Assembly (NCBI GenBank): GCA_026416115.1
Contig: JAOAFU010000034.1
Coordinates: forward strand, 1-49,018
Origin: Bacteroidales bacterium
Lineage (GTDB): Bacteria > Bacteroidota > Bacteroidia > Bacteroidales > DTGW01
Direction: 5' to 3'
DNA: 49,018 nt
Shown here: positions 1-49,018 of the stretch, piece after piece
Numbering within the stretch: the stretch's first letter is position 1
How the letters are laid out: the number at the start of each line of letters is the position of its first letter
The notes under the pieces: model-generated
Database searches by the model: none
The model's input: only the letters and a program-made list of their open reading frames with translations
What the model was told of the DNA's origin: nothing
Program-made: the position numbers and the translations under genes

Positions 1-134
1 TACAGTGCAAAAGCCCCTGAAAGTGTAATATGACCCTCTACCGCTCTTTTTTTATGATATTTTGGAGTGGGGCCACATCCTGCCAATAATAACATTGCAG
101 CAATAAGACCATAAATTGAAATCCGGTTTATCAT
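1..134 (-). CDS. pstS: Phosphate ABC transporter substrate-binding lipoprotein, 5' part only (runs off the window)
   Basis: Not in the ORF track. Manual translation from ATG at 134 (in-frame GTG at 143) gives MINRISIYGLIAAMLLLAGCGPTPKYHKKRAVEGHITLSGAFALY. It has a lipobox LAGC and the SGAFALY(P) motif I recognise from Bacteroidota PstS-family proteins. Confidence 0.7.
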   Translation of the reverse strand, partial: MINRISIYGLIAAMLLLAGCGPTPKYHKKRAVEGHITLSGAFAL

Positions 135-595
135 TCTTTTCACATATTAATACCGTAAAAGTAGCTTATGTAATTTTTTTGGAAAATATTTTTTTAAGAA
201 TTATAAACTTTTTTATCTGCAATTATAAAAATCTGTATAGTAAATTGTGAATATGTCTAAAAATACAAAAGCAATGCCAGAGGTTAATAAGTTTCGATGG
301 GATTATTAGCCCAAAATTACTGGCATAGGCGAAGACAATAACAGCAATAATCCAAAGTCTGTTTTACCGCAGAGGGTGCAAGAGGTACTAGCAGAGCTAC
401 GCTGAGGGGAATATCAAAGAACCGTTAGATAAGCAGCCACACGATATCTATAAAAAAAGATACTGGCTTGCTGCATAAAACAAATTTATGGATTTTCTAT
501 GGAAAAATATCTTTCTCAAACAGCTTAAGTAAAAGCTTGCCTAAAAAAGCTTAAAAAAATAGAATTATTAAAGTCACTCCTTATTGTGGGCAAAC

Positions 596-627
596 AAAAA
601 AGCGTAGCTATGAGGCTACGCTTTTTT
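596..627. terminator. Intrinsic terminator downstream of pgi
   Basis: Perfect inverted repeat AAAAAAGCGTAGC-tatgag-GCTACGCTTTTTT, 21 nt past the pgi stop; T-tracts on both strands. Confidence 0.85.
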
Positions 628-648
628 GGGTAGTACAAAATTTATTAC

Positions 649-1998
649 TTACTTTCTCAATTTGTTCAATAATATTTCGGCTTGTGCTTCGTAGCCGGGT
701 TTTTTAAGGAGAGCGAACATGTTGTTTTTGTATGCTTCGACACCAGGCTGGTCGAATGGATTTACTCCAAGCAAGTAGCCACTAATTCCACAAGCTTTTT
801 CGAAGAAATAGAAAAGCTGTCCCAGGTAATATTCGTTCAATCGAGGGATTTCGATTACGATGTTGGGGACACCGCCGTCGACATGAGCCAACAGTGTACC
901 CAGTTCGGCCATTTTGTTCACTTCGTCGACTCGTTTATAGGCGAGGAAATTCAGCCCGTCGAGATTTTCTTTTTCGAAAGGGATGGCCAAATGATTGTCG
1001 GGTTCGGTGATAGAGAGCACTGTCTCGAAAATGATTCGTTCGCCTTCCTGGATATACTGTCCCATCGAATGCAGGTCGGTGGTAAAGGTTACACTGGCGG
1101 GGAAAATACCTTTATTTTCTTTTCCTTCGCTTTCGCCATAGAGCTGTTTCCACCATTCCGATACGTAAACGAGTTTGTTGTGATAATTAGCCAGTATTTC
1201 AATCTTCTTACCCTGTTTGTAAAGGCTATAGCGAGTTGCTGCATATATGGCAGCCGGATTATCCTCGAAACTTTTATCGGGCGATGTAAGTTCTTCCATC
1301 GAACGTGCACCGTCGATCAGTTTTTCGATATCAAATCCTGCAATGGCGATAGGAAGCAGACCCACAGGTGTAAGAACTGAGAAACGCCCCCCAACATCGT
1401 CGGGGATAACGAAGGTTTTGTATCCTTCCTGTGTAGCAAGCTTACGTAAAGCGCCTTTTTGAGCATCGGTGATAGCCACAATTAGATCTTTGGCTTCTTT
1501 TTTACCAACTTTGTTTTCGAGGTGTTCTTTAAGAATACGGAAAGCAATAGCCGGTTCGGTTGTTGTACCCGATTTCGAGATACACACAATGCCGTATTTT
1601 TTATTATTGAGCACATTGAGTAATTCGGCCAGATAGTCTTCGGCAATATTATGTCCGGCAAAAAGTACAAGAGGGTATTCGTTGTTTCGTTGGAACATGT
1701 AAAAAGAATCGGAAAGGGCCTCAATTACAGCTTTTGCACCAAGATAAGAGCCTCCAATACCGATTACTACCACTATTTCGCACTTCTTTTTAAAATTTTC
1801 GGCCACCTTTTTAATATCTTTGAGCTGAGCCGATGAAATGGATGAAGGTAAGTTTACCCAACCCAAAAAATCATTTCCTTTCCCAGTTTTTTCGTGCAGG
1901 GCTTTATTGAATTTTTCGGCATCAGCAGCAAGGGCATAGATGCTTTCTTTACGAACAAAATCAAAAACATTGTCGATGTTGAGCTGAATGGTTTCCAT
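649..1998 (-). CDS. pgi: Glucose-6-phosphate isomerase
   Basis: 449 aa; motifs [56 protein letters not shown]. Confidence 0.97.
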
Positions 1999-2014
1999 GG
2001 TGAAATTTGTTATG

Positions 2015-3007
2015 TTATTTTAATTTTTTGGCTAATTCTTTAACTTCTTCGGCTGCGTTGGCATTTTCGTATAATATTCGGTAGACGGTTTCGGCAATTG
2101 GGATTCGAACGTTATATTTCTGATTAATTTCGTAAATACATTTCGAGGCATAATAACCCTCGGCTACCATATTCAGTTCCATCATGGCCGAACGAACCGA
2201 ATATCCTTTACCGATCATATTCCCAAACGTTCGGTTACGGCTAAATTGCGAGTAAGCAGTAACCAGCAGGTCGCCTAAGTAAACCGAATGAAATAAGTGT
2301 CGTTCGCGTTCGAAGAGGCGAGCCAGAAAACGTTCCATTTCGCGAATGGCATTAGAAATATATACGGCCTGAAAATTGTCGCCGTAACCCAGTCCGTGAT
2401 TAATACCTGCCCCCAACGCATAAATATTTTTCAGCACAGCTCCAAATTCGATGCCATAAATATCTGACGAGAGAATAGTTTTAATAAAGGGCGACTTAAG
2501 CAGTGATGCAACACGTTCACCTTGTTCTTCTTCTTCGGCAGCTACTGTGAGGTAGGACAATCGACCCATGGCAATTTCTTCGGCATGGCAAGGACCCGAA
2601 ATTACTCCTACCTGGCTGTAGGTAAGGCTAAACTGCTCCTGAAAGTATTCTGTTACCGTTACATTATCGTCGGGTACAATACCTTTTACAGCACTTACAA
2701 AAAAGCGTCCAGTGAAGTCGATGTCGAGCGTGCCCATAAGATTTTTGATGTAGGCCGAAGGGACTACAAAAATGATTATGGGGGCACTTTCCATGGCGCT
2801 TTTTACATCGTTGTAAAATTCAATTTTTTTGGTGTCGAATTCAATAGAACTAATATACTGGGGGTTGTGACGGTGTTTTTTCAGGTATTCGATTATCTCC
2901 TTTTCGTATATATACCAATGCAGGCGTTTTACATTGCCCGACACAATCTTGGCTAATGCAGTTGCCCAACTTCCGCCTCCGATAATGGCTACTTCTTCGT
3001 ACGACAT
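2015..3007 (-). CDS. gpsA: NAD(P)H-dependent glycerol-3-phosphate dehydrogenase
   Basis: Rossmann [42 protein letters not shown]. Confidence 0.96.
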
Positions 3008-3011
3008 GATT

Positions 3012-5666
3012 TTATATTACTATGTTAACAATTTTACCAGGAACTACTATAACTTTTTTGGGCGACTGTCCATTGAGCCACTTTTGGCTGTCGGGGTGTG
3101 CAAGAACTGTTTTTTCCACCTCATCGGCGGGCATATCTTTTGGTAATTCAATTTCGAATCGACGTTTTCCGTTAAAAGTTATAGCGTAAGTAGTCATTTC
3201 GTCGACAAGGTATTGTGGGTCGGCAATGGGAAAAGGCTCGTAAGCCAACGTTTTGTTGTGCCCTAATATTTGCCATATTTCTTCGGCAAGGTGAGGGGCG
3301 AAGGGCGCAAGGATTTTGGCAAATGTTTCGCCAGTTTGTCGGGTTACTTTTTGTTTTTTAACGCACAGGTTGGTAAATATCATCATTTGCGATATGGCAG
3401 TGTTGAAACGCAAGTTTTCGATATCGTTGCTAACCTTATCGATGGTTTTATGAAGAGTTCGGATTACTTCAATGTCTTCTTCACCTTCGAAATAATTGTT
3501 TAGGTCGGCAAAGAAACGATAGGTTCGGGCCAAAAAGTTGAAAACGCCTTTAACACCTTTTTCGGCCCAAGGTTTTGTAGCATCGAGGGGGCCAAGGAAC
3601 ATCTCGTAAAGGCGAAGTGAGTCGGCTCCATATTGTTGTACTACATCGTCGGGGTTAACAACATTTTTGAGCGACTTCGACATTTTTGCTATGATTTGGC
3701 GTAGGGGTTCTCCTGTTTCTTTATGGTAAAAGTTTCCGTTACGTTCTTCTACCATATCAGAAGGAACTTTAGCGCCTACTTCGTTTTCGTATGCATAGGC
3801 GAGAATCATCCCTTGGTTAAAGAGCTTTTTAAAAGGTTCGTCGGTCGAAACTATTCCAAGGTCGTAGAGCACTTTGTGCCAAAAACGGCTATAAAGCAAG
3901 TGAAGTACGGCATGCTCGGCACCTCCAATGTAGAGGTCTACGGGCATCCAGTATTTTTCAAGATTTTTATCGAAAGGGGCTTTATCGTTTTGAGGGTCGA
4001 TGTATCGTAGATAATACCAACACGAACCAGCCCATTGCGGCATGGTGTTGGTTTCGCGGCGTCCTTTACGGCCATTAGCATCGGTTACATAAAGCCATTC
4101 GGTAGCGTTGGCTAAGGGCGATTCTCCTTCACTGCCTGGTTGGTACTTTTCCAAAACAGGAAGTTCGAGAGGAAGCTCATCATCGTTAAGTAGGCTAATT
4201 TCACCATCTTCCCAGTGAATAACGGGGAATGGTTCGCCCCAATATCGTTGACGGCTGAAAAGCCAGTCGCGAAGCTTATAATTTATAGTTTCCTTACCCA
4301 GTCCATTACTTTCGAGCCAACGAATTACTGTGTCGATTCCCTGCTCCTTGTTCATACCATTGATGTTAAGCCCTTTAGCCTCGTTGGACGAATGAATGTA
4401 AACGCCGTCTTCGGTCCAACAGGCTTCGCCTTTGAGTACTTTCTGGCGCACATCGGGGTCGGCCGCTACAGGATCGAGAATGCATTTGATAGGAATGTGA
4501 TATAACTGAGCAAATTCAAAGTCGCGTTCGTCGTGTGCGGGTACTGCCATAATAGCACCAGTACCATAACCCATAAGTACATAATCGGCAATCCAGATGG
4601 GAATGGGCTGGTCGTTTACAGGATTAATTGCATAACTTCCTGTAAATACCCCTGTTTTTGATTTATTTAGGCTAGTACGATCGAGTTCTGATTTTTTTAT
4701 TGCACCATTTACGTAGGTTTCTACCTGTTGTTGATTTTCGGGCGTGGTAATTTCTTTAACCAAGGGGTGTTCGGGTGCTAGAACCATGTAGGTAGCACCA
4801 AAAAGCGTATCGGGGCGTGTTGTGAATACACGTATAGAAAGAGGTTTGTCCTTAACAGCAAAATCAACTTCAGCGCCGCGGCTTTTACCAATCCAGTTGC
4901 GTTGCATTTCTTTAATTCCTTCGGGCCAGTCGAGTTGATCGAGCCCCGAAAGTAATCGTTCGGCATATAGTGGAATGCGAAGTAGCCATTGTTTAAGCAT
5001 TTTTTGCGTAACAGCATTTCCGCATTTTTCGTGCGAACCATCGGTAAGTACCTCTTCATTGGCACATACAATACGACAATGAGGACAGTACCATACTTTG
5101 GCCTCGCCATAATAGGCCAAACGTTGGCTATCGATATATTTTCGTACCGATTCTTTACCTTGTTTTTGCACTTCTTCGGGAATAGGCAGTTCATTTATAG
5201 GACGACCCTTTTGTTGCTCCTTATCGAACCAAGTGTTGTACAAACGAATAAAAATCCACTGAGTCCATTTGTAGTATTTAGGATCGGTAGTGTTGATCTC
5301 GCGGTCCCAGTCATAACTTAGTCCAAGCATTTTGATTTGACGACGGAAATTGTCGCAGTTCTGCTTAGTAATTACAGCTGGGTGAGTTCCGGTTTGAATA
5401 GCGTATTGCTCGGCAGGAAGTCCAAAAGCATCCCAACCCATAGGGTGAAGAACGTTAAATCCTTTCATCCTTTTGTACCTTGCAACGATATCGGTGGCTG
5501 TATATCCTTCGGGATGACCTACATGCAATCCTGCACCAGATGGGTAGGGGAACATATCCAAAACATAATATTTGGGCAAAGCAGGATTATACTCTGTTTT
5601 GAAAGTTTTGTTCTTTTCCCAGTACAACTGCCACTTGGCTTCGATTTCCCTGAAATTATACTCCAT
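3012..5666 (-). CDS. leuS: Leucine--tRNA ligase
   Basis: [14 protein letters not shown] (HIGH), editing-domain TTRPDT and [20 protein letters not shown]. Start moved from 5822 to ATG 5666 (MEYNFREIE), because a TACTTTTG promoter element lies just upstream of it. Confidence 0.97.
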
Positions 5667-5686
5667 TGCTTTTGTTTTTGAGAGAG

Positions 5687-5694
5687 CAAAAGTA
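5687..5694 (-). promoter_or_regulatory. Bacteroidota -7 promoter element (TAnnTTTG) for leuS-gpsA-pgi
   Basis: Minus strand TACTTTTG, 20 nt upstream of ATG 5666. Confidence 0.6.
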
Positions 5695-5936
5695 AAAAAC
5701 TTTGTTTTAACCCAAAGGTCTGAATAAAAACTTTTTATTGTGGTCGGAATGTTTTGACAGACTTTCTTTGAAAGTGATTTCGTCGACACAACAACTGGTG
5801 TGTCACGAGCATCCCCCTTCATTAAAATGATTATATGACCAACCTATTAAGGTTCTCGTCGGTTGATTAGTAATCAAATTCAAAGGGTGTAGGGATAGCT
5901 TCAAAATATACTTACCTACTACCCAAAACGATTTAG

Positions 5937-7139
5937 TTAGCAAGCCATTTCACCCGCATTTTTCTTAGCCGAAAGCAGCGAATAAGCTCCTTTTGTTACC
6001 ACTTTAGCCGACTTATAGTCGAAACCTTCGGGAAGTATAATTTGGGTATATCGACCATCGGAAACGCCTTTTTGAACCTCTACCATACGATACTCGGTAA
6101 ATAAGCGGCCATTTTCGGTTTTATTTTTTTCTACAACAAAGATGTAATATTTGTCGTTGAAAGAAACAATTGCCTCAGACGGAACGGCTGTAGTCTTCAT
6201 TTTCGACGACTCGATGACGGCGTTTACATACATTCCTGGCAAAATGTTTTTGCAACGATCGTTTACCATTGCGTAGATTTTAAAAGTTTTATCTGCACCA
6301 ATCGACTTATCGGTCTGTATTACTGTAGCATTGTGTTGTTCTGCTTCACTGTTGGTAGAGAAAATCACGCGGTTTCCAGTATTTATTTTCTCAACATCTT
6401 TTTCAAATATTACCAATTCGAGCATCAGATGGTCGCTATTGATGATCTCGAACAAGACATCGGTAGGCGAGACAGATTTGCCAATATTTACGTATACTGA
6501 TTTGACAAAGCCATTCATTGGGGAAAGTACTTCGAAAGAACTTTTGATATTATCTTCGTTAAGACGGAGAGGATCAACTCCTATAAGTCGAAGCTTTTGC
6601 TCCAGTGCTTTTACTTGAGCTTTAAGGCTCTTATAATCAGAAGTAATTTGCTGTATATTTTTCTGCGAATATACTTCTTCGCGAAATAGTTCGCTGTGGC
6701 GTTTATATTCGGCTTCGGCAAAATCGTATCGGCTTTTGGCTTCGAGATAGTTTTGCTGTAAGTCGATAAATTCCTGACTTTCGATTATGGCCAATAATTG
6801 ACCTTTTTTTACAGGATTACCTGGTAACAGATTCACCGATTTGACGAATCCACTTAACGGAAGACTTATCGAAGCTAAATTTTGAGGCGTGACCCCTACG
6901 GTACCACTTGCTTTAATTGTAGTACTCATCAGCAACATTTCGATACGACCTGTATCTATCTCTGCGATTTTTTGCTGGTCATCGCGTAGCTCTACAATAT
7001 CTTCGGGAAGAGTCTCATGTGTTCCATGTTCTTCATGTTCGTGCTCTTCGTGTTGGTGATTGGATACATGATTGCTTTGACATGATATTAATACTGCCGA
7101 AAAAATAATTGCTATGATTTTTAAAATATTTGTTTTCAT
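5937..7139 (-). CDS. Heavy-metal RND efflux periplasmic adaptor (CzcB-like lipoprotein)
   Basis: Lipobox LISC, His-rich N-terminus HVSNHQHEEHEHEEHGTHE, lipoyl-like half motifs flanking a helical hairpin, LPGMYV; 10 nt downstream of the RND gene. Confidence 0.9.
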   Translation of the reverse strand: MKTNILKIIAIIFSAVLISCQSNHVSNHQHEEHEHEEHGTHETLPEDIVELRDDQQKIAEIDTGRIEMLLMSTTIKASGTVGVTPQNLASISLPLSGFVKSVNLLPGNPVKKGQLLAIIESQEFIDLQQNYLEAKSRYDFAEAEYKRHSELFREEVYSQKNIQQITSDYKSLKAQVKALEQKLRLIGVDPLRLNEDNIKSSFEVLSPMNGFVKSVYVNIGKSVSPTDVLFEIINSDHLMLELVIFEKDVEKINTGNRVIFSTNSEAEQHNATVIQTDKSIGADKTFKIYAMVNDRCKNILPGMYVNAVIESSKMKTTAVPSEAIVSFNDKYYIFVVEKNKTENGRLFTEYRMVEVQKGVSDGRYTQIILPEGFDYKSAKVVTKGAYSLLSAKKNAGEMAC

Positions 7140-7149
7140 AATTCTCAGT

Positions 7150-10100
7150 TTAAAAAAGTTTACCTGTTATAAATTCAAGAGAAATAATGGTTTGGTTATA
7201 ATTATAGAGCGCAGTTAAGTAATTGTGTTTAATGTCTAATGCACGATCAATGCTTTGAAGGTAATCGATATAATCCAACTCGCCGGCTTTGTAGCTTAGT
7301 GTTGCCTGTTCGATGATTTGATTGGCCTGAGGTATTGCTACATTTTCGAAGTACAATACGCTGTTACGATATTTATAAAATTCGTTTGTTAAATGTTTAT
7401 ACTCACTAACTAACTTTCGTTCAAAGTACTCGGCGTTTGTTTGAGCAGCCATCTCCTTCATTTTTGCAGCTTTTGTTCTTGCTGTGTATGGGGTAAACCA
7501 AAGAGGAATGGCCAATCCAACCTGCCATCCATAAAATCGATCGGCCGGTCCAAATGAGCGAGAAATACCATTAACTTCTTGTATACCTTTCATTGTTTGG
7601 CTGAAATAACCAATTGTTATCTCGGGTAGCATACGACTGCGCTCGATTTTTTTCTCCATTGCAGCTATTTCGGCTTGTTTGAGCATGAGCGCGTTGGAAG
7701 GATTGCTCATAACCAACCCCGAATCGGAAACCTCTATATATTCGAGACGAGACAGGGCCGTATCTGCAGGTACAATACTGGCATTAATGTTAAGTAAAAC
7801 TTGCAATTTTTGATTCAAGGCTGATAGTTCAAATATTAGCTGTTGTAGCTCGTTTTTAATCTGCAGGCTTTGCGATCGGGCAGTCAATAGTTCCAATTTG
7901 TTTGTTTCGCCAGTTCTTACCCTTATTTCGACTGATTTTAATAAGCCTGAATAGAGGCTATCTTGATAAATAAGTAATTTTTGTTTAGAGAGTAAATATA
8001 CCCACTCCCAGTAAAGCTGTTTAACTTGAGTTGCAATTTCGAGTTTGGATATTTCGTGCTGCCACTCAGCATTCGAAATTTGAGCTTTTGCAAGTTTGTT
8101 TTGATAAATGTAAACGGTAGGAAAAGCAAAAGTTTGCGAAACAGTTATACTATTATCTTTTTCGATAGAATTGAATTGTCCGTACTGCAACTCAATCGAT
8201 GTTTTAGGAATATCCCACGAGGCTTTTTTAAGCCACTTTTGTTCATCGATTGCATAGGCCGAAGAGCGTATAGCCAAGTTACTATCGATGGCCAAACGTA
8301 CAGCTTGCTTAGCATCTATTATAATAACCTCTTTTTGTTGTGATTTAATATCAATGGAAAATATGGTTAAACAAAAGATGCCAATCGTAAGAGTTTTGAA
8401 AATTCTTTTTCGAAGGATTTTTCGAAACGAACGTGTTGAGAATATTGTGTATAAGACGGGAAGAACTACAAGGGTGAGCAATGTAGCCGATATAAGTCCG
8501 CCAATTACCACGGTAGCTAAAGGTTTCTGGACTTCGGCACCTGCCGATGTAGAAAGAGCCATGGGTAAAAATCCCAGCGAAGCTACGGCGGCCGTCATGA
8601 TAACAGGACGTAACCGGTTGTTAACGCCTTTCTTAACTCGTTCTAGTACATCGCTAATCCCTTCTTTCTCGAGACGATTAAATTCGGCAATAAGTACAAT
8701 ACCGTTGAGTACAGCTACACCGAACAAGGCAATAAATCCAATGCCAGCCGAAATTGAAAAATTCATTCCGCGTACCCATAATGCCAGAATTCCTCCAATA
8801 GCCGATAAAGGAACAGCTGTAAAAATCAGCAGGGTTTGCTTTACCGAATAGAAAGCAAAATAGAGTAGGATGAAAATGAGCAATAGTGCTACGGGAATTG
8901 CAATGGATAACCTTTGTTTTGCTGCTTCAAGATTTCGGAACTGTCCGCCATAATCGACATAATAACCTACTGGGAATTTGATTTGTTTTTCAATTTTTTG
9001 AGTAACCTCTGCAATAACGCTTTCGACATCTCTGTTTCTGACATTAAATCCAATGGTAAGCCTACGTTTTGTATTTTCGCGCGAGACCTGTGCTGGCCCC
9101 GATTTAATTTCAATATTGGCAATTTGATCGAGGAAAATCTGACCGCCTTGATGTAAGGCAACTGTGATATTTTTCACATCGTCGATACTTTTACGAAAAT
9201 CTTTATCGTAGCGCACCACCAATGCAAATCTTTTTTCCCCCTCGTATATAATTCCTGCTTCGCTGCCGGCAAAAGCAGCTCGTAATATCTTATTAACTTC
9301 AGTAACCGAAAGGCCATACTGTGCTAAGCGATCACGAATAAGCTCTACCTGTATTTGAGCCAATCCTGTTACTTTTTCCACATTTATATCCTCTACCCCA
9401 TCGATATCGACGATAAGTTGTTCGACCTTTTCGCCCAGTTCAGCTAAAGTATTCAGGTCGTCGCCAAAAATTTTTATGGCTACATCCTGTTTTGAGCCCG
9501 AAAGCAGTTCGTTGAAACGCATTTGAATTGGTTGTTGAAATTCGAATTTGACCCCCGCTAAAGGTATCAGTGCTTCTTCCATTTTGGCTATCAGTTCTTC
9601 TCTCGATTTTGCACTTACCCATTCGTCCTTGGGTTTTAGAGTAATAATGTAATCGCCGGTTTCCATGGGGGTAGGGTCGGTAGGGATTTCGCCGGCGCCA
9701 ATTTTGCAAACAGTATGTTTTATTTCGGGGAAATTTGCCAGTAATATTTTGTTTGCCTTCTTAACTTGTTCAATGGTATTCGTAAGCGAACCACCCTGAA
9801 GCGTAATAACGCCGGCAGCTAAGTCGCCCTCTTCGAGTTGTGGAATAAATTCGCCACCAAGCCGGCTAAAAATTACCAGGCTAAGTAATAACATAGCAGT
9901 AGCAGCAGCGACGACCACCAGTTTGTTTTTCAACGAAAAGCCGAGTATAGGTTGGAAAGCGCGATTGATTCCAGCCATTATACGGTCGGACAGTTTGTTA
10001 CGTCGGTTTGTTTCTCTGCTCAAAAAAACGGCAGAAGCAGCGGGAACATAGGTAAGCGAGAGAAGAATAGCACCAATCAAGGCAAAAGAGACAACTTGAG

Positions 10101-11541
10101 CCATGGGTTTAAACATTTTACCTTCGATACCCACTAAAGCCAGGATGGGCAAATACACAATCAGAATAATGATTTGTCCAAAAGTGGCCGAACTCATCAT
10201 TCTTTTGGCCGAATCGAGCACATGTTCATCCATCTGCTCTTTTGATAGCTTGACAACTCCCTGCAAGTGGTGTTTGCTCATATATATTCGATGTACTACA
10301 CTTTCGACAATGATTACTGCACCGTCGACTATTAAACCAAAATCGATAGCCCCTAAGCTCATCAGATTACCCGAAACACCGAACAGATTCATCATCGAAA
10401 CAGCAAAAAGCATCGACAAAGGAATAACCGATGCCACTATAAGGCCTGCACGGGCATTACCTAACATGAGTACAAGAATAAAAATTACAATCAGTGCACC
10501 TTCTATAAGATTTTTTGAGACGGTACCGATAACTCGACCTACAAGATCGGAACGATTGAGGAAAGGTTCTATGATAACCCCATCGGGTAATGTTTTTTGA
10601 ATAGTTGCAATACGTGCTTCGACCTCTTTAATCACCTCCCTTGCATTTGCCCCTTTGAGCATCATCACTACACCCCCAACGGCTTCGGAAGTGTCGATTA
10701 CCAAAGCTCCATATCGTGTAGCGCTCCCATACTGTACTTTGGCAACATCGCGGATCAGCACGGGTATGCCCGAAGGAGTAACCTTAACCACAATTTTTTC
10801 AATATCTTCAATTGAGTTTATTAAACCAATGCCTCGTATAAAAAAGGCATTTGGTTTTTTATCGATATAGGCACTACCTGTATTTTCGTTGTTGTTCTCG
10901 AGAGCCTCGAAAATATCGGTGAGCGTTAGATTCAAACTTCTAAGACGCTCGGGATTCACAGCTACCTCGTATTGCTTTACATAGCCTCCGTAACTGTTGA
11001 TATCGGCAACACCAGGTGTGCCTAACAATCCGCGACGAACCATCCAATCCTGAATTGTTCGAAGTTCGAGGGGGGTATACTTTTCTTCGTATCCTTTTGC
11101 CACCGATAAACGATACTGATAAATTTCACCCAGACCTGTGCTAATGGGTGCAAGCTCTATTTTAGCTAATCCTTGTGGAACAATTTCCTCTACCTCTTTT
11201 AACCTTTCACCCAGTTGTTGGCGTGCCCAATAGATATCGACATTATCTTTAAACACTACGGTAATAACCGATAAGCCTAAACGCGAAATTGAACGAAGTT
11301 CGATGATATCGGGAATATTAGCAACGGCGACTTCTATAGGCTCGGTAATAAAACTTTCGACTTCCTGCACGGCAAGAGAGGGTGCTATTGAAATAATCTG
11401 AACCTGATTGTTTGTAATGTCGGGAACTGCATCGACAGGTAGTTTGATTAAAGAGTAGGTACCCCATCCTATTAGGGCCAATGTAAATAATCCAACAATT
11501 ATTTTGTTCCGAATCGAAAATCGTATTATGCTCTCAATCAT
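7150..11541 (-). CDS. czcA: CusA/CzcA-family heavy-metal RND transporter fused to a C-terminal TolC-like outer membrane factor domain
   Basis: 1463 aa. DAVPDITNNQV, TM4 GAIDFGLIVDGAVIIVE (divalent-cation CzcA type), RLRPVIMTA, GAEVQKPLATVVIGG. About 395 further aa have outer-membrane-factor-like helical repeats and SYKAGELDY. Confidence 0.9.
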   Translation of the reverse strand: MIESIIRFSIRNKIIVGLFTLALIGWGTYSLIKLPVDAVPDITNNQVQIISIAPSLAVQEVESFITEPIEVAVANIPDIIELRSISRLGLSVITVVFKDNVDIYWARQQLGERLKEVEEIVPQGLAKIELAPISTGLGEIYQYRLSVAKGYEEKYTPLELRTIQDWMVRRGLLGTPGVADINSYGGYVKQYEVAVNPERLRSLNLTLTDIFEALENNNENTGSAYIDKKPNAFFIRGIGLINSIEDIEKIVVKVTPSGIPVLIRDVAKVQYGSATRYGALVIDTSEAVGGVVMMLKGANAREVIKEVEARIATIQKTLPDGVIIEPFLNRSDLVGRVIGTVSKNLIEGALIVIFILVLMLGNARAGLIVASVIPLSMLFAVSMMNLFGVSGNLMSLGAIDFGLIVDGAVIIVESVVHRIYMSKHHLQGVVKLSKEQMDEHVLDSAKRMMSSATFGQIIILIVYLPILALVGIEGKMFKPMAQVVSFALIGAILLSLTYVPAASAVFLSRETNRRNKLSDRIMAGINRAFQPILGFSLKNKLVVVAAATAMLLLSLVIFSRLGGEFIPQLEEGDLAAGVITLQGGSLTNTIEQVKKANKILLANFPEIKHTVCKIGAGEIPTDPTPMETGDYIITLKPKDEWVSAKSREELIAKMEEALIPLAGVKFEFQQPIQMRFNELLSGSKQDVAIKIFGDDLNTLAELGEKVEQLIVDIDGVEDINVEKVTGLAQIQVELIRDRLAQYGLSVTEVNKILRAAFAGSEAGIIYEGEKRFALVVRYDKDFRKSIDDVKNITVALHQGGQIFLDQIANIEIKSGPAQVSRENTKRRLTIGFNVRNRDVESVIAEVTQKIEKQIKFPVGYYVDYGGQFRNLEAAKQRLSIAIPVALLLIFILLYFAFYSVKQTLLIFTAVPLSAIGGILALWVRGMNFSISAGIGFIALFGVAVLNGIVLIAEFNRLEKEGISDVLERVKKGVNNRLRPVIMTAAVASLGFLPMALSTSAGAEVQKPLATVVIGGLISATLLTLVVLPVLYTIFSTRSFRKILRKRIFKTLTIGIFCLTIFSIDIKSQQKEVIIIDAKQAVRLAIDSNLAIRSSAYAIDEQKWLKKASWDIPKTSIELQYGQFNSIEKDNSITVSQTFAFPTVYIYQNKLAKAQISNAEWQHEISKLEIATQVKQLYWEWVYLLSKQKLLIYQDSLYSGLLKSVEIRVRTGETNKLELLTARSQSLQIKNELQQLIFELSALNQKLQVLLNINASIVPADTALSRLEYIEVSDSGLVMSNPSNALMLKQAEIAAMEKKIERSRMLPEITIGYFSQTMKGIQEVNGISRSFGPADRFYGWQVGLAIPLWFTPYTARTKAAKMKEMAAQTNAEYFERKLVSEYKHLTNEFYKYRNSVLYFENVAIPQANQIIEQATLSYKAGELDYIDYLQSIDRALDIKHNYLTALYNYNQTIISLEFITGKLF

Positions 11542-11733
11542 ATGTGACTTATTAAGTTCCTAAATATCTATTTCTGATTTATAAAAGAAAGGTAAGTTTG
11601 TATAGTATTGTATTTTCATTGCCATCGATACCTGCAACTTGCATACAATAACGTATTGCCTAGTTTTACTGCAGGTAAATAGCTTTTGGACAAATACAAT
11701 AAATTTTTAGTAAAGATTTGAAAGATATAACAA

Positions 11734-12036
11734 TTAGGATTTTGGTGGTTGCCAGATGTTTGGAAAGAAAGCAGAAAAGAAAAATAACTTTTTTTCATCA
11801 GGCATATATTGAAAAATAGAAATACTGCTAAGTTTAATTTTCCCCACTGCAATTACTGGGTTCACACAGCAGTCGCAGGGACAAAAGGGTGAACAATGAT
11901 CGAGGGTTTGGTGCTTGTGGTGATTTGTATTTGAGAGCATCTCGTTATGCGAATAGCAAACTCTCACTACATCACTACATGGAATGGCGGTGAGCATTAC
12001 TATGTAAATCGATAATATGGAAGCAAGAACTTTCAT
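11734..12036 (-). CDS. Small Cys/His-rich protein upstream of metal efflux genes (DUF6660-like)
   Basis: About 100 aa from ATG 12036: hydrophobic N-terminus, PCSD, HHKH, DHCSPFCPCDCC, C-terminal IWQPPKS. The pattern matches what I recall for Bacteroidota DUF6660. Start 12051 would overlap the promoter element. Confidence 0.75.
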   Translation of the reverse strand: MKVLASILSIYIVMLTAIPCSDVVRVCYSHNEMLSNTNHHKHQTLDHCSPFCPCDCCVNPVIAVGKIKLSSISIFQYMPDEKKLFFFSAFFPNIWQPPKS

Positions 12037-12048
12037 ATAGTCACGTGG

Positions 12049-12056
12049 CAAATATA
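12049..12056 (-). promoter_or_regulatory. -7 promoter element for the metal efflux locus
   Basis: Minus strand TATATTTG, 12 nt upstream of ATG 12036. Confidence 0.55.
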
Positions 12057-12240
12057 AACAAGATATTTTAATAGAATGTTTGAACTCTTGTCCATTTTGT
12101 CCTGAAGGAGAAAAGGCCGTTAAAAAATCTAAGATTTGAAATAGAAAAGGGCAAAATATTATTCTTAATTTTGATAGAAAGAAAGGAAAAATTTATACAG
12201 TAAGAAATTATGCTTTATTAGAAAAAAAAGGAAGGGCTAA

Positions 12241-12564
12241 TTACCCTTCCAAAAGTTTATTGAGTTTTTGAACGAAAACGCTTTTTGAAACTGCTCCTAC
12301 CTGTTTATCGACAACCTGACCATTTTTAAAGAAAAGAACCGTAGGAATGTTTCGAATACCGAAACGCATAGCAATTGCATTGTTATTGTCGACATCGACT
12401 TTTCCAACTACCACTTTGCCGGCGTATTCTTTACTCAATTCTTCTACAATTGGCGAAATCATTCGACACGGTCCACACCATTCGGCCCAAAAGTCAACCA
12501 TAACAGGTTTATCAGATTTAATGACCATTTCATCAAAATTGCTATCAGTAAGTTCGAGTGCCAT
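12241..12564 (-). CDS. trxA: Thioredoxin
   Basis: 107 aa; DFWAEWCGPC and IRNIPT. Confidence 0.97.
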   Translation of the reverse strand: MALELTDSNFDEMVIKSDKPVMVDFWAEWCGPCRMISPIVEELSKEYAGKVVVGKVDVDNNNAIAMRFGIRNIPTVLFFKNGQVVDKQVGAVSKSVFVQKLNKLLEG

Positions 12565-12617
12565 AATATTAAAATTTAGTTATTTGATTATTTAAAACCT
12601 TTTTTATCGAAAAAAGT

Positions 12618-15600
12618 TCAAGCAATGTTAAGTTGAACAAACGGAAAAGAATGGATAAAGTTAAGAAAATCATTCGAAATTTTTATTTTAAAAGTTCGCG
12701 AAACACAATCGACCTTCATATTGTTTGCAGGATCGAGTAGAGCGATTTTAAGGGTTAATTTTCCGGGATTTTCTTTGACATTTTTGACCAATTGCTGAAC
12801 AAAATCATCATCAATTTGATCGTAAGGGATAGTAAGCTGAACATATTTAAGCAATTCTTCCCTTACATCGGCCAGGTGTAAAACGCGTGTAATTTTAAAT
12901 TCGAGTTCATTGCGGTTACCAAACTCACGGGGCTGAATTTTTGCCTTAACTAATACCATCCATTCTTTTCTGAACATACGTTCGAACTGGTCGAAATCTT
13001 TTCCGAAAAGATTAAATCGGAAAGTACCGTTGTAATCCTGTAGGGTGACCGACAAATAGGGTTTGTTGTTTTTAGTAATTCCCGAACGTGCTTCGACCAC
13101 TAAACCACCCACAATAACCTCTTTTCCTTTAAGAGGCGTAAGGTCGTTAAGATCGGCAAGTTGGTGGGTACATACATTTTCAAACTCAAATTTGTAGGGG
13201 TCGAGCGGATGTCCCGAAAGGTAAATTCCTATAAGATCTTTCTCACGGTTAAGCTGCTCGATGATAGTCCAATCCTCATCCACCACAGGTACTTTTGGAG
13301 GGGGTATTTGCAATCCAGTACCGTTGTCGAACATATCGAAAAGTGTTTGCTGTTGCGAGCGTTTTTCTTCTTGCATGCGAATGCCATACTTCATCAGTTG
13401 TTCGACAAAGCTTGTCTGACCGTCGCTGGCGAAGTAATGAGAGCGTTTTATGCCAAAACTGTCAAGAGCGCCCGCAATTATTAAATTTTCGATAATCTTG
13501 CGGCTAATGGACGTATAGTTTAAACGACTAAAAAAATCGTAGACATCTTTGAAGTGTCCATTTTTCTCACGTTCTTCGATAATGCTCGATACAGCACCTT
13601 CACCAATTCCTTTTATTGCAGCAAGACCAAACCTTATATTCCCTTTTTTATTTACGGTAAAAGTTTCGCGACTTTCGTTGATATCGGGGCCGAGCACCTC
13701 AATACCCAACCGACGGCACTCTTCCATAAAAAATGTTATTTTTTCTATACTCGAGGCATTATTTAGCACGGCAGCCATATACTCGGCAGGGTAGTGTGCT
13801 TTCAGGTAGGCTGTCTGATATGCCACAAAAGCATAACAGGTACTGTGCGATTTATTAAATGCATACGAGGCAAAAGCTTCCCAGTCGGTCCAGATTTTTT
13901 CCAATATTTTAACATCGTAACCTTTTTGCGAGGCCTGTTCTATAAATTTAGGCTTAAGCTTGTCGAGAGTCTTCCGATCTTTTTTGCCCATTGCTTTACG
14001 TAATAAATCGGCATCACCCTTCGAAAAACCTGCTAATTTCTGCGATAGCAGCATAACCTGCTCCTGATAAACGGTTATGCCGTAGGTGTCTTTCAGATAT
14101 TCTTCCATTTCGGGCAGGTCGTAGGTAATAGGTTCTTTGCCATGTTTACGGGCAATATAATTGGGAATGTATTCCAGAGGTCCAGGTCGATACAACGCAT
14201 TCATGGCGATCAAATCGTTAAACGAGTCGGGTTGTAACTCGCGAAGGTATTTTTGCATGCCTGGACTTTCGAATTGGAATGTACCGTTGGTTTCGCCCCG
14301 TTGGTATAGCTCAAATGTTTTTTTATCGTCGAGGGGTATGTTATCGATATCGATAGTAATACCGTGATTCTGATGGATGAGCTCCAGAGCGTTTTTTATG
14401 ATGGTCAGGGTTTTAAGACCCAAAAAGTCCATTTTAATAACTCCTGCCTGTTCAATAACTTTACCTTCGAACTGGGTGACATAGAGGTCGGCATCCTTCG
14501 CAATAGCGAGTGGAACAATATCGGTAAGGTCGGTTGGTGCAATGATGATACCTGCGGCATGAACACCCGTGTTGCGTACCGAGCCCTCGATATTTCTGGC
14601 TTCGCGAAGAACTTGAGCTTTCAAATCGTCGCCCTGAATAATTTCGCGTAATTTGAGCACATCGGCAATCTCGTCGGCATTGAGGCCTTCTTTCTCCCGT
14701 AGGCCATTTTCTCCATCGATAGGGGCGTCGAATATTCGTTGTAAAGTTATTCCCGGACGTTCGGGGACTAACTTCGATAGCTCGTTGGTTTCGTTGAGGC
14801 TTAATTCAAGTACCCGGCCTACATCTTTTATGCTCATTTTGGCAGCCATGGTGCCGTAAGTGATTATTTGAGCCACCTGGTTACGACCATATTTTTTTAC
14901 AACATAGTCGATCACTTTCTGTCGTCCCTCATCGTCGAAGTCGGTATCGATATCGGGCATGCTCTTACGATCGGGATTAAGAAAACGTTCAAAAAGCAGG
15001 TCGTATTTGATAGGGTCGATATTAGTAATACCAATGCAGTAGGCTACGGCAGATCCAGCGGCCGAACCACGTCCTGGTCCAACAAAAACACCCAGGTCAC
15101 GGCCAGCACGGATAAAGTCCATCACAATTAGAAAGTAACCAGCAAACCCCATTCGTTCGATAATCTGCAATTCGTAATTTAATCGTTCTTCGATAGCAGG
15201 GGTAAGCTCGTGGTATCGTTTACGAGCTCCTTCGAAGGTTAGATGCCGTAAGTAGGCATCCTGATTAGCAAAACCTTCGGGAATAGGAAAATGGGGCAGC
15301 ATGATATCGCGCTGCAGATTAAGTAATTCAACCTTGTCGACTATTTCGTTTGTATTATCAATAGCTTGTGGTATGTCTTTGAAAAGATGCGACATCTCGG
15401 CGGTTGTCTTAAAGTAGAACTGATCGTTATAAAACCCAAAACGCGTATTTTTAAGGTTAATCTCTTCGTCGTCGAGATATTCTTTGGCAATAGGTGTACT
15501 TTTCTTCTCGCCGGTATTTACACACAACAATATATCGTGGGCGTTATAATCGGTTTGTTCGGTATAATGACTATCGTTGGTGGCTATAACCTTTACTTTA

Positions 15601-16226
15601 TATTTTTGTGCCCATTTTAATAAAGTTTGATTTACTTTTTCTTGATCGGGAATAGCATGCCGCTGAAGTTCGATATAATAGTCGTCGCCAAAAATATCGA
15701 GCCACCATTTGAACTCGGCTTCAGCTTCTTGCTCGCTCTTCTGTAAGATGGCTTTTGGTACGTATCCTGCAAGACAACAGGTTGTAGCAATAAGCCCTTC
15801 GTGATATTTCAGAATCAAATCCTTGTCGATTCGTGGATATTTCGAATAGTACCCTTCAATAAATCCCAGAGAAGAGAGCTTTACCAAATTTTTATAACCT
15901 TGCTGATTTTTGGCTAACAAAACTTGATGAAAACGCTGGTCTTTCTCGCCTCGTGTAAACGAATGCCGAAATCTATCGGCCACTACATAAAATTCGCATC
16001 CTACAATGGGTTTTACCTTTACGCGTTTATCGGAAGGATCGTCGGGATTGAGTCGGTGATTGTAAGCCTCGGCTACAAATTCAAAAACTCCAAACATATT
16101 GCCATGGTCGGTAATGGCCAGAGCAGGCATACCATCGGCAGCAGCTTTTTTGAAGAGCTTTTTTATGTCCGACGCTCCATCGAGCAGAGAGAATTGTGTA
16201 TGAACGTGTAAATGAGAAAATTTCAT
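12618..16226 (-). CDS. dnaE: DNA polymerase III subunit alpha
   Basis: PHP domain HLHVHTQFSLLDG/TDHGN, GPGRGSAAGS, catalytic MPDIDTD, KMDFLGL, YAFNKSH, C-terminal OB fold. Confidence 0.98.
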   Translation of the reverse strand: MKFSHLHVHTQFSLLDGASDIKKLFKKAAADGMPALAITDHGNMFGVFEFVAEAYNHRLNPDDPSDKRVKVKPIVGCEFYVVADRFRHSFTRGEKDQRFHQVLLAKNQQGYKNLVKLSSLGFIEGYYSKYPRIDKDLILKYHEGLIATTCCLAGYVPKAILQKSEQEAEAEFKWWLDIFGDDYYIELQRHAIPDQEKVNQTLLKWAQKYKVKVIATNDSHYTEQTDYNAHDILLCVNTGEKKSTPIAKEYLDDEEINLKNTRFGFYNDQFYFKTTAEMSHLFKDIPQAIDNTNEIVDKVELLNLQRDIMLPHFPIPEGFANQDAYLRHLTFEGARKRYHELTPAIEERLNYELQIIERMGFAGYFLIVMDFIRAGRDLGVFVGPGRGSAAGSAVAYCIGITNIDPIKYDLLFERFLNPDRKSMPDIDTDFDDEGRQKVIDYVVKKYGRNQVAQIITYGTMAAKMSIKDVGRVLELSLNETNELSKLVPERPGITLQRIFDAPIDGENGLREKEGLNADEIADVLKLREIIQGDDLKAQVLREARNIEGSVRNTGVHAAGIIIAPTDLTDIVPLAIAKDADLYVTQFEGKVIEQAGVIKMDFLGLKTLTIIKNALELIHQNHGITIDIDNIPLDDKKTFELYQRGETNGTFQFESPGMQKYLRELQPDSFNDLIAMNALYRPGPLEYIPNYIARKHGKEPITYDLPEMEEYLKDTYGITVYQEQVMLLSQKLAGFSKGDADLLRKAMGKKDRKTLDKLKPKFIEQASQKGYDVKILEKIWTDWEAFASYAFNKSHSTCYAFVAYQTAYLKAHYPAEYMAAVLNNASSIEKITFFMEECRRLGIEVLGPDINESRETFTVNKKGNIRFGLAAIKGIGEGAVSSIIEEREKNGHFKDVYDFFSRLNYTSISRKIIENLIIAGALDSFGIKRSHYFASDGQTSFVEQLMKYGIRMQEEKRSQQQTLFDMFDNGTGLQIPPPKVPVVDEDWTIIEQLNREKDLIGIYLSGHPLDPYKFEFENVCTHQLADLNDLTPLKGKEVIVGGLVVEARSGITKNNKPYLSVTLQDYNGTFRFNLFGKDFDQFERMFRKEWMVLVKAKIQPREFGNRNELEFKITRVLHLADVREELLKYVQLTIPYDQIDDDFVQQLVKNVKENPGKLTLKIALLDPANNMKVDCVSRTFKIKISNDFLNFIHSFPFVQLNIA

Positions 16227-16255
16227 TTTAGATTAGGTTATTATTCGGGCCACCT

Positions 16256-16263
16256 CAAAGTTA
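16256..16263 (-). promoter_or_regulatory. -7 promoter element for dnaE
   Basis: Minus strand TAACTTTG, 29 nt upstream of the dnaE ATG. Confidence 0.55.
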
Positions 16264-16507
16264 AACCTAATTGTTTATTTATTGGAAAGCTGTTGATAAA
16301 TACTGAAAACTCTTAAAAACAATAACATATGTAAGTTTTGGAGAGTTGTATGTATGCACTTCGCTAATAGTGTTATTTTTTACTGATTCATGCGAATGTG
16401 CAAGTACATGTTTTATAACTTGTTTTGTATGTAGGGAATGGTAATTTTTTTAGTTACTTTTACTATTCACAATTTAGCTAATTCTGATGTTTTAAAATTC
16501 TTTAAAA

Positions 16508-16897
16508 ATGAGGGGTATAATTCTTTCTTTTTTCTTCATATTTTGTACAAATCTATCAGCTCAAACTGAAGGGCTGATGGTTCGAATTGCCGAGATTGAA
16601 GTTGATTCTGTTTATTTAAAAGAGTATTTTCAAATTTTAAAAACCGAAGCCAGAGAATCAATAAAAAAAGAACAAGGGGTAATCTCAATTTTCCCCATGT
16701 ACCATAAAGATAAACCAAATCATATCGTTATATTGGAAGTATATATTGATAAAAATGCCTATGAAAAACACCTAAGTTCACCTCATTTCATCGAATATAA
16801 GACAAGCACAAAAAAAATGATTAAATCGCTCAAATTGGTGGATATGCAAAGTCTCGATCTAGAAATGATGAAAGAGATATTTAAAAAGATAAACTAA
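16508..16897 (+). CDS. Antibiotic biosynthesis monooxygenase (ABM)/putative quinol monooxygenase family protein with signal peptide
   Basis: EQGVI, ILEVY, AYEKHLSSPHF follow the ABM/LsrG-like pattern. N-terminal hydrophobic stretch ends NLSA-Q. Confidence 0.75.
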   Translation: MRGIILSFFFIFCTNLSAQTEGLMVRIAEIEVDSVYLKEYFQILKTEARESIKKEQGVISIFPMYHKDKPNHIVILEVYIDKNAYEKHLSSPHFIEYKTSTKKMIKSLKLVDMQSLDLEMMKEIFKKIN

Positions 16898-16968
16898 AAG
16901 AAACTAGAGCAATAACAGGATAAGAACAATTTTTTGAATTATTTGTTTGGATAAAAAAAAATAAAGCT

Positions 16969-17547
16969 ATGGGATACACACTGGGTTTAGGGGAAAAAGC
17001 CCCTTATTTTCGGTTAAAGGGAACCGATGGGAAGGAATATTCGATCGACGATTTTAAGTCGAAGTATCTGGTTGTGTTTTTTACCTGCAACCATTGCCCT
17101 TATGTTTTGGGATCGGACGAAGTGACTCGAAAAACAGCTGAGAAGTTTATTCCGTTGGGAGTAACTTTTGTGGGTATTAATTCCAACAGTCCAAATACAT
17201 ATCCAGAGGATAGTTACGAGAATATGGTAAAGCGTATTGAACAATACAAGTTTCCGTGGTATTATTTACACGACGCCACTCAGGATATTGCTCGCGCTTA
17301 TGGGGCATTACGTACACCACATTTTTATGTTTTCGACGAGAACCGTAAATTGGTTTACACTGGCCGAGGGGTCGACAGCCCCCGCGATGTATCGAAGATG
17401 ACTGTGAACGATCTTGAAAACGCACTAACCGATTTGGTAGAAGGGCGTCCTATTCGGGTACCCATAACTAATCCTATTGGATGTAATATTAAATGGGAAG
17501 GAAAAGATCCCAAATGGATGCCAGCCGAAGCCTGTGACTTGGTTTAG
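16969..17547 (+). CDS. Thioredoxin-like AhpC/TSA (redoxin) family protein
   Basis: [38 protein letters not shown]. Confidence 0.85.
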
Positions 17548-17641
17548 ATTGAAGATGCGATAATGGCGAAATTTTAAATCTTGCTCAACGACATTGTTGC
17601 TTCGTAGAGTTCAGACACTGACAATAAATGAGTCTTGATAT

Positions 17642-17680
17642 AACTAAAAAAGCTTAGCTCGATGCTAAGCTTTTTTAGTT
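17642..17680. terminator. Bidirectional intrinsic terminator between convergent genes
   Basis: Perfect inverted repeat AACTAAAAAAGCTTAGC-tcgat-GCTAAGCTTTTTTAGTT. Confidence 0.85.
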
Positions 17681-17688
17681 TGAGATGG

Positions 17689-19017
17689 TTATTGAGCAAG
17701 AATAGTTTTTTGGCTAATATAGTGGAAATGGGGTCCGAAACGTTCGAAAGCTGCTTTTTCGAGCGACTCCTGATGCATAGGATGAGCAATGCTAATGAGT
17801 AATCGGGCACGTTCCTGTAAGCTTTTACCATAAAGATTTACAGCCCCATATTCGGTTACCACCCAATGAATGTGAGCACGCGTCGAAACCACTCCCGACC
17901 CAGGCAAAAGGGTTGGACAAATTTTACTTATCCCTTTAGGTGTAATACTGGGCATAGCTATAATAGCCTTACCCCCCTTCGAACGCGAGGCACCGTATAT
18001 AAAGTCTACTTGACCTCCAACACCAGAATAATGTTTTGTACCTAATGAGTCGGCTCCAACCTGACCGGTTAAATCGATTTGAAGTGCTGAATTAATAGCG
18101 GTAACTTTAGGGTTTTGGGCGATAATAAAGGGATCGTTGGTATATCCTACATCCATCATCAGTACCTGGGGGTTATTGTGGATGAAGTCGTAAACTTTTT
18201 GTGAACCCATAAGGAAAGTAGCAACAAGCTTGCCTTTATCTATTGCTTTGTTAGCACCGTTGATTACTCCTTTTTCAACCAGAGGTAACACCCCATCTGC
18301 AAACATCTCGGTATGAATACCCAAATTTTTATGATTACCCAGCTGAGCAAGCACTGCATTAGGGATAGCACCGATTCCTAACTGCAGACAAGCTCCATCC
18401 TCGATTAACTCGGCACAATGCTTTCCGATAGCTGTTTCAATTTCGTCGGGCACGTTAAAATGTGCCGGCTCGAGTGGGGTGTTGTCTTCAACAAAAATAT
18501 CGATCATTTCCATCGGTATCAATGCATCGCCAAAGGCACGTGGCACATTGGGATTGACAACGGCTATAACTGTTTTAGCCATTTCAACTGCAGCTAGCGT
18601 AGCATCGACTGAGGTTCCCATCGATACGTATCCATGTTCGTCGGGGGGACTTACCTGAATCATTGCTACATCGCAGGGTAGGTAACCATCACGATAAAGA
18701 CGCTGGGTTTCGCTCAGAAATACCGGAATATAGTCGGCATATCCGCTTTGAACAGCACATCTTACATTGCCTCCAACAAAAAATGCATCGTGTTGAAAAA
18801 TTCCCTCAAACTCAGCATCAGCATAGGGTGCAGGTCCTTCGGTATGCAAATGATGAATGTGTACATCGAAAAACTCTTTTCTTCTTCCTCTCTCAATTAA
18901 TGCTTTTATCAAACATTGAGGAGCCGAAGCAACACTGCTAAAATGTATGTGGTCGCCCGATTTGACAATCTTTACGGCTTCTTCGGGGCTAACAGTTTTA
19001 TAATTTTTAACGATCAT
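17689..19017 (-). CDS. Acetyl-CoA hydrolase/CoA-transferase family protein (4-hydroxybutyrate CoA-transferase-like)
   Basis: LQLGIGAIP, LGIHTEM (catalytic Glu), INSALQIDLTGQV, SGVGGQVDF, VVTEYG, IAHP. Substrate cannot be assigned. Confidence 0.9.
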   Translation of the reverse strand: MIVKNYKTVSPEEAVKIVKSGDHIHFSSVASAPQCLIKALIERGRRKEFFDVHIHHLHTEGPAPYADAEFEGIFQHDAFFVGGNVRCAVQSGYADYIPVFLSETQRLYRDGYLPCDVAMIQVSPPDEHGYVSMGTSVDATLAAVEMAKTVIAVVNPNVPRAFGDALIPMEMIDIFVEDNTPLEPAHFNVPDEIETAIGKHCAELIEDGACLQLGIGAIPNAVLAQLGNHKNLGIHTEMFADGVLPLVEKGVINGANKAIDKGKLVATFLMGSQKVYDFIHNNPQVLMMDVGYTNDPFIIAQNPKVTAINSALQIDLTGQVGADSLGTKHYSGVGGQVDFIYGASRSKGGKAIIAMPSITPKGISKICPTLLPGSGVVSTRAHIHWVVTEYGAVNLYGKSLQERARLLISIAHPMHQESLEKAAFERFGPHFHYISQKTILAQ

Positions 19018-19037
19018 GGCTTAAAATTTTGAAGCGG

Positions 19038-19045
19038 CAAAATTA
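19038..19045 (-). promoter_or_regulatory. -7 promoter element for the CoA-transferase gene
   Basis: Minus strand TAATTTTG, 20 nt upstream of ATG 19017. Confidence 0.5.
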
Positions 19046-19162
19046 TAAATTCTTCACTTTCAACCTACTTTTTATTGTTATTTTTTTCACTAAGAATCAA
19101 AATATTGATAATCAATTAAATTTATGTTTTTCCGTCCTGAAATGTTCTGGAATTATTTACAT

Positions 19163-19190
19163 GAAAAAATCCCGGGCTTGTGACCCGGGA
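19163..19190 (-). terminator. Intrinsic terminator after the GH97 gene
   Basis: Minus strand TCCCGGG-tcacaag-CCCGGGA followed by TTTTTT. Confidence 0.75.
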
Positions 19191-19216
19191 CGAAAAAACA
19201 AAATATCATTTCAATT

Positions 19217-21160
19217 TTATTTTGTTGTTGCAACTGCAACAAATCCTCCTCGCGGTTTTATAATAAGATTAATGTCCGATTTATCCATCTTGTACTGATG
19301 GAATGTACGGTTGTTTTCTCCATCGGTAATTATAGTGATTCCTTTAGCTTTTGGATCTATTTTTCTAAGATCGAAAGTTAAGGGCTGCTCAGTTTCCTGG
19401 GCATTAATACCAGCAATGTACCAAATCCCATTTCCTTTTCGGGCCAAAACAACATATTTTCCCGGTATACCATCGACAAATTTTATGTCTTCCCAAATTT
19501 CGGGAATCGAGGACATGAAATGTTTGACGTAGGTTGGTTGGACAGCCATTCCTTGAGGTATCTCGGCAAAGTGTTGTATGCCCGACTGGAACAAGATCGA
19601 CAGGGCTAACTCAAATGCATTTGATGTTATTCGTTTAATATTGGGTACTTCGGAAAAGGCTACTGGAGTAAAGTCCATTGGGCCGACTACGTTTCGTGTA
19701 AAAGGAAGTACAGTACAGTGCTCGGGTTGCTTATCGGCATTAGCTTGCTCGAAAGTAACAAACTCAAATCCCTTTACGGCTTCCATAGTCATAAGGTTGG
19801 GAAAGGTACGATTCCAACCTCGTGGTATAGTAGCGCCATGAAAATTTACAAGCAACTTGAATTCGAGCGCATCTTTCAATATATCTTGATAGTATGCCAT
19901 CATCGACTGCCCATCGCCGCCAAAAAAATCGACTTTTACTCCAGCAACACCCATTCGGCTTATTTTTTCGAACTCTTTTCTGCGAGTATCTCTATCGAAC
20001 ATGAGATTTCTCGGGGTTAGCGGTGCTGTATTCCAATCGCCTGCCGAATTATACCATAAAAGAATTTTTACATTTTTTTGTTTACCATAGTCGACCAGTT
20101 CCTGAATCTTTTCGTAACCAATTTGTTTATCCCAGTACGCATCGATTAGGCAGTATCGCCAATGCATCTGCGAAGCAAACTCAATGAATCTTTTTTGAAC
20201 TGAATAAATGGTTGAGTCGTCTTTAAGTAATACCCACGACCAGGCTGCTTGGCCGGGTTTTATAAACGAGAAGTCGGTACTTATGGCTTTATCGGCTAAG
20301 TCGGTCGTAATTGTCGATTCAACAATGGTACCAAGGGTCTCGCCCACAATTATCACTCGCCATGGTGATAACATAGGCAAACGGCCGGTTGGGTAAACGG
20401 GTGCTTTTTCGCTCGTAGTTTCGAGAGATTGAGGGAAGGTAATAGCATACTCTCCATCGGGCGACTGAGCCGAAAGTCGAGAACCACAATAATTTTCCCT
20501 TACATTGGTTTCGGTTATCAATACCCAGTGATTTCCTGAAAAAAACAGTGCAGGAAAGGACCAGCCGGCTTGCTGTGGTGCAGCTGTACCTACAGGTACA
20601 TCGATGAAATAATTTTCTTCGTACGATGGTTGAGTTGAACTCCATCCTGTGCGGGCATCGGCATGAGGATGCAGCCATGCACGAGCCTCGATGGGAAAAT
20701 GAAAAGAAGTAAACTCTCGTTCTACCACTATCGCTTCGTTTGAGGTTTCGGGTAATTGATACCGAAAGGCTACTCCGTCGTTCGAGACTCGAAAAACTAT
20801 GTTTATTCTTCTTTTGTCACTATTTTTCAACTCAAGCAGCAGTTCATTAGCTTTATATGTGCAATGCCTTCTCTTTCCAGTTAAAAGCTCGTACCGGTCG
20901 GTAACAATTCTTACTGGATGGGCTTTTATAAGAGATAGAGAATCGTAGAAATTAGAATTACTTAACCTAAGTCCAAGCTGAGATGGTTTTATAATGGTTG
21001 AGCTATTGGATACTACTGTGTAAGATAGCGATCCTTTTTCTGAAAGAAATATTTTTACTTGAAGTTTGCCATCTGGACTTTCAACTTCTGCAGCAGGTTT
21101 CCCCAAAACTTTTAAAGACATTAACATAATTGTTAAAATAATAGTAGCAGTTGTTTTCAT
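19217..21160 (-). CDS. Glycoside hydrolase family 97 (retaining type; alpha-galactosidase/beta-L-arabinopyranosidase-like)
   Basis: Signal peptide, SPDG, FRVSNDGVAFRY, SPWRVI, IKPG.AAWSW, GVKVDFF (Asp nucleophile position), NFHG, EAVKG.E, PFTRNVVGPMDFTP. Confidence 0.9.
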   Translation of the reverse strand: MKTTATIILTIMLMSLKVLGKPAAEVESPDGKLQVKIFLSEKGSLSYTVVSNSSTIIKPSQLGLRLSNSNFYDSLSLIKAHPVRIVTDRYELLTGKRRHCTYKANELLLELKNSDKRRINIVFRVSNDGVAFRYQLPETSNEAIVVEREFTSFHFPIEARAWLHPHADARTGWSSTQPSYEENYFIDVPVGTAAPQQAGWSFPALFFSGNHWVLITETNVRENYCGSRLSAQSPDGEYAITFPQSLETTSEKAPVYPTGRLPMLSPWRVIIVGETLGTIVESTITTDLADKAISTDFSFIKPGQAAWSWVLLKDDSTIYSVQKRFIEFASQMHWRYCLIDAYWDKQIGYEKIQELVDYGKQKNVKILLWYNSAGDWNTAPLTPRNLMFDRDTRRKEFEKISRMGVAGVKVDFFGGDGQSMMAYYQDILKDALEFKLLVNFHGATIPRGWNRTFPNLMTMEAVKGFEFVTFEQANADKQPEHCTVLPFTRNVVGPMDFTPVAFSEVPNIKRITSNAFELALSILFQSGIQHFAEIPQGMAVQPTYVKHFMSSIPEIWEDIKFVDGIPGKYVVLARKGNGIWYIAGINAQETEQPLTFDLRKIDPKAKGITIITDGENNRTFHQYKMDKSDINLIIKPRGGFVAVATTK

Positions 21161-21209
21161 AGCAGGTTATTTTTCAATAAGTTAGCAAAAAAGTTATTCT
21201 TATTATTAC

Positions 21210-23573
21210 TTACCTCAAGAGTCTTATATAATAAATGCCTCCAGCCAATGAACCATTTTCAGGGACAAATTTGACTGTGTAGGTTCCCTTTGCCGATTCG
21301 CGTATTACCTTAGGAATTTCTATTTCCTGGTCAAAAAAACGATCACCTTTATCACCCTTTAGACAAATGGTAGCAATTTTGATATCGTTCATCCAAACAT
21401 CAAAAGTACGGTTATTATCGAGTCCGAAGAATGTAAGAGAAAGATATTTTGCTTCATTTTTTGGATCGGCAAGTTCGTACGAGAACCAACCAAAGGCATG
21501 ACGCCAGAAACGATTTTGATTTATACCCCACTCAGTATTTTCGCCTTTAAAATTATGACCTACCTCCGATTGCTGCTCTCCGGGTGCCACTTCGTCGATT
21601 GTTCTCTGTTGAAGGGCAAGCCGTTCATTTTCTCTTGTTCGCAATGTTTTTTGTTTTAATTCGAGTTGTTGTTGATTAAGAACAGGAAAGTAGAGGGTAT
21701 AACGTGTAGCTTGTAACTCGTAAAATGGACGCAATTGAACATAAGTCGGTTCATTTTTACTTGTGAGGACGGGCATGGAAAAAATCAGTTTTTGTGCATC
21801 TAATATTTTTATGCTGTTTATCCAGTTTTTATCGTTGGCCAATATGTAAGGCTGTTCGTCGATTGGATACAAGGGACCGTTGGCAACATGAGCCATTCGT
21901 GAATCATCAGCCCAAAGTCCTAGTTGATTAGCCGTATCGCAGGCAGCTGCCAGTACAATGGGACCATACAGAACCGATGCCCAATGAGAACTGTCGGGTA
22001 AATATTCGACCGATAGGGTTTGAGGTAACGAAACGGTAACTATGTCGTTGTTTTTCCATTGTCGACTAATCTCGATATAACCGTTTACCGAGGCTAACCG
22101 AATGGATTTTTCTTTGTTAACCTGAATCTCGAGACTTTCCGATTTTATCCAGGCTGGTTTTCGAATACGAAGGGTTACTTTAATAGATTTTGGAGTAATA
22201 ATTCGCAGTTTGGTTAACGATTCGTTCGGAAAATTGGTTTGCTGAATGACTTCGATTTGCTTTTCTTTCCAATATAAACGCGACGCAATAAACAAATTTA
22301 CCCAAAGTGTATCAGTGGTATGAGCATAAATTAGTTCGCCGTATTTTGCATGATTTTCCATACCGGTTCCCACACAACACCAAAATGAATTTTCGACAGT
22401 AGAATATACCCTATAATGACAGGGATGTATGGGAGTAAAATAGACAAATCCCCCTTTGTCGCGGTTTATGGATGAAAGGATATGGTTAAAAAGGGTTCGT
22501 TCGTAATAGTCGATATATTTTTCTTTTCTAGTCGAAAGAAATAACAATTTGGTAAGTTTAAGCATGTTATAGCTGTTGCAGGTTTCGGGTCCTTGGTTCG
22601 ATTCTATCATAGAACTAAAGTCGGTTGGGGGATTAAAATGCTCACGGACGCCGTGGCCACCAAAAGACACAGAATATTTTTCTACTACTAAATCCCAAAA
22701 AAATTGAGCTGCACGATCCCACTCGGGATTTTGAGTAGCATCGGCTACACATTTAAAGCCAATGACTTTTGGTATTTGAGTATTGGCATGCAGGCCACTT
22801 AACATATCTTTTCCTTCGATCAGAGGTTGTAAAATCGCGCGATGCGAAAATCGTTGAGCCAGATTGATGTATTTTTTGTTACCCGAAATTTGTCCAACCT
22901 GAGTAAATACTTCGTTGAGACCACCGTGTTCGGTTGCGAGTATTTGCTGTATTTGTTCGTCGCTAAGGGGTTGTGTAAGGTTGTAAAACCAGTCGGTAAG
23001 TTTAATCAAAATATCAAGAGCTCTTGGCTGATGAGCATAAAGGTAGGCATCGCGAAGGCCGGCAAAAGTTTTATGCAGATTGTATAAGGGTACCCATCTA
23101 TTACCCAAAGAAAAACTTGCTGCTTGAATTTTTCCATTGCGAATATCGTTCCAAAGACTCTTTCCGTCGGGTATGCCCCCCACATACCCATCGCCGTTTT
23201 TTTGTTGACAGCTGTCGAGCCACGAGAGCATGTACTTGATTCGTTCGAGCAAAAGTTTCTCCTTAGTTATTGCATACATCATCGAGATAGCCGAAAGATA
23301 ATGACCTGCAGTGTGGCCGTCGAGACCCATGCTCTCCCAGTTAGGATAATTTGGTTTGAGTGGTTTTATTTCCGACTCTTTAAGAAAAGGGGCAAGCAAT
23401 CGATCGGGATCTAATGCCAAAAGATACTTTAGATCTGCTTGTTCGGCCTGATAAATAGCGGATCCTGGTAGTAAGTTTACATTTTCAAGTTCAAAGTCTT
23501 TCAGAGAATTACCTTCAAGCTTTATAAGTATCCCGAATAACAGTACAAAAATAGGAAGTGAACTTTTACTCAT
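21210..23573 (-). CDS. GH127/GH146 (DUF1680) beta-L-arabinofuranosidase-like glycoside hydrolase
   Basis: Signal peptide, GHTAGHYLSA, TEHGG, HANTQIPK, ETCNSYNMLK, WCCVGTGMEN (Zn/Cys nucleophile motifs), YGPIVLA. Confidence 0.88.
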   Translation of the reverse strand: MSKSSLPIFVLLFGILIKLEGNSLKDFELENVNLLPGSAIYQAEQADLKYLLALDPDRLLAPFLKESEIKPLKPNYPNWESMGLDGHTAGHYLSAISMMYAITKEKLLLERIKYMLSWLDSCQQKNGDGYVGGIPDGKSLWNDIRNGKIQAASFSLGNRWVPLYNLHKTFAGLRDAYLYAHQPRALDILIKLTDWFYNLTQPLSDEQIQQILATEHGGLNEVFTQVGQISGNKKYINLAQRFSHRAILQPLIEGKDMLSGLHANTQIPKVIGFKCVADATQNPEWDRAAQFFWDLVVEKYSVSFGGHGVREHFNPPTDFSSMIESNQGPETCNSYNMLKLTKLLFLSTRKEKYIDYYERTLFNHILSSINRDKGGFVYFTPIHPCHYRVYSTVENSFWCCVGTGMENHAKYGELIYAHTTDTLWVNLFIASRLYWKEKQIEVIQQTNFPNESLTKLRIITPKSIKVTLRIRKPAWIKSESLEIQVNKEKSIRLASVNGYIEISRQWKNNDIVTVSLPQTLSVEYLPDSSHWASVLYGPIVLAAACDTANQLGLWADDSRMAHVANGPLYPIDEQPYILANDKNWINSIKILDAQKLIFSMPVLTSKNEPTYVQLRPFYELQATRYTLYFPVLNQQQLELKQKTLRTRENERLALQQRTIDEVAPGEQQSEVGHNFKGENTEWGINQNRFWRHAFGWFSYELADPKNEAKYLSLTFFGLDNNRTFDVWMNDIKIATICLKGDKGDRFFDQEIEIPKVIRESAKGTYTVKFVPENGSLAGGIYYIRLLR

Positions 23574-23698
23574 TTGAATTATAATTTTTAACAGACAAAA
23601 TTTACTTTAAAGCTAACACTTGATCATCAGAACAAAGTAAATTTTTTTTTGAGCAACAGAGGTGGACAAAAAGAGAATTTTGCAGGAGGGATGTTGAG

Positions 23699-23730
23699 AA
23701 AAAAAAGCCCGACTCTGATAAGGTCGGGTT
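23699..23730 (-). terminator. Intrinsic terminator after lspA
   Basis: Minus strand AACCCGAC-cttatcaga-GTCGGGC followed by a run of 8 T. Confidence 0.75.
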
Positions 23731-23864
23731 GAAATGGATGAAAGATTTTTTGTTTTATTGCTAGTTAATTTTTACAAAATTCTTTAGATAGATCATTTAA
23801 TGCTAATGATTTGAGATTCCTTTTCAGAAGACGAATATCTCTTAATAAAAGCAGATGAGGTTTT

Positions 23865-24470
23865 TTACTTCGGAAAAAACTTTTTCTGGAAGATAAGAAG
23901 AAAAATAACTCCTATTGTTATAGCCGAGTCGGCAATATTGAAGACAGGACGAAAAAAGACAAACTCCTGTCCTCCCCAAAAGGGTATCCAGGTGGGTAAT
24001 GTAGTTTGGATAATAGGAAAATAGAACATATCGACCACCTTGCCGTGCAAAAAGCCTGCATAGCCACCTTCGGGAGGAAACATACGGGCAACCTGGTAAT
24101 AACTTTCGTTAAATATCATGCCATAAAAAGCGCTGTCGATCATATTTCCTATAGCACCTGCCAGAATTAGCGATATGCAGATAATGAGTCCTACATGCGC
24201 ATTCTTTTTTATCAGGGTATAAAGATAATATCCAATTGCACCGATGGCCAGCAAACGAAAGATGCTAAGAAAAAGTTTTGCATAGTCACCGTCGCCCAGC
24301 TCAATGCCAAACGCCATTCCTCTATTCTCTGTAAAATGGATTATAAACCAGTCGGTAATTTTAAATTCTTGCCCCAGAAACATGTGCGTTTTGACCCAAA
24401 TCTTAAGCAATTGGTCGATTAATAATACGACGATAATGATTAGCCAGGCAAGTTGACCTTTACGTTTCAT
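23865..24470 (-). CDS. lspA: Lipoprotein signal peptidase II
   Basis: DQLLK, NRGMAFG, GAIGNMID, GKVVDM, FNIADSAI; downstream of ileS-dksA. Confidence 0.96.
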   Translation of the reverse strand: MKRKGQLAWLIIIVVLLIDQLLKIWVKTHMFLGQEFKITDWFIIHFTENRGMAFGIELGDGDYAKLFLSIFRLLAIGAIGYYLYTLIKKNAHVGLIICISLILAGAIGNMIDSAFYGMIFNESYYQVARMFPPEGGYAGFLHGKVVDMFYFPIIQTTLPTWIPFWGGQEFVFFRPVFNIADSAITIGVIFLLIFQKKFFPK

Positions 24471-24503
24471 GCAAAAAGTTTTAACCTATTAAACAAAAAT
24501 ATA

Positions 24504-24545
24504 GCATAGCCCATCATCACAATAATTTGTGGCGATGGGTTATGC
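24504..24545 (-). terminator. Hairpin between dksA and lspA (partial terminator or mRNA stabiliser)
   Basis: 19-bp imperfect stem GCATAGCCCATCATCACAA-taat-TTGTGGCGATGGGTTATGC, followed on the minus strand by TATATTTTTGTTT. Confidence 0.55.
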
Positions 24546-24557
24546 GTTAGAAATACA

Positions 24558-24938
24558 TTATTTTGCTCCACCTTGTTTGGCTTCAATGCTTAGGGTTGCA
24601 TGAGGAACAGCCATCAGACGCTCTTTGGGAATAAGTTTTCCTGTTTCGCGACAAATTCCGTAAGTTTTATTTTCGATACGCACTAACGCTGCCTGCAGAT
24701 GCTGGATAAATTTCAGCTGACGCTGAGCCAAACGACCAGCTTCCTCTTTCGATAGAGTAGCAGCCCCTTCTTCCAATACCTTAAAAGTTGGCGAGGTATC
24801 TTGGGTATCGTTACTCCCCGATTGGGTAATCGCACTCTTTAAGAGTTCGTAATCTTTCATAGCCTGATCAAGCTTCTCGAGAATGATTTTCTTGAATTCC
24901 TCAAGCTCCTCGTCCGAATATCTTGTTTTTTCTGCCAT
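24558..24938 (-). CDS. dksA: TraR/DksA family transcriptional regulator
   Basis: Coiled coil plus ALVRIENKTYGICRETGKLIPKERLMAVPHA; ileS-dksA-lspA synteny typical of Bacteroidota. Confidence 0.88.
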   Translation of the reverse strand: MAEKTRYSDEELEEFKKIILEKLDQAMKDYELLKSAITQSGSNDTQDTSPTFKVLEEGAATLSKEEAGRLAQRQLKFIQHLQAALVRIENKTYGICRETGKLIPKERLMAVPHATLSIEAKQGGAK

Positions 24939-24969
24939 ATGGTTTAGGTTTTTATGTTAGGTTCTCTGT

Positions 24970-27900
24970 TTAATTAGCTTTTATACGTTCAACCCTCACG
25001 AATGTTTGTATTTCATCGTCGAGCTCGATTAATTTTTTGTTATCGTGATGAATATCGTCTACTATCTTTAATTCTGCAGCTAAAGTTTGTGAAGAAATGT
25101 ATTGCCTGTGATTCTCAACGGCTTCGTTTATAGCATCGTGTTTTACAATTTCAATTTTAATCTTATCTGTAACATCGAAGTCGCTTTCTTTTCTGATGTT
25201 TTGAATTCTATTGATTAGTTCTCGTGCAATGCCCTCCTGTCTTAATTCTTCAGTAATCTTAATATCAAGAGCAACCGTAACTTTATCTTCTGTTGCTACC
25301 AACCAGCCGGGAATATCTTCCGATGTTATTTCAACGTCTTCGAGGGTAAGGGGTATTGTTTGTCCTTCAACTACGATACTACCTTCACCTCTCTCCTCGA
25401 ACTTATATATATCGTCTTGAGTAAATGCGGTTATAGCAGTCGTGATACCCTTCATTAGCTTGCCATAACGAGGGCCAAGAGTTTTAAAGTTTGGTTTAAT
25501 TTTCTTTATAAGTACCCCTTTGGTATCTTTTATAAATTCGATATCCTTCACATTTACTTCGGTAAGGATAAGGTTTTTGACAGCCTTGATCTGTTCAATC
25601 ATTTTGGGGTCGGTAGCCGGTATAAGAATTTTGTGGAGTGGCTGTCGTACTTTAATATTCACTTTTCTACGCAAGCTAAGCACCATCGAAGAAATCTGCT
25701 GGGCTAGCTCCATTTTTTGTTCCAGGTCTTTATCGATAAATTCTTTCTGAGCCTTTGGAAAATCGGCCAAATGAACCGAGAAATGATTTTCGCGTTTAGT
25801 ACAGTTATTTAGGTCGGAATAAATTTTTTCGGAATAAAACGGCGCAATGGGTGCGGCAAGCTTAGCAACTGTTATCAGGCAAGTATAAAGGGTTTGGTAA
25901 GCGGCTATTTTATCGTTTGAATAAGCGCTACCCCAAAAACGTTTACGATTGAGACGTACATACCAATTACTTAGGTTCTCGGTAACAAAGTGTGCAATAG
26001 CACGGCCTGCTTTTGTCAGGTCGTAATTTTCGTAATGTTCATCGACCTCGGCAATAAGCGAATTGAGCAATGAAATAATCCATCGATCAATTTCGGGGCG
26101 CTGCTGCAGGGGTATTTCTTCTTCCTGGTAGGTAAAGCCATCGATATTGGCATAAAGGGCGAAGAAAGCATATGTATTGTAAAGCGTACCGAAAAATTTA
26201 CGCATTACCTCATCTACCCCATCGATATCGAATTTAAGATTATCCCATGGGTTTGCGTTGGTTATCATGTACCATCGAAGAGGGTCTGATCCGTACTTCT
26301 CAATTACATCGGACGGTTCAATTGCATTACCGAGCCTTTTCGACATTTTGTTGCCGTTTTTATCAAGAACCAACCCATTGGATATTACATTTTTAAAGGC
26401 AACCGATTCGAAAAGCATAGTGGCAATAGCATGTAAGGTGAAGAACCAACCACGGGTTTGATCAACCCCCTCGGCAATAAAATCGGCTGGAAACTCGCCT
26501 TTCAGATCATGCTCAAATGGGTAGTGCCACTGGGCATAAGGCATAGCTCCACTATCGAACCACACATCGATGAGATCAGGCTCACGATACATGGGTTTAC
26601 CCGATGGGGATACCAGAATGATTTCGTCGACAAAGGGTTTATGCAGATCTATCTTGCTGTAATTTTCGTTCGAAAAATCGTGGGGATCAAAATCTTCGAG
26701 AGGGTTTTTAGGCATAAAACCTGCTTCGACTGCTTTTTGGGCTTCGGCCTTAAGTTCAGCCAACGAACCAATACATTTTTCTTCCTTTCCATCGGTTGTA
26801 CGCCAAATGGGTAGGGGAGTACCCCAGTATCGCGAACGAGAAAGATTCCAATCCTGTAAATTTTCGAGCCATTTGCCAAAGCGTCCGCTCCCAGTCGATT
26901 CGGGTTTCCAATTGATGGTTTGATTGAGTTCGATCATTTTCTCGCGGTATGCGGTAGTCTTTATAAACCACGAATCGAGCGGATAATATAATACAGGTTT
27001 GTCGGTACGCCAGCAATGAGGGTAGCTGTGAATATATTTCTCAATCTTAAAAGCTTTATTTTCAGCTTTAAGCTTTGTTGCAATGTAAACGTCAACTGTT
27101 TCGTCTTCCTCGGTAAGGTTGGGATCGTACTCGTTTTTAACGAAACGACCGCTTAGATCGCCACAGCCATCAATAAATTTACCTTGCTTGTCGACGAGGG
27201 TAAGCGAACCTAATCCGTACTGGCGGGCTACACGGTAATCGTCGGCACCGAAGCTGGGTGCAATATGCACAATTCCAGTCCCGTCTTCGGTAGTTACAAA
27301 ATCGCCGCAAACTACTTTAAATGCATCGCCATTGGTTGGCTGTTGATAGGGTAAAAGTTGTTCGTAGCGTAAATGTTCGAACTGCTTACCTTTATATTCG
27401 GCAAGTATACGATAGGGAACCTGCTTATCGCCCTTCTGATAACTTTCCAATTCTAAATCTTTATTTTTTTCGGGGAAATAAACCGGTAATCGATCTTTAG
27501 CCAATATTACAGTAATGGGTATACCTGTATATGGATTGAATGTACGGACTTTAACGTATTCAATATCGGCACCAACAGCCAGTGCTGTATTTGATGGAAG
27601 TGTCCATGGTGTAGTGGTCCATGCTAAAAAGAAAACATCGGTATCGGTATCGGCAAAAAGAAACTCCGACTGCTGATTGCGAATAATCTTGAATTGGGCT
27701 ACCACTGTAGTATCTTTAACATCACGATAACATCCGGGTTGGTTGAGCTCGTGCGAACTTAGACCTGTTCCGGCAGCAGGCGAATAAGGCTGAATGCTAT
27801 AACCCTTATAAAGCAGCCCTTTTTCGTATAATTTTTTCAGTAAATACCACAACGACTCAATGTATTTGTTGTCGTAGGTAATATAGGGGTCGTTCATGTC

Positions 27901-28326
27901 GATCCAGTATCCGATTTGTTCGGTAAGTTCTTCCCATTCGCGGGTATATTTCATTACTTCTTTGCGACAAATCTGGTTGTATTCGGCAACACTAATCTTT
28001 TTACCTATATCTTCTTTTGTAATGTTAAGCATTTTTTCTACCCCAAGCTCAACAGGAAGACCATGGGTATCCCAACCGGCCTTACGTTTTACGTAAAACC
28101 CTTTCATAGTTTTATATCGGCACACTACATCCTTGATAGTGCGTGCCATCACATGATGTATACCGGGCATTCCGTTAGCCGAAGGGGGACCTTCGTAAAA
28201 TACAAAGGGTATACAGCCTTTACGCTGTTCCAGTGTTTTTTCAAAGGTGTTTTCTTCTTTCCACCGTTTTAGTATTTCTTTGTTAATTGCCGATAAATCA
28301 AAATCGCGATACTCTGCAAACTTCAT
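24970..28326 (-). CDS. ileS: Isoleucine--tRNA ligase, type 2 (IleRS2)
   Basis: EGPPSANGMPGIHH, GWDTHGLPVE, WTTTPWTLPSN, GTGIVHIAP, SRSRYWGTP, EGVDQTRGWF, KMSKR. Long C-terminus without the IleRS1 Zn domain. Confidence 0.97.
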   Translation of the reverse strand: MKFAEYRDFDLSAINKEILKRWKEENTFEKTLEQRKGCIPFVFYEGPPSANGMPGIHHVMARTIKDVVCRYKTMKGFYVKRKAGWDTHGLPVELGVEKMLNITKEDIGKKISVAEYNQICRKEVMKYTREWEELTEQIGYWIDMNDPYITYDNKYIESLWYLLKKLYEKGLLYKGYSIQPYSPAAGTGLSSHELNQPGCYRDVKDTTVVAQFKIIRNQQSEFLFADTDTDVFFLAWTTTPWTLPSNTALAVGADIEYVKVRTFNPYTGIPITVILAKDRLPVYFPEKNKDLELESYQKGDKQVPYRILAEYKGKQFEHLRYEQLLPYQQPTNGDAFKVVCGDFVTTEDGTGIVHIAPSFGADDYRVARQYGLGSLTLVDKQGKFIDGCGDLSGRFVKNEYDPNLTEEDETVDVYIATKLKAENKAFKIEKYIHSYPHCWRTDKPVLYYPLDSWFIKTTAYREKMIELNQTINWKPESTGSGRFGKWLENLQDWNLSRSRYWGTPLPIWRTTDGKEEKCIGSLAELKAEAQKAVEAGFMPKNPLEDFDPHDFSNENYSKIDLHKPFVDEIILVSPSGKPMYREPDLIDVWFDSGAMPYAQWHYPFEHDLKGEFPADFIAEGVDQTRGWFFTLHAIATMLFESVAFKNVISNGLVLDKNGNKMSKRLGNAIEPSDVIEKYGSDPLRWYMITNANPWDNLKFDIDGVDEVMRKFFGTLYNTYAFFALYANIDGFTYQEEEIPLQQRPEIDRWIISLLNSLIAEVDEHYENYDLTKAGRAIAHFVTENLSNWYVRLNRKRFWGSAYSNDKIAAYQTLYTCLITVAKLAAPIAPFYSEKIYSDLNNCTKRENHFSVHLADFPKAQKEFIDKDLEQKMELAQQISSMVLSLRRKVNIKVRQPLHKILIPATDPKMIEQIKAVKNLILTEVNVKDIEFIKDTKGVLIKKIKPNFKTLGPRYGKLMKGITTAITAFTQDDIYKFEERGEGSIVVEGQTIPLTLEDVEITSEDIPGWLVATEDKVTVALDIKITEELRQEGIARELINRIQNIRKESDFDVTDKIKIEIVKHDAINEAVENHRQYISSQTLAAELKIVDDIHHDNKKLIELDDEIQTFVRVERIKAN

Positions 28327-28402
28327 TGCTATATTGATATAACTAACTCGTAAACAATATTTTATAAAAAGTCCCCTTTATGGGTTTTCCTAAAAAATCA
28401 TG

Positions 28403-28410
28403 CAAAGATA
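28403..28410 (-). promoter_or_regulatory. -7 promoter element for ileS-dksA-lspA
   Basis: Minus strand TATCTTTG, 76 nt upstream of the ileS ATG. Confidence 0.55.
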
Positions 28411-28881
28411 GACGCATGAAATAAAAAAAAAAAGATTTTTTGAAGTAAGCTACTTTATACTTTAAAAACCGTTGGTTTGTCGACGAAAAAAGAAAAAAAC
28501 CTTTTCAATCGAATTTGTGTTTTACAAAATATAACTATGCAAAAAGTCCAAAGAATTTTTCAAATATCGAAAATCTGTTTTTTTCCGCCATCAGAATGTC
28601 CTTTGTATTTTACTGCAATCTGCTAAAATATTCGTTAACTTCCTATAACTAGCGCTCAAAAAGCTTCAAAATGAAAGTACATAGTCATTAGAGTGACAAA
28701 TCAGAAAATTCTAAGTGGTTGTTATAGAGCAATAAAAAAAAATTATACTTAATATCTCATCTATATATTTCTTAAAAAAAATTTATTTAATAATCTGATT
28801 ATTAATAATTTAGATATTATCATTTTCTTGAATAAATCTATAAACATCAGTTCGATATGCTGAATCGGGTTTTTACCAACT

Positions 28882-28889
28882 TAATTTTG
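28882..28889 (+). promoter_or_regulatory. -7 promoter element for the large secreted glycoside hydrolase
   Basis: TAATTTTG 76 nt upstream of ATG 28966, followed by an A/C-rich leader. Confidence 0.45.
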
Positions 28890-28965
28890 AATATCGGAGT
28901 GGAAGTTCTTTTTTATCCATTCCCTATTAGCTAACTAAATTATTAACCTACTAAACAACCTTTTT

Positions 28966-31900
28966 ATGAAACTACTCAGCCACTTTTTATTTCTACGCCG
29001 TTATCTGAAGACGGCATTTTCAATGGGTTTTTTTATCATGATGTTCCAAGGATTTCTGCTTGGACAATCCGATGGAATACCTCGAGGAGCCCAATTACCT
29101 TACATTCGCTATGAGTCCGAAAATGGACAGTATGGTGGTGGAGCCTCATTACAGCAAGCACCAACCTTTGATCAAAATCTTATTGCTTCCGAGGCCTCGA
29201 ATCAAAAGTATGTTAGTTTACCATCCAATGGTTCGTATGTGCAATGGACAACAACTGCCATTGCGCGAGGTGTTACGCTTCGTTTTACCATGCCCGATGA
29301 CAATACGGGTAACGGACTCTCCGGCTCGCTAAGCTTTTATGTGGGAAGCACACGTGTAAAAGTCATTAACCTATCGTCGTACTGGGCCTATCAATATTTT
29401 CCTTCAGGTCAGTACGAACCAGTGCAAACCTATTCGGCAGGAGCCAAAACTTTTATGCGCTTCGACGAGGTGCATTTTCGGCTTGATAATCCTATTCCTG
29501 CTGGTAGCGTAGTGCGCATTGTAAAAGAGAATGGCGATAATATTACTTATGGGGTCGATTTTATTGAATTGGAAGATGTACCAGCAGCCTTACCGGCCCC
29601 TACCAATTCGCTTAGTGTAACATCCTATGGAGCTGTGCCCGACGATAATAACGACGACCTTGCTGCTTTTAATGCATGTCTTGCAGCAGCTGCTGCACAG
29701 GGTAAAAATGTATATATCCCTGCTGGGAGGTTTATCCTTAGCGACAAATGGATAGTAAATGTGAGCAACATGAAAATACAAGGTGCCGGGATATGGTACA
29801 CTGAGCTATATTTTTCGACCGACCGTCAGTTCTATGGGGGTATCATGGCACGTTCGACCAATGTCGAAATCTCGGATTTTTATATGAATACTGCCAACAA
29901 CGATCGTTTTAAATACGACGAAGCCAATGCCCGGGTACCTGGCGATCCTTATAAAATTTATAAAGGTTTTATGGGTACCTATGGTAGTAATTCCAAAATA
30001 CATGATGTTTGGATTGAGCATTTCGAATGTGGTATGTGGATTGGTGGATATGATCCTCCTTATCCTATCGATGTAACGGATGGACTCATAGTTTCGAGAG
30101 CACGTATTCGAAATAATTATGCCGATGGGGTAAACTTTTGCCAAGGTACCTCAAACTCGGTTGTTGAGTATAGTAGCATTAGGAATAGCGGCGACGATGG
30201 CCTGGCCATGTGGCCTAATAATTTCATGAATGCACCCCAGGAACGAAACAATATTTTCCGTTACTGTACTATTGAAAATAATTGGCGCGCTGGTGGTATT
30301 GCTATTTTTGGTGGTACAGGACATCAAATTTACCGCTGTATTATAAAAGACGGCGTTGCAGGTTCGGCTATTCGATTTACTAACGATTTTCCAGGATATA
30401 CTTTCGAACAAAATGCACCTAAAATTATCTGTACCGACAACTATATCGAGAATTGTGGTACGAGTTACGATCTTTGGAATCAGAAACGTGGGGCTATTGA
30501 GCTCTATACTCCAAACGGCATTTACGATGTAGAGTTTAACAATACCATCATCATCAATTCGCAACGCCACGCAATTCAATTGTATGGCAATATTCGCAAC
30601 ATGGTATTCAATAATACTACTATTGATGGTACCGGTATGGACGCTTTTGTCGATCAACCGACGCTCGACGACTGGGGTGGTTTTGGTATTTTAGCTCAAG
30701 CAAGCGGTAATGTCACTTTCAATAATGTTAGCTTCAATCGAATAGAATCGTACAAGGCAGGTACCGATCCCATTTGGGGAAATATTAAAAATCACAACAC
30801 TGCTTTTGTAATAGTCGTAAACAATACCAATGTTCCATTAACTGGTATCAGTCTTACCCCTACCTCTCTTTCGATAGCCGAAGGACAAACTTCACAGCTA
30901 ACAGTTACTTTTACACCTACGAATGCTACCAACAAGAATCTAACGTGGACATCATCTAATACCAGCGTAGCAACCGTGGTAAGTTCTGGTACTGGGTTAG
31001 CTACCGTAACTGCTATTCGTACGGGCACTGCCACCATTACTGTTACATCGGCCGACGGTAATTTTAGTCGTACTTGTCAGGTAACCGTTACACCAGCTGT
31101 AAACATTCAGGCTACCGACCCCGATGCTGCAGAGGGCGGTAATACCGGCACTTTTGTGATAAGCACTTCTTCAACCGCATCCAATATTACTGTTGGGTAC
31201 ACTATTAGCGGTACTGCATCGGCTTCAGACTATACTCCTACTCTATCGGGAAGTGTAACCTTGACACCGTCGGCCCCTAGTGCTACCATTATAATTACTC
31301 CAGTAGACGATAATGTTTTTGAAGGTAGTGAAACCCTTACTTTAACCTTAAGTCCAGGTACAGGTTATGCCCTGGGAGGCAATACATCGGCTACTATCAC
31401 TATTGCTGATAATGATAACCCGCCCTGCACTGCACCCATCATTGCTTATACTACTACAGCACCTGTTATCGACGGAAATATCGATAATATTTGGTCATCG
31501 GCACCTGCCTCCGCTATCAATAATGTGATTCTCGGAACTCGTTCGGCCGATTACTCGGCACAGTGGCGTGCTCTATCCGACAATAATAACCTGTATGTCT
31601 TGGTTGAAGTTAATGATGGTCAAAAATTCAACGACTCGGGCACAAGCTGGTGGGAAGATGATGTAGTTGAAATATTCTTAGACGGAGATAATAACAAGGG
31701 TACAACTTACGATGGTCTCAACGACTTTCAGTTAGGTTTCCGATACAACGATAATGTAGTTCAGGTTGGAGGAAATTCGGTTAACCGAACTACGGGAATT
31801 CAGTTCCGTACGGTTTCGACCTCTACAGGCTATATACTCGAAGCAAGTATTCCATGGGGAACAATTGGGGTAACACCTGCAATTGGCAAACGAATTGGTT

Positions 31901-33687
31901 TTGAGGTCGAAATTGACGATGATGACAACGGTGGTACACGCGATGCACAATATGCTGCTTTTGCTACAACCACCACTGCCTGGTCTAATCCTTCAGTTTT
32001 TGGCTCTGTATACATCACTACCTGTAGCTCCAATGTCGTTCCAGTAACAGGAGTGTCGGTTAGCCCGACAACAGCCAATATTTCGGTAGGAGGCACGGTA
32101 CAGCTAACGGCAACTGTATCGCCAGCCAATGCTACCAATAAAAACGTAAGCTGGAGTAGCAACAATACGGCGGTAGCAACAGTCAATAGCAGTGGCCTTG
32201 TAACGGGCGTATCGGCAGGCACGGCTACGATAACAGTTACGACTCAGGATGGAGGGCGAACAGCTACATGTACGGTAACCGTAACTTCGTCGACTGTTCC
32301 AGTAACAGGAGTATCGGTTAGTCCGACAACAGCCAATATTTCGGTAGGAGGCACAGTACAGCTAACGGCAACTGTATCGCCAGCCAATGCTACCAATAAA
32401 AACGTAAGCTGGAGCAGCAACAATACGGCGGTAGCAACGGTCAACAGCAGTGGCCTTGTAACAGGCGTATCGGCAGGAACAGCGACAATTACTGTTACCA
32501 CCCAGGATGGAGGTCGTACAGCTACTTGTGCAGTAACAGTTTCTGCACCATCGCAGACACCTTATAGTGGTTCCCCCATAAGCATACCCGGCACTATTGA
32601 AGCAGAAAATTTCGATAATGGTGGACAAAATATTGCCTACTACGATACTGATGCTACCAACAATGGAGGACAATATCGTACCAGCGAAGCTGTCGATATT
32701 GAAGTATGCTCGGCTGGTGGATTCAATATCGGATGGATGTACAGCGGTGAGTGGCTCGAATACACTATCAATGTCACTACATCCGGTAATTACAACTTCG
32801 ACTGTCGAGTAGCTTCTGCAGTTGGAGGTTCGTTTGTGATCTTTATTGATAATGTTGATGTTTCGGGTACGCTCAACGTACCGAACACCGGAGGATGGCA
32901 AGTTTGGCAAAGCGTTACTCGTAGTGGGGTTGCATTAACTGCCGGAACACACATATTGAAAATCCAAAGTAATGGCGGGATGAATCTCGATAAAATTCTC
33001 ATTTCATCGGCCACTTCCACCAATACATACCGTATAAAGAATCGCTGGCAAAATACATACCTGTATGATGCAGGAGATAGAGTAAGATATGCTTCAACAG
33101 CTTCAAATACAACCTACAACTGGCAACTCGAAAGTCTGGGTAACGGGCAGTATGAGATAAGAAATGTTTCGACAGGCGAATACATGCACATCGAAAATCT
33201 GCTGGGTTATGTACAATGTACTGCCCGTACACCAGGTTGGATGAGTTCGAGATGGACGCTTGAAGATGCAGGTAGTGGTTTTGTTCGTATCCGTAACGTA
33301 TGGCAGCCGAGCTATTACATTCATATCGAAAATTTGCAAAACCAGGCACAATATGGCACTATTAATTCTGCCTGGTGGAGTGCAATGTGGTTGCTCGAAC
33401 CAGTGAGTGGATCATCGAGACAGTTAGTCGATGTAATTGTGCCCGAAAGACAAATGGTTAGCTTATTTCCAAATCCTGTCAGCGAGGGTTGGGTCAGGGT
33501 AGAGATCCCCAATCTAAATCGTAAGGCCGAAATACGAATTCTCGACTATCAAGGTAGAACGGTTTTACATACCAGCGTTAACTCTGTCGAAAGCCGTCTC
33601 GATTTATCAGGATTAAAAGCTGGAGTATATATGATTCAAATTTTGCACGAAGGCAATAGCTATGTTTCAAAGCTGATGATTCAGTAG
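28966..33687 (+). CDS. Multimodular T9SS-secreted beta-helix glycoside hydrolase (GH87 alpha-1,3-glucanase/mycodextranase-like) with Big_2, Calx-beta, CBM9-like, CBM6-like and ricin-type domains
   Basis: Signal peptide ending LLG-Q; RGAQLPYIRYESE; SVTSYGAVPDD, VYIPAG; ADGVNF, GDDGLAMW; three Big_2 repeats; DDNVFEGSET (Calx-beta); APVIDG, DVVEIFLD (CBM9-like); IPGTIEAENFDNGG (CBM6-like); C-terminal FPNP, GVYMI, SKLMIQ (T9SS CTD). The GH family call is less certain than the architecture. Confidence 0.75.
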   Translation: MKLLSHFLFLRRYLKTAFSMGFFIMMFQGFLLGQSDGIPRGAQLPYIRYESENGQYGGGASLQQAPTFDQNLIASEASNQKYVSLPSNGSYVQWTTTAIARGVTLRFTMPDDNTGNGLSGSLSFYVGSTRVKVINLSSYWAYQYFPSGQYEPVQTYSAGAKTFMRFDEVHFRLDNPIPAGSVVRIVKENGDNITYGVDFIELEDVPAALPAPTNSLSVTSYGAVPDDNNDDLAAFNACLAAAAAQGKNVYIPAGRFILSDKWIVNVSNMKIQGAGIWYTELYFSTDRQFYGGIMARSTNVEISDFYMNTANNDRFKYDEANARVPGDPYKIYKGFMGTYGSNSKIHDVWIEHFECGMWIGGYDPPYPIDVTDGLIVSRARIRNNYADGVNFCQGTSNSVVEYSSIRNSGDDGLAMWPNNFMNAPQERNNIFRYCTIENNWRAGGIAIFGGTGHQIYRCIIKDGVAGSAIRFTNDFPGYTFEQNAPKIICTDNYIENCGTSYDLWNQKRGAIELYTPNGIYDVEFNNTIIINSQRHAIQLYGNIRNMVFNNTTIDGTGMDAFVDQPTLDDWGGFGILAQASGNVTFNNVSFNRIESYKAGTDPIWGNIKNHNTAFVIVVNNTNVPLTGISLTPTSLSIAEGQTSQLTVTFTPTNATNKNLTWTSSNTSVATVVSSGTGLATVTAIRTGTATITVTSADGNFSRTCQVTVTPAVNIQATDPDAAEGGNTGTFVISTSSTASNITVGYTISGTASASDYTPTLSGSVTLTPSAPSATIIITPVDDNVFEGSETLTLTLSPGTGYALGGNTSATITIADNDNPPCTAPIIAYTTTAPVIDGNIDNIWSSAPASAINNVILGTRSADYSAQWRALSDNNNLYVLVEVNDGQKFNDSGTSWWEDDVVEIFLDGDNNKGTTYDGLNDFQLGFRYNDNVVQVGGNSVNRTTGIQFRTVSTSTGYILEASIPWGTIGVTPAIGKRIGFEVEIDDDDNGGTRDAQYAAFATTTTAWSNPSVFGSVYITTCSSNVVPVTGVSVSPTTANISVGGTVQLTATVSPANATNKNVSWSSNNTAVATVNSSGLVTGVSAGTATITVTTQDGGRTATCTVTVTSSTVPVTGVSVSPTTANISVGGTVQLTATVSPANATNKNVSWSSNNTAVATVNSSGLVTGVSAGTATITVTTQDGGRTATCAVTVSAPSQTPYSGSPISIPGTIEAENFDNGGQNIAYYDTDATNNGGQYRTSEAVDIEVCSAGGFNIGWMYSGEWLEYTINVTTSGNYNFDCRVASAVGGSFVIFIDNVDVSGTLNVPNTGGWQVWQSVTRSGVALTAGTHILKIQSNGGMNLDKILISSATSTNTYRIKNRWQNTYLYDAGDRVRYASTASNTTYNWQLESLGNGQYEIRNVSTGEYMHIENLLGYVQCTARTPGWMSSRWTLEDAGSGFVRIRNVWQPSYYIHIENLQNQAQYGTINSAWWSAMWLLEPVSGSSRQLVDVIVPERQMVSLFPNPVSEGWVRVEIPNLNRKAEIRILDYQGRTVLHTSVNSVESRLDLSGLKAGVYMIQILHEGNSYVSKLMIQ
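32038..32541 (+). repeat. Tandem duplication of a Big_2 Ig-like domain (2 copies, 258-bp period)
   Basis: Copies start at 32038 and 32296. The first 78 aa are identical, with only synonymous nucleotide differences. Confidence 0.95.
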
Positions 33688-33706
33688 TACTAGTTTTCTT
33701 TTCAAC

Positions 33707-33740
33707 AAGAACGGGGCTGCTGAGGAGTAGCCCCGTTCTT
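33707..33740. terminator. Bidirectional terminator between the glycoside hydrolase and lipA
   Basis: AAGAACGGGGCTGCT-gagg-AGTAGCCCCGTTCTT between two convergent stops. Confidence 0.8.
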
Positions 33741-33748
33741 ATTATAAA

Positions 33749-34609
33749 TTACTTTGCTGCAATGTGTCTTTCGGCATGATAGGATGAGCGCACCAGAGGT
33801 CCGCTTTCGACGTAGCTAAAGCCTTTTGAAAGACCTATGTGCCGATATTTTTCAAAAATATCGGGATGTACATATTCGACCACAGGTTTATGAAGTTCAG
33901 ATGGTGGTAAGTATTGACCAATGGTAAGTATTTTAACCCCAGCCTTTCTCAGATCGTCCATGGTTTGAATAACTTCAGATTCGGTTTCGCCTAATCCAAG
34001 CATAAATCCCGATTTAGTTACAACCCCTTTGGCCGAGAGATAGGTAAGCATTTCCAAGCTTCCACTATAGGTCGAAAGGCTGCGAATTCGAGGGGTAATA
34101 CGTTCGACTGTTTCTACGTTGTGCGAGATAACTTCAGGGCCTGCGTCGATAATCTTATCGAGCCACTCGAGCTTACGTCGAAAATCGGGAATGAGCACTT
34201 CCATGGTTACACCAGGATTGATCCTTTTGATAGTACGGATGGTAAGTGCCCAGAAGGCTATCCCGCCATCTTCGAGGTCGTCGCGTGCTACCGAGGTAAT
34301 AACGCAATGTTTAAGTTGAAGAATTTTTATAGCTTGAGCAACACGTCCAGGTTCTGCCCAGTCGACATCGGCAGGAATTGCTGTACGAACATTGCAAAAA
34401 CGACAGTTTCGAGTACAACTATCGCCTAAAATCATAAAAGTTGCCGTACCAGCGTTCCAGCATTCACCTTTATTCGGACAATTGCCACTGCTGCAAATAG
34501 TATTAAGCTGATATTGTTCAATTAGCTTTTTGACTTTAGAATAGTTTTCGCCCTTGGGTAAGGGTACTTTCATCCAACGAGGTAAACGGAAGGTTCGCAA
34601 TTGTTCCAT
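33749..34609 (-). CDS. lipA: Lipoyl synthase
   Basis: Auxiliary cluster CSSGNCPNKGEC, radical SAM CTRNCRFC, HNVETV, KSGFMLGLGE, GQYL, VRSSY. Confidence 0.96.
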   Translation of the reverse strand: MEQLRTFRLPRWMKVPLPKGENYSKVKKLIEQYQLNTICSSGNCPNKGECWNAGTATFMILGDSCTRNCRFCNVRTAIPADVDWAEPGRVAQAIKILQLKHCVITSVARDDLEDGGIAFWALTIRTIKRINPGVTMEVLIPDFRRKLEWLDKIIDAGPEVISHNVETVERITPRIRSLSTYSGSLEMLTYLSAKGVVTKSGFMLGLGETESEVIQTMDDLRKAGVKILTIGQYLPPSELHKPVVEYVHPDIFEKYRHIGLSKGFSYVESGPLVRSSYHAERHIAAK

Positions 34610-34703
34610 AATGACCTTATTTCAATGCATGTTTAAAGAAGGTGTATAACATTTTAAAACATTTATCAGCTCTTATTGTTTAATTAAAAAAAGAATCTTA
34701 TCT

Positions 34704-35378
34704 ATGGCTGTTGCAAATACAACCTATCGTAAGGGCGAACAATTGTGTCGCGTAATAAATTTGGAATGGATTACTGAGTCTACCTATATTCTTCGTTTCG
34801 AGCGCAACGATACAGTTTTCCTTCCGGGACAATATCTTACGTTAAGTCGTGCCGATTGCCTCACGGCGCGAGAATATTCGATATATAGCGGCAAAACCGA
34901 CGATTTTTTTGAGGTGCTCATCAAAGCAGTTCCAGAAGGCATTGTTTCGCAGCAGTTAAAAGAGCTTAAAACTGGCAATTTAATTCGTGTAGGAGGGCCG
35001 CATGGTAATTTTTGTCTGCCTGCACAGGCTCCAACTAATTTCCGTTATCTTTTTATAGCTACCGGAACAGGTATTGCGCCTTTTCACAGCTTTGTTAGAT
35101 CATATCCAGGTCTCGATTACACCGTCCTTCATGGCGTGCGAGTGCAAAAAGAAGCCTATGGTATACATGATTTTGATCCTCAACGACATATTCTGTGTAC
35201 GTCGAAAGACAATGGGAAATTCAATGGCAGGGTTACACAATATCTCGAAACAATGGAAGTTTCGCCCGATACTTTATGCTACCTTTCGGGCAATAGCCAA
35301 ATGATTTTTGAAGCCTATGCTATGCTACGTAAAAAAAATATCCCTGTCAAGCAGATTTTTACTGAGGTATATTTTTAA
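34704..35378 (+). CDS. FAD/NAD(P)-binding oxidoreductase, ferredoxin/flavodoxin-NADP+ reductase superfamily
   Basis: PGQY, REYS (RxYS), GIVS, GPHG, ATGTGIAPF, C-terminal EVYF. Confidence 0.85.
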   Translation: MAVANTTYRKGEQLCRVINLEWITESTYILRFERNDTVFLPGQYLTLSRADCLTAREYSIYSGKTDDFFEVLIKAVPEGIVSQQLKELKTGNLIRVGGPHGNFCLPAQAPTNFRYLFIATGTGIAPFHSFVRSYPGLDYTVLHGVRVQKEAYGIHDFDPQRHILCTSKDNGKFNGRVTQYLETMEVSPDTLCYLSGNSQMIFEAYAMLRKKNIPVKQIFTEVYF

Positions 35379-36241
35379 ATCCATTTAATTTCGATATCCC
35401 TAGAGCTAAAAAACTCCATAACCTGCTGAGGTTTGATGGTAAATCCTAGAACATAACCACCACCCCCCGAACCACACAGCTTAGGATAAAATATATTTTC
35501 TTCTCTTCCAACTTTTAAAGTGGAAACCATATGGGATGGAAAGAGAAAAGGAAAAATTTCGAATTCGAGAAGGCTAAGCTCTTTTATGCTCTTGATAAAA
35601 TGCTTTGGTGCATAAAATAACTCATTAATGCATTGATTGTTAATCTCAATAAGTCGTTGGACAAGAGAATTAAATTGGTCATTGTTACGAAAATTGGACA
35701 AAAATTGTGTTACATAATCTCGGGTAGCAGCTTTAATATTAGTATCGATTAGAAAAATTTTGAAATCGAGTTTGTCGAGGGAGAAAGGAACTAATGAAAC
35801 CTCCTGTTGCGATATGTGTATTGGTTTTTGTAAAAAACAAACTAACGGATCGATTCCCGAGCTGGTACCGTGCATGAATTGCTCCATCAGAGCGAGCTCT
35901 TTTTTGATTTCTGATAAGGGTTTTAGGAACTCATATGAGTAATTGCGATATATTTCGGCAGTTACTGCGCCCGAACTTCCTAAGCCATATTGAACCGGAA
36001 TATCGGAAATGATGTCTAATCCAGTTTCCCAGTCTTTTTTTAGCTTTTTTAAATCGAGAAAATTGAAAATTGAAGGTTTGGATAAAAGAAATTGAATAAA
36101 GTCACATACCAATTTGTTTGAATCGGAAGGTTTAGAACTTTTAACTAGTTGACAGGTAAAGCCTGGAAAAGGTATTGCAAAAGCGTTTGAGCCAACTAAA
36201 ACTGTATACTCTCCAAAAAGCAAAATTTTGGCAGGACTCAT
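35375..36241 (-). CDS. mvk: Mevalonate kinase (GHMP family)
   Basis: PAKILLFGEY, IPVQYGLGSSGA, HGTSSGIDP, KLCGSGGGG; directly downstream of mvaD. Confidence 0.82.
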   Translation of the reverse strand: MSPAKILLFGEYTVLVGSNAFAIPFPGFTCQLVKSSKPSDSNKLVCDFIQFLLSKPSIFNFLDLKKLKKDWETGLDIISDIPVQYGLGSSGAVTAEIYRNYSYEFLKPLSEIKKELALMEQFMHGTSSGIDPLVCFLQKPIHISQQEVSLVPFSLDKLDFKIFLIDTNIKAATRDYVTQFLSNFRNNDQFNSLVQRLIEINNQCINELFYAPKHFIKSIKELSLLEFEIFPFLFPSHMVSTLKVGREENIFYPKLCGSGGGGYVLGFTIKPQQVMEFFSSRDIEIKWI

Positions 36242-36249
36242 ATTGCAGA

Positions 36250-37314
36250 TTATTCGAATTTATGAAAGAATATTTGTTCTGGTCCTGAACCAAGCTTATC
36301 GAAAATAAATCTTGCCGAACTGCTAATAAACGGGCGAATACTTTCGTCGATAAATTGCCGAATGGGTACAGATTCCTCTATGGAGTAAAGCAAATGTACA
36401 TTAGGTCCGGCATCGAGGGTAAAGCAAAGAGGGATATCTGTATGCTGACGGAATTTGCGGACTTGCTGGATAATAAAAAGTGTGTCGGGTTCCATTAAAA
36501 TCCACGAAGGATTTGAAGTCATGAGTAATGCATGAAGTTGAAGTGCTTCGTTTTCAACAATTTCGGCAAAACGTTTACGGTCGTCGCATAATAAGCATCT
36601 TAAGATTTCCTCATGGTGTAAATTAGCCTGCCGGTAACGTGCCAGATGAAAGGGATGATTCTCCATCAGGCGATGCCCCTCGGAACTGGAAATGGCTTTC
36701 GGGGTATCGGAAACTACAATAATTGTGTCGGCATAATTTAAAAAAGTAGAATGCACTATTTTATTGATAGGAGTTGCATATTCGTCGGACGAACGGCGCA
36801 CGTGCATAGTACGACCCCAGCTGACATATCCTCCATATATCGAACGAGCAGCACTACCCGAACCTAATCGTGCAATATACGAAGCACGTTCGTAGAAAGC
36901 ATAGCCTATACCTTCGAACAATTGTTCCTCGACACTGCATAAACACAGGGCAAGCGAACTCATAAAAGCTGCCGATGAAGCAATACCCGATGAGTGAGGA
37001 AATGTGTTGTGACTCTGAATAGCTAAATGATATTTTTTTAAAAATGGCATTTCTTGTTCGGCAAGATAGGTGAGATACTTTTCAATTCGCTGCTGAAATG
37101 CCTCACTTTGTTTCCCTTCGAAAGTGAAATTTACAACTGGTCCTGAATCGCTATTTAAGGGTGAAAATAGAACTTCGGTAACCGATACTGAATCAGATAA
37201 AGTCATACTCAAGGAAGCATTGGCCGGTAGCTGATGCCCATGTTTACCCCAATATTTTATCAGGGCAATATTAGAAGGACTTTTCCACTTAACCTGAAAG
37301 CTGCTTTTTTGCAT
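36250..37314 (-). CDS. mvaD: Diphosphomevalonate decarboxylase
   Basis: PSNIALIKYWGK, GIASSAA, ARLGSGSAARS, SSSEGH, FTLDAGPNVH. Confidence 0.93.
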   Translation of the reverse strand: MQKSSFQVKWKSPSNIALIKYWGKHGHQLPANASLSMTLSDSVSVTEVLFSPLNSDSGPVVNFTFEGKQSEAFQQRIEKYLTYLAEQEMPFLKKYHLAIQSHNTFPHSSGIASSAAFMSSLALCLCSVEEQLFEGIGYAFYERASYIARLGSGSAARSIYGGYVSWGRTMHVRRSSDEYATPINKIVHSTFLNYADTIIVVSDTPKAISSSEGHRLMENHPFHLARYRQANLHHEEILRCLLCDDRKRFAEIVENEALQLHALLMTSNPSWILMEPDTLFIIQQVRKFRQHTDIPLCFTLDAGPNVHLLYSIEESVPIRQFIDESIRPFISSSARFIFDKLGSGPEQIFFHKFE

Positions 37315-37358
37315 GTGCCAATTTGGTTTAATTTTTTTGACAAATTATTATATTGTAA

Positions 37359-38285
37359 TTAATTTTTTTGTTTACATAACATTAGTTCTTTTAGCGGAAT
37401 AATAGTAGTAAATCCACGACCTGAAAAATAGGAGACAATTTCGTTGTTTTCAAGAGGAGAAACCACAAGCCAAAAATCGCCCCCCCATGCTCCCAGCGAT
37501 TTGATTTGTCCTGGAAAGGTTGGAAACAAAGTATCCTTTATTGGTTGTAAACCCAACTCTTTTGCAACAATTATTTCATGTTCACGGATGACATCATTTA
37601 ATTCTTTAATGTTAGTTGCTTTTATAAAATTGTAAGTAATTTGACTGATTTGTTTAAGGGTAGATTCACTGAAAGATTGGAGAGTTTTAATAGCTTCTTG
37701 GGTGTTTTGCTTACTACCGCTGTAAACAAGATACAATTGATCAATAAACGGTGGAAAATAATTTATCGGTTCAATTTTAGGTCTAAAGTTTTCTAAACTA
37801 TAGAGTATGGGAGTATTCACTGTTGCACAGGCTATGTCGTACCCCGATCCTTTAAACAATTGAAAATATAGGCGAAATGGATCAATTTCGGCCCATTGGC
37901 TTAAATTTACCATTAAGGTTGAGCTGCTTCCTAACCCCCAATTTATATTGAAATTACAAAAATGGGTAGTAACGTAGGAGAAACTATCATTTAGGAAAAA
38001 AGGGCTTTCGAGTCGAATATGCTGTAAAATTTGGATGATAAAATTTGCCTTGCTAATGTCGGTAGTCGATTCTATCTCGAAATTTGGAAGTTTCCATTTA
38101 GCTTCAAACCATAATCCGTTTATATCATAAGCTTTCCAATATAGATAGGGCTTTACCTCTTTTTTTTTATCGACGTGCATTTCTTGAAAACGGTTGAGAG
38201 GAATAGCCAGCCCTATTGCACCAAACATTATTGCATATTCGCCAGTAAGCAACAATTTTCCATTGGCTCTATAAACATTTTTCAT
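37359..38285 (-). CDS. GYDIA-type GHMP kinase, probable phosphomevalonate kinase
   Basis: GKLLLTGEY, WGLGSSS, GSGYDIACA, KSLGAWGGD; lies between HMG-CoA reductase and mvaD. Confidence 0.78.
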   Translation of the reverse strand: MKNVYRANGKLLLTGEYAIMFGAIGLAIPLNRFQEMHVDKKKEVKPYLYWKAYDINGLWFEAKWKLPNFEIESTTDISKANFIIQILQHIRLESPFFLNDSFSYVTTHFCNFNINWGLGSSSTLMVNLSQWAEIDPFRLYFQLFKGSGYDIACATVNTPILYSLENFRPKIEPINYFPPFIDQLYLVYSGSKQNTQEAIKTLQSFSESTLKQISQITYNFIKATNIKELNDVIREHEIIVAKELGLQPIKDTLFPTFPGQIKSLGAWGGDFWLVVSPLENNEIVSYFSGRGFTTIIPLKELMLCKQKN

Positions 38286-38287
38286 AG

Positions 38288-39598
38288 CTATACCTGCCTA
38301 TTTGAACGTAATTGCTGTAGAAATTCAGCAACAGCCTTGTAGCTTATATCGTGATTTTTAAAATGGTGCGAAGCTAGTTCCGACTCTGTTTGAGAAGCGT
38401 TGAGATGGTTGAGGATTTTAGTAAGATGCATTTTCATGTGTCCTTTCTGAATACCAGTCGTAACTAGCGCTCTTATAGCAGCAAAATGATTAGCCATACC
38501 CATTGCTGCGGCAATTTGCATTAAAGCAGGGGCGGTTGGGTTTCCAAGTATTTCAAGTGCTGTAGCAGCCATGGGATGTGCACGGGTAAGTCCTCCCACT
38601 GTACCCAAAGCAAGCGGTACCTGAAGAGTAAACCGGAAACGTCCAGTATAGATCTCGCATTTCGATAGAGAGGTATAAGTTCCCCCTCGAGCAGCATAGG
38701 CGTGTCCACCAGCTTCGATTGCACGAAAATCGTTGCCAGTAGCCAACACTACCGCATCGATGCCGTTGAAAATACCTTTGTTGTGTGTTACAGCACGATA
38801 GGGGTCGACTTGTGCAATTGCAATTGCTTGCGAAAATTTTTCGGCAAATTTCTTAGAACCTAAACCGGCCGATATGGGTTCAAGTTCATCAACTGGGCAT
38901 TCGACTGAACATTCTACTAAACATTGGGGGGTGTAGTTTGAGAGAATTGCCATATTTACCTCACAATCTGCAAGCCGATCGGTAAAATGCTCTTCAAAAA
39001 ATGCAGGAAGTTCTTTAGCCATGGTTTCGAGGCACGAATTAATATAGTTTGCACCCATGGCATCGGCTGTTTCGAAGTAAACCTGTATGCGATGATAATG
39101 ACGAATCAGGTGCGTATAATCGGAATACTCAATGTCCAATACACCACCACCTCTTTTCTTCATATTCTCGCTCAGATATTCAACGCTCTCGAGAAGTAGC
39201 TTTTTAAGTTCTTCCCAATATGATTCAAGAATTGCTGAATTACCTTCCCAAAAAAAATGAATTTGTCCTACTTTGGTTGTGCCTATTATTTTTGTTCGAA
39301 AGCCACCCCTGGTACTCCAGAATTTAGAGGCATAGGATGCCGCAGCAACAACCGAACTTTCTTCGGTTACCATTGGTACCCAATATTGTTGCCCATTGAT
39401 GTAAACATTGGGTACTATCCCCAGAGGAAGAAAGTAATTTGCTAAAGTATTTTCGGAAATATTATCGAGCATCTTTTGGGAACCACTCTCAATATCGAAA
39501 GCTTCCATACGATTTAGCAAATTCTCTGAGATTACCTGCATCTCGACTAATTTTTTTCTTCTTTCGGATTTCGAAAGTTTTGAGAATCCTTCAATCAT
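38288..39598 (-). CDS. mvaA: Hydroxymethylglutaryl-CoA reductase, class II
   Basis: ISEN, PMVTEESSVVAAAS, DAMGAN, ILSN, THNKGIFNG, GNDFRA, GTVGG, GIQKGHMKMH. Confidence 0.95.
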   Translation of the reverse strand: MIEGFSKLSKSERRKKLVEMQVISENLLNRMEAFDIESGSQKMLDNISENTLANYFLPLGIVPNVYINGQQYWVPMVTEESSVVAAASYASKFWSTRGGFRTKIIGTTKVGQIHFFWEGNSAILESYWEELKKLLLESVEYLSENMKKRGGGVLDIEYSDYTHLIRHYHRIQVYFETADAMGANYINSCLETMAKELPAFFEEHFTDRLADCEVNMAILSNYTPQCLVECSVECPVDELEPISAGLGSKKFAEKFSQAIAIAQVDPYRAVTHNKGIFNGIDAVVLATGNDFRAIEAGGHAYAARGGTYTSLSKCEIYTGRFRFTLQVPLALGTVGGLTRAHPMAATALEILGNPTAPALMQIAAAMGMANHFAAIRALVTTGIQKGHMKMHLTKILNHLNASQTESELASHHFKNHDISYKAVAEFLQQLRSNRQV

Positions 39599-39604
39599 AA
39601 CACA

Positions 39605-40756
39605 TTAAAGATATTTGCTGATTACCAATTTTAAGATCTCTGAAGTGCCTTCTCCAATTTGAAGGATCCTTTGATCGCGATAAAATCGTTCGATGTCCGA
39701 AGACTTAATAAGTCCGTAGGCGCCATGAATTTGAAGTGCCTGATCGGCAATTTCTTTAGCTATCTCGGAAGTATAAAGTTTGACAATGGCTGCTTCGCGA
39801 CCATAGGGTAGTCCTTGATCTTTTAACCAACAAGCATGGTAGAGCGTATTGCGAGCAAGTTCTATTTTAACTTGCATTTCGGCTAATTTAAAACTGATGT
39901 CCTGAAACGTAATAAGGGTTTTACCAAACTGCACTCGTTTTTTGGCGTATTTAACAGCCATCTCGTAAGCACCTTGTGCTAAACCAAGTCCCATGGCTGC
40001 TATAGAAAGCCTACCCGAGCCGAGCGTTTCGAGCATTATACGCAGGCCTTGTCCCTCCTGTCCCAGCAAATTTTCTGCAGGAACTTTACAATTATGAAAG
40101 TATACTCTACCTGTATCGGCAGCGCGCCACATCATTTTATTCAGGATGGGCTCTTTTTTATAACCCGGGGTGCTACTTTCTACCAAAAGGGTTGAATACA
40201 ATTTCTTCCCTGCTTGTTCGCCAGTACAGGCAAGCAAAGTCATACCTGCAGCTAGCGATGAGGACGAATTGGTAATAAAAATTTTTTCACCGTTAATTAT
40301 CCATCCATCTGTATTTTTTTCGGCACGTGTCGAAACATTTTTTGCATCCGAGCCCGCATTGGGTTCTGTAAGTCCAAATGCCCATAATTTACTACCATCA
40401 ATCAAACGAGGTAGAAAATATTTTTTTTGTTCTTCGGTACCGTAATGATAGATAGGTCCAAGTCCAAGTGAATTATGAGCTGCTACGGTAACTGCCTGCG
40501 AACCATCGATGCGAGCTAATTCTTCTACTGCTATGATATAAGAAAGTGTGTCTAAGTTTCGACCCCCGTATGTTTCGGGAATACACATACCAAATAAACC
40601 AAGCTCTCCCATTCGACGTGTAAGGTACTCGGAAAAAGTTGCCTTTTCATCAAGTTCTGCTGCTAAAGGTTGAATCTCGGTTTCCGCAAAATGTCTAATC
40701 TGTTCACGAAGAGCATGGTGACTTTCTTTTAGTAAATAATGATGCATTGTTTGCAT
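39605..40756 (-). CDS. Acyl-CoA dehydrogenase, probably branched-chain (isovaleryl-CoA)
   Basis: FGLTEPNAGSD, GEKIFITN, RVQFG, QIHGAYG, RDQRILQIGEGTSEI. The family is certain; the substrate is inferred. Confidence 0.88.
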   Translation of the reverse strand: MQTMHHYLLKESHHALREQIRHFAETEIQPLAAELDEKATFSEYLTRRMGELGLFGMCIPETYGGRNLDTLSYIIAVEELARIDGSQAVTVAAHNSLGLGPIYHYGTEEQKKYFLPRLIDGSKLWAFGLTEPNAGSDAKNVSTRAEKNTDGWIINGEKIFITNSSSSLAAGMTLLACTGEQAGKKLYSTLLVESSTPGYKKEPILNKMMWRAADTGRVYFHNCKVPAENLLGQEGQGLRIMLETLGSGRLSIAAMGLGLAQGAYEMAVKYAKKRVQFGKTLITFQDISFKLAEMQVKIELARNTLYHACWLKDQGLPYGREAAIVKLYTSEIAKEIADQALQIHGAYGLIKSSDIERFYRDQRILQIGEGTSEILKLVISKYL

Positions 40757-40769
40757 AATCTTTCGAAAA

Positions 40770-42800
40770 TTAGTTATTACTTATAGTAAACAATACTTGA
40801 TTTGCTTTAACATTTTCGCCTACTTTCACATGTATGCCATCTACAATTCCTTCGTCGTAGGCGGTAAGTTTATTTTCGGTTTTCATCGATTCGAGTACAG
40901 CCAGGATATCTCCCTGCTTTACTTTCTGGCCTTCTGAAACCAAAATTTCTACAACTTTACCCGGTATGGGCGCTGAAATATTTCTCGAATTATCAGTTGT
41001 AATTACAGGTTTTTCTAGAAATCGTTCATCGGTAGTTAAAAATCGGTTTAAAATTATAGCTTGTCCTTTTCTGCCTTTACTTTCAAGATATAGAGTACCA
41101 GATGGGCCGAATGCATAAAAAACCCGATAGACAAGAGCCTCATCTGACGAGGATTTAGCGTTTACTCGAATATCAAAAGAGTTGGGGATGGAGTGGGTTG
41201 GTTCGAAGTTTATGCTAAAAATTTGATTACCGATATTTACACTCAGATTATTTGAATTTGAAAAGTAATGATAATATATGTGAATTTCTTTGTCGGCTAT
41301 TTTCATGGATAGCGGGTAAATCATACGCCATCTTCCATATATTTGGGCAAAAGGTGATGAAAGTGTTTTGATTCGATGCTCGAAGTGTACAAAGGCAGAG
41401 GTTGCTAATAAAACCATCTCCGTACTATTTAAGGAAAAGTCGTGATCTATAGAGTCAATCAGTTGAGGTAAAAATTGCTGCAAACAGGTGGTGTGAATTT
41501 GATTTTTTTTGAAAAAATCTGAATTGATGCAGGCACGTAATAGTGGTAAATTGGTTTTAGCACCTAAAATAACTGTTTGGTTTAATGTTTCAATCATTTG
41601 CTCAATGGCCTGATTTCGGTCTGAAGCCTTAACAATAACTTTTGCTAAGAGCGAATCGAAATCAGTGTTAATTTCCTGACTATCTTGCAGATCGGCTTCA
41701 ATTCTGACAAACGGAATCTCCGGAAGTCGCACCAGTTGAATCGTCCCCCCGGTAGGTAGAAATTGATTAGCTGGATCTTCAGCACAAATACGGCACTCTA
41801 TCGCATGTCCCTTGGGAGTGATAACCGATTGTTCCCAAGGCAGTATTTCTCCCTGCGCCGAGCGGATTTGCCACTCAACAATATCGATACCCGTAATGCT
41901 TTCGGTTACTGGATGTTCGACCTGTATACGGGTATTTACTTCGAGGAAAAAATATTCGCCTGTGGGCAAAACAATGAATTCGACAGTTCCAACATTATCG
42001 TAACCCGTTGTTTCAATAAGTCGAACGGCATCGTTAAACATTTTTTCTCTGATATGGGAATCGACCGATACACAGGGAGCTTCTTCTATAATTTTCTGAT
42101 ACCTTCGTTGAATGCTACATTCCCTGTCGAATAAGTGAACTGCGTGGCCATGTTTATCGGCAAGTATTTGCACCTCAACATGCCTCACATTTTCGAAGTA
42201 AGGAACAACAAACAAGCGAGCATTACCAAAATAGGTTTGTGCTTCGAAAGCTGCCGAGAAAAGCTGCTGCTCAAGTTCTTCGCTTTTTCGTACGATTTTC
42301 ATTCCTCTTCCACCGCCTCCACTAGCTGCTTTAATAAGAAGAGGGAAGTTTAGCTTACGAGCTTCGTTCTTAAGTGCATCAGGCTCGCCCTGTAACATGG
42401 GAATGGTGGGAATACCCAATTCGGAGGCAAATTTTGTAGCTTCTACTTTGTTCGAAAGTTTCTCCATAGCCGTAGGCGAGGGGCCAATCCAAATTAACCC
42501 CCTCTCAATACAGCGTTGAGCAAAGAGGGGATTTTCGGATAAAAAACCATATCCAGGATGTATAGCATCGCAATCCCTTGATAGGGCTACTGTAATAATT
42601 TTGTCAATATTCAGAAAAGTCTCTTCTAACGAATTTCCTTCCAACAAAACAGCCTCGTCGGCATCGGTAATGTACTGCATTTCTCTGTCGGTCGGCACAT
42701 ATACAGTTACAGACTGTAAACCCATACGGCGTACAGTACGGATAATCCTTCTGGCTATTTCTCCCCGATTGGCAATTAAAACCTTTCGTATCAGTTGCAT
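40770..42800 (-). CDS. Acyl-CoA carboxylase alpha subunit (biotin carboxylase + BCCP), methylcrotonyl-CoA carboxylase-like
   Basis: LIANRGEIA, HPGYGFLSEN, GGGGRGM, RECSIQRRYQK, FLEVNTRIQVEHPVTE; C-terminal biotinyl domain APIPG, ESMKTE. Confidence 0.9.
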   Translation of the reverse strand: MQLIRKVLIANRGEIARRIIRTVRRMGLQSVTVYVPTDREMQYITDADEAVLLEGNSLEETFLNIDKIITVALSRDCDAIHPGYGFLSENPLFAQRCIERGLIWIGPSPTAMEKLSNKVEATKFASELGIPTIPMLQGEPDALKNEARKLNFPLLIKAASGGGGRGMKIVRKSEELEQQLFSAAFEAQTYFGNARLFVVPYFENVRHVEVQILADKHGHAVHLFDRECSIQRRYQKIIEEAPCVSVDSHIREKMFNDAVRLIETTGYDNVGTVEFIVLPTGEYFFLEVNTRIQVEHPVTESITGIDIVEWQIRSAQGEILPWEQSVITPKGHAIECRICAEDPANQFLPTGGTIQLVRLPEIPFVRIEADLQDSQEINTDFDSLLAKVIVKASDRNQAIEQMIETLNQTVILGAKTNLPLLRACINSDFFKKNQIHTTCLQQFLPQLIDSIDHDFSLNSTEMVLLATSAFVHFEHRIKTLSSPFAQIYGRWRMIYPLSMKIADKEIHIYYHYFSNSNNLSVNIGNQIFSINFEPTHSIPNSFDIRVNAKSSSDEALVYRVFYAFGPSGTLYLESKGRKGQAIILNRFLTTDERFLEKPVITTDNSRNISAPIPGKVVEILVSEGQKVKQGDILAVLESMKTENKLTAYDEGIVDGIHVKVGENVKANQVLFTISNN

Positions 42801-43064
42801 AATTAAAATTGTAACTACTGTATAACATACTTTTTGGGGTTTTGTTGCATCAGGCTTATAAAACTGTGAATTATCAAAACCTCCACAGGCTAAATGGGGT
42901 TAATTTGTTCTCTGTAATGTATGTGTTAATAATTTTTTTGTGCAGAATTTATCGTCGAAGTGATGCAACATTCAAAAATATGCGGTCGATTGATAATACT
43001 TTGATGTAACAATTGATATACTTACTGTATCAATATTTATACCTATCGATATGCGAAACCTACT

Positions 43065-43072
43065 TAACTTTG
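43065..43072 (+). promoter_or_regulatory. -7 promoter element for the GH95 gene
   Basis: TAACTTTG 54 nt upstream of ATG 43127. Confidence 0.5.
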
Positions 43073-43126
43073 GTGTTAAGGAATGTAAGCAGGCAATCAT
43101 TTTTATTAGCTGAAAAATTTATTACT

Positions 43127-45535
43127 ATGATGAATGGTAGAAGAACAAACTTACTTGTAGGATTTGGGCTGGTAGTTATTATATCTACTCATGCACAATC
43201 GTCGGAAGTACTATGGTATAAGCAACCAGCTACTTATTTTGAAGAAACTTTAGTTTTGGGAAATGGAAAAATAGGTGCAACAATTTTTGGAGGGACACGT
43301 CAGGAAAAAATTTATCTAAATGATATTACTCTTTGGTCGGGCGAACCCGTTAATCCTGCCATGAAACCCGATGCATATAAGTGGGTGCCTGCTATACGTA
43401 AGGCTTTGTTTGAAGAAAACTATCGCTTGGCCGATTCGTTAAATCGATATTTGCAAGGCAAGTATTCTGAGTCTTATGCTCCGTTGGGAACTTTGTATAT
43501 CGATTTTAATGATCAGGAAAATGTTTCGCAATACGTACGTCGTTTAACTCTCGATAGTGCGATAGCCAGTGTGTCGTACAGTACATCTAAAAATCGAATA
43601 GTACGCGAATATTTTACTTCTGCACCCGATAAGGTCTTGGTCATTCGTCTTGCAGGTACGAAAAAGCGTTCGCTCAACTGTACTTTACATTTCAAGAGTT
43701 TGCTTAAATACAACACAAGGGCGGAAGGGTCGGTGTTAGCTATAAAAGGTTATGCACCTGTTCATGCTGCTCCAAGCTATCTGGGAGATGTGCCCAATGC
43801 CATAATTTTTGACCCTGCAAAGGGAACACGTTTCACTACCCTCATTAGTGTAGCTCAAACCGATGGCAAAGTATCGGTCAATGATACATCGGTTCTTATC
43901 ATCGGTGCCTCCGAGGCGATAGTGCTTGTTGCTATTGAGACAAGCTTCAATGGGTTCGACAAAGATCCTGTCGCGGCAGGCAAGAATGCCGATAGTCTTG
44001 CAAATATATATTTGCTATCGGCTAAAAAATCAACATATAATACTTTAGTGAATAGACATATTGCCGACTACCAAAGCTTTTATCGGCGTGTAAAGCTTAC
44101 CCTTGGAGATACAAAAGCTCCCAATATGCCTACCGACGAGCGCTTGAAACGTTACGCATCGGGGCAAGAGGACAAAAACCTTGAAGTATTGTATTTTAAT
44201 TTTGGCCGTTATTTACTCATTAGCAGTTCACGCACCGAAGGCGTTCCTGCAAATTTGCAGGGGTTATGGAATCATTATATGCGTCCACCCTGGAGTAGTA
44301 ATTATACGTTAAACATTAATGCCGAAGAAAATTACTGGCCTGCAGAGATTGCAAATCTTTCGGAGATGCACTGGCCGTTATTAAGTTTTATAGCCAACCT
44401 CGCCAAAACAGGCGAAGTTACAGCTCGTACTTTTTACGGTGTTCAACGTGGATGGACAGCCTGTCATAATTCCGATATTTGGGCTATGAGCAATGCTGTT
44501 GGCGACTTTGGTAAAGGCGACCCCGTTTGGGCCAATTGGAATATGGCAGGTGCGTGGTTGAGCACTCACCTATGGGAGCATTATTTATTTTCGCAGGATA
44601 TGGTATATTTAAAAAATTATGCTTACCCCTTGATGAAAGGAGCCGCTGAGTTCTGCCTATACTGGTTAGTTGAAGATAGAAATGGGTATTTAGTAACAGC
44701 ACCTTGCACTTCGCCCGAGAATCGTTACATCACTCAGGATGGTTATCATGGAGCAACTTTTTATGGGGGTAGTGCCGATCTTGGAATGATCCGCGAGTGC
44801 TTTCTAAATTTTATCGAAGCATCAAAACTTTTAAACTGCGATGCTTCCTTACGCGACAGTATTCAGGCAGCATATCATCGTCTTTATCCATATCAGATTG
44901 GAAAGAAGGGTAATTTGCAGGAATGGTATTACGACTGGGAAGATGAAGATCCTCGACATCGTCACCAGTCGCATCTTTTTGGATTATATCCTGGGCATCA
45001 TATTAATCCCCAAAATACTCCGCAACTAGCAGAAGCATGCAAACGAACCCTCGAAATTAAAGGCGACGAGACTACCGGATGGTCGAAAGGTTGGCGAATT
45101 AATCTTTGGGCTCGTTTGAGGGATGGAAATCGTGCTTACAAAATGTATCGCGAACTTCTAAAGTATGTCGAACCCGACGAAGCTCGAAAACCTGGTTCAT
45201 GGGAAGGAGGAACCTATCCAAATCTGCTCGATGCTCATCCTCCTTTCCAAATCGATGGCAATTTTGGGGGTACAGCTGCGGTTATTGAAATGCTTATACA
45301 ATCAACTCCAAATCGTATATACCTTTTACCCGCTTTGCCCGATGTATGGTCCGATGGAAATATTTCGGGAGTTAAAGCGCGTGGTGGATTTGAATTAAGC
45401 ATTCAATGGAAAAACAAATCACCCGAGGTAATAACTATTTCATCTAAAACTGGAGGAAATACCATACTCGTATTTGGTGCGAAAGAATTAGAAATAAACC
45501 TTAAAGCTGGTGAAAAGAAAGTTATTCGCTGGTAA
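43127..45535 (+). CDS. Glycoside hydrolase family 95 (alpha-L-fucosidase/alpha-L-galactosidase-like)
   Basis: Start moved to ATG 43127 (MMNGRR, signal peptide ending STHA-Q). LWYKQPA, LGNGKIGA, FGRYLLISSSR, PANLQGLWN, NINAEENYW, SPEN, HRHQSHL, HPPFQIDGNFG. Confidence 0.92.
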   Translation: MMNGRRTNLLVGFGLVVIISTHAQSSEVLWYKQPATYFEETLVLGNGKIGATIFGGTRQEKIYLNDITLWSGEPVNPAMKPDAYKWVPAIRKALFEENYRLADSLNRYLQGKYSESYAPLGTLYIDFNDQENVSQYVRRLTLDSAIASVSYSTSKNRIVREYFTSAPDKVLVIRLAGTKKRSLNCTLHFKSLLKYNTRAEGSVLAIKGYAPVHAAPSYLGDVPNAIIFDPAKGTRFTTLISVAQTDGKVSVNDTSVLIIGASEAIVLVAIETSFNGFDKDPVAAGKNADSLANIYLLSAKKSTYNTLVNRHIADYQSFYRRVKLTLGDTKAPNMPTDERLKRYASGQEDKNLEVLYFNFGRYLLISSSRTEGVPANLQGLWNHYMRPPWSSNYTLNINAEENYWPAEIANLSEMHWPLLSFIANLAKTGEVTARTFYGVQRGWTACHNSDIWAMSNAVGDFGKGDPVWANWNMAGAWLSTHLWEHYLFSQDMVYLKNYAYPLMKGAAEFCLYWLVEDRNGYLVTAPCTSPENRYITQDGYHGATFYGGSADLGMIRECFLNFIEASKLLNCDASLRDSIQAAYHRLYPYQIGKKGNLQEWYYDWEDEDPRHRHQSHLFGLYPGHHINPQNTPQLAEACKRTLEIKGDETTGWSKGWRINLWARLRDGNRAYKMYRELLKYVEPDEARKPGSWEGGTYPNLLDAHPPFQIDGNFGGTAAVIEMLIQSTPNRIYLLPALPDVWSDGNISGVKARGGFELSIQWKNKSPEVITISSKTGGNTILVFGAKELEINLKAGEKKVIRW

Positions 45536-45563
45536 ATGATTGGATTTTTAGAATTATAAAAAC

Positions 45564-46034
45564 TCAATTTCTTAAGGTAGCTGTTATTCGAAGAGGATTT
45601 ATCAACAATTCGAGAGCATCTATGATACTATAGCACACAATGTCGGCCTTACTGAGTGTCTTAGCCGATGCTCCTTCTTTTTGAATAACGGCTATGCTCA
45701 GAGCTGCTTTCTTTAGCATAAACATATCATTCAGCCCATTCCCAATGGCAATGACCTTTTTTCTTCCAAGTCTCGAAATATAGCGCGACTTTTGCTTTCG
45801 CTGATCAGTATTACTAAGGATAGTAATTATACATCTAATATCTTCAAGATTTTTTACAGCCTTGCCAAACGTGTCGGCCGTAACAACATGTATTTGAATA
45901 ATCTCAGAAATTTTAACCAATAGTTCAGCGACCCCGGATATAAGTTCACCATCGATAGCCAGTGTACCATTATAATCGAGCACCAAATGTTGTGCCTTTA
46001 TTTTTTTATGTCCTGGTATATCAAGTTGAATCAT
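45564..46034 (-). CDS. HAD-superfamily hydrolase (soluble P-type ATPase-like)
   Basis: LVLDYNGTLA, VTADTFG, AIGNGLND, ATLR C-terminus. Confidence 0.82.
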   Translation of the reverse strand: MIQLDIPGHKKIKAQHLVLDYNGTLAIDGELISGVAELLVKISEIIQIHVVTADTFGKAVKNLEDIRCIITILSNTDQRKQKSRYISRLGRKKVIAIGNGLNDMFMLKKAALSIAVIQKEGASAKTLSKADIVCYSIIDALELLINPLRITATLRN

Positions 46035-46045
46035 ATGGATATTAT

Positions 46046-46471
46046 CTATTTACGAACAATAAGTACATTACATTTAGCTTTTTCGCTCACTTTGTCGGTT
46101 ACATGACCCAGATCGTTCCCCCATAGTCCCGAATGGCCACCAGATCCTATAACAATGAGATCGAAGCTGTTTTTTTCGGCAAATTCGACTATTATTTTTG
46201 CAGGATTGCCTTGCAGATGAACATATTCAATGGGATAACCAACTTGTCCTGAGATTTCTTTTATTTCTTTTTTAAGTTTAGCCGAAAAGGAATCGATCGC
46301 CTTATTCTCCTCGTCGATCTCGGCTACTGTTTCGTGATAATAGGGTCGAAAGCCACCCACCCAGATGGCGGTAAGTTTGGCTTTCAATGCTTTTGCAAGA
46401 ACTATAGAATTATTCAATGCTTTTTGTGATCCCTCGGATCCATCAAAAGCAGTCAAGATGTTCTTGTACAT
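46046..46471 (-). CDS. Universal stress protein
   Basis: YKNILTAFDGSEGS, GNPA..I, DLIVIGSGG, LGHVTDKV, CNVLIVR. Confidence 0.92.
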   Translation of the reverse strand: MYKNILTAFDGSEGSQKALNNSIVLAKALKAKLTAIWVGGFRPYYHETVAEIDEENKAIDSFSAKLKKEIKEISGQVGYPIEYVHLQGNPAKIIVEFAEKNSFDLIVIGSGGHSGLWGNDLGHVTDKVSEKAKCNVLIVRK

Positions 46472-46473
46472 AA

Positions 46474-47670
46474 TTATTTCCTCCTCTTATTTTTGCTGTT
46501 ATGACTCTCGGTTATCTTTCTAAGTCTACCCCATGCTATCATGGCATTAGCCTCGGGCTGGAAAAATTTTTGTGCAATTAGGGTTGGAACTATAGCGCTT
46601 AAGATTACAACTGTTACCAGGATAGTATATTGTTTTTGGTCGATAATATGATTATTTAAACCGAACAGGGCGGAAATGGTGCCAAATGTTAGCCCAGTAG
46701 CCATAAGCAATGTGGTATAATTGGCCTCTTTTTTACGCATTTGAAAGATACGTGCTAAAGGATATACACCTATTATTTTGGTTGTTATTTTTAATACTAA
46801 CAATAAGACAATTATTCCCAGAGAAGTCCAAATTACCGGAAGAGACACATAAAGGCCGGCCTTCATAAAATAGAATGGGGTGAATATGGTAAATGCAATG
46901 GTACGCATCCGGTTTACCAGCGTTTTGTCGCGAACAAAAACGCCAGCAACTACCAGTCCCATGAGGTAAGCAGGTAATACGGCTTCGCTTTTTGCGGTTG
47001 TTGCTAAGCCACCAAGAAAAAATAGAACCAGCAAAATAAATTTAACTTCGGGTTGACTTACTTTATCAGTTCCTAAACGACCAATCAGGTAGCGGGTCCA
47101 GCGTGGCATCAACCATAGCAGTATGCACATTACTCCAACAAATAAAACCATCCATATATTAAAATTGGCAAACAATACTCCCAGTGCCAGAACTGTTCCA
47201 AAGTCTGTAATAAAACAGGCCGCCAATATCATTTTTCCCATCGAGGTGTCGCTGAGCTTTTTCTCAATCATTACGGCATATACCACCGCTACCGAAGTGG
47301 TAGAGAGCGAAATGCCAGCAATTTGAGCCTGATGTAGCCCCCATCCTAACAGGTATTGAGCAATCATCCAAACGCTAACAAAAGGGATTGCAAAAGAGAG
47401 AAATCCAATGATAAGACTTGTTTTGAGGTTTGCCTTAAGCGATGCCGGATCAATTTCGGCACCTGCCAAAAAGGTAAGTACCCCACTGCCCAGCATGGCT
47501 AAAAAATCTACCCATTGGGTTGTATGATGAATACCAAAAAAATTGCCTGCAAGTACACCTACCAAAATTTCGACCAGGGCAACCGACACACCTATCCGAA
47601 TGGAAATAAGGCTCGCCACAAAAGCCATCCCCATCCATATCGCTGCTACCAACCAAACATTATCCAACAT
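46474..47670 (-). CDS. Cation:proton antiporter (CPA2/Na+/H+ exchanger family)
   Basis: 398 aa, mostly hydrophobic; FLAGAEID, STTSVAVV, AACFITD, PFYF..AG, TKIIG. Confidence 0.85.
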   Translation of the reverse strand: MLDNVWLVAAIWMGMAFVASLISIRIGVSVALVEILVGVLAGNFFGIHHTTQWVDFLAMLGSGVLTFLAGAEIDPASLKANLKTSLIIGFLSFAIPFVSVWMIAQYLLGWGLHQAQIAGISLSTTSVAVVYAVMIEKKLSDTSMGKMILAACFITDFGTVLALGVLFANFNIWMVLFVGVMCILLWLMPRWTRYLIGRLGTDKVSQPEVKFILLVLFFLGGLATTAKSEAVLPAYLMGLVVAGVFVRDKTLVNRMRTIAFTIFTPFYFMKAGLYVSLPVIWTSLGIIVLLLVLKITTKIIGVYPLARIFQMRKKEANYTTLLMATGLTFGTISALFGLNNHIIDQKQYTILVTVVILSAIVPTLIAQKFFQPEANAMIAWGRLRKITESHNSKNKRRK

Positions 47671-49018
47671 ATACCTGAGATTTTATTTTTTGTAATTTTT
47701 CCAAATACTCCTTTAATCTATTGTAGTCGCTTTGGGTTTGTTGAAGAATATTTTCTACTGTTCTGATTTCATCACTTATGAATATTAAAGCTTGATGATG
47801 CAGCTTATCGATAGTTCTAAATATTTTCTCTGTTAAGTCAGAGATGTATCGATGCAGATTTTTTTCTACTTCAATTGTTATTTGTTTTTTAAAATAGCCT
47901 TGAAAAATCTTTCTGAACCATTTCATAGGAAGAAAAAATAAAAGCAAATCTAAATGAGTGTCGAATGCCCTATAAATTGCAATATCGGGTTTGTCGATAC
48001 CCGCAAAATCGATCTGCCAATAGGCTTTGGGCAGATGTACTCCGAGCTCATAACTTAGTTTTTCATCTAATAATTGCCTGAATCTTAATGCTGAGTATTC
48101 GTAATAATTGGCCGATTCTCTGACAATTTGGTTTATCGTATCAAAGTTTTTCTCATCGATACTTGTAATTTCTTTTTCTAATTTTTCCCTAAGCCATTGC
48201 TCATACTGTCGTGAAACCTAGTATAGGTTGCCTTTCCAAGTAGGGTATTCTTCGTTAAATTGTTGGATGATCTTTTCAACAAGATGTTTATGATAGGGTA
48301 AAACAATTTTTTCGAGCTTTTCTCTTACCTTTTCTTTAAATGATGCCCCCGACCAAATCATCTCCCTTTCGTGATGTTGCCGATTATTTCGAATCTCGTT
48401 CAACAAGTCGACTACGGATTCTTTGGCAGTTTCTTTTTTAATGGCTCCTTGAAGTGCCAGTTCGGTATACATAAGCGTATTGTCGAGAAATTTATTGAGT
48501 TTATAATTGGTTATTTCTCTTAGCTTAATATCGGCTTGCGTATGAATGGGCATTATTATTTGTTCCAGTATATTTTGGCGATACATATGAGTATTTTTAA
48601 TAATCGAATATTCATAGACCGGATAATGGCTTCCGGTAGTTTTAGTTAGTTCGCGGACAAGATAAGATTTAATTTCGTCGAGTTGGTTCTGAGTAAAAAG
48701 ATCAGTTTTAGTGAGAACAATGGCAACTTCGCGACAATATTGGCTAACCCCTTTTATTAGGTTGATATCCTCTTCGGCTATAGGTCGTTCGGCACCAATG
48801 GTTATAAGGGCAACGCCTGTAAATGGTAGCCACTCAAGGGTAGCCATGCTATTATGCTTGTATAAGCTACCTAACCCAGGGGTGTCGATTAGGCTAACAT
48901 TTTTAAATGATTCAAAGAGCGGATGTTCTACAATAACTTGTTCAACCTTCTTAACGTTTTCGGGATTTAATTTTTCTGTAGCGTACTGTACAAGTTCAGA
49001 AATATTGGAAACAATTTC
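47660..49018 (-). pseudogene. Dynamin-like GTPase, 3' part (5' end outside the window), interrupted by one in-frame TAG at 48218-48220
   Basis: Manual translation: one frame is open from 49018 (EIVSNISELVQYATEKLNPENVKKV, LIDTPGLGS = G3, VLTKTD = G4) to the stop at 47660, except for a single TAG (WKGNLY*VSRQYEQW). ORF-track entries 48218..48847 and 47660..47947 are pieces of this frame. A sequencing error or readthrough cannot be excluded. Confidence 0.75.

Follow-up and report, generated by a model that had tools for sequence, protein, structure and literature searches.

A putative Bacteroidales operon linking leucine and isovalerate catabolism to the lower mevalonate pathway

Why would genes for a biotin carboxylase and an acyl-CoA dehydrogenase stand at the head of a lower mevalonate gene cluster in a member of the Bacteroidales? 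The window that we analyzed (the whole contig C51, 49,018 nucleotides) contains six consecutive minus-strand ORFs, running from position 42800 to position 35375 with gaps of 13, 6, 2, 44, and 8 nt. The original prediction had described six co-oriented genes with this order and spacing, and ORF coordinates, Pfam, and NCBIfam confirmed it exactly. Our results suggest that this operon likely feeds the upper part of leucine/isovalerate catabolism into the lower mevalonate pathway. What the genes encode, how they are linked and conserved, and which other pathway genes occur or are missing is shown; substrates, direction, co-transcription, and physiological role are inferred, as the evidence is wholly genomic, with no labelling, enzymology, expression, or transcript data.

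40770..42800, minus strand: biotin carboxylase with BT-like linker and BCCP, 676 aa (Pfam domains)
39605..40756, minus strand: acyl-CoA dehydrogenase (ACAD), 383 aa (Pfam Acyl-CoA_dh_N/M/1)
38288..39598, minus strand: class II HMG-CoA reductase (HMGR), 436 aa (PF00368, TIGR00532)
37359..38285, minus strand: GYDIA-family GHMP kinase, 308 aa (NF040656)
36250..37314, minus strand: diphosphomevalonate decarboxylase (MDD), 354 aa (MVD-like_N and MDD_C, TIGR01240)
35375..36241, minus strand: divergent GHMP kinase, mevalonate-kinase-like, 288 aa (GHMP_kinases_N, TIGR00549)
42801..43012, strand not applicable: intergenic region of 212 nt, separating the first operon gene from a divergent GH95 gene

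This intergenic region is the sole gap upstream of the operon with room for a promoter. A sigma-70 scan of it found nothing above shuffles, Bacteroidota promoters being outside the coverage of that scan, and promoter and terminator scans gave no signal above shuffles. It is possible that the operon promoter lies within this region, but this is presumed and not shown. Co-transcription of the six genes is likewise inferred from sequence alone, in the absence of transcript data.

Proteins encoded by the operon and their partners

The first protein presents the Pfam domains Biotin_carb_N, CPSase_L_D2, Biotin_carb_C, and Biotin_lipoyl. Its top solved relatives are the alpha subunits of 3-methylcrotonyl-CoA carboxylase (MCC) of P. 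aeruginosa (429 bits) and human (418 bits), with residues 4-663 aligned; PCC alpha reached 402 bits, and these scores barely separate MCC from PCC. Its identification as an MCC alpha subunit is an inference, made from sequence alone. Only two BC-BCCP genes were found in the genome, and the second, on contig C156, adjoins its own carboxyltransferase. An MCC-beta-type carboxyltransferase (CT) and an enoyl-CoA hydratase (ECH) are adjacent on contig C21, outside the operon, and the operon alpha and C21 beta subunits are the only unpaired carboxylase subunits of the genome. The C21 CT is 61% identical to the in-operon CT of Prolixibacteraceae (33-34% for the genome's other two CTs). It matched MCC-beta structures with 636-650 bits, compared with 439 for geranyl-CoA carboxylase beta and about 250-280 for PCC beta. 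The top model of the C21 hydratase is PRK05674 (AtuE/LiuC-type hydratase; 191 bits, below the curated equivalog cut-off), and its top NCBIfam model is named gamma-carboxygeranoyl-CoA hydratase.

The acyl-CoA dehydrogenase of the original prediction held as to its identity, with one correction: sequence similarity shows that it is butyryl-CoA-dehydrogenase-like (Bcd-like) and not a canonical isovaleryl-CoA dehydrogenase (IVD). Among solved structures it scored highest with 5ol2, the Bcd of C. difficile (354 bits), and IVD chains reached 215-240 bits; its catalytic Glu is at the SCAD/Bcd position. The C-terminal motif IGEGTSE is conserved as [IV]GEG[TS]SE in 15/15 operon-linked orthologues and as [IV]GEGTSE in 80/80 ACAD-seeded orthologues, while IYEGT is found in the genome's other ACAD (on contig C26) and in four of the five solved relatives shown. 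The Tyr preceding the catalytic Glu is replaced by Gly in 16/16 operon-linked and 80/80 ACAD-seeded orthologues. An ungapped alignment with human IVD (chain 1ivh) puts this Gly at position 374, and Gly374 of IVD reportedly gives space for the branched substrate (Tiffany et al. 1997). In 63 of the 80 ACAD-seeded loci, the orthologue of this ACAD has MCC-type CT, ECH, or BC genes as neighbors. That it oxidizes isovaleryl-CoA to 3-methylcrotonyl-CoA is inferred from context only, without enzyme data.

HMGR was identified with PF00368 (289.7 bits) and TIGR00532 (271.7 bits; cut-off 259.95). The next gene matched the 'hypothetical equivalog' model NF040656 with 308.4 bits (cut-off 225), and most of the 87 kinase-seeded loci have it directly beside HMGR; we infer that this GYDIA kinase is a phosphomevalonate kinase. 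MDD exceeded the Pfam cut-offs with both MVD-like_N (118 bits) and MDD_C (50.4 bits) and fell slightly short of the TIGR01240 cut-off (168 bits against 171.35). The last protein scored 27.4 bits with GHMP_kinases_N; in NCBIfam it matched the mevalonate kinase model TIGR00549 best, with 89.4 bits across residues 2-265 (cut-off 163). A mevalonate-kinase-like gene closes the cluster in most related loci reaching that far, and the product is inferred to be a mevalonate kinase. The mevalonate and phosphomevalonate kinases of this phylum were first found in 2017 by Hayakawa et al. (PMC6107057). As counterpoints, the CT and hydratase lie outside the operon, and the hydratase, MDD, and mevalonate-kinase-like protein all score under equivalog cut-offs.

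Pathway genes in the rest of the genome

The genome is 92.4% complete and assembled in 252 contigs, and absences from one genome alone are no proof. Family searches of the whole genome found no thiolase, HMG-CoA synthase, or HMG-CoA lyase on C51, as the original prediction had stated for the window, nor did they identify any of the three on other contigs. The HMG-CoA synthase gene mvaS, whose absence from the genome had been predicted, gave no match with PF01154, and TIGR01835 yielded only a 27-bit match on the single FabH-like gene. Because the synthase, thiolase, and lyase were all not found, HMG-CoA would have one source, the carboxylase/dehydrogenase module, and one fate, mevalonate. The CT, hydratase, and IPP isomerase were expected to be encoded elsewhere, and this held: the first two are on C21 and a type 1 isomerase (IDI-1) is on contig C115. 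In addition, etfBA was found on C26, and contig C184 presents a 2-oxoacid dehydrogenase E2 and a fused E1 (BCKDH-type complex).

One expectation failed. The hoped-for absence of the MEP pathway was not observed, since dxs, dxr, ispG, and ispH are all present and exceed curated cut-offs. The MEP pathway looks complete, so that the organism has no need of the operon route, and the mevalonate operon would be a parallel source of IPP rather than the sole one.

Linkage across Bacteroidia and alternative endings

The linkage that was predicted for this single locus is widely conserved. We detected the fused arrangement in 45 loci on 42 distinct foreign Bacteroidia contigs, with HMGR identities of about 46-55%. 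The order BC-ACAD-HMGR-kinase-MDD-MVK was found in 15/87 kinase-seeded loci, of which 11 present CT-ECH directly upstream and 11 a divergent IDI-2 between ACAD and HMGR (TIGR02151, 199.9 bits). Similarly, the linkage was found in 30-32 of the 80 ACAD-seeded loci, with IDI-2 or mevalonate genes downstream in 32. Recurring in both searches, the linkage exceeds chance. Only three changes are needed to explain the fused state on a 95-row HMGR tree, and the fused rows are spread over deep branches. Most linked loci also hold CT, ECH, and IDI-2, forming a nine-gene isovaleryl-CoA-to-IPP/DMAPP operon, and relative to most relatives the cluster of the present lineage is without these three genes.

Among 16 operon-bearing genomes, two of which are chromosome-level assemblies, neither HMG-CoA synthase nor HMG-CoA lyase was found in any (0/16 for each). 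Thiolase was found in four, and MCC-beta-type CT and IspH in 15 each; the operon-bearing MAG G002 is the one for which neither IspH nor MCC-beta-type CT was found.

The CT-ECH-BC-ACAD module also occurs without mevalonate genes as a stand-alone catabolic unit (27/80 ACAD-seeded loci). Across 50 loci without mevalonate genes, 23 end in HMG-CoA lyase and/or acetoacetate-activating enzymes: the lyase is present in 18, and acetoacetate enzymes alone in five more. One such ending consists of an HMG-CoA lyase-like gene (NF004283, 165-197 bits) and 3-oxoacid CoA-transferase A/B, and the other of acetoacetate-CoA ligase. In contrast, the lyase was found in none of the 45 mevalonate-linked loci, so that the lyase and mevalonate endings are mutually exclusive (18/50 versus 0/45). 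Both endings consume HMG-CoA, and HMG-CoA would therefore be the product of the module.

Predicted route, rival explanations, and known systems

In the proposed pathway, isovaleryl-CoA would come from leucine through the BCKDH-type complex or from activated isovalerate. The Bcd-like ACAD, with the ETF encoded on C26, would convert it to 3-methylcrotonyl-CoA, which the operon BC-BCCP and C21 CT would carboxylate with ATP to 3-methylglutaconyl-CoA; the C21 hydratase would then form HMG-CoA. HMGR, the mevalonate-kinase-like protein, the GYDIA kinase, and the decarboxylase would carry HMG-CoA to IPP, and DMAPP may be supplied by the type 1 isomerase or by IspH. The biotin carboxylase (ATP-grasp) domain works in carboxylation only, and the reactions of both kinases and of the decarboxylase consume ATP and cannot be reversed; the inferred flux towards IPP rests on these properties. 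The original claim that IPP is made from leucine or isovalerate through one operon is thus supported by genomics, and remains genomic inference throughout. If true, it represents a second IPP supply alongside MEP that bypasses HMG-CoA synthase.

Under adjacency without coupling, the carboxylase and ACAD would belong to ordinary catabolism of leucine or short-chain acyl-CoAs, and the four mevalonate genes would form a separate unit supplied with HMG-CoA by an unrecognized enzyme. The stand-alone catabolic units, the location of CT and ECH away from the operon, and the HMGR-kinase pairs without the module in Flavobacteriaceae favor this view. However, catabolism could not finish in the 16 operon-bearing genomes, none of which yielded an HMG-CoA lyase, the intergenic gaps are 2-44 nt, the linkage is held on 42 contigs despite HMGR divergence, the two endings exclude each other, and a single FabH-like gene is the only conceivable cryptic synthase remaining. 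We consider this explanation very unlikely. The relic hypothesis, with silent or decaying mevalonate genes beside a working MEP pathway, is also very improbable. The MEP genes are indeed present and CT, ECH, and IDI-2 have left the cluster, but all six ORFs are full length with profiles covered end to end (Pfam, NCBIfam), and they are unbroken in the nearest two MAGs (ACAD 89-90% identical, the other five proteins 50-72%). Moreover, the genes lost from the cluster occur at other loci: CT and ECH lie on C21, and IDI-1 was found in precisely those three tested genomes whose cluster is without IDI-2.

Reverse flux, which the original prediction had raised as an alternative, would resemble the AIB route of Myxococcus: dehydration, decarboxylation, and reduction of HMG-CoA, the last by the Bcd-like ACAD, would give isovaleryl-CoA as a primer of iso-branched fatty acids. 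M. xanthus does use this route (PMC5389471), the ACAD is most like Bcd enzymes, which are enoyl-CoA reductases in anaerobes, and Bacteroidota are rich in iso-fatty acids. Yet a source of HMG-CoA is missing without synthase or thiolase, there is no way back from IPP to mevalonate, an ATP-grasp carboxylase domain is useless for decarboxylation, isovaleryl-CoA is already available from the BCKDH-type complex, and the linkage of MVK, PMK, and MDD is left unexplained. The AIB system shares with ours HMG-CoA, 3-methylglutaconyl-CoA, dimethylacrylyl-CoA, and isovaleryl-CoA tied to the mevalonate branch point, but it differs in direction and enzymes: it uses MvaS, LiuC, the biotin-independent decarboxylase AibA/B, and the reductase AibC, without biotin carboxylase or ACAD (PMC5389471), whereas our operon has these two and no MvaS. 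Reverse flux is thus disfavored to the point of being very improbable. We also give very little credence to another substrate, such as butyryl/crotonyl-CoA or citronellyl/geranyl-CoA (Atu pathway), with an 'HMGR' that reduces something besides HMG-CoA. The Bcd-like ACAD, the name of the hydratase's top NCBIfam model, and the absence of enzymology leave room for it; against it stand the CT scores with MCC beta over geranyl-CoA carboxylase beta, the alternative module ending with HMG-CoA lyase and acetoacetate-activating enzymes, as an HMG-CoA product predicts, and downstream kinases and a decarboxylase from mevalonate-pathway families.

The preferred reading, a forward route from isovaleryl-CoA to IPP, is inferred to be a variant of the known leucine shunt. 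This shunt feeds the mevalonate pathway in Leishmania mexicana (sterols) and Halobacterium (lipids) and is predicted for the archaeon Calditenuis (PMC8791446, PMC12979851). The chemistry is the same, from leucine through isovaleryl-CoA, 3-methylcrotonyl-CoA, 3-methylglutaconyl-CoA, and HMG-CoA to mevalonate. In these organisms the shunt adds to an acetyl-CoA route that uses HMG-CoA synthase, and it is not known to be encoded as a unit. What would be new is that one operon fuses both halves, without synthase, thiolase, or lyase, in a bacterial host that also has MEP.

The upper half resembles the Liu (leucine/isovalerate utilization) cluster of Pseudomonas, liuABCDE (MCC structures 3u9r/3u9s). 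Both cluster MCC alpha and beta, a methylglutaconyl-CoA hydratase-type crotonase, and an acyl-CoA dehydrogenase, and relatives in Bacteroidota and Ignavibacteriota present a complete Liu-like catabolic version with HMG-CoA lyase at its end. Unlike Liu, the present system is without the lyase and has a Bcd-like dehydrogenase with a C-terminal catalytic Glu, not an IVD-type enzyme. With HMGR and the lower mevalonate genes downstream of it, the module would be anabolic and not ketogenic. The lower half resembles the Bacteroidota-type mevalonate pathway that Flavobacterium johnsoniae reportedly possesses with divergent kinases (Hayakawa et al. 2017; PMC6107057): both present a class II HMGR adjoining a GYDIA-family kinase, MDD, and a divergent MVK. 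Sampled Flavobacteriaceae, unlike the present genome, are without the MEP pathway (IspH 0/5), and their HMGR-kinase pair is unlinked to the Liu module, with thiolase and an HMG-CoA lyase-like gene present. The operon HMGR is 51-56% identical to that of Flavobacteriaceae.

Pathway genes in the operon and in the rest of the genome

The operon likely turns leucine-derived isovaleryl-CoA into IPP, a conclusion that rests on genomic inference, without expression or enzyme data. Six successive ORFs were found on the minus strand from 42800 to 35375, and the intergenic gaps calculated from their coordinates are 13, 6, 2, 44 and 8 nt. The order of the six genes and these gaps had been proposed from sequence alone, and both held when checked against ORF coordinates and the Pfam and NCBIfam models.

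Genes of the operon, in order, all on the minus strand
Gene 1, 676 aa: fusion of biotin carboxylase and biotinyl carrier domain (BC-BCCP); Pfam and NCBIfam
Gene 2, 39605-40756, 383 aa: acyl-CoA dehydrogenase (ACAD); Pfam and NCBIfam
Gene 3, 436 aa: class II HMG-CoA reductase (HMGR); TIGR00532 271.7 bits (cut-off 259.95), PF00368 289.7 bits
Gene 4, 308 aa: GYDIA-family GHMP kinase; NF040656 308.4 bits (cut-off 225), a model labelled "hypothetical equivalog"
Gene 5, 354 aa: diphosphomevalonate decarboxylase (MDD); both Pfam domains over cut-off, TIGR01240 168 vs 171.35
Gene 6, 288 aa: divergent GHMP kinase; best model mevalonate kinase, 89.4 bits vs cut-off 163

The roles of the lower-pathway kinases and decarboxylase (MVK, PMVK and MDD) were inferred by family match, and the activities are without assay. 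The BC-BCCP protein presents the layout of MCC alpha (BC, linker and C-terminal BCCP); among solved proteins, MCC alpha came out on top (429 and 418 bits), with PCC alpha near at 402 bits.

The operon is flanked upstream by a divergent GH95 gene and downstream by genes for a small FAD/NAD-binding oxidoreductase (34704-35378, plus strand) and a lipoyl synthase (33749-34609, minus strand; Radical_SAM and LIAS_N), and LeuRS, DnaE, IleRS and glycoside hydrolases are encoded farther off. Because these neighbours are ordinary chromosomal genes, the operon lies on no obvious mobile island. Neither the promoter scan, which does not model Bacteroidota promoters, nor the terminator scan was informative: promoter-like sites numbered 31, with 24.5 +/- 3.9 expected from shuffles, and terminator-like sites 9, with 8.0 +/- 2.4 expected. 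ORFs matching the two downstream neighbours in size (224 and 286 aa) and arrangement were observed at L022, a locus of a close relative; this likeness involves no sequence comparison. Lipoate is required by the 2-oxoacid dehydrogenase proposed to supply isovaleryl-CoA, and the placement of the lipoyl synthase is perhaps a coincidence. An acetyl-CoA hydrolase/transferase family protein (17689-19017, minus strand), 17 kb from the operon, is a possible candidate for a CoA-transferase activating short-chain acids such as isovalerate. The window, which makes up the entire contig C51, also contains two very long ORFs, at 7150-11541 (minus strand, 1463 aa) and 28966-33687 (plus strand, 1573 aa).

The proposed route runs from isovaleryl-CoA through 3-methylcrotonyl-CoA and 3-methylglutaconyl-CoA to HMG-CoA, mevalonate and IPP. 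We searched the whole genome assembly (G000; 3.08 Mb, 252 contigs, 92.4% complete) with family profiles. The classical mevalonate entrance, thiolase plus HMG-CoA synthase, was not found in it: PF01154 had no match, TIGR01835 reached just 27 bits on a single FabH-like ORF of contig C236, and the best Thiolase_N match (35.6 bits) was to that very ORF, none being obtained at E <= 1e-20. HMG-CoA lyase (NF004283) likewise had no match at E <= 1e-20 in this genome. HMGL-like Pfam matches were present on C220 and C196; the C220 gene was ruled out as a lyase, being 2-isopropylmalate synthase (533.7 bits).

Pathway genes on other contigs of the genome
C21, 7346-8902, minus strand: MCC-beta-type carboxyltransferase (CT), 61% identical to the in-operon CT of Prolixibacteraceae
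C21, 6499-7299, directly downstream of CT: crotonase (ECH), ECH_1 124.6 bits
C26: etfB-etfA pair, beside a second ACAD of the genome
C184: E2 and fused E1 of a 2-oxoacid dehydrogenase
C115, 36925-37398: type-1 IPP isomerase (IDI-1), TIGR02150 111 bits (cut-off 105.8)

The original prediction that carboxyltransferase, hydratase and IPP isomerase must lie elsewhere thus held, with CT and an ECH-type crotonase on C21 and IDI-1 on C115, and none of the mvaS, thiolase and HMG-CoA lyase genes it singled out for search was found at this completeness. Its hope that the alternative MEP pathway would be absent failed: dxs (759.6 bits), dxr (481.3), ispG (449.5) and ispH (206.3) are all present over curated cut-offs. 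No type-2 IPP isomerase (IDI-2) exceeded its cut-off in the genome.

Three carboxyltransferases are encoded in the genome (on C21, C156 and C234), and the latter two are only 33-34% identical to the Prolixibacteraceae in-operon CT. The C21 protein scored 636-650 bits against MCC beta chains (human 8j4z, P. aeruginosa 3u9r and M. tuberculosis AccD1 4q0g), 439 bits against geranyl-CoA carboxylase beta and about 250-280 against PCC beta. These scores place it in the MCC/GCC lineage of beta subunits and not in the PCC/ACC lineage; that it carboxylates 3-methylcrotonyl-CoA is inferred. The C156 carboxyltransferase adjoins a second BC-BCCP gene, and the neighbour of the C234 one is a BCCP only. This leaves the operon's alpha subunit and the beta subunit on C21 without partners, and we infer by exclusion, and from co-operonic orthologues, that they pair with each other. 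For the C21 crotonase, the best NCBIfam model was PRK05674 (LiuC/AtuE-type hydratase; 191.3 bits vs cut-off 426), and its identity to the in-operon hydratase of the Prolixibacteraceae locus L024 is 34%. The CT-ECH pair adjoins (C21:1-6447) genes for a DNA methyltransferase, a Fic-family adenylyltransferase and a restriction-endonuclease-like helicase; possibly, this is a variable, defence-type neighbourhood where the operon's missing genes landed.

The acyl-CoA dehydrogenase

The isovaleryl-CoA step had been assigned to the operon ACAD, and here the enzyme type must be corrected: the protein is Bcd-like and not of the isovaleryl-CoA dehydrogenase (IVD) type. Among solved proteins it is closest to the Bcd-type enzymes of clostridia and Acidaminococcus (354-321 bits), against 215-240 bits for IVD chains, and its catalytic Glu, in the C-terminal motif IGEGTSE, occupies the SCAD/MCAD/Bcd position. 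Canonical membership of the IVD family was ruled out on these two grounds. The residue before the catalytic Glu is Gly; rat SCAD, three other solved relatives, the etf-linked ACAD of the same genome and a paralogue in locus L175 have IYEGT instead. This Gly is kept in 15/15 orthologues from the kinase-seeded search and 80/80 from the ACAD-seeded search described below.

In IVD, the catalytic Glu is reported to have moved to helix G (Glu254 in human), with Gly374-Ala375 at the Tyr-Glu site of other ACADs, Gly374 replacing Tyr and helping to fit the branched substrate (Tiffany et al. 1997). In an ungapped alignment to human IVD (1ivh 363-387 against query residues 2-26), the Gly of the operon ACAD falls at IVD residue 374, and Glu is retained directly after it. 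From this one residue and gene context, and without enzyme data, we infer a Bcd-lineage enzyme that converged on isovaleryl-CoA; that it works like IVD is inferred from its constant clustering with MCC genes. Among five aligned solved ACADs, the Thermus thermophilus acyl-CoA dehydrogenase (1ws9/2cx9/2d29) is the sole one sharing IGEGTSEILKLVI with the operon protein, and its structure is a possible template for the substrate pocket.

Linkage of leucine and mevalonate genes in other genomes

Searching species-representative genomes in two rounds with the GYDIA kinase yielded 87 foreign loci, which were classed by tblastn with the window proteins. BC-BCCP, ACAD and HMGR occur in identical order in 15 of them, from Bacteroidales, Prolixibacteraceae, Sunxiuqinia, Salinivirga and unclassified Bacteroidota MAGs. 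In these fused loci, where leucine/isovalerate (Liu) genes are linked to mevalonate genes, the decarboxylase follows the kinase in 14/15 (the exception is L096), and part of the lower pathway was unmatched in L091 and L096. MCC-beta-type CT and crotonase lie directly upstream in 11/15, two more being truncated there by the contig end. An additional gene without Pfam match sits between ACAD and HMGR in 11/15 and encodes a divergent IDI-2 (TIGR02151 199.9 bits). This 344-360-aa ORF upstream of HMGR in relatives was considered as a novel substitute for the synthase and ruled out by its identification as IDI-2 (TIGR02151, 155-200 bits). In its complete form the operon thus has nine genes (CT, ECH, BC-BCCP, ACAD, IDI-2, HMGR, kinase, MDD and MVK), their co-transcription being inferred. 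If the inferred substrates are correct, the set covers all steps from isovaleryl-CoA to IPP and DMAPP.

The six-gene form was found in the window and its two nearest relatives (L021 and L022), whose ACAD is 89-90% identical to that of the window against just 50-72% for the five neighbouring proteins. It is possible that this excess reflects either unusually strong constraint or recent exchange. IDI-1 exceeded its cut-off in exactly three of the eight genomes tested (G000, G001 and G002), those whose cluster is without IDI-2; the five with in-cluster IDI-2 had no IDI-1 over cut-off. Within these eight genomes, the two isomerase types are complementary. Directly 3' of the mevalonate kinase gene, the Prolixibacteraceae loci L024 (13028-13510, plus strand), L025 and L026 present a 160-aa ORF without Pfam match, with about 70% identity among the three.

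Using an alignment of 14 operon-linked ACADs as the query, we retrieved 80 further loci (60-69% identity). IDI-2 or mevalonate genes lie downstream in 32, of which 30 also carry CT, ECH or BC; another 27 carry CT, ECH or BC but no mevalonate genes, 15 contain ACAD alone and 6 are truncated within 1.5 kb downstream. At L145, from the cultured Saccharicrinis sp. FJH54, the gene order is ACAD-IDI2-HMGR-kinase-MDD-MVK. The module of Liu genes (CT, ECH, BC and ACAD) has non-mevalonate endings of two kinds: an HMG-CoA lyase-like gene (NF004283 165-197 bits) with 3-oxoacid CoA-transferase subunits (263.5 and 326 bits, both over cut-off), or an acetoacetate-CoA ligase (946.7 bits). Across the 167 foreign loci from both seeds, ACAD is linked to mevalonate genes in 45, on 42 distinct contigs (three loci fall on contigs already counted in the first set), and stands without them in 50; IDI-2 alone was not scored as a mevalonate gene in this split. 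HMG-CoA lyase was found in 0/45 of the former and 18/50 of the latter, five more of which had acetoacetate enzymes only. One and the same four-gene module therefore has a ketogenic and a mevalonate ending, and these exclude each other. Both begin at HMG-CoA, and we regard this as the strongest evidence that the Liu module makes HMG-CoA, a likely conclusion inferred from gene context.

We then compared 38 genomes: 16 fused and 22 others, namely 10 other Bacteroidales with unfused mevalonate genes, 5 Flavobacteriaceae, 2 Saprospiraceae/Lewinellaceae and 5 Bdellovibrionota.

Pathway genes matched in fused and other genomes
HMG-CoA synthase (PF01154): fused 0/16; others 3/22 (two Oligoflexia, one Lewinellaceae)
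HMG-CoA synthase (TIGR01835): fused none over cut-off; others none over cut-off (the same three 130-164 bits, <=44.8 elsewhere)
IspH: fused 15/16; other Bacteroidales 5/10; remaining 0/12
HMG-CoA lyase-like (NF004283, E <= 1e-20): fused 0/16; others 16/22
Thiolase: fused 4/16; others 18/22
MCC-beta-type CT: fused 15/16; others 18/22

Synthase is thus absent from all 16 fused genomes, and, with no NF004283 lyase in them or in G000, so is a complete Liu catabolic pathway. Two fused genomes are labelled chromosome-level, so these absences are not only gaps of draft MAGs. The mevalonate and MEP pathways are generally exclusive in bacteria save Firmicutes and Actinobacteria (PMC6107057), and the 15 fused genomes with IspH are, as far as IspH shows, a further exception.

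The 5 Flavobacteriaceae, 2 Saprospiraceae/Lewinellaceae and 3 Bacteriovoracaceae (G026-G030, the genomes of L033, L095, L106, L107 and L080, and G033-G037) possess mevalonate genes and no IspH. Synthase was unmatched in all save one, thiolase and an HMG-CoA lyase-like gene were found in all, and MCC-beta-type CT in all except G036. The Halobacteriovorax Liu region examined contains CT, ECH, BC and lyase, with ACAD absent.

We built a FastTree phylogeny of 95 HMGR sequences (40 fused and 55 unfused rows), after removal of three contigs present in duplicate, of the C21 locus from the genome itself and of loci with an HMGR match shorter than 1000 nt or with a stop. The fused state requires 3 changes on this tree, against a mean of about 31 in label shuffles (0/500 as low). 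The window HMGR groups with L021 and L022 (support 100) and next with other Bacteroidales MAGs (98). Under midpoint rooting, fused rows form deep branches, with Flavobacteriaceae, Saprospiraceae, Bdellovibrionota and one Bacteroidales clade nested inside. Because the root is unknown and the linkage could have arisen just once, this is evidence for long retention of the linkage, not for repeated invention.

Direction of the proposed route and its possible generality

We infer, without labelling or transcript data, that the forward, carboxylating direction is the sole coherent one, because the BC domain serves only ATP-dependent carboxylation, the kinases and decarboxylase are irreversible, and there is no other source or sink of HMG-CoA. 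By this argument, and with no synthase, the alternative of reverse flux towards iso-branched fatty-acid primers is not supported. Several independent kinds of comparative-genomic evidence support the main reading of the original prediction, IPP made from leucine or isovalerate, with corrections on MEP and ACAD type. The route may be kept beside MEP as a cheap reuse of the preformed branched C5 skeleton from protein fermentation, or as an IPP supply that does not rely on IspG and IspH, Fe-S enzymes sensitive to oxygen. MEP would supply DMAPP, and mevalonate-derived IPP could act as a chain extender even with little isomerase.

The textbook mevalonate pathway has one entrance, from three acetyl-CoA via thiolase and HMG-CoA synthase. 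The same chemistry as proposed here, the "leucine shunt", was shown by labelling in Leishmania and Halobacterium (PMC8791446) and predicted for Calditenuis (PMC12979851); in Leishmania and haloarchaea this side-entrance is not known to be encoded as a unit of its own. The AIB route of Myxococcus runs the same intermediates backwards with MvaS, the decarboxylase AibA/B, which needs no biotin, and another reductase, AibC (PMC5389471), whereas no MvaS was found in G000 and its cluster holds a biotin carboxylase and ACAD instead. The open-access full text searched, a scope that leaves out most subscription journals and supplements, contained no account of a bacterial operon in which Liu and mevalonate genes are fused. 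As far as that literature shows, a bacterial operon that couples the Liu genes to the later mevalonate steps without synthase, thiolase or lyase is undescribed.

A bolder reading, which we consider less likely than not, is that the Liu-fed route is the ancestral, general source of HMG-CoA for the GYDIA-kinase-type mevalonate pathway in Bacteroidota (and Bdellovibrionota), so that synthase-less, mevalonate-only lineages draw all essential isoprenoids from the leucine/isovaleryl-CoA branch. In its favour, PF01154 was matched in 1/33 of the Bacteroidota genomes sampled and in 0/5 Flavobacteriaceae, MCC-beta-type CT is present in 5/5 Flavobacteriaceae, and fused loci form a deep grade of the midpoint-rooted HMGR tree. 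Synthase is also unexplainedly absent from some Flavobacterium species, for which a non-homologous enzyme or an unnamed alternative route to HMG-CoA has been suggested (PMC12016392, 2025). However, other Flavobacteriales have an annotated synthase (PMC12016392; PMC4026382); only one enzyme of the mevalonate pathway is missing in Elizabethkingia and F. branchiophilum (PMC4026382), which argues against extending synthase absence to the whole order. Thiolase and an HMG-CoA lyase-like gene are also present in the Flavobacteriaceae sampled, which makes other routes conceivable, and the root of the HMGR tree is unknown. Were this reading true, isoprenoid synthesis (undecaprenyl phosphate, menaquinone and carotenoids) would depend obligately on branched-chain 2-oxoacid flux.

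The narrower reading, a leucine-fed operon in the fused genomes, would if true constitute the first mevalonate pathway with isovaleryl-CoA as its sole encoded entrance, in a family that occurs in bacteria also keeping MEP, itself unusual (PMC6107057). It offers a testable answer to the puzzle of synthase-less Flavobacterium (PMC12016392), a compact nine-gene cassette for isoprenoids from branched-chain acids, and a warning for metagenome annotation, where pathways are judged complete or incomplete.

A separate observation concerns the two Oligoflexia genomes, where an HMG-CoA synthase-like ORF lies directly beside a thiolase-like ORF of 88-92 bits (G031:C369:23691-25445 and G032:C15:41439-43185). 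The synthase-like ORFs are divergent (TIGR01835 130-136 bits, 365-367 aa), and the G032 match holds 2 TGA codons. The pair resembles the thiolase/synthase gene pair of archaea.
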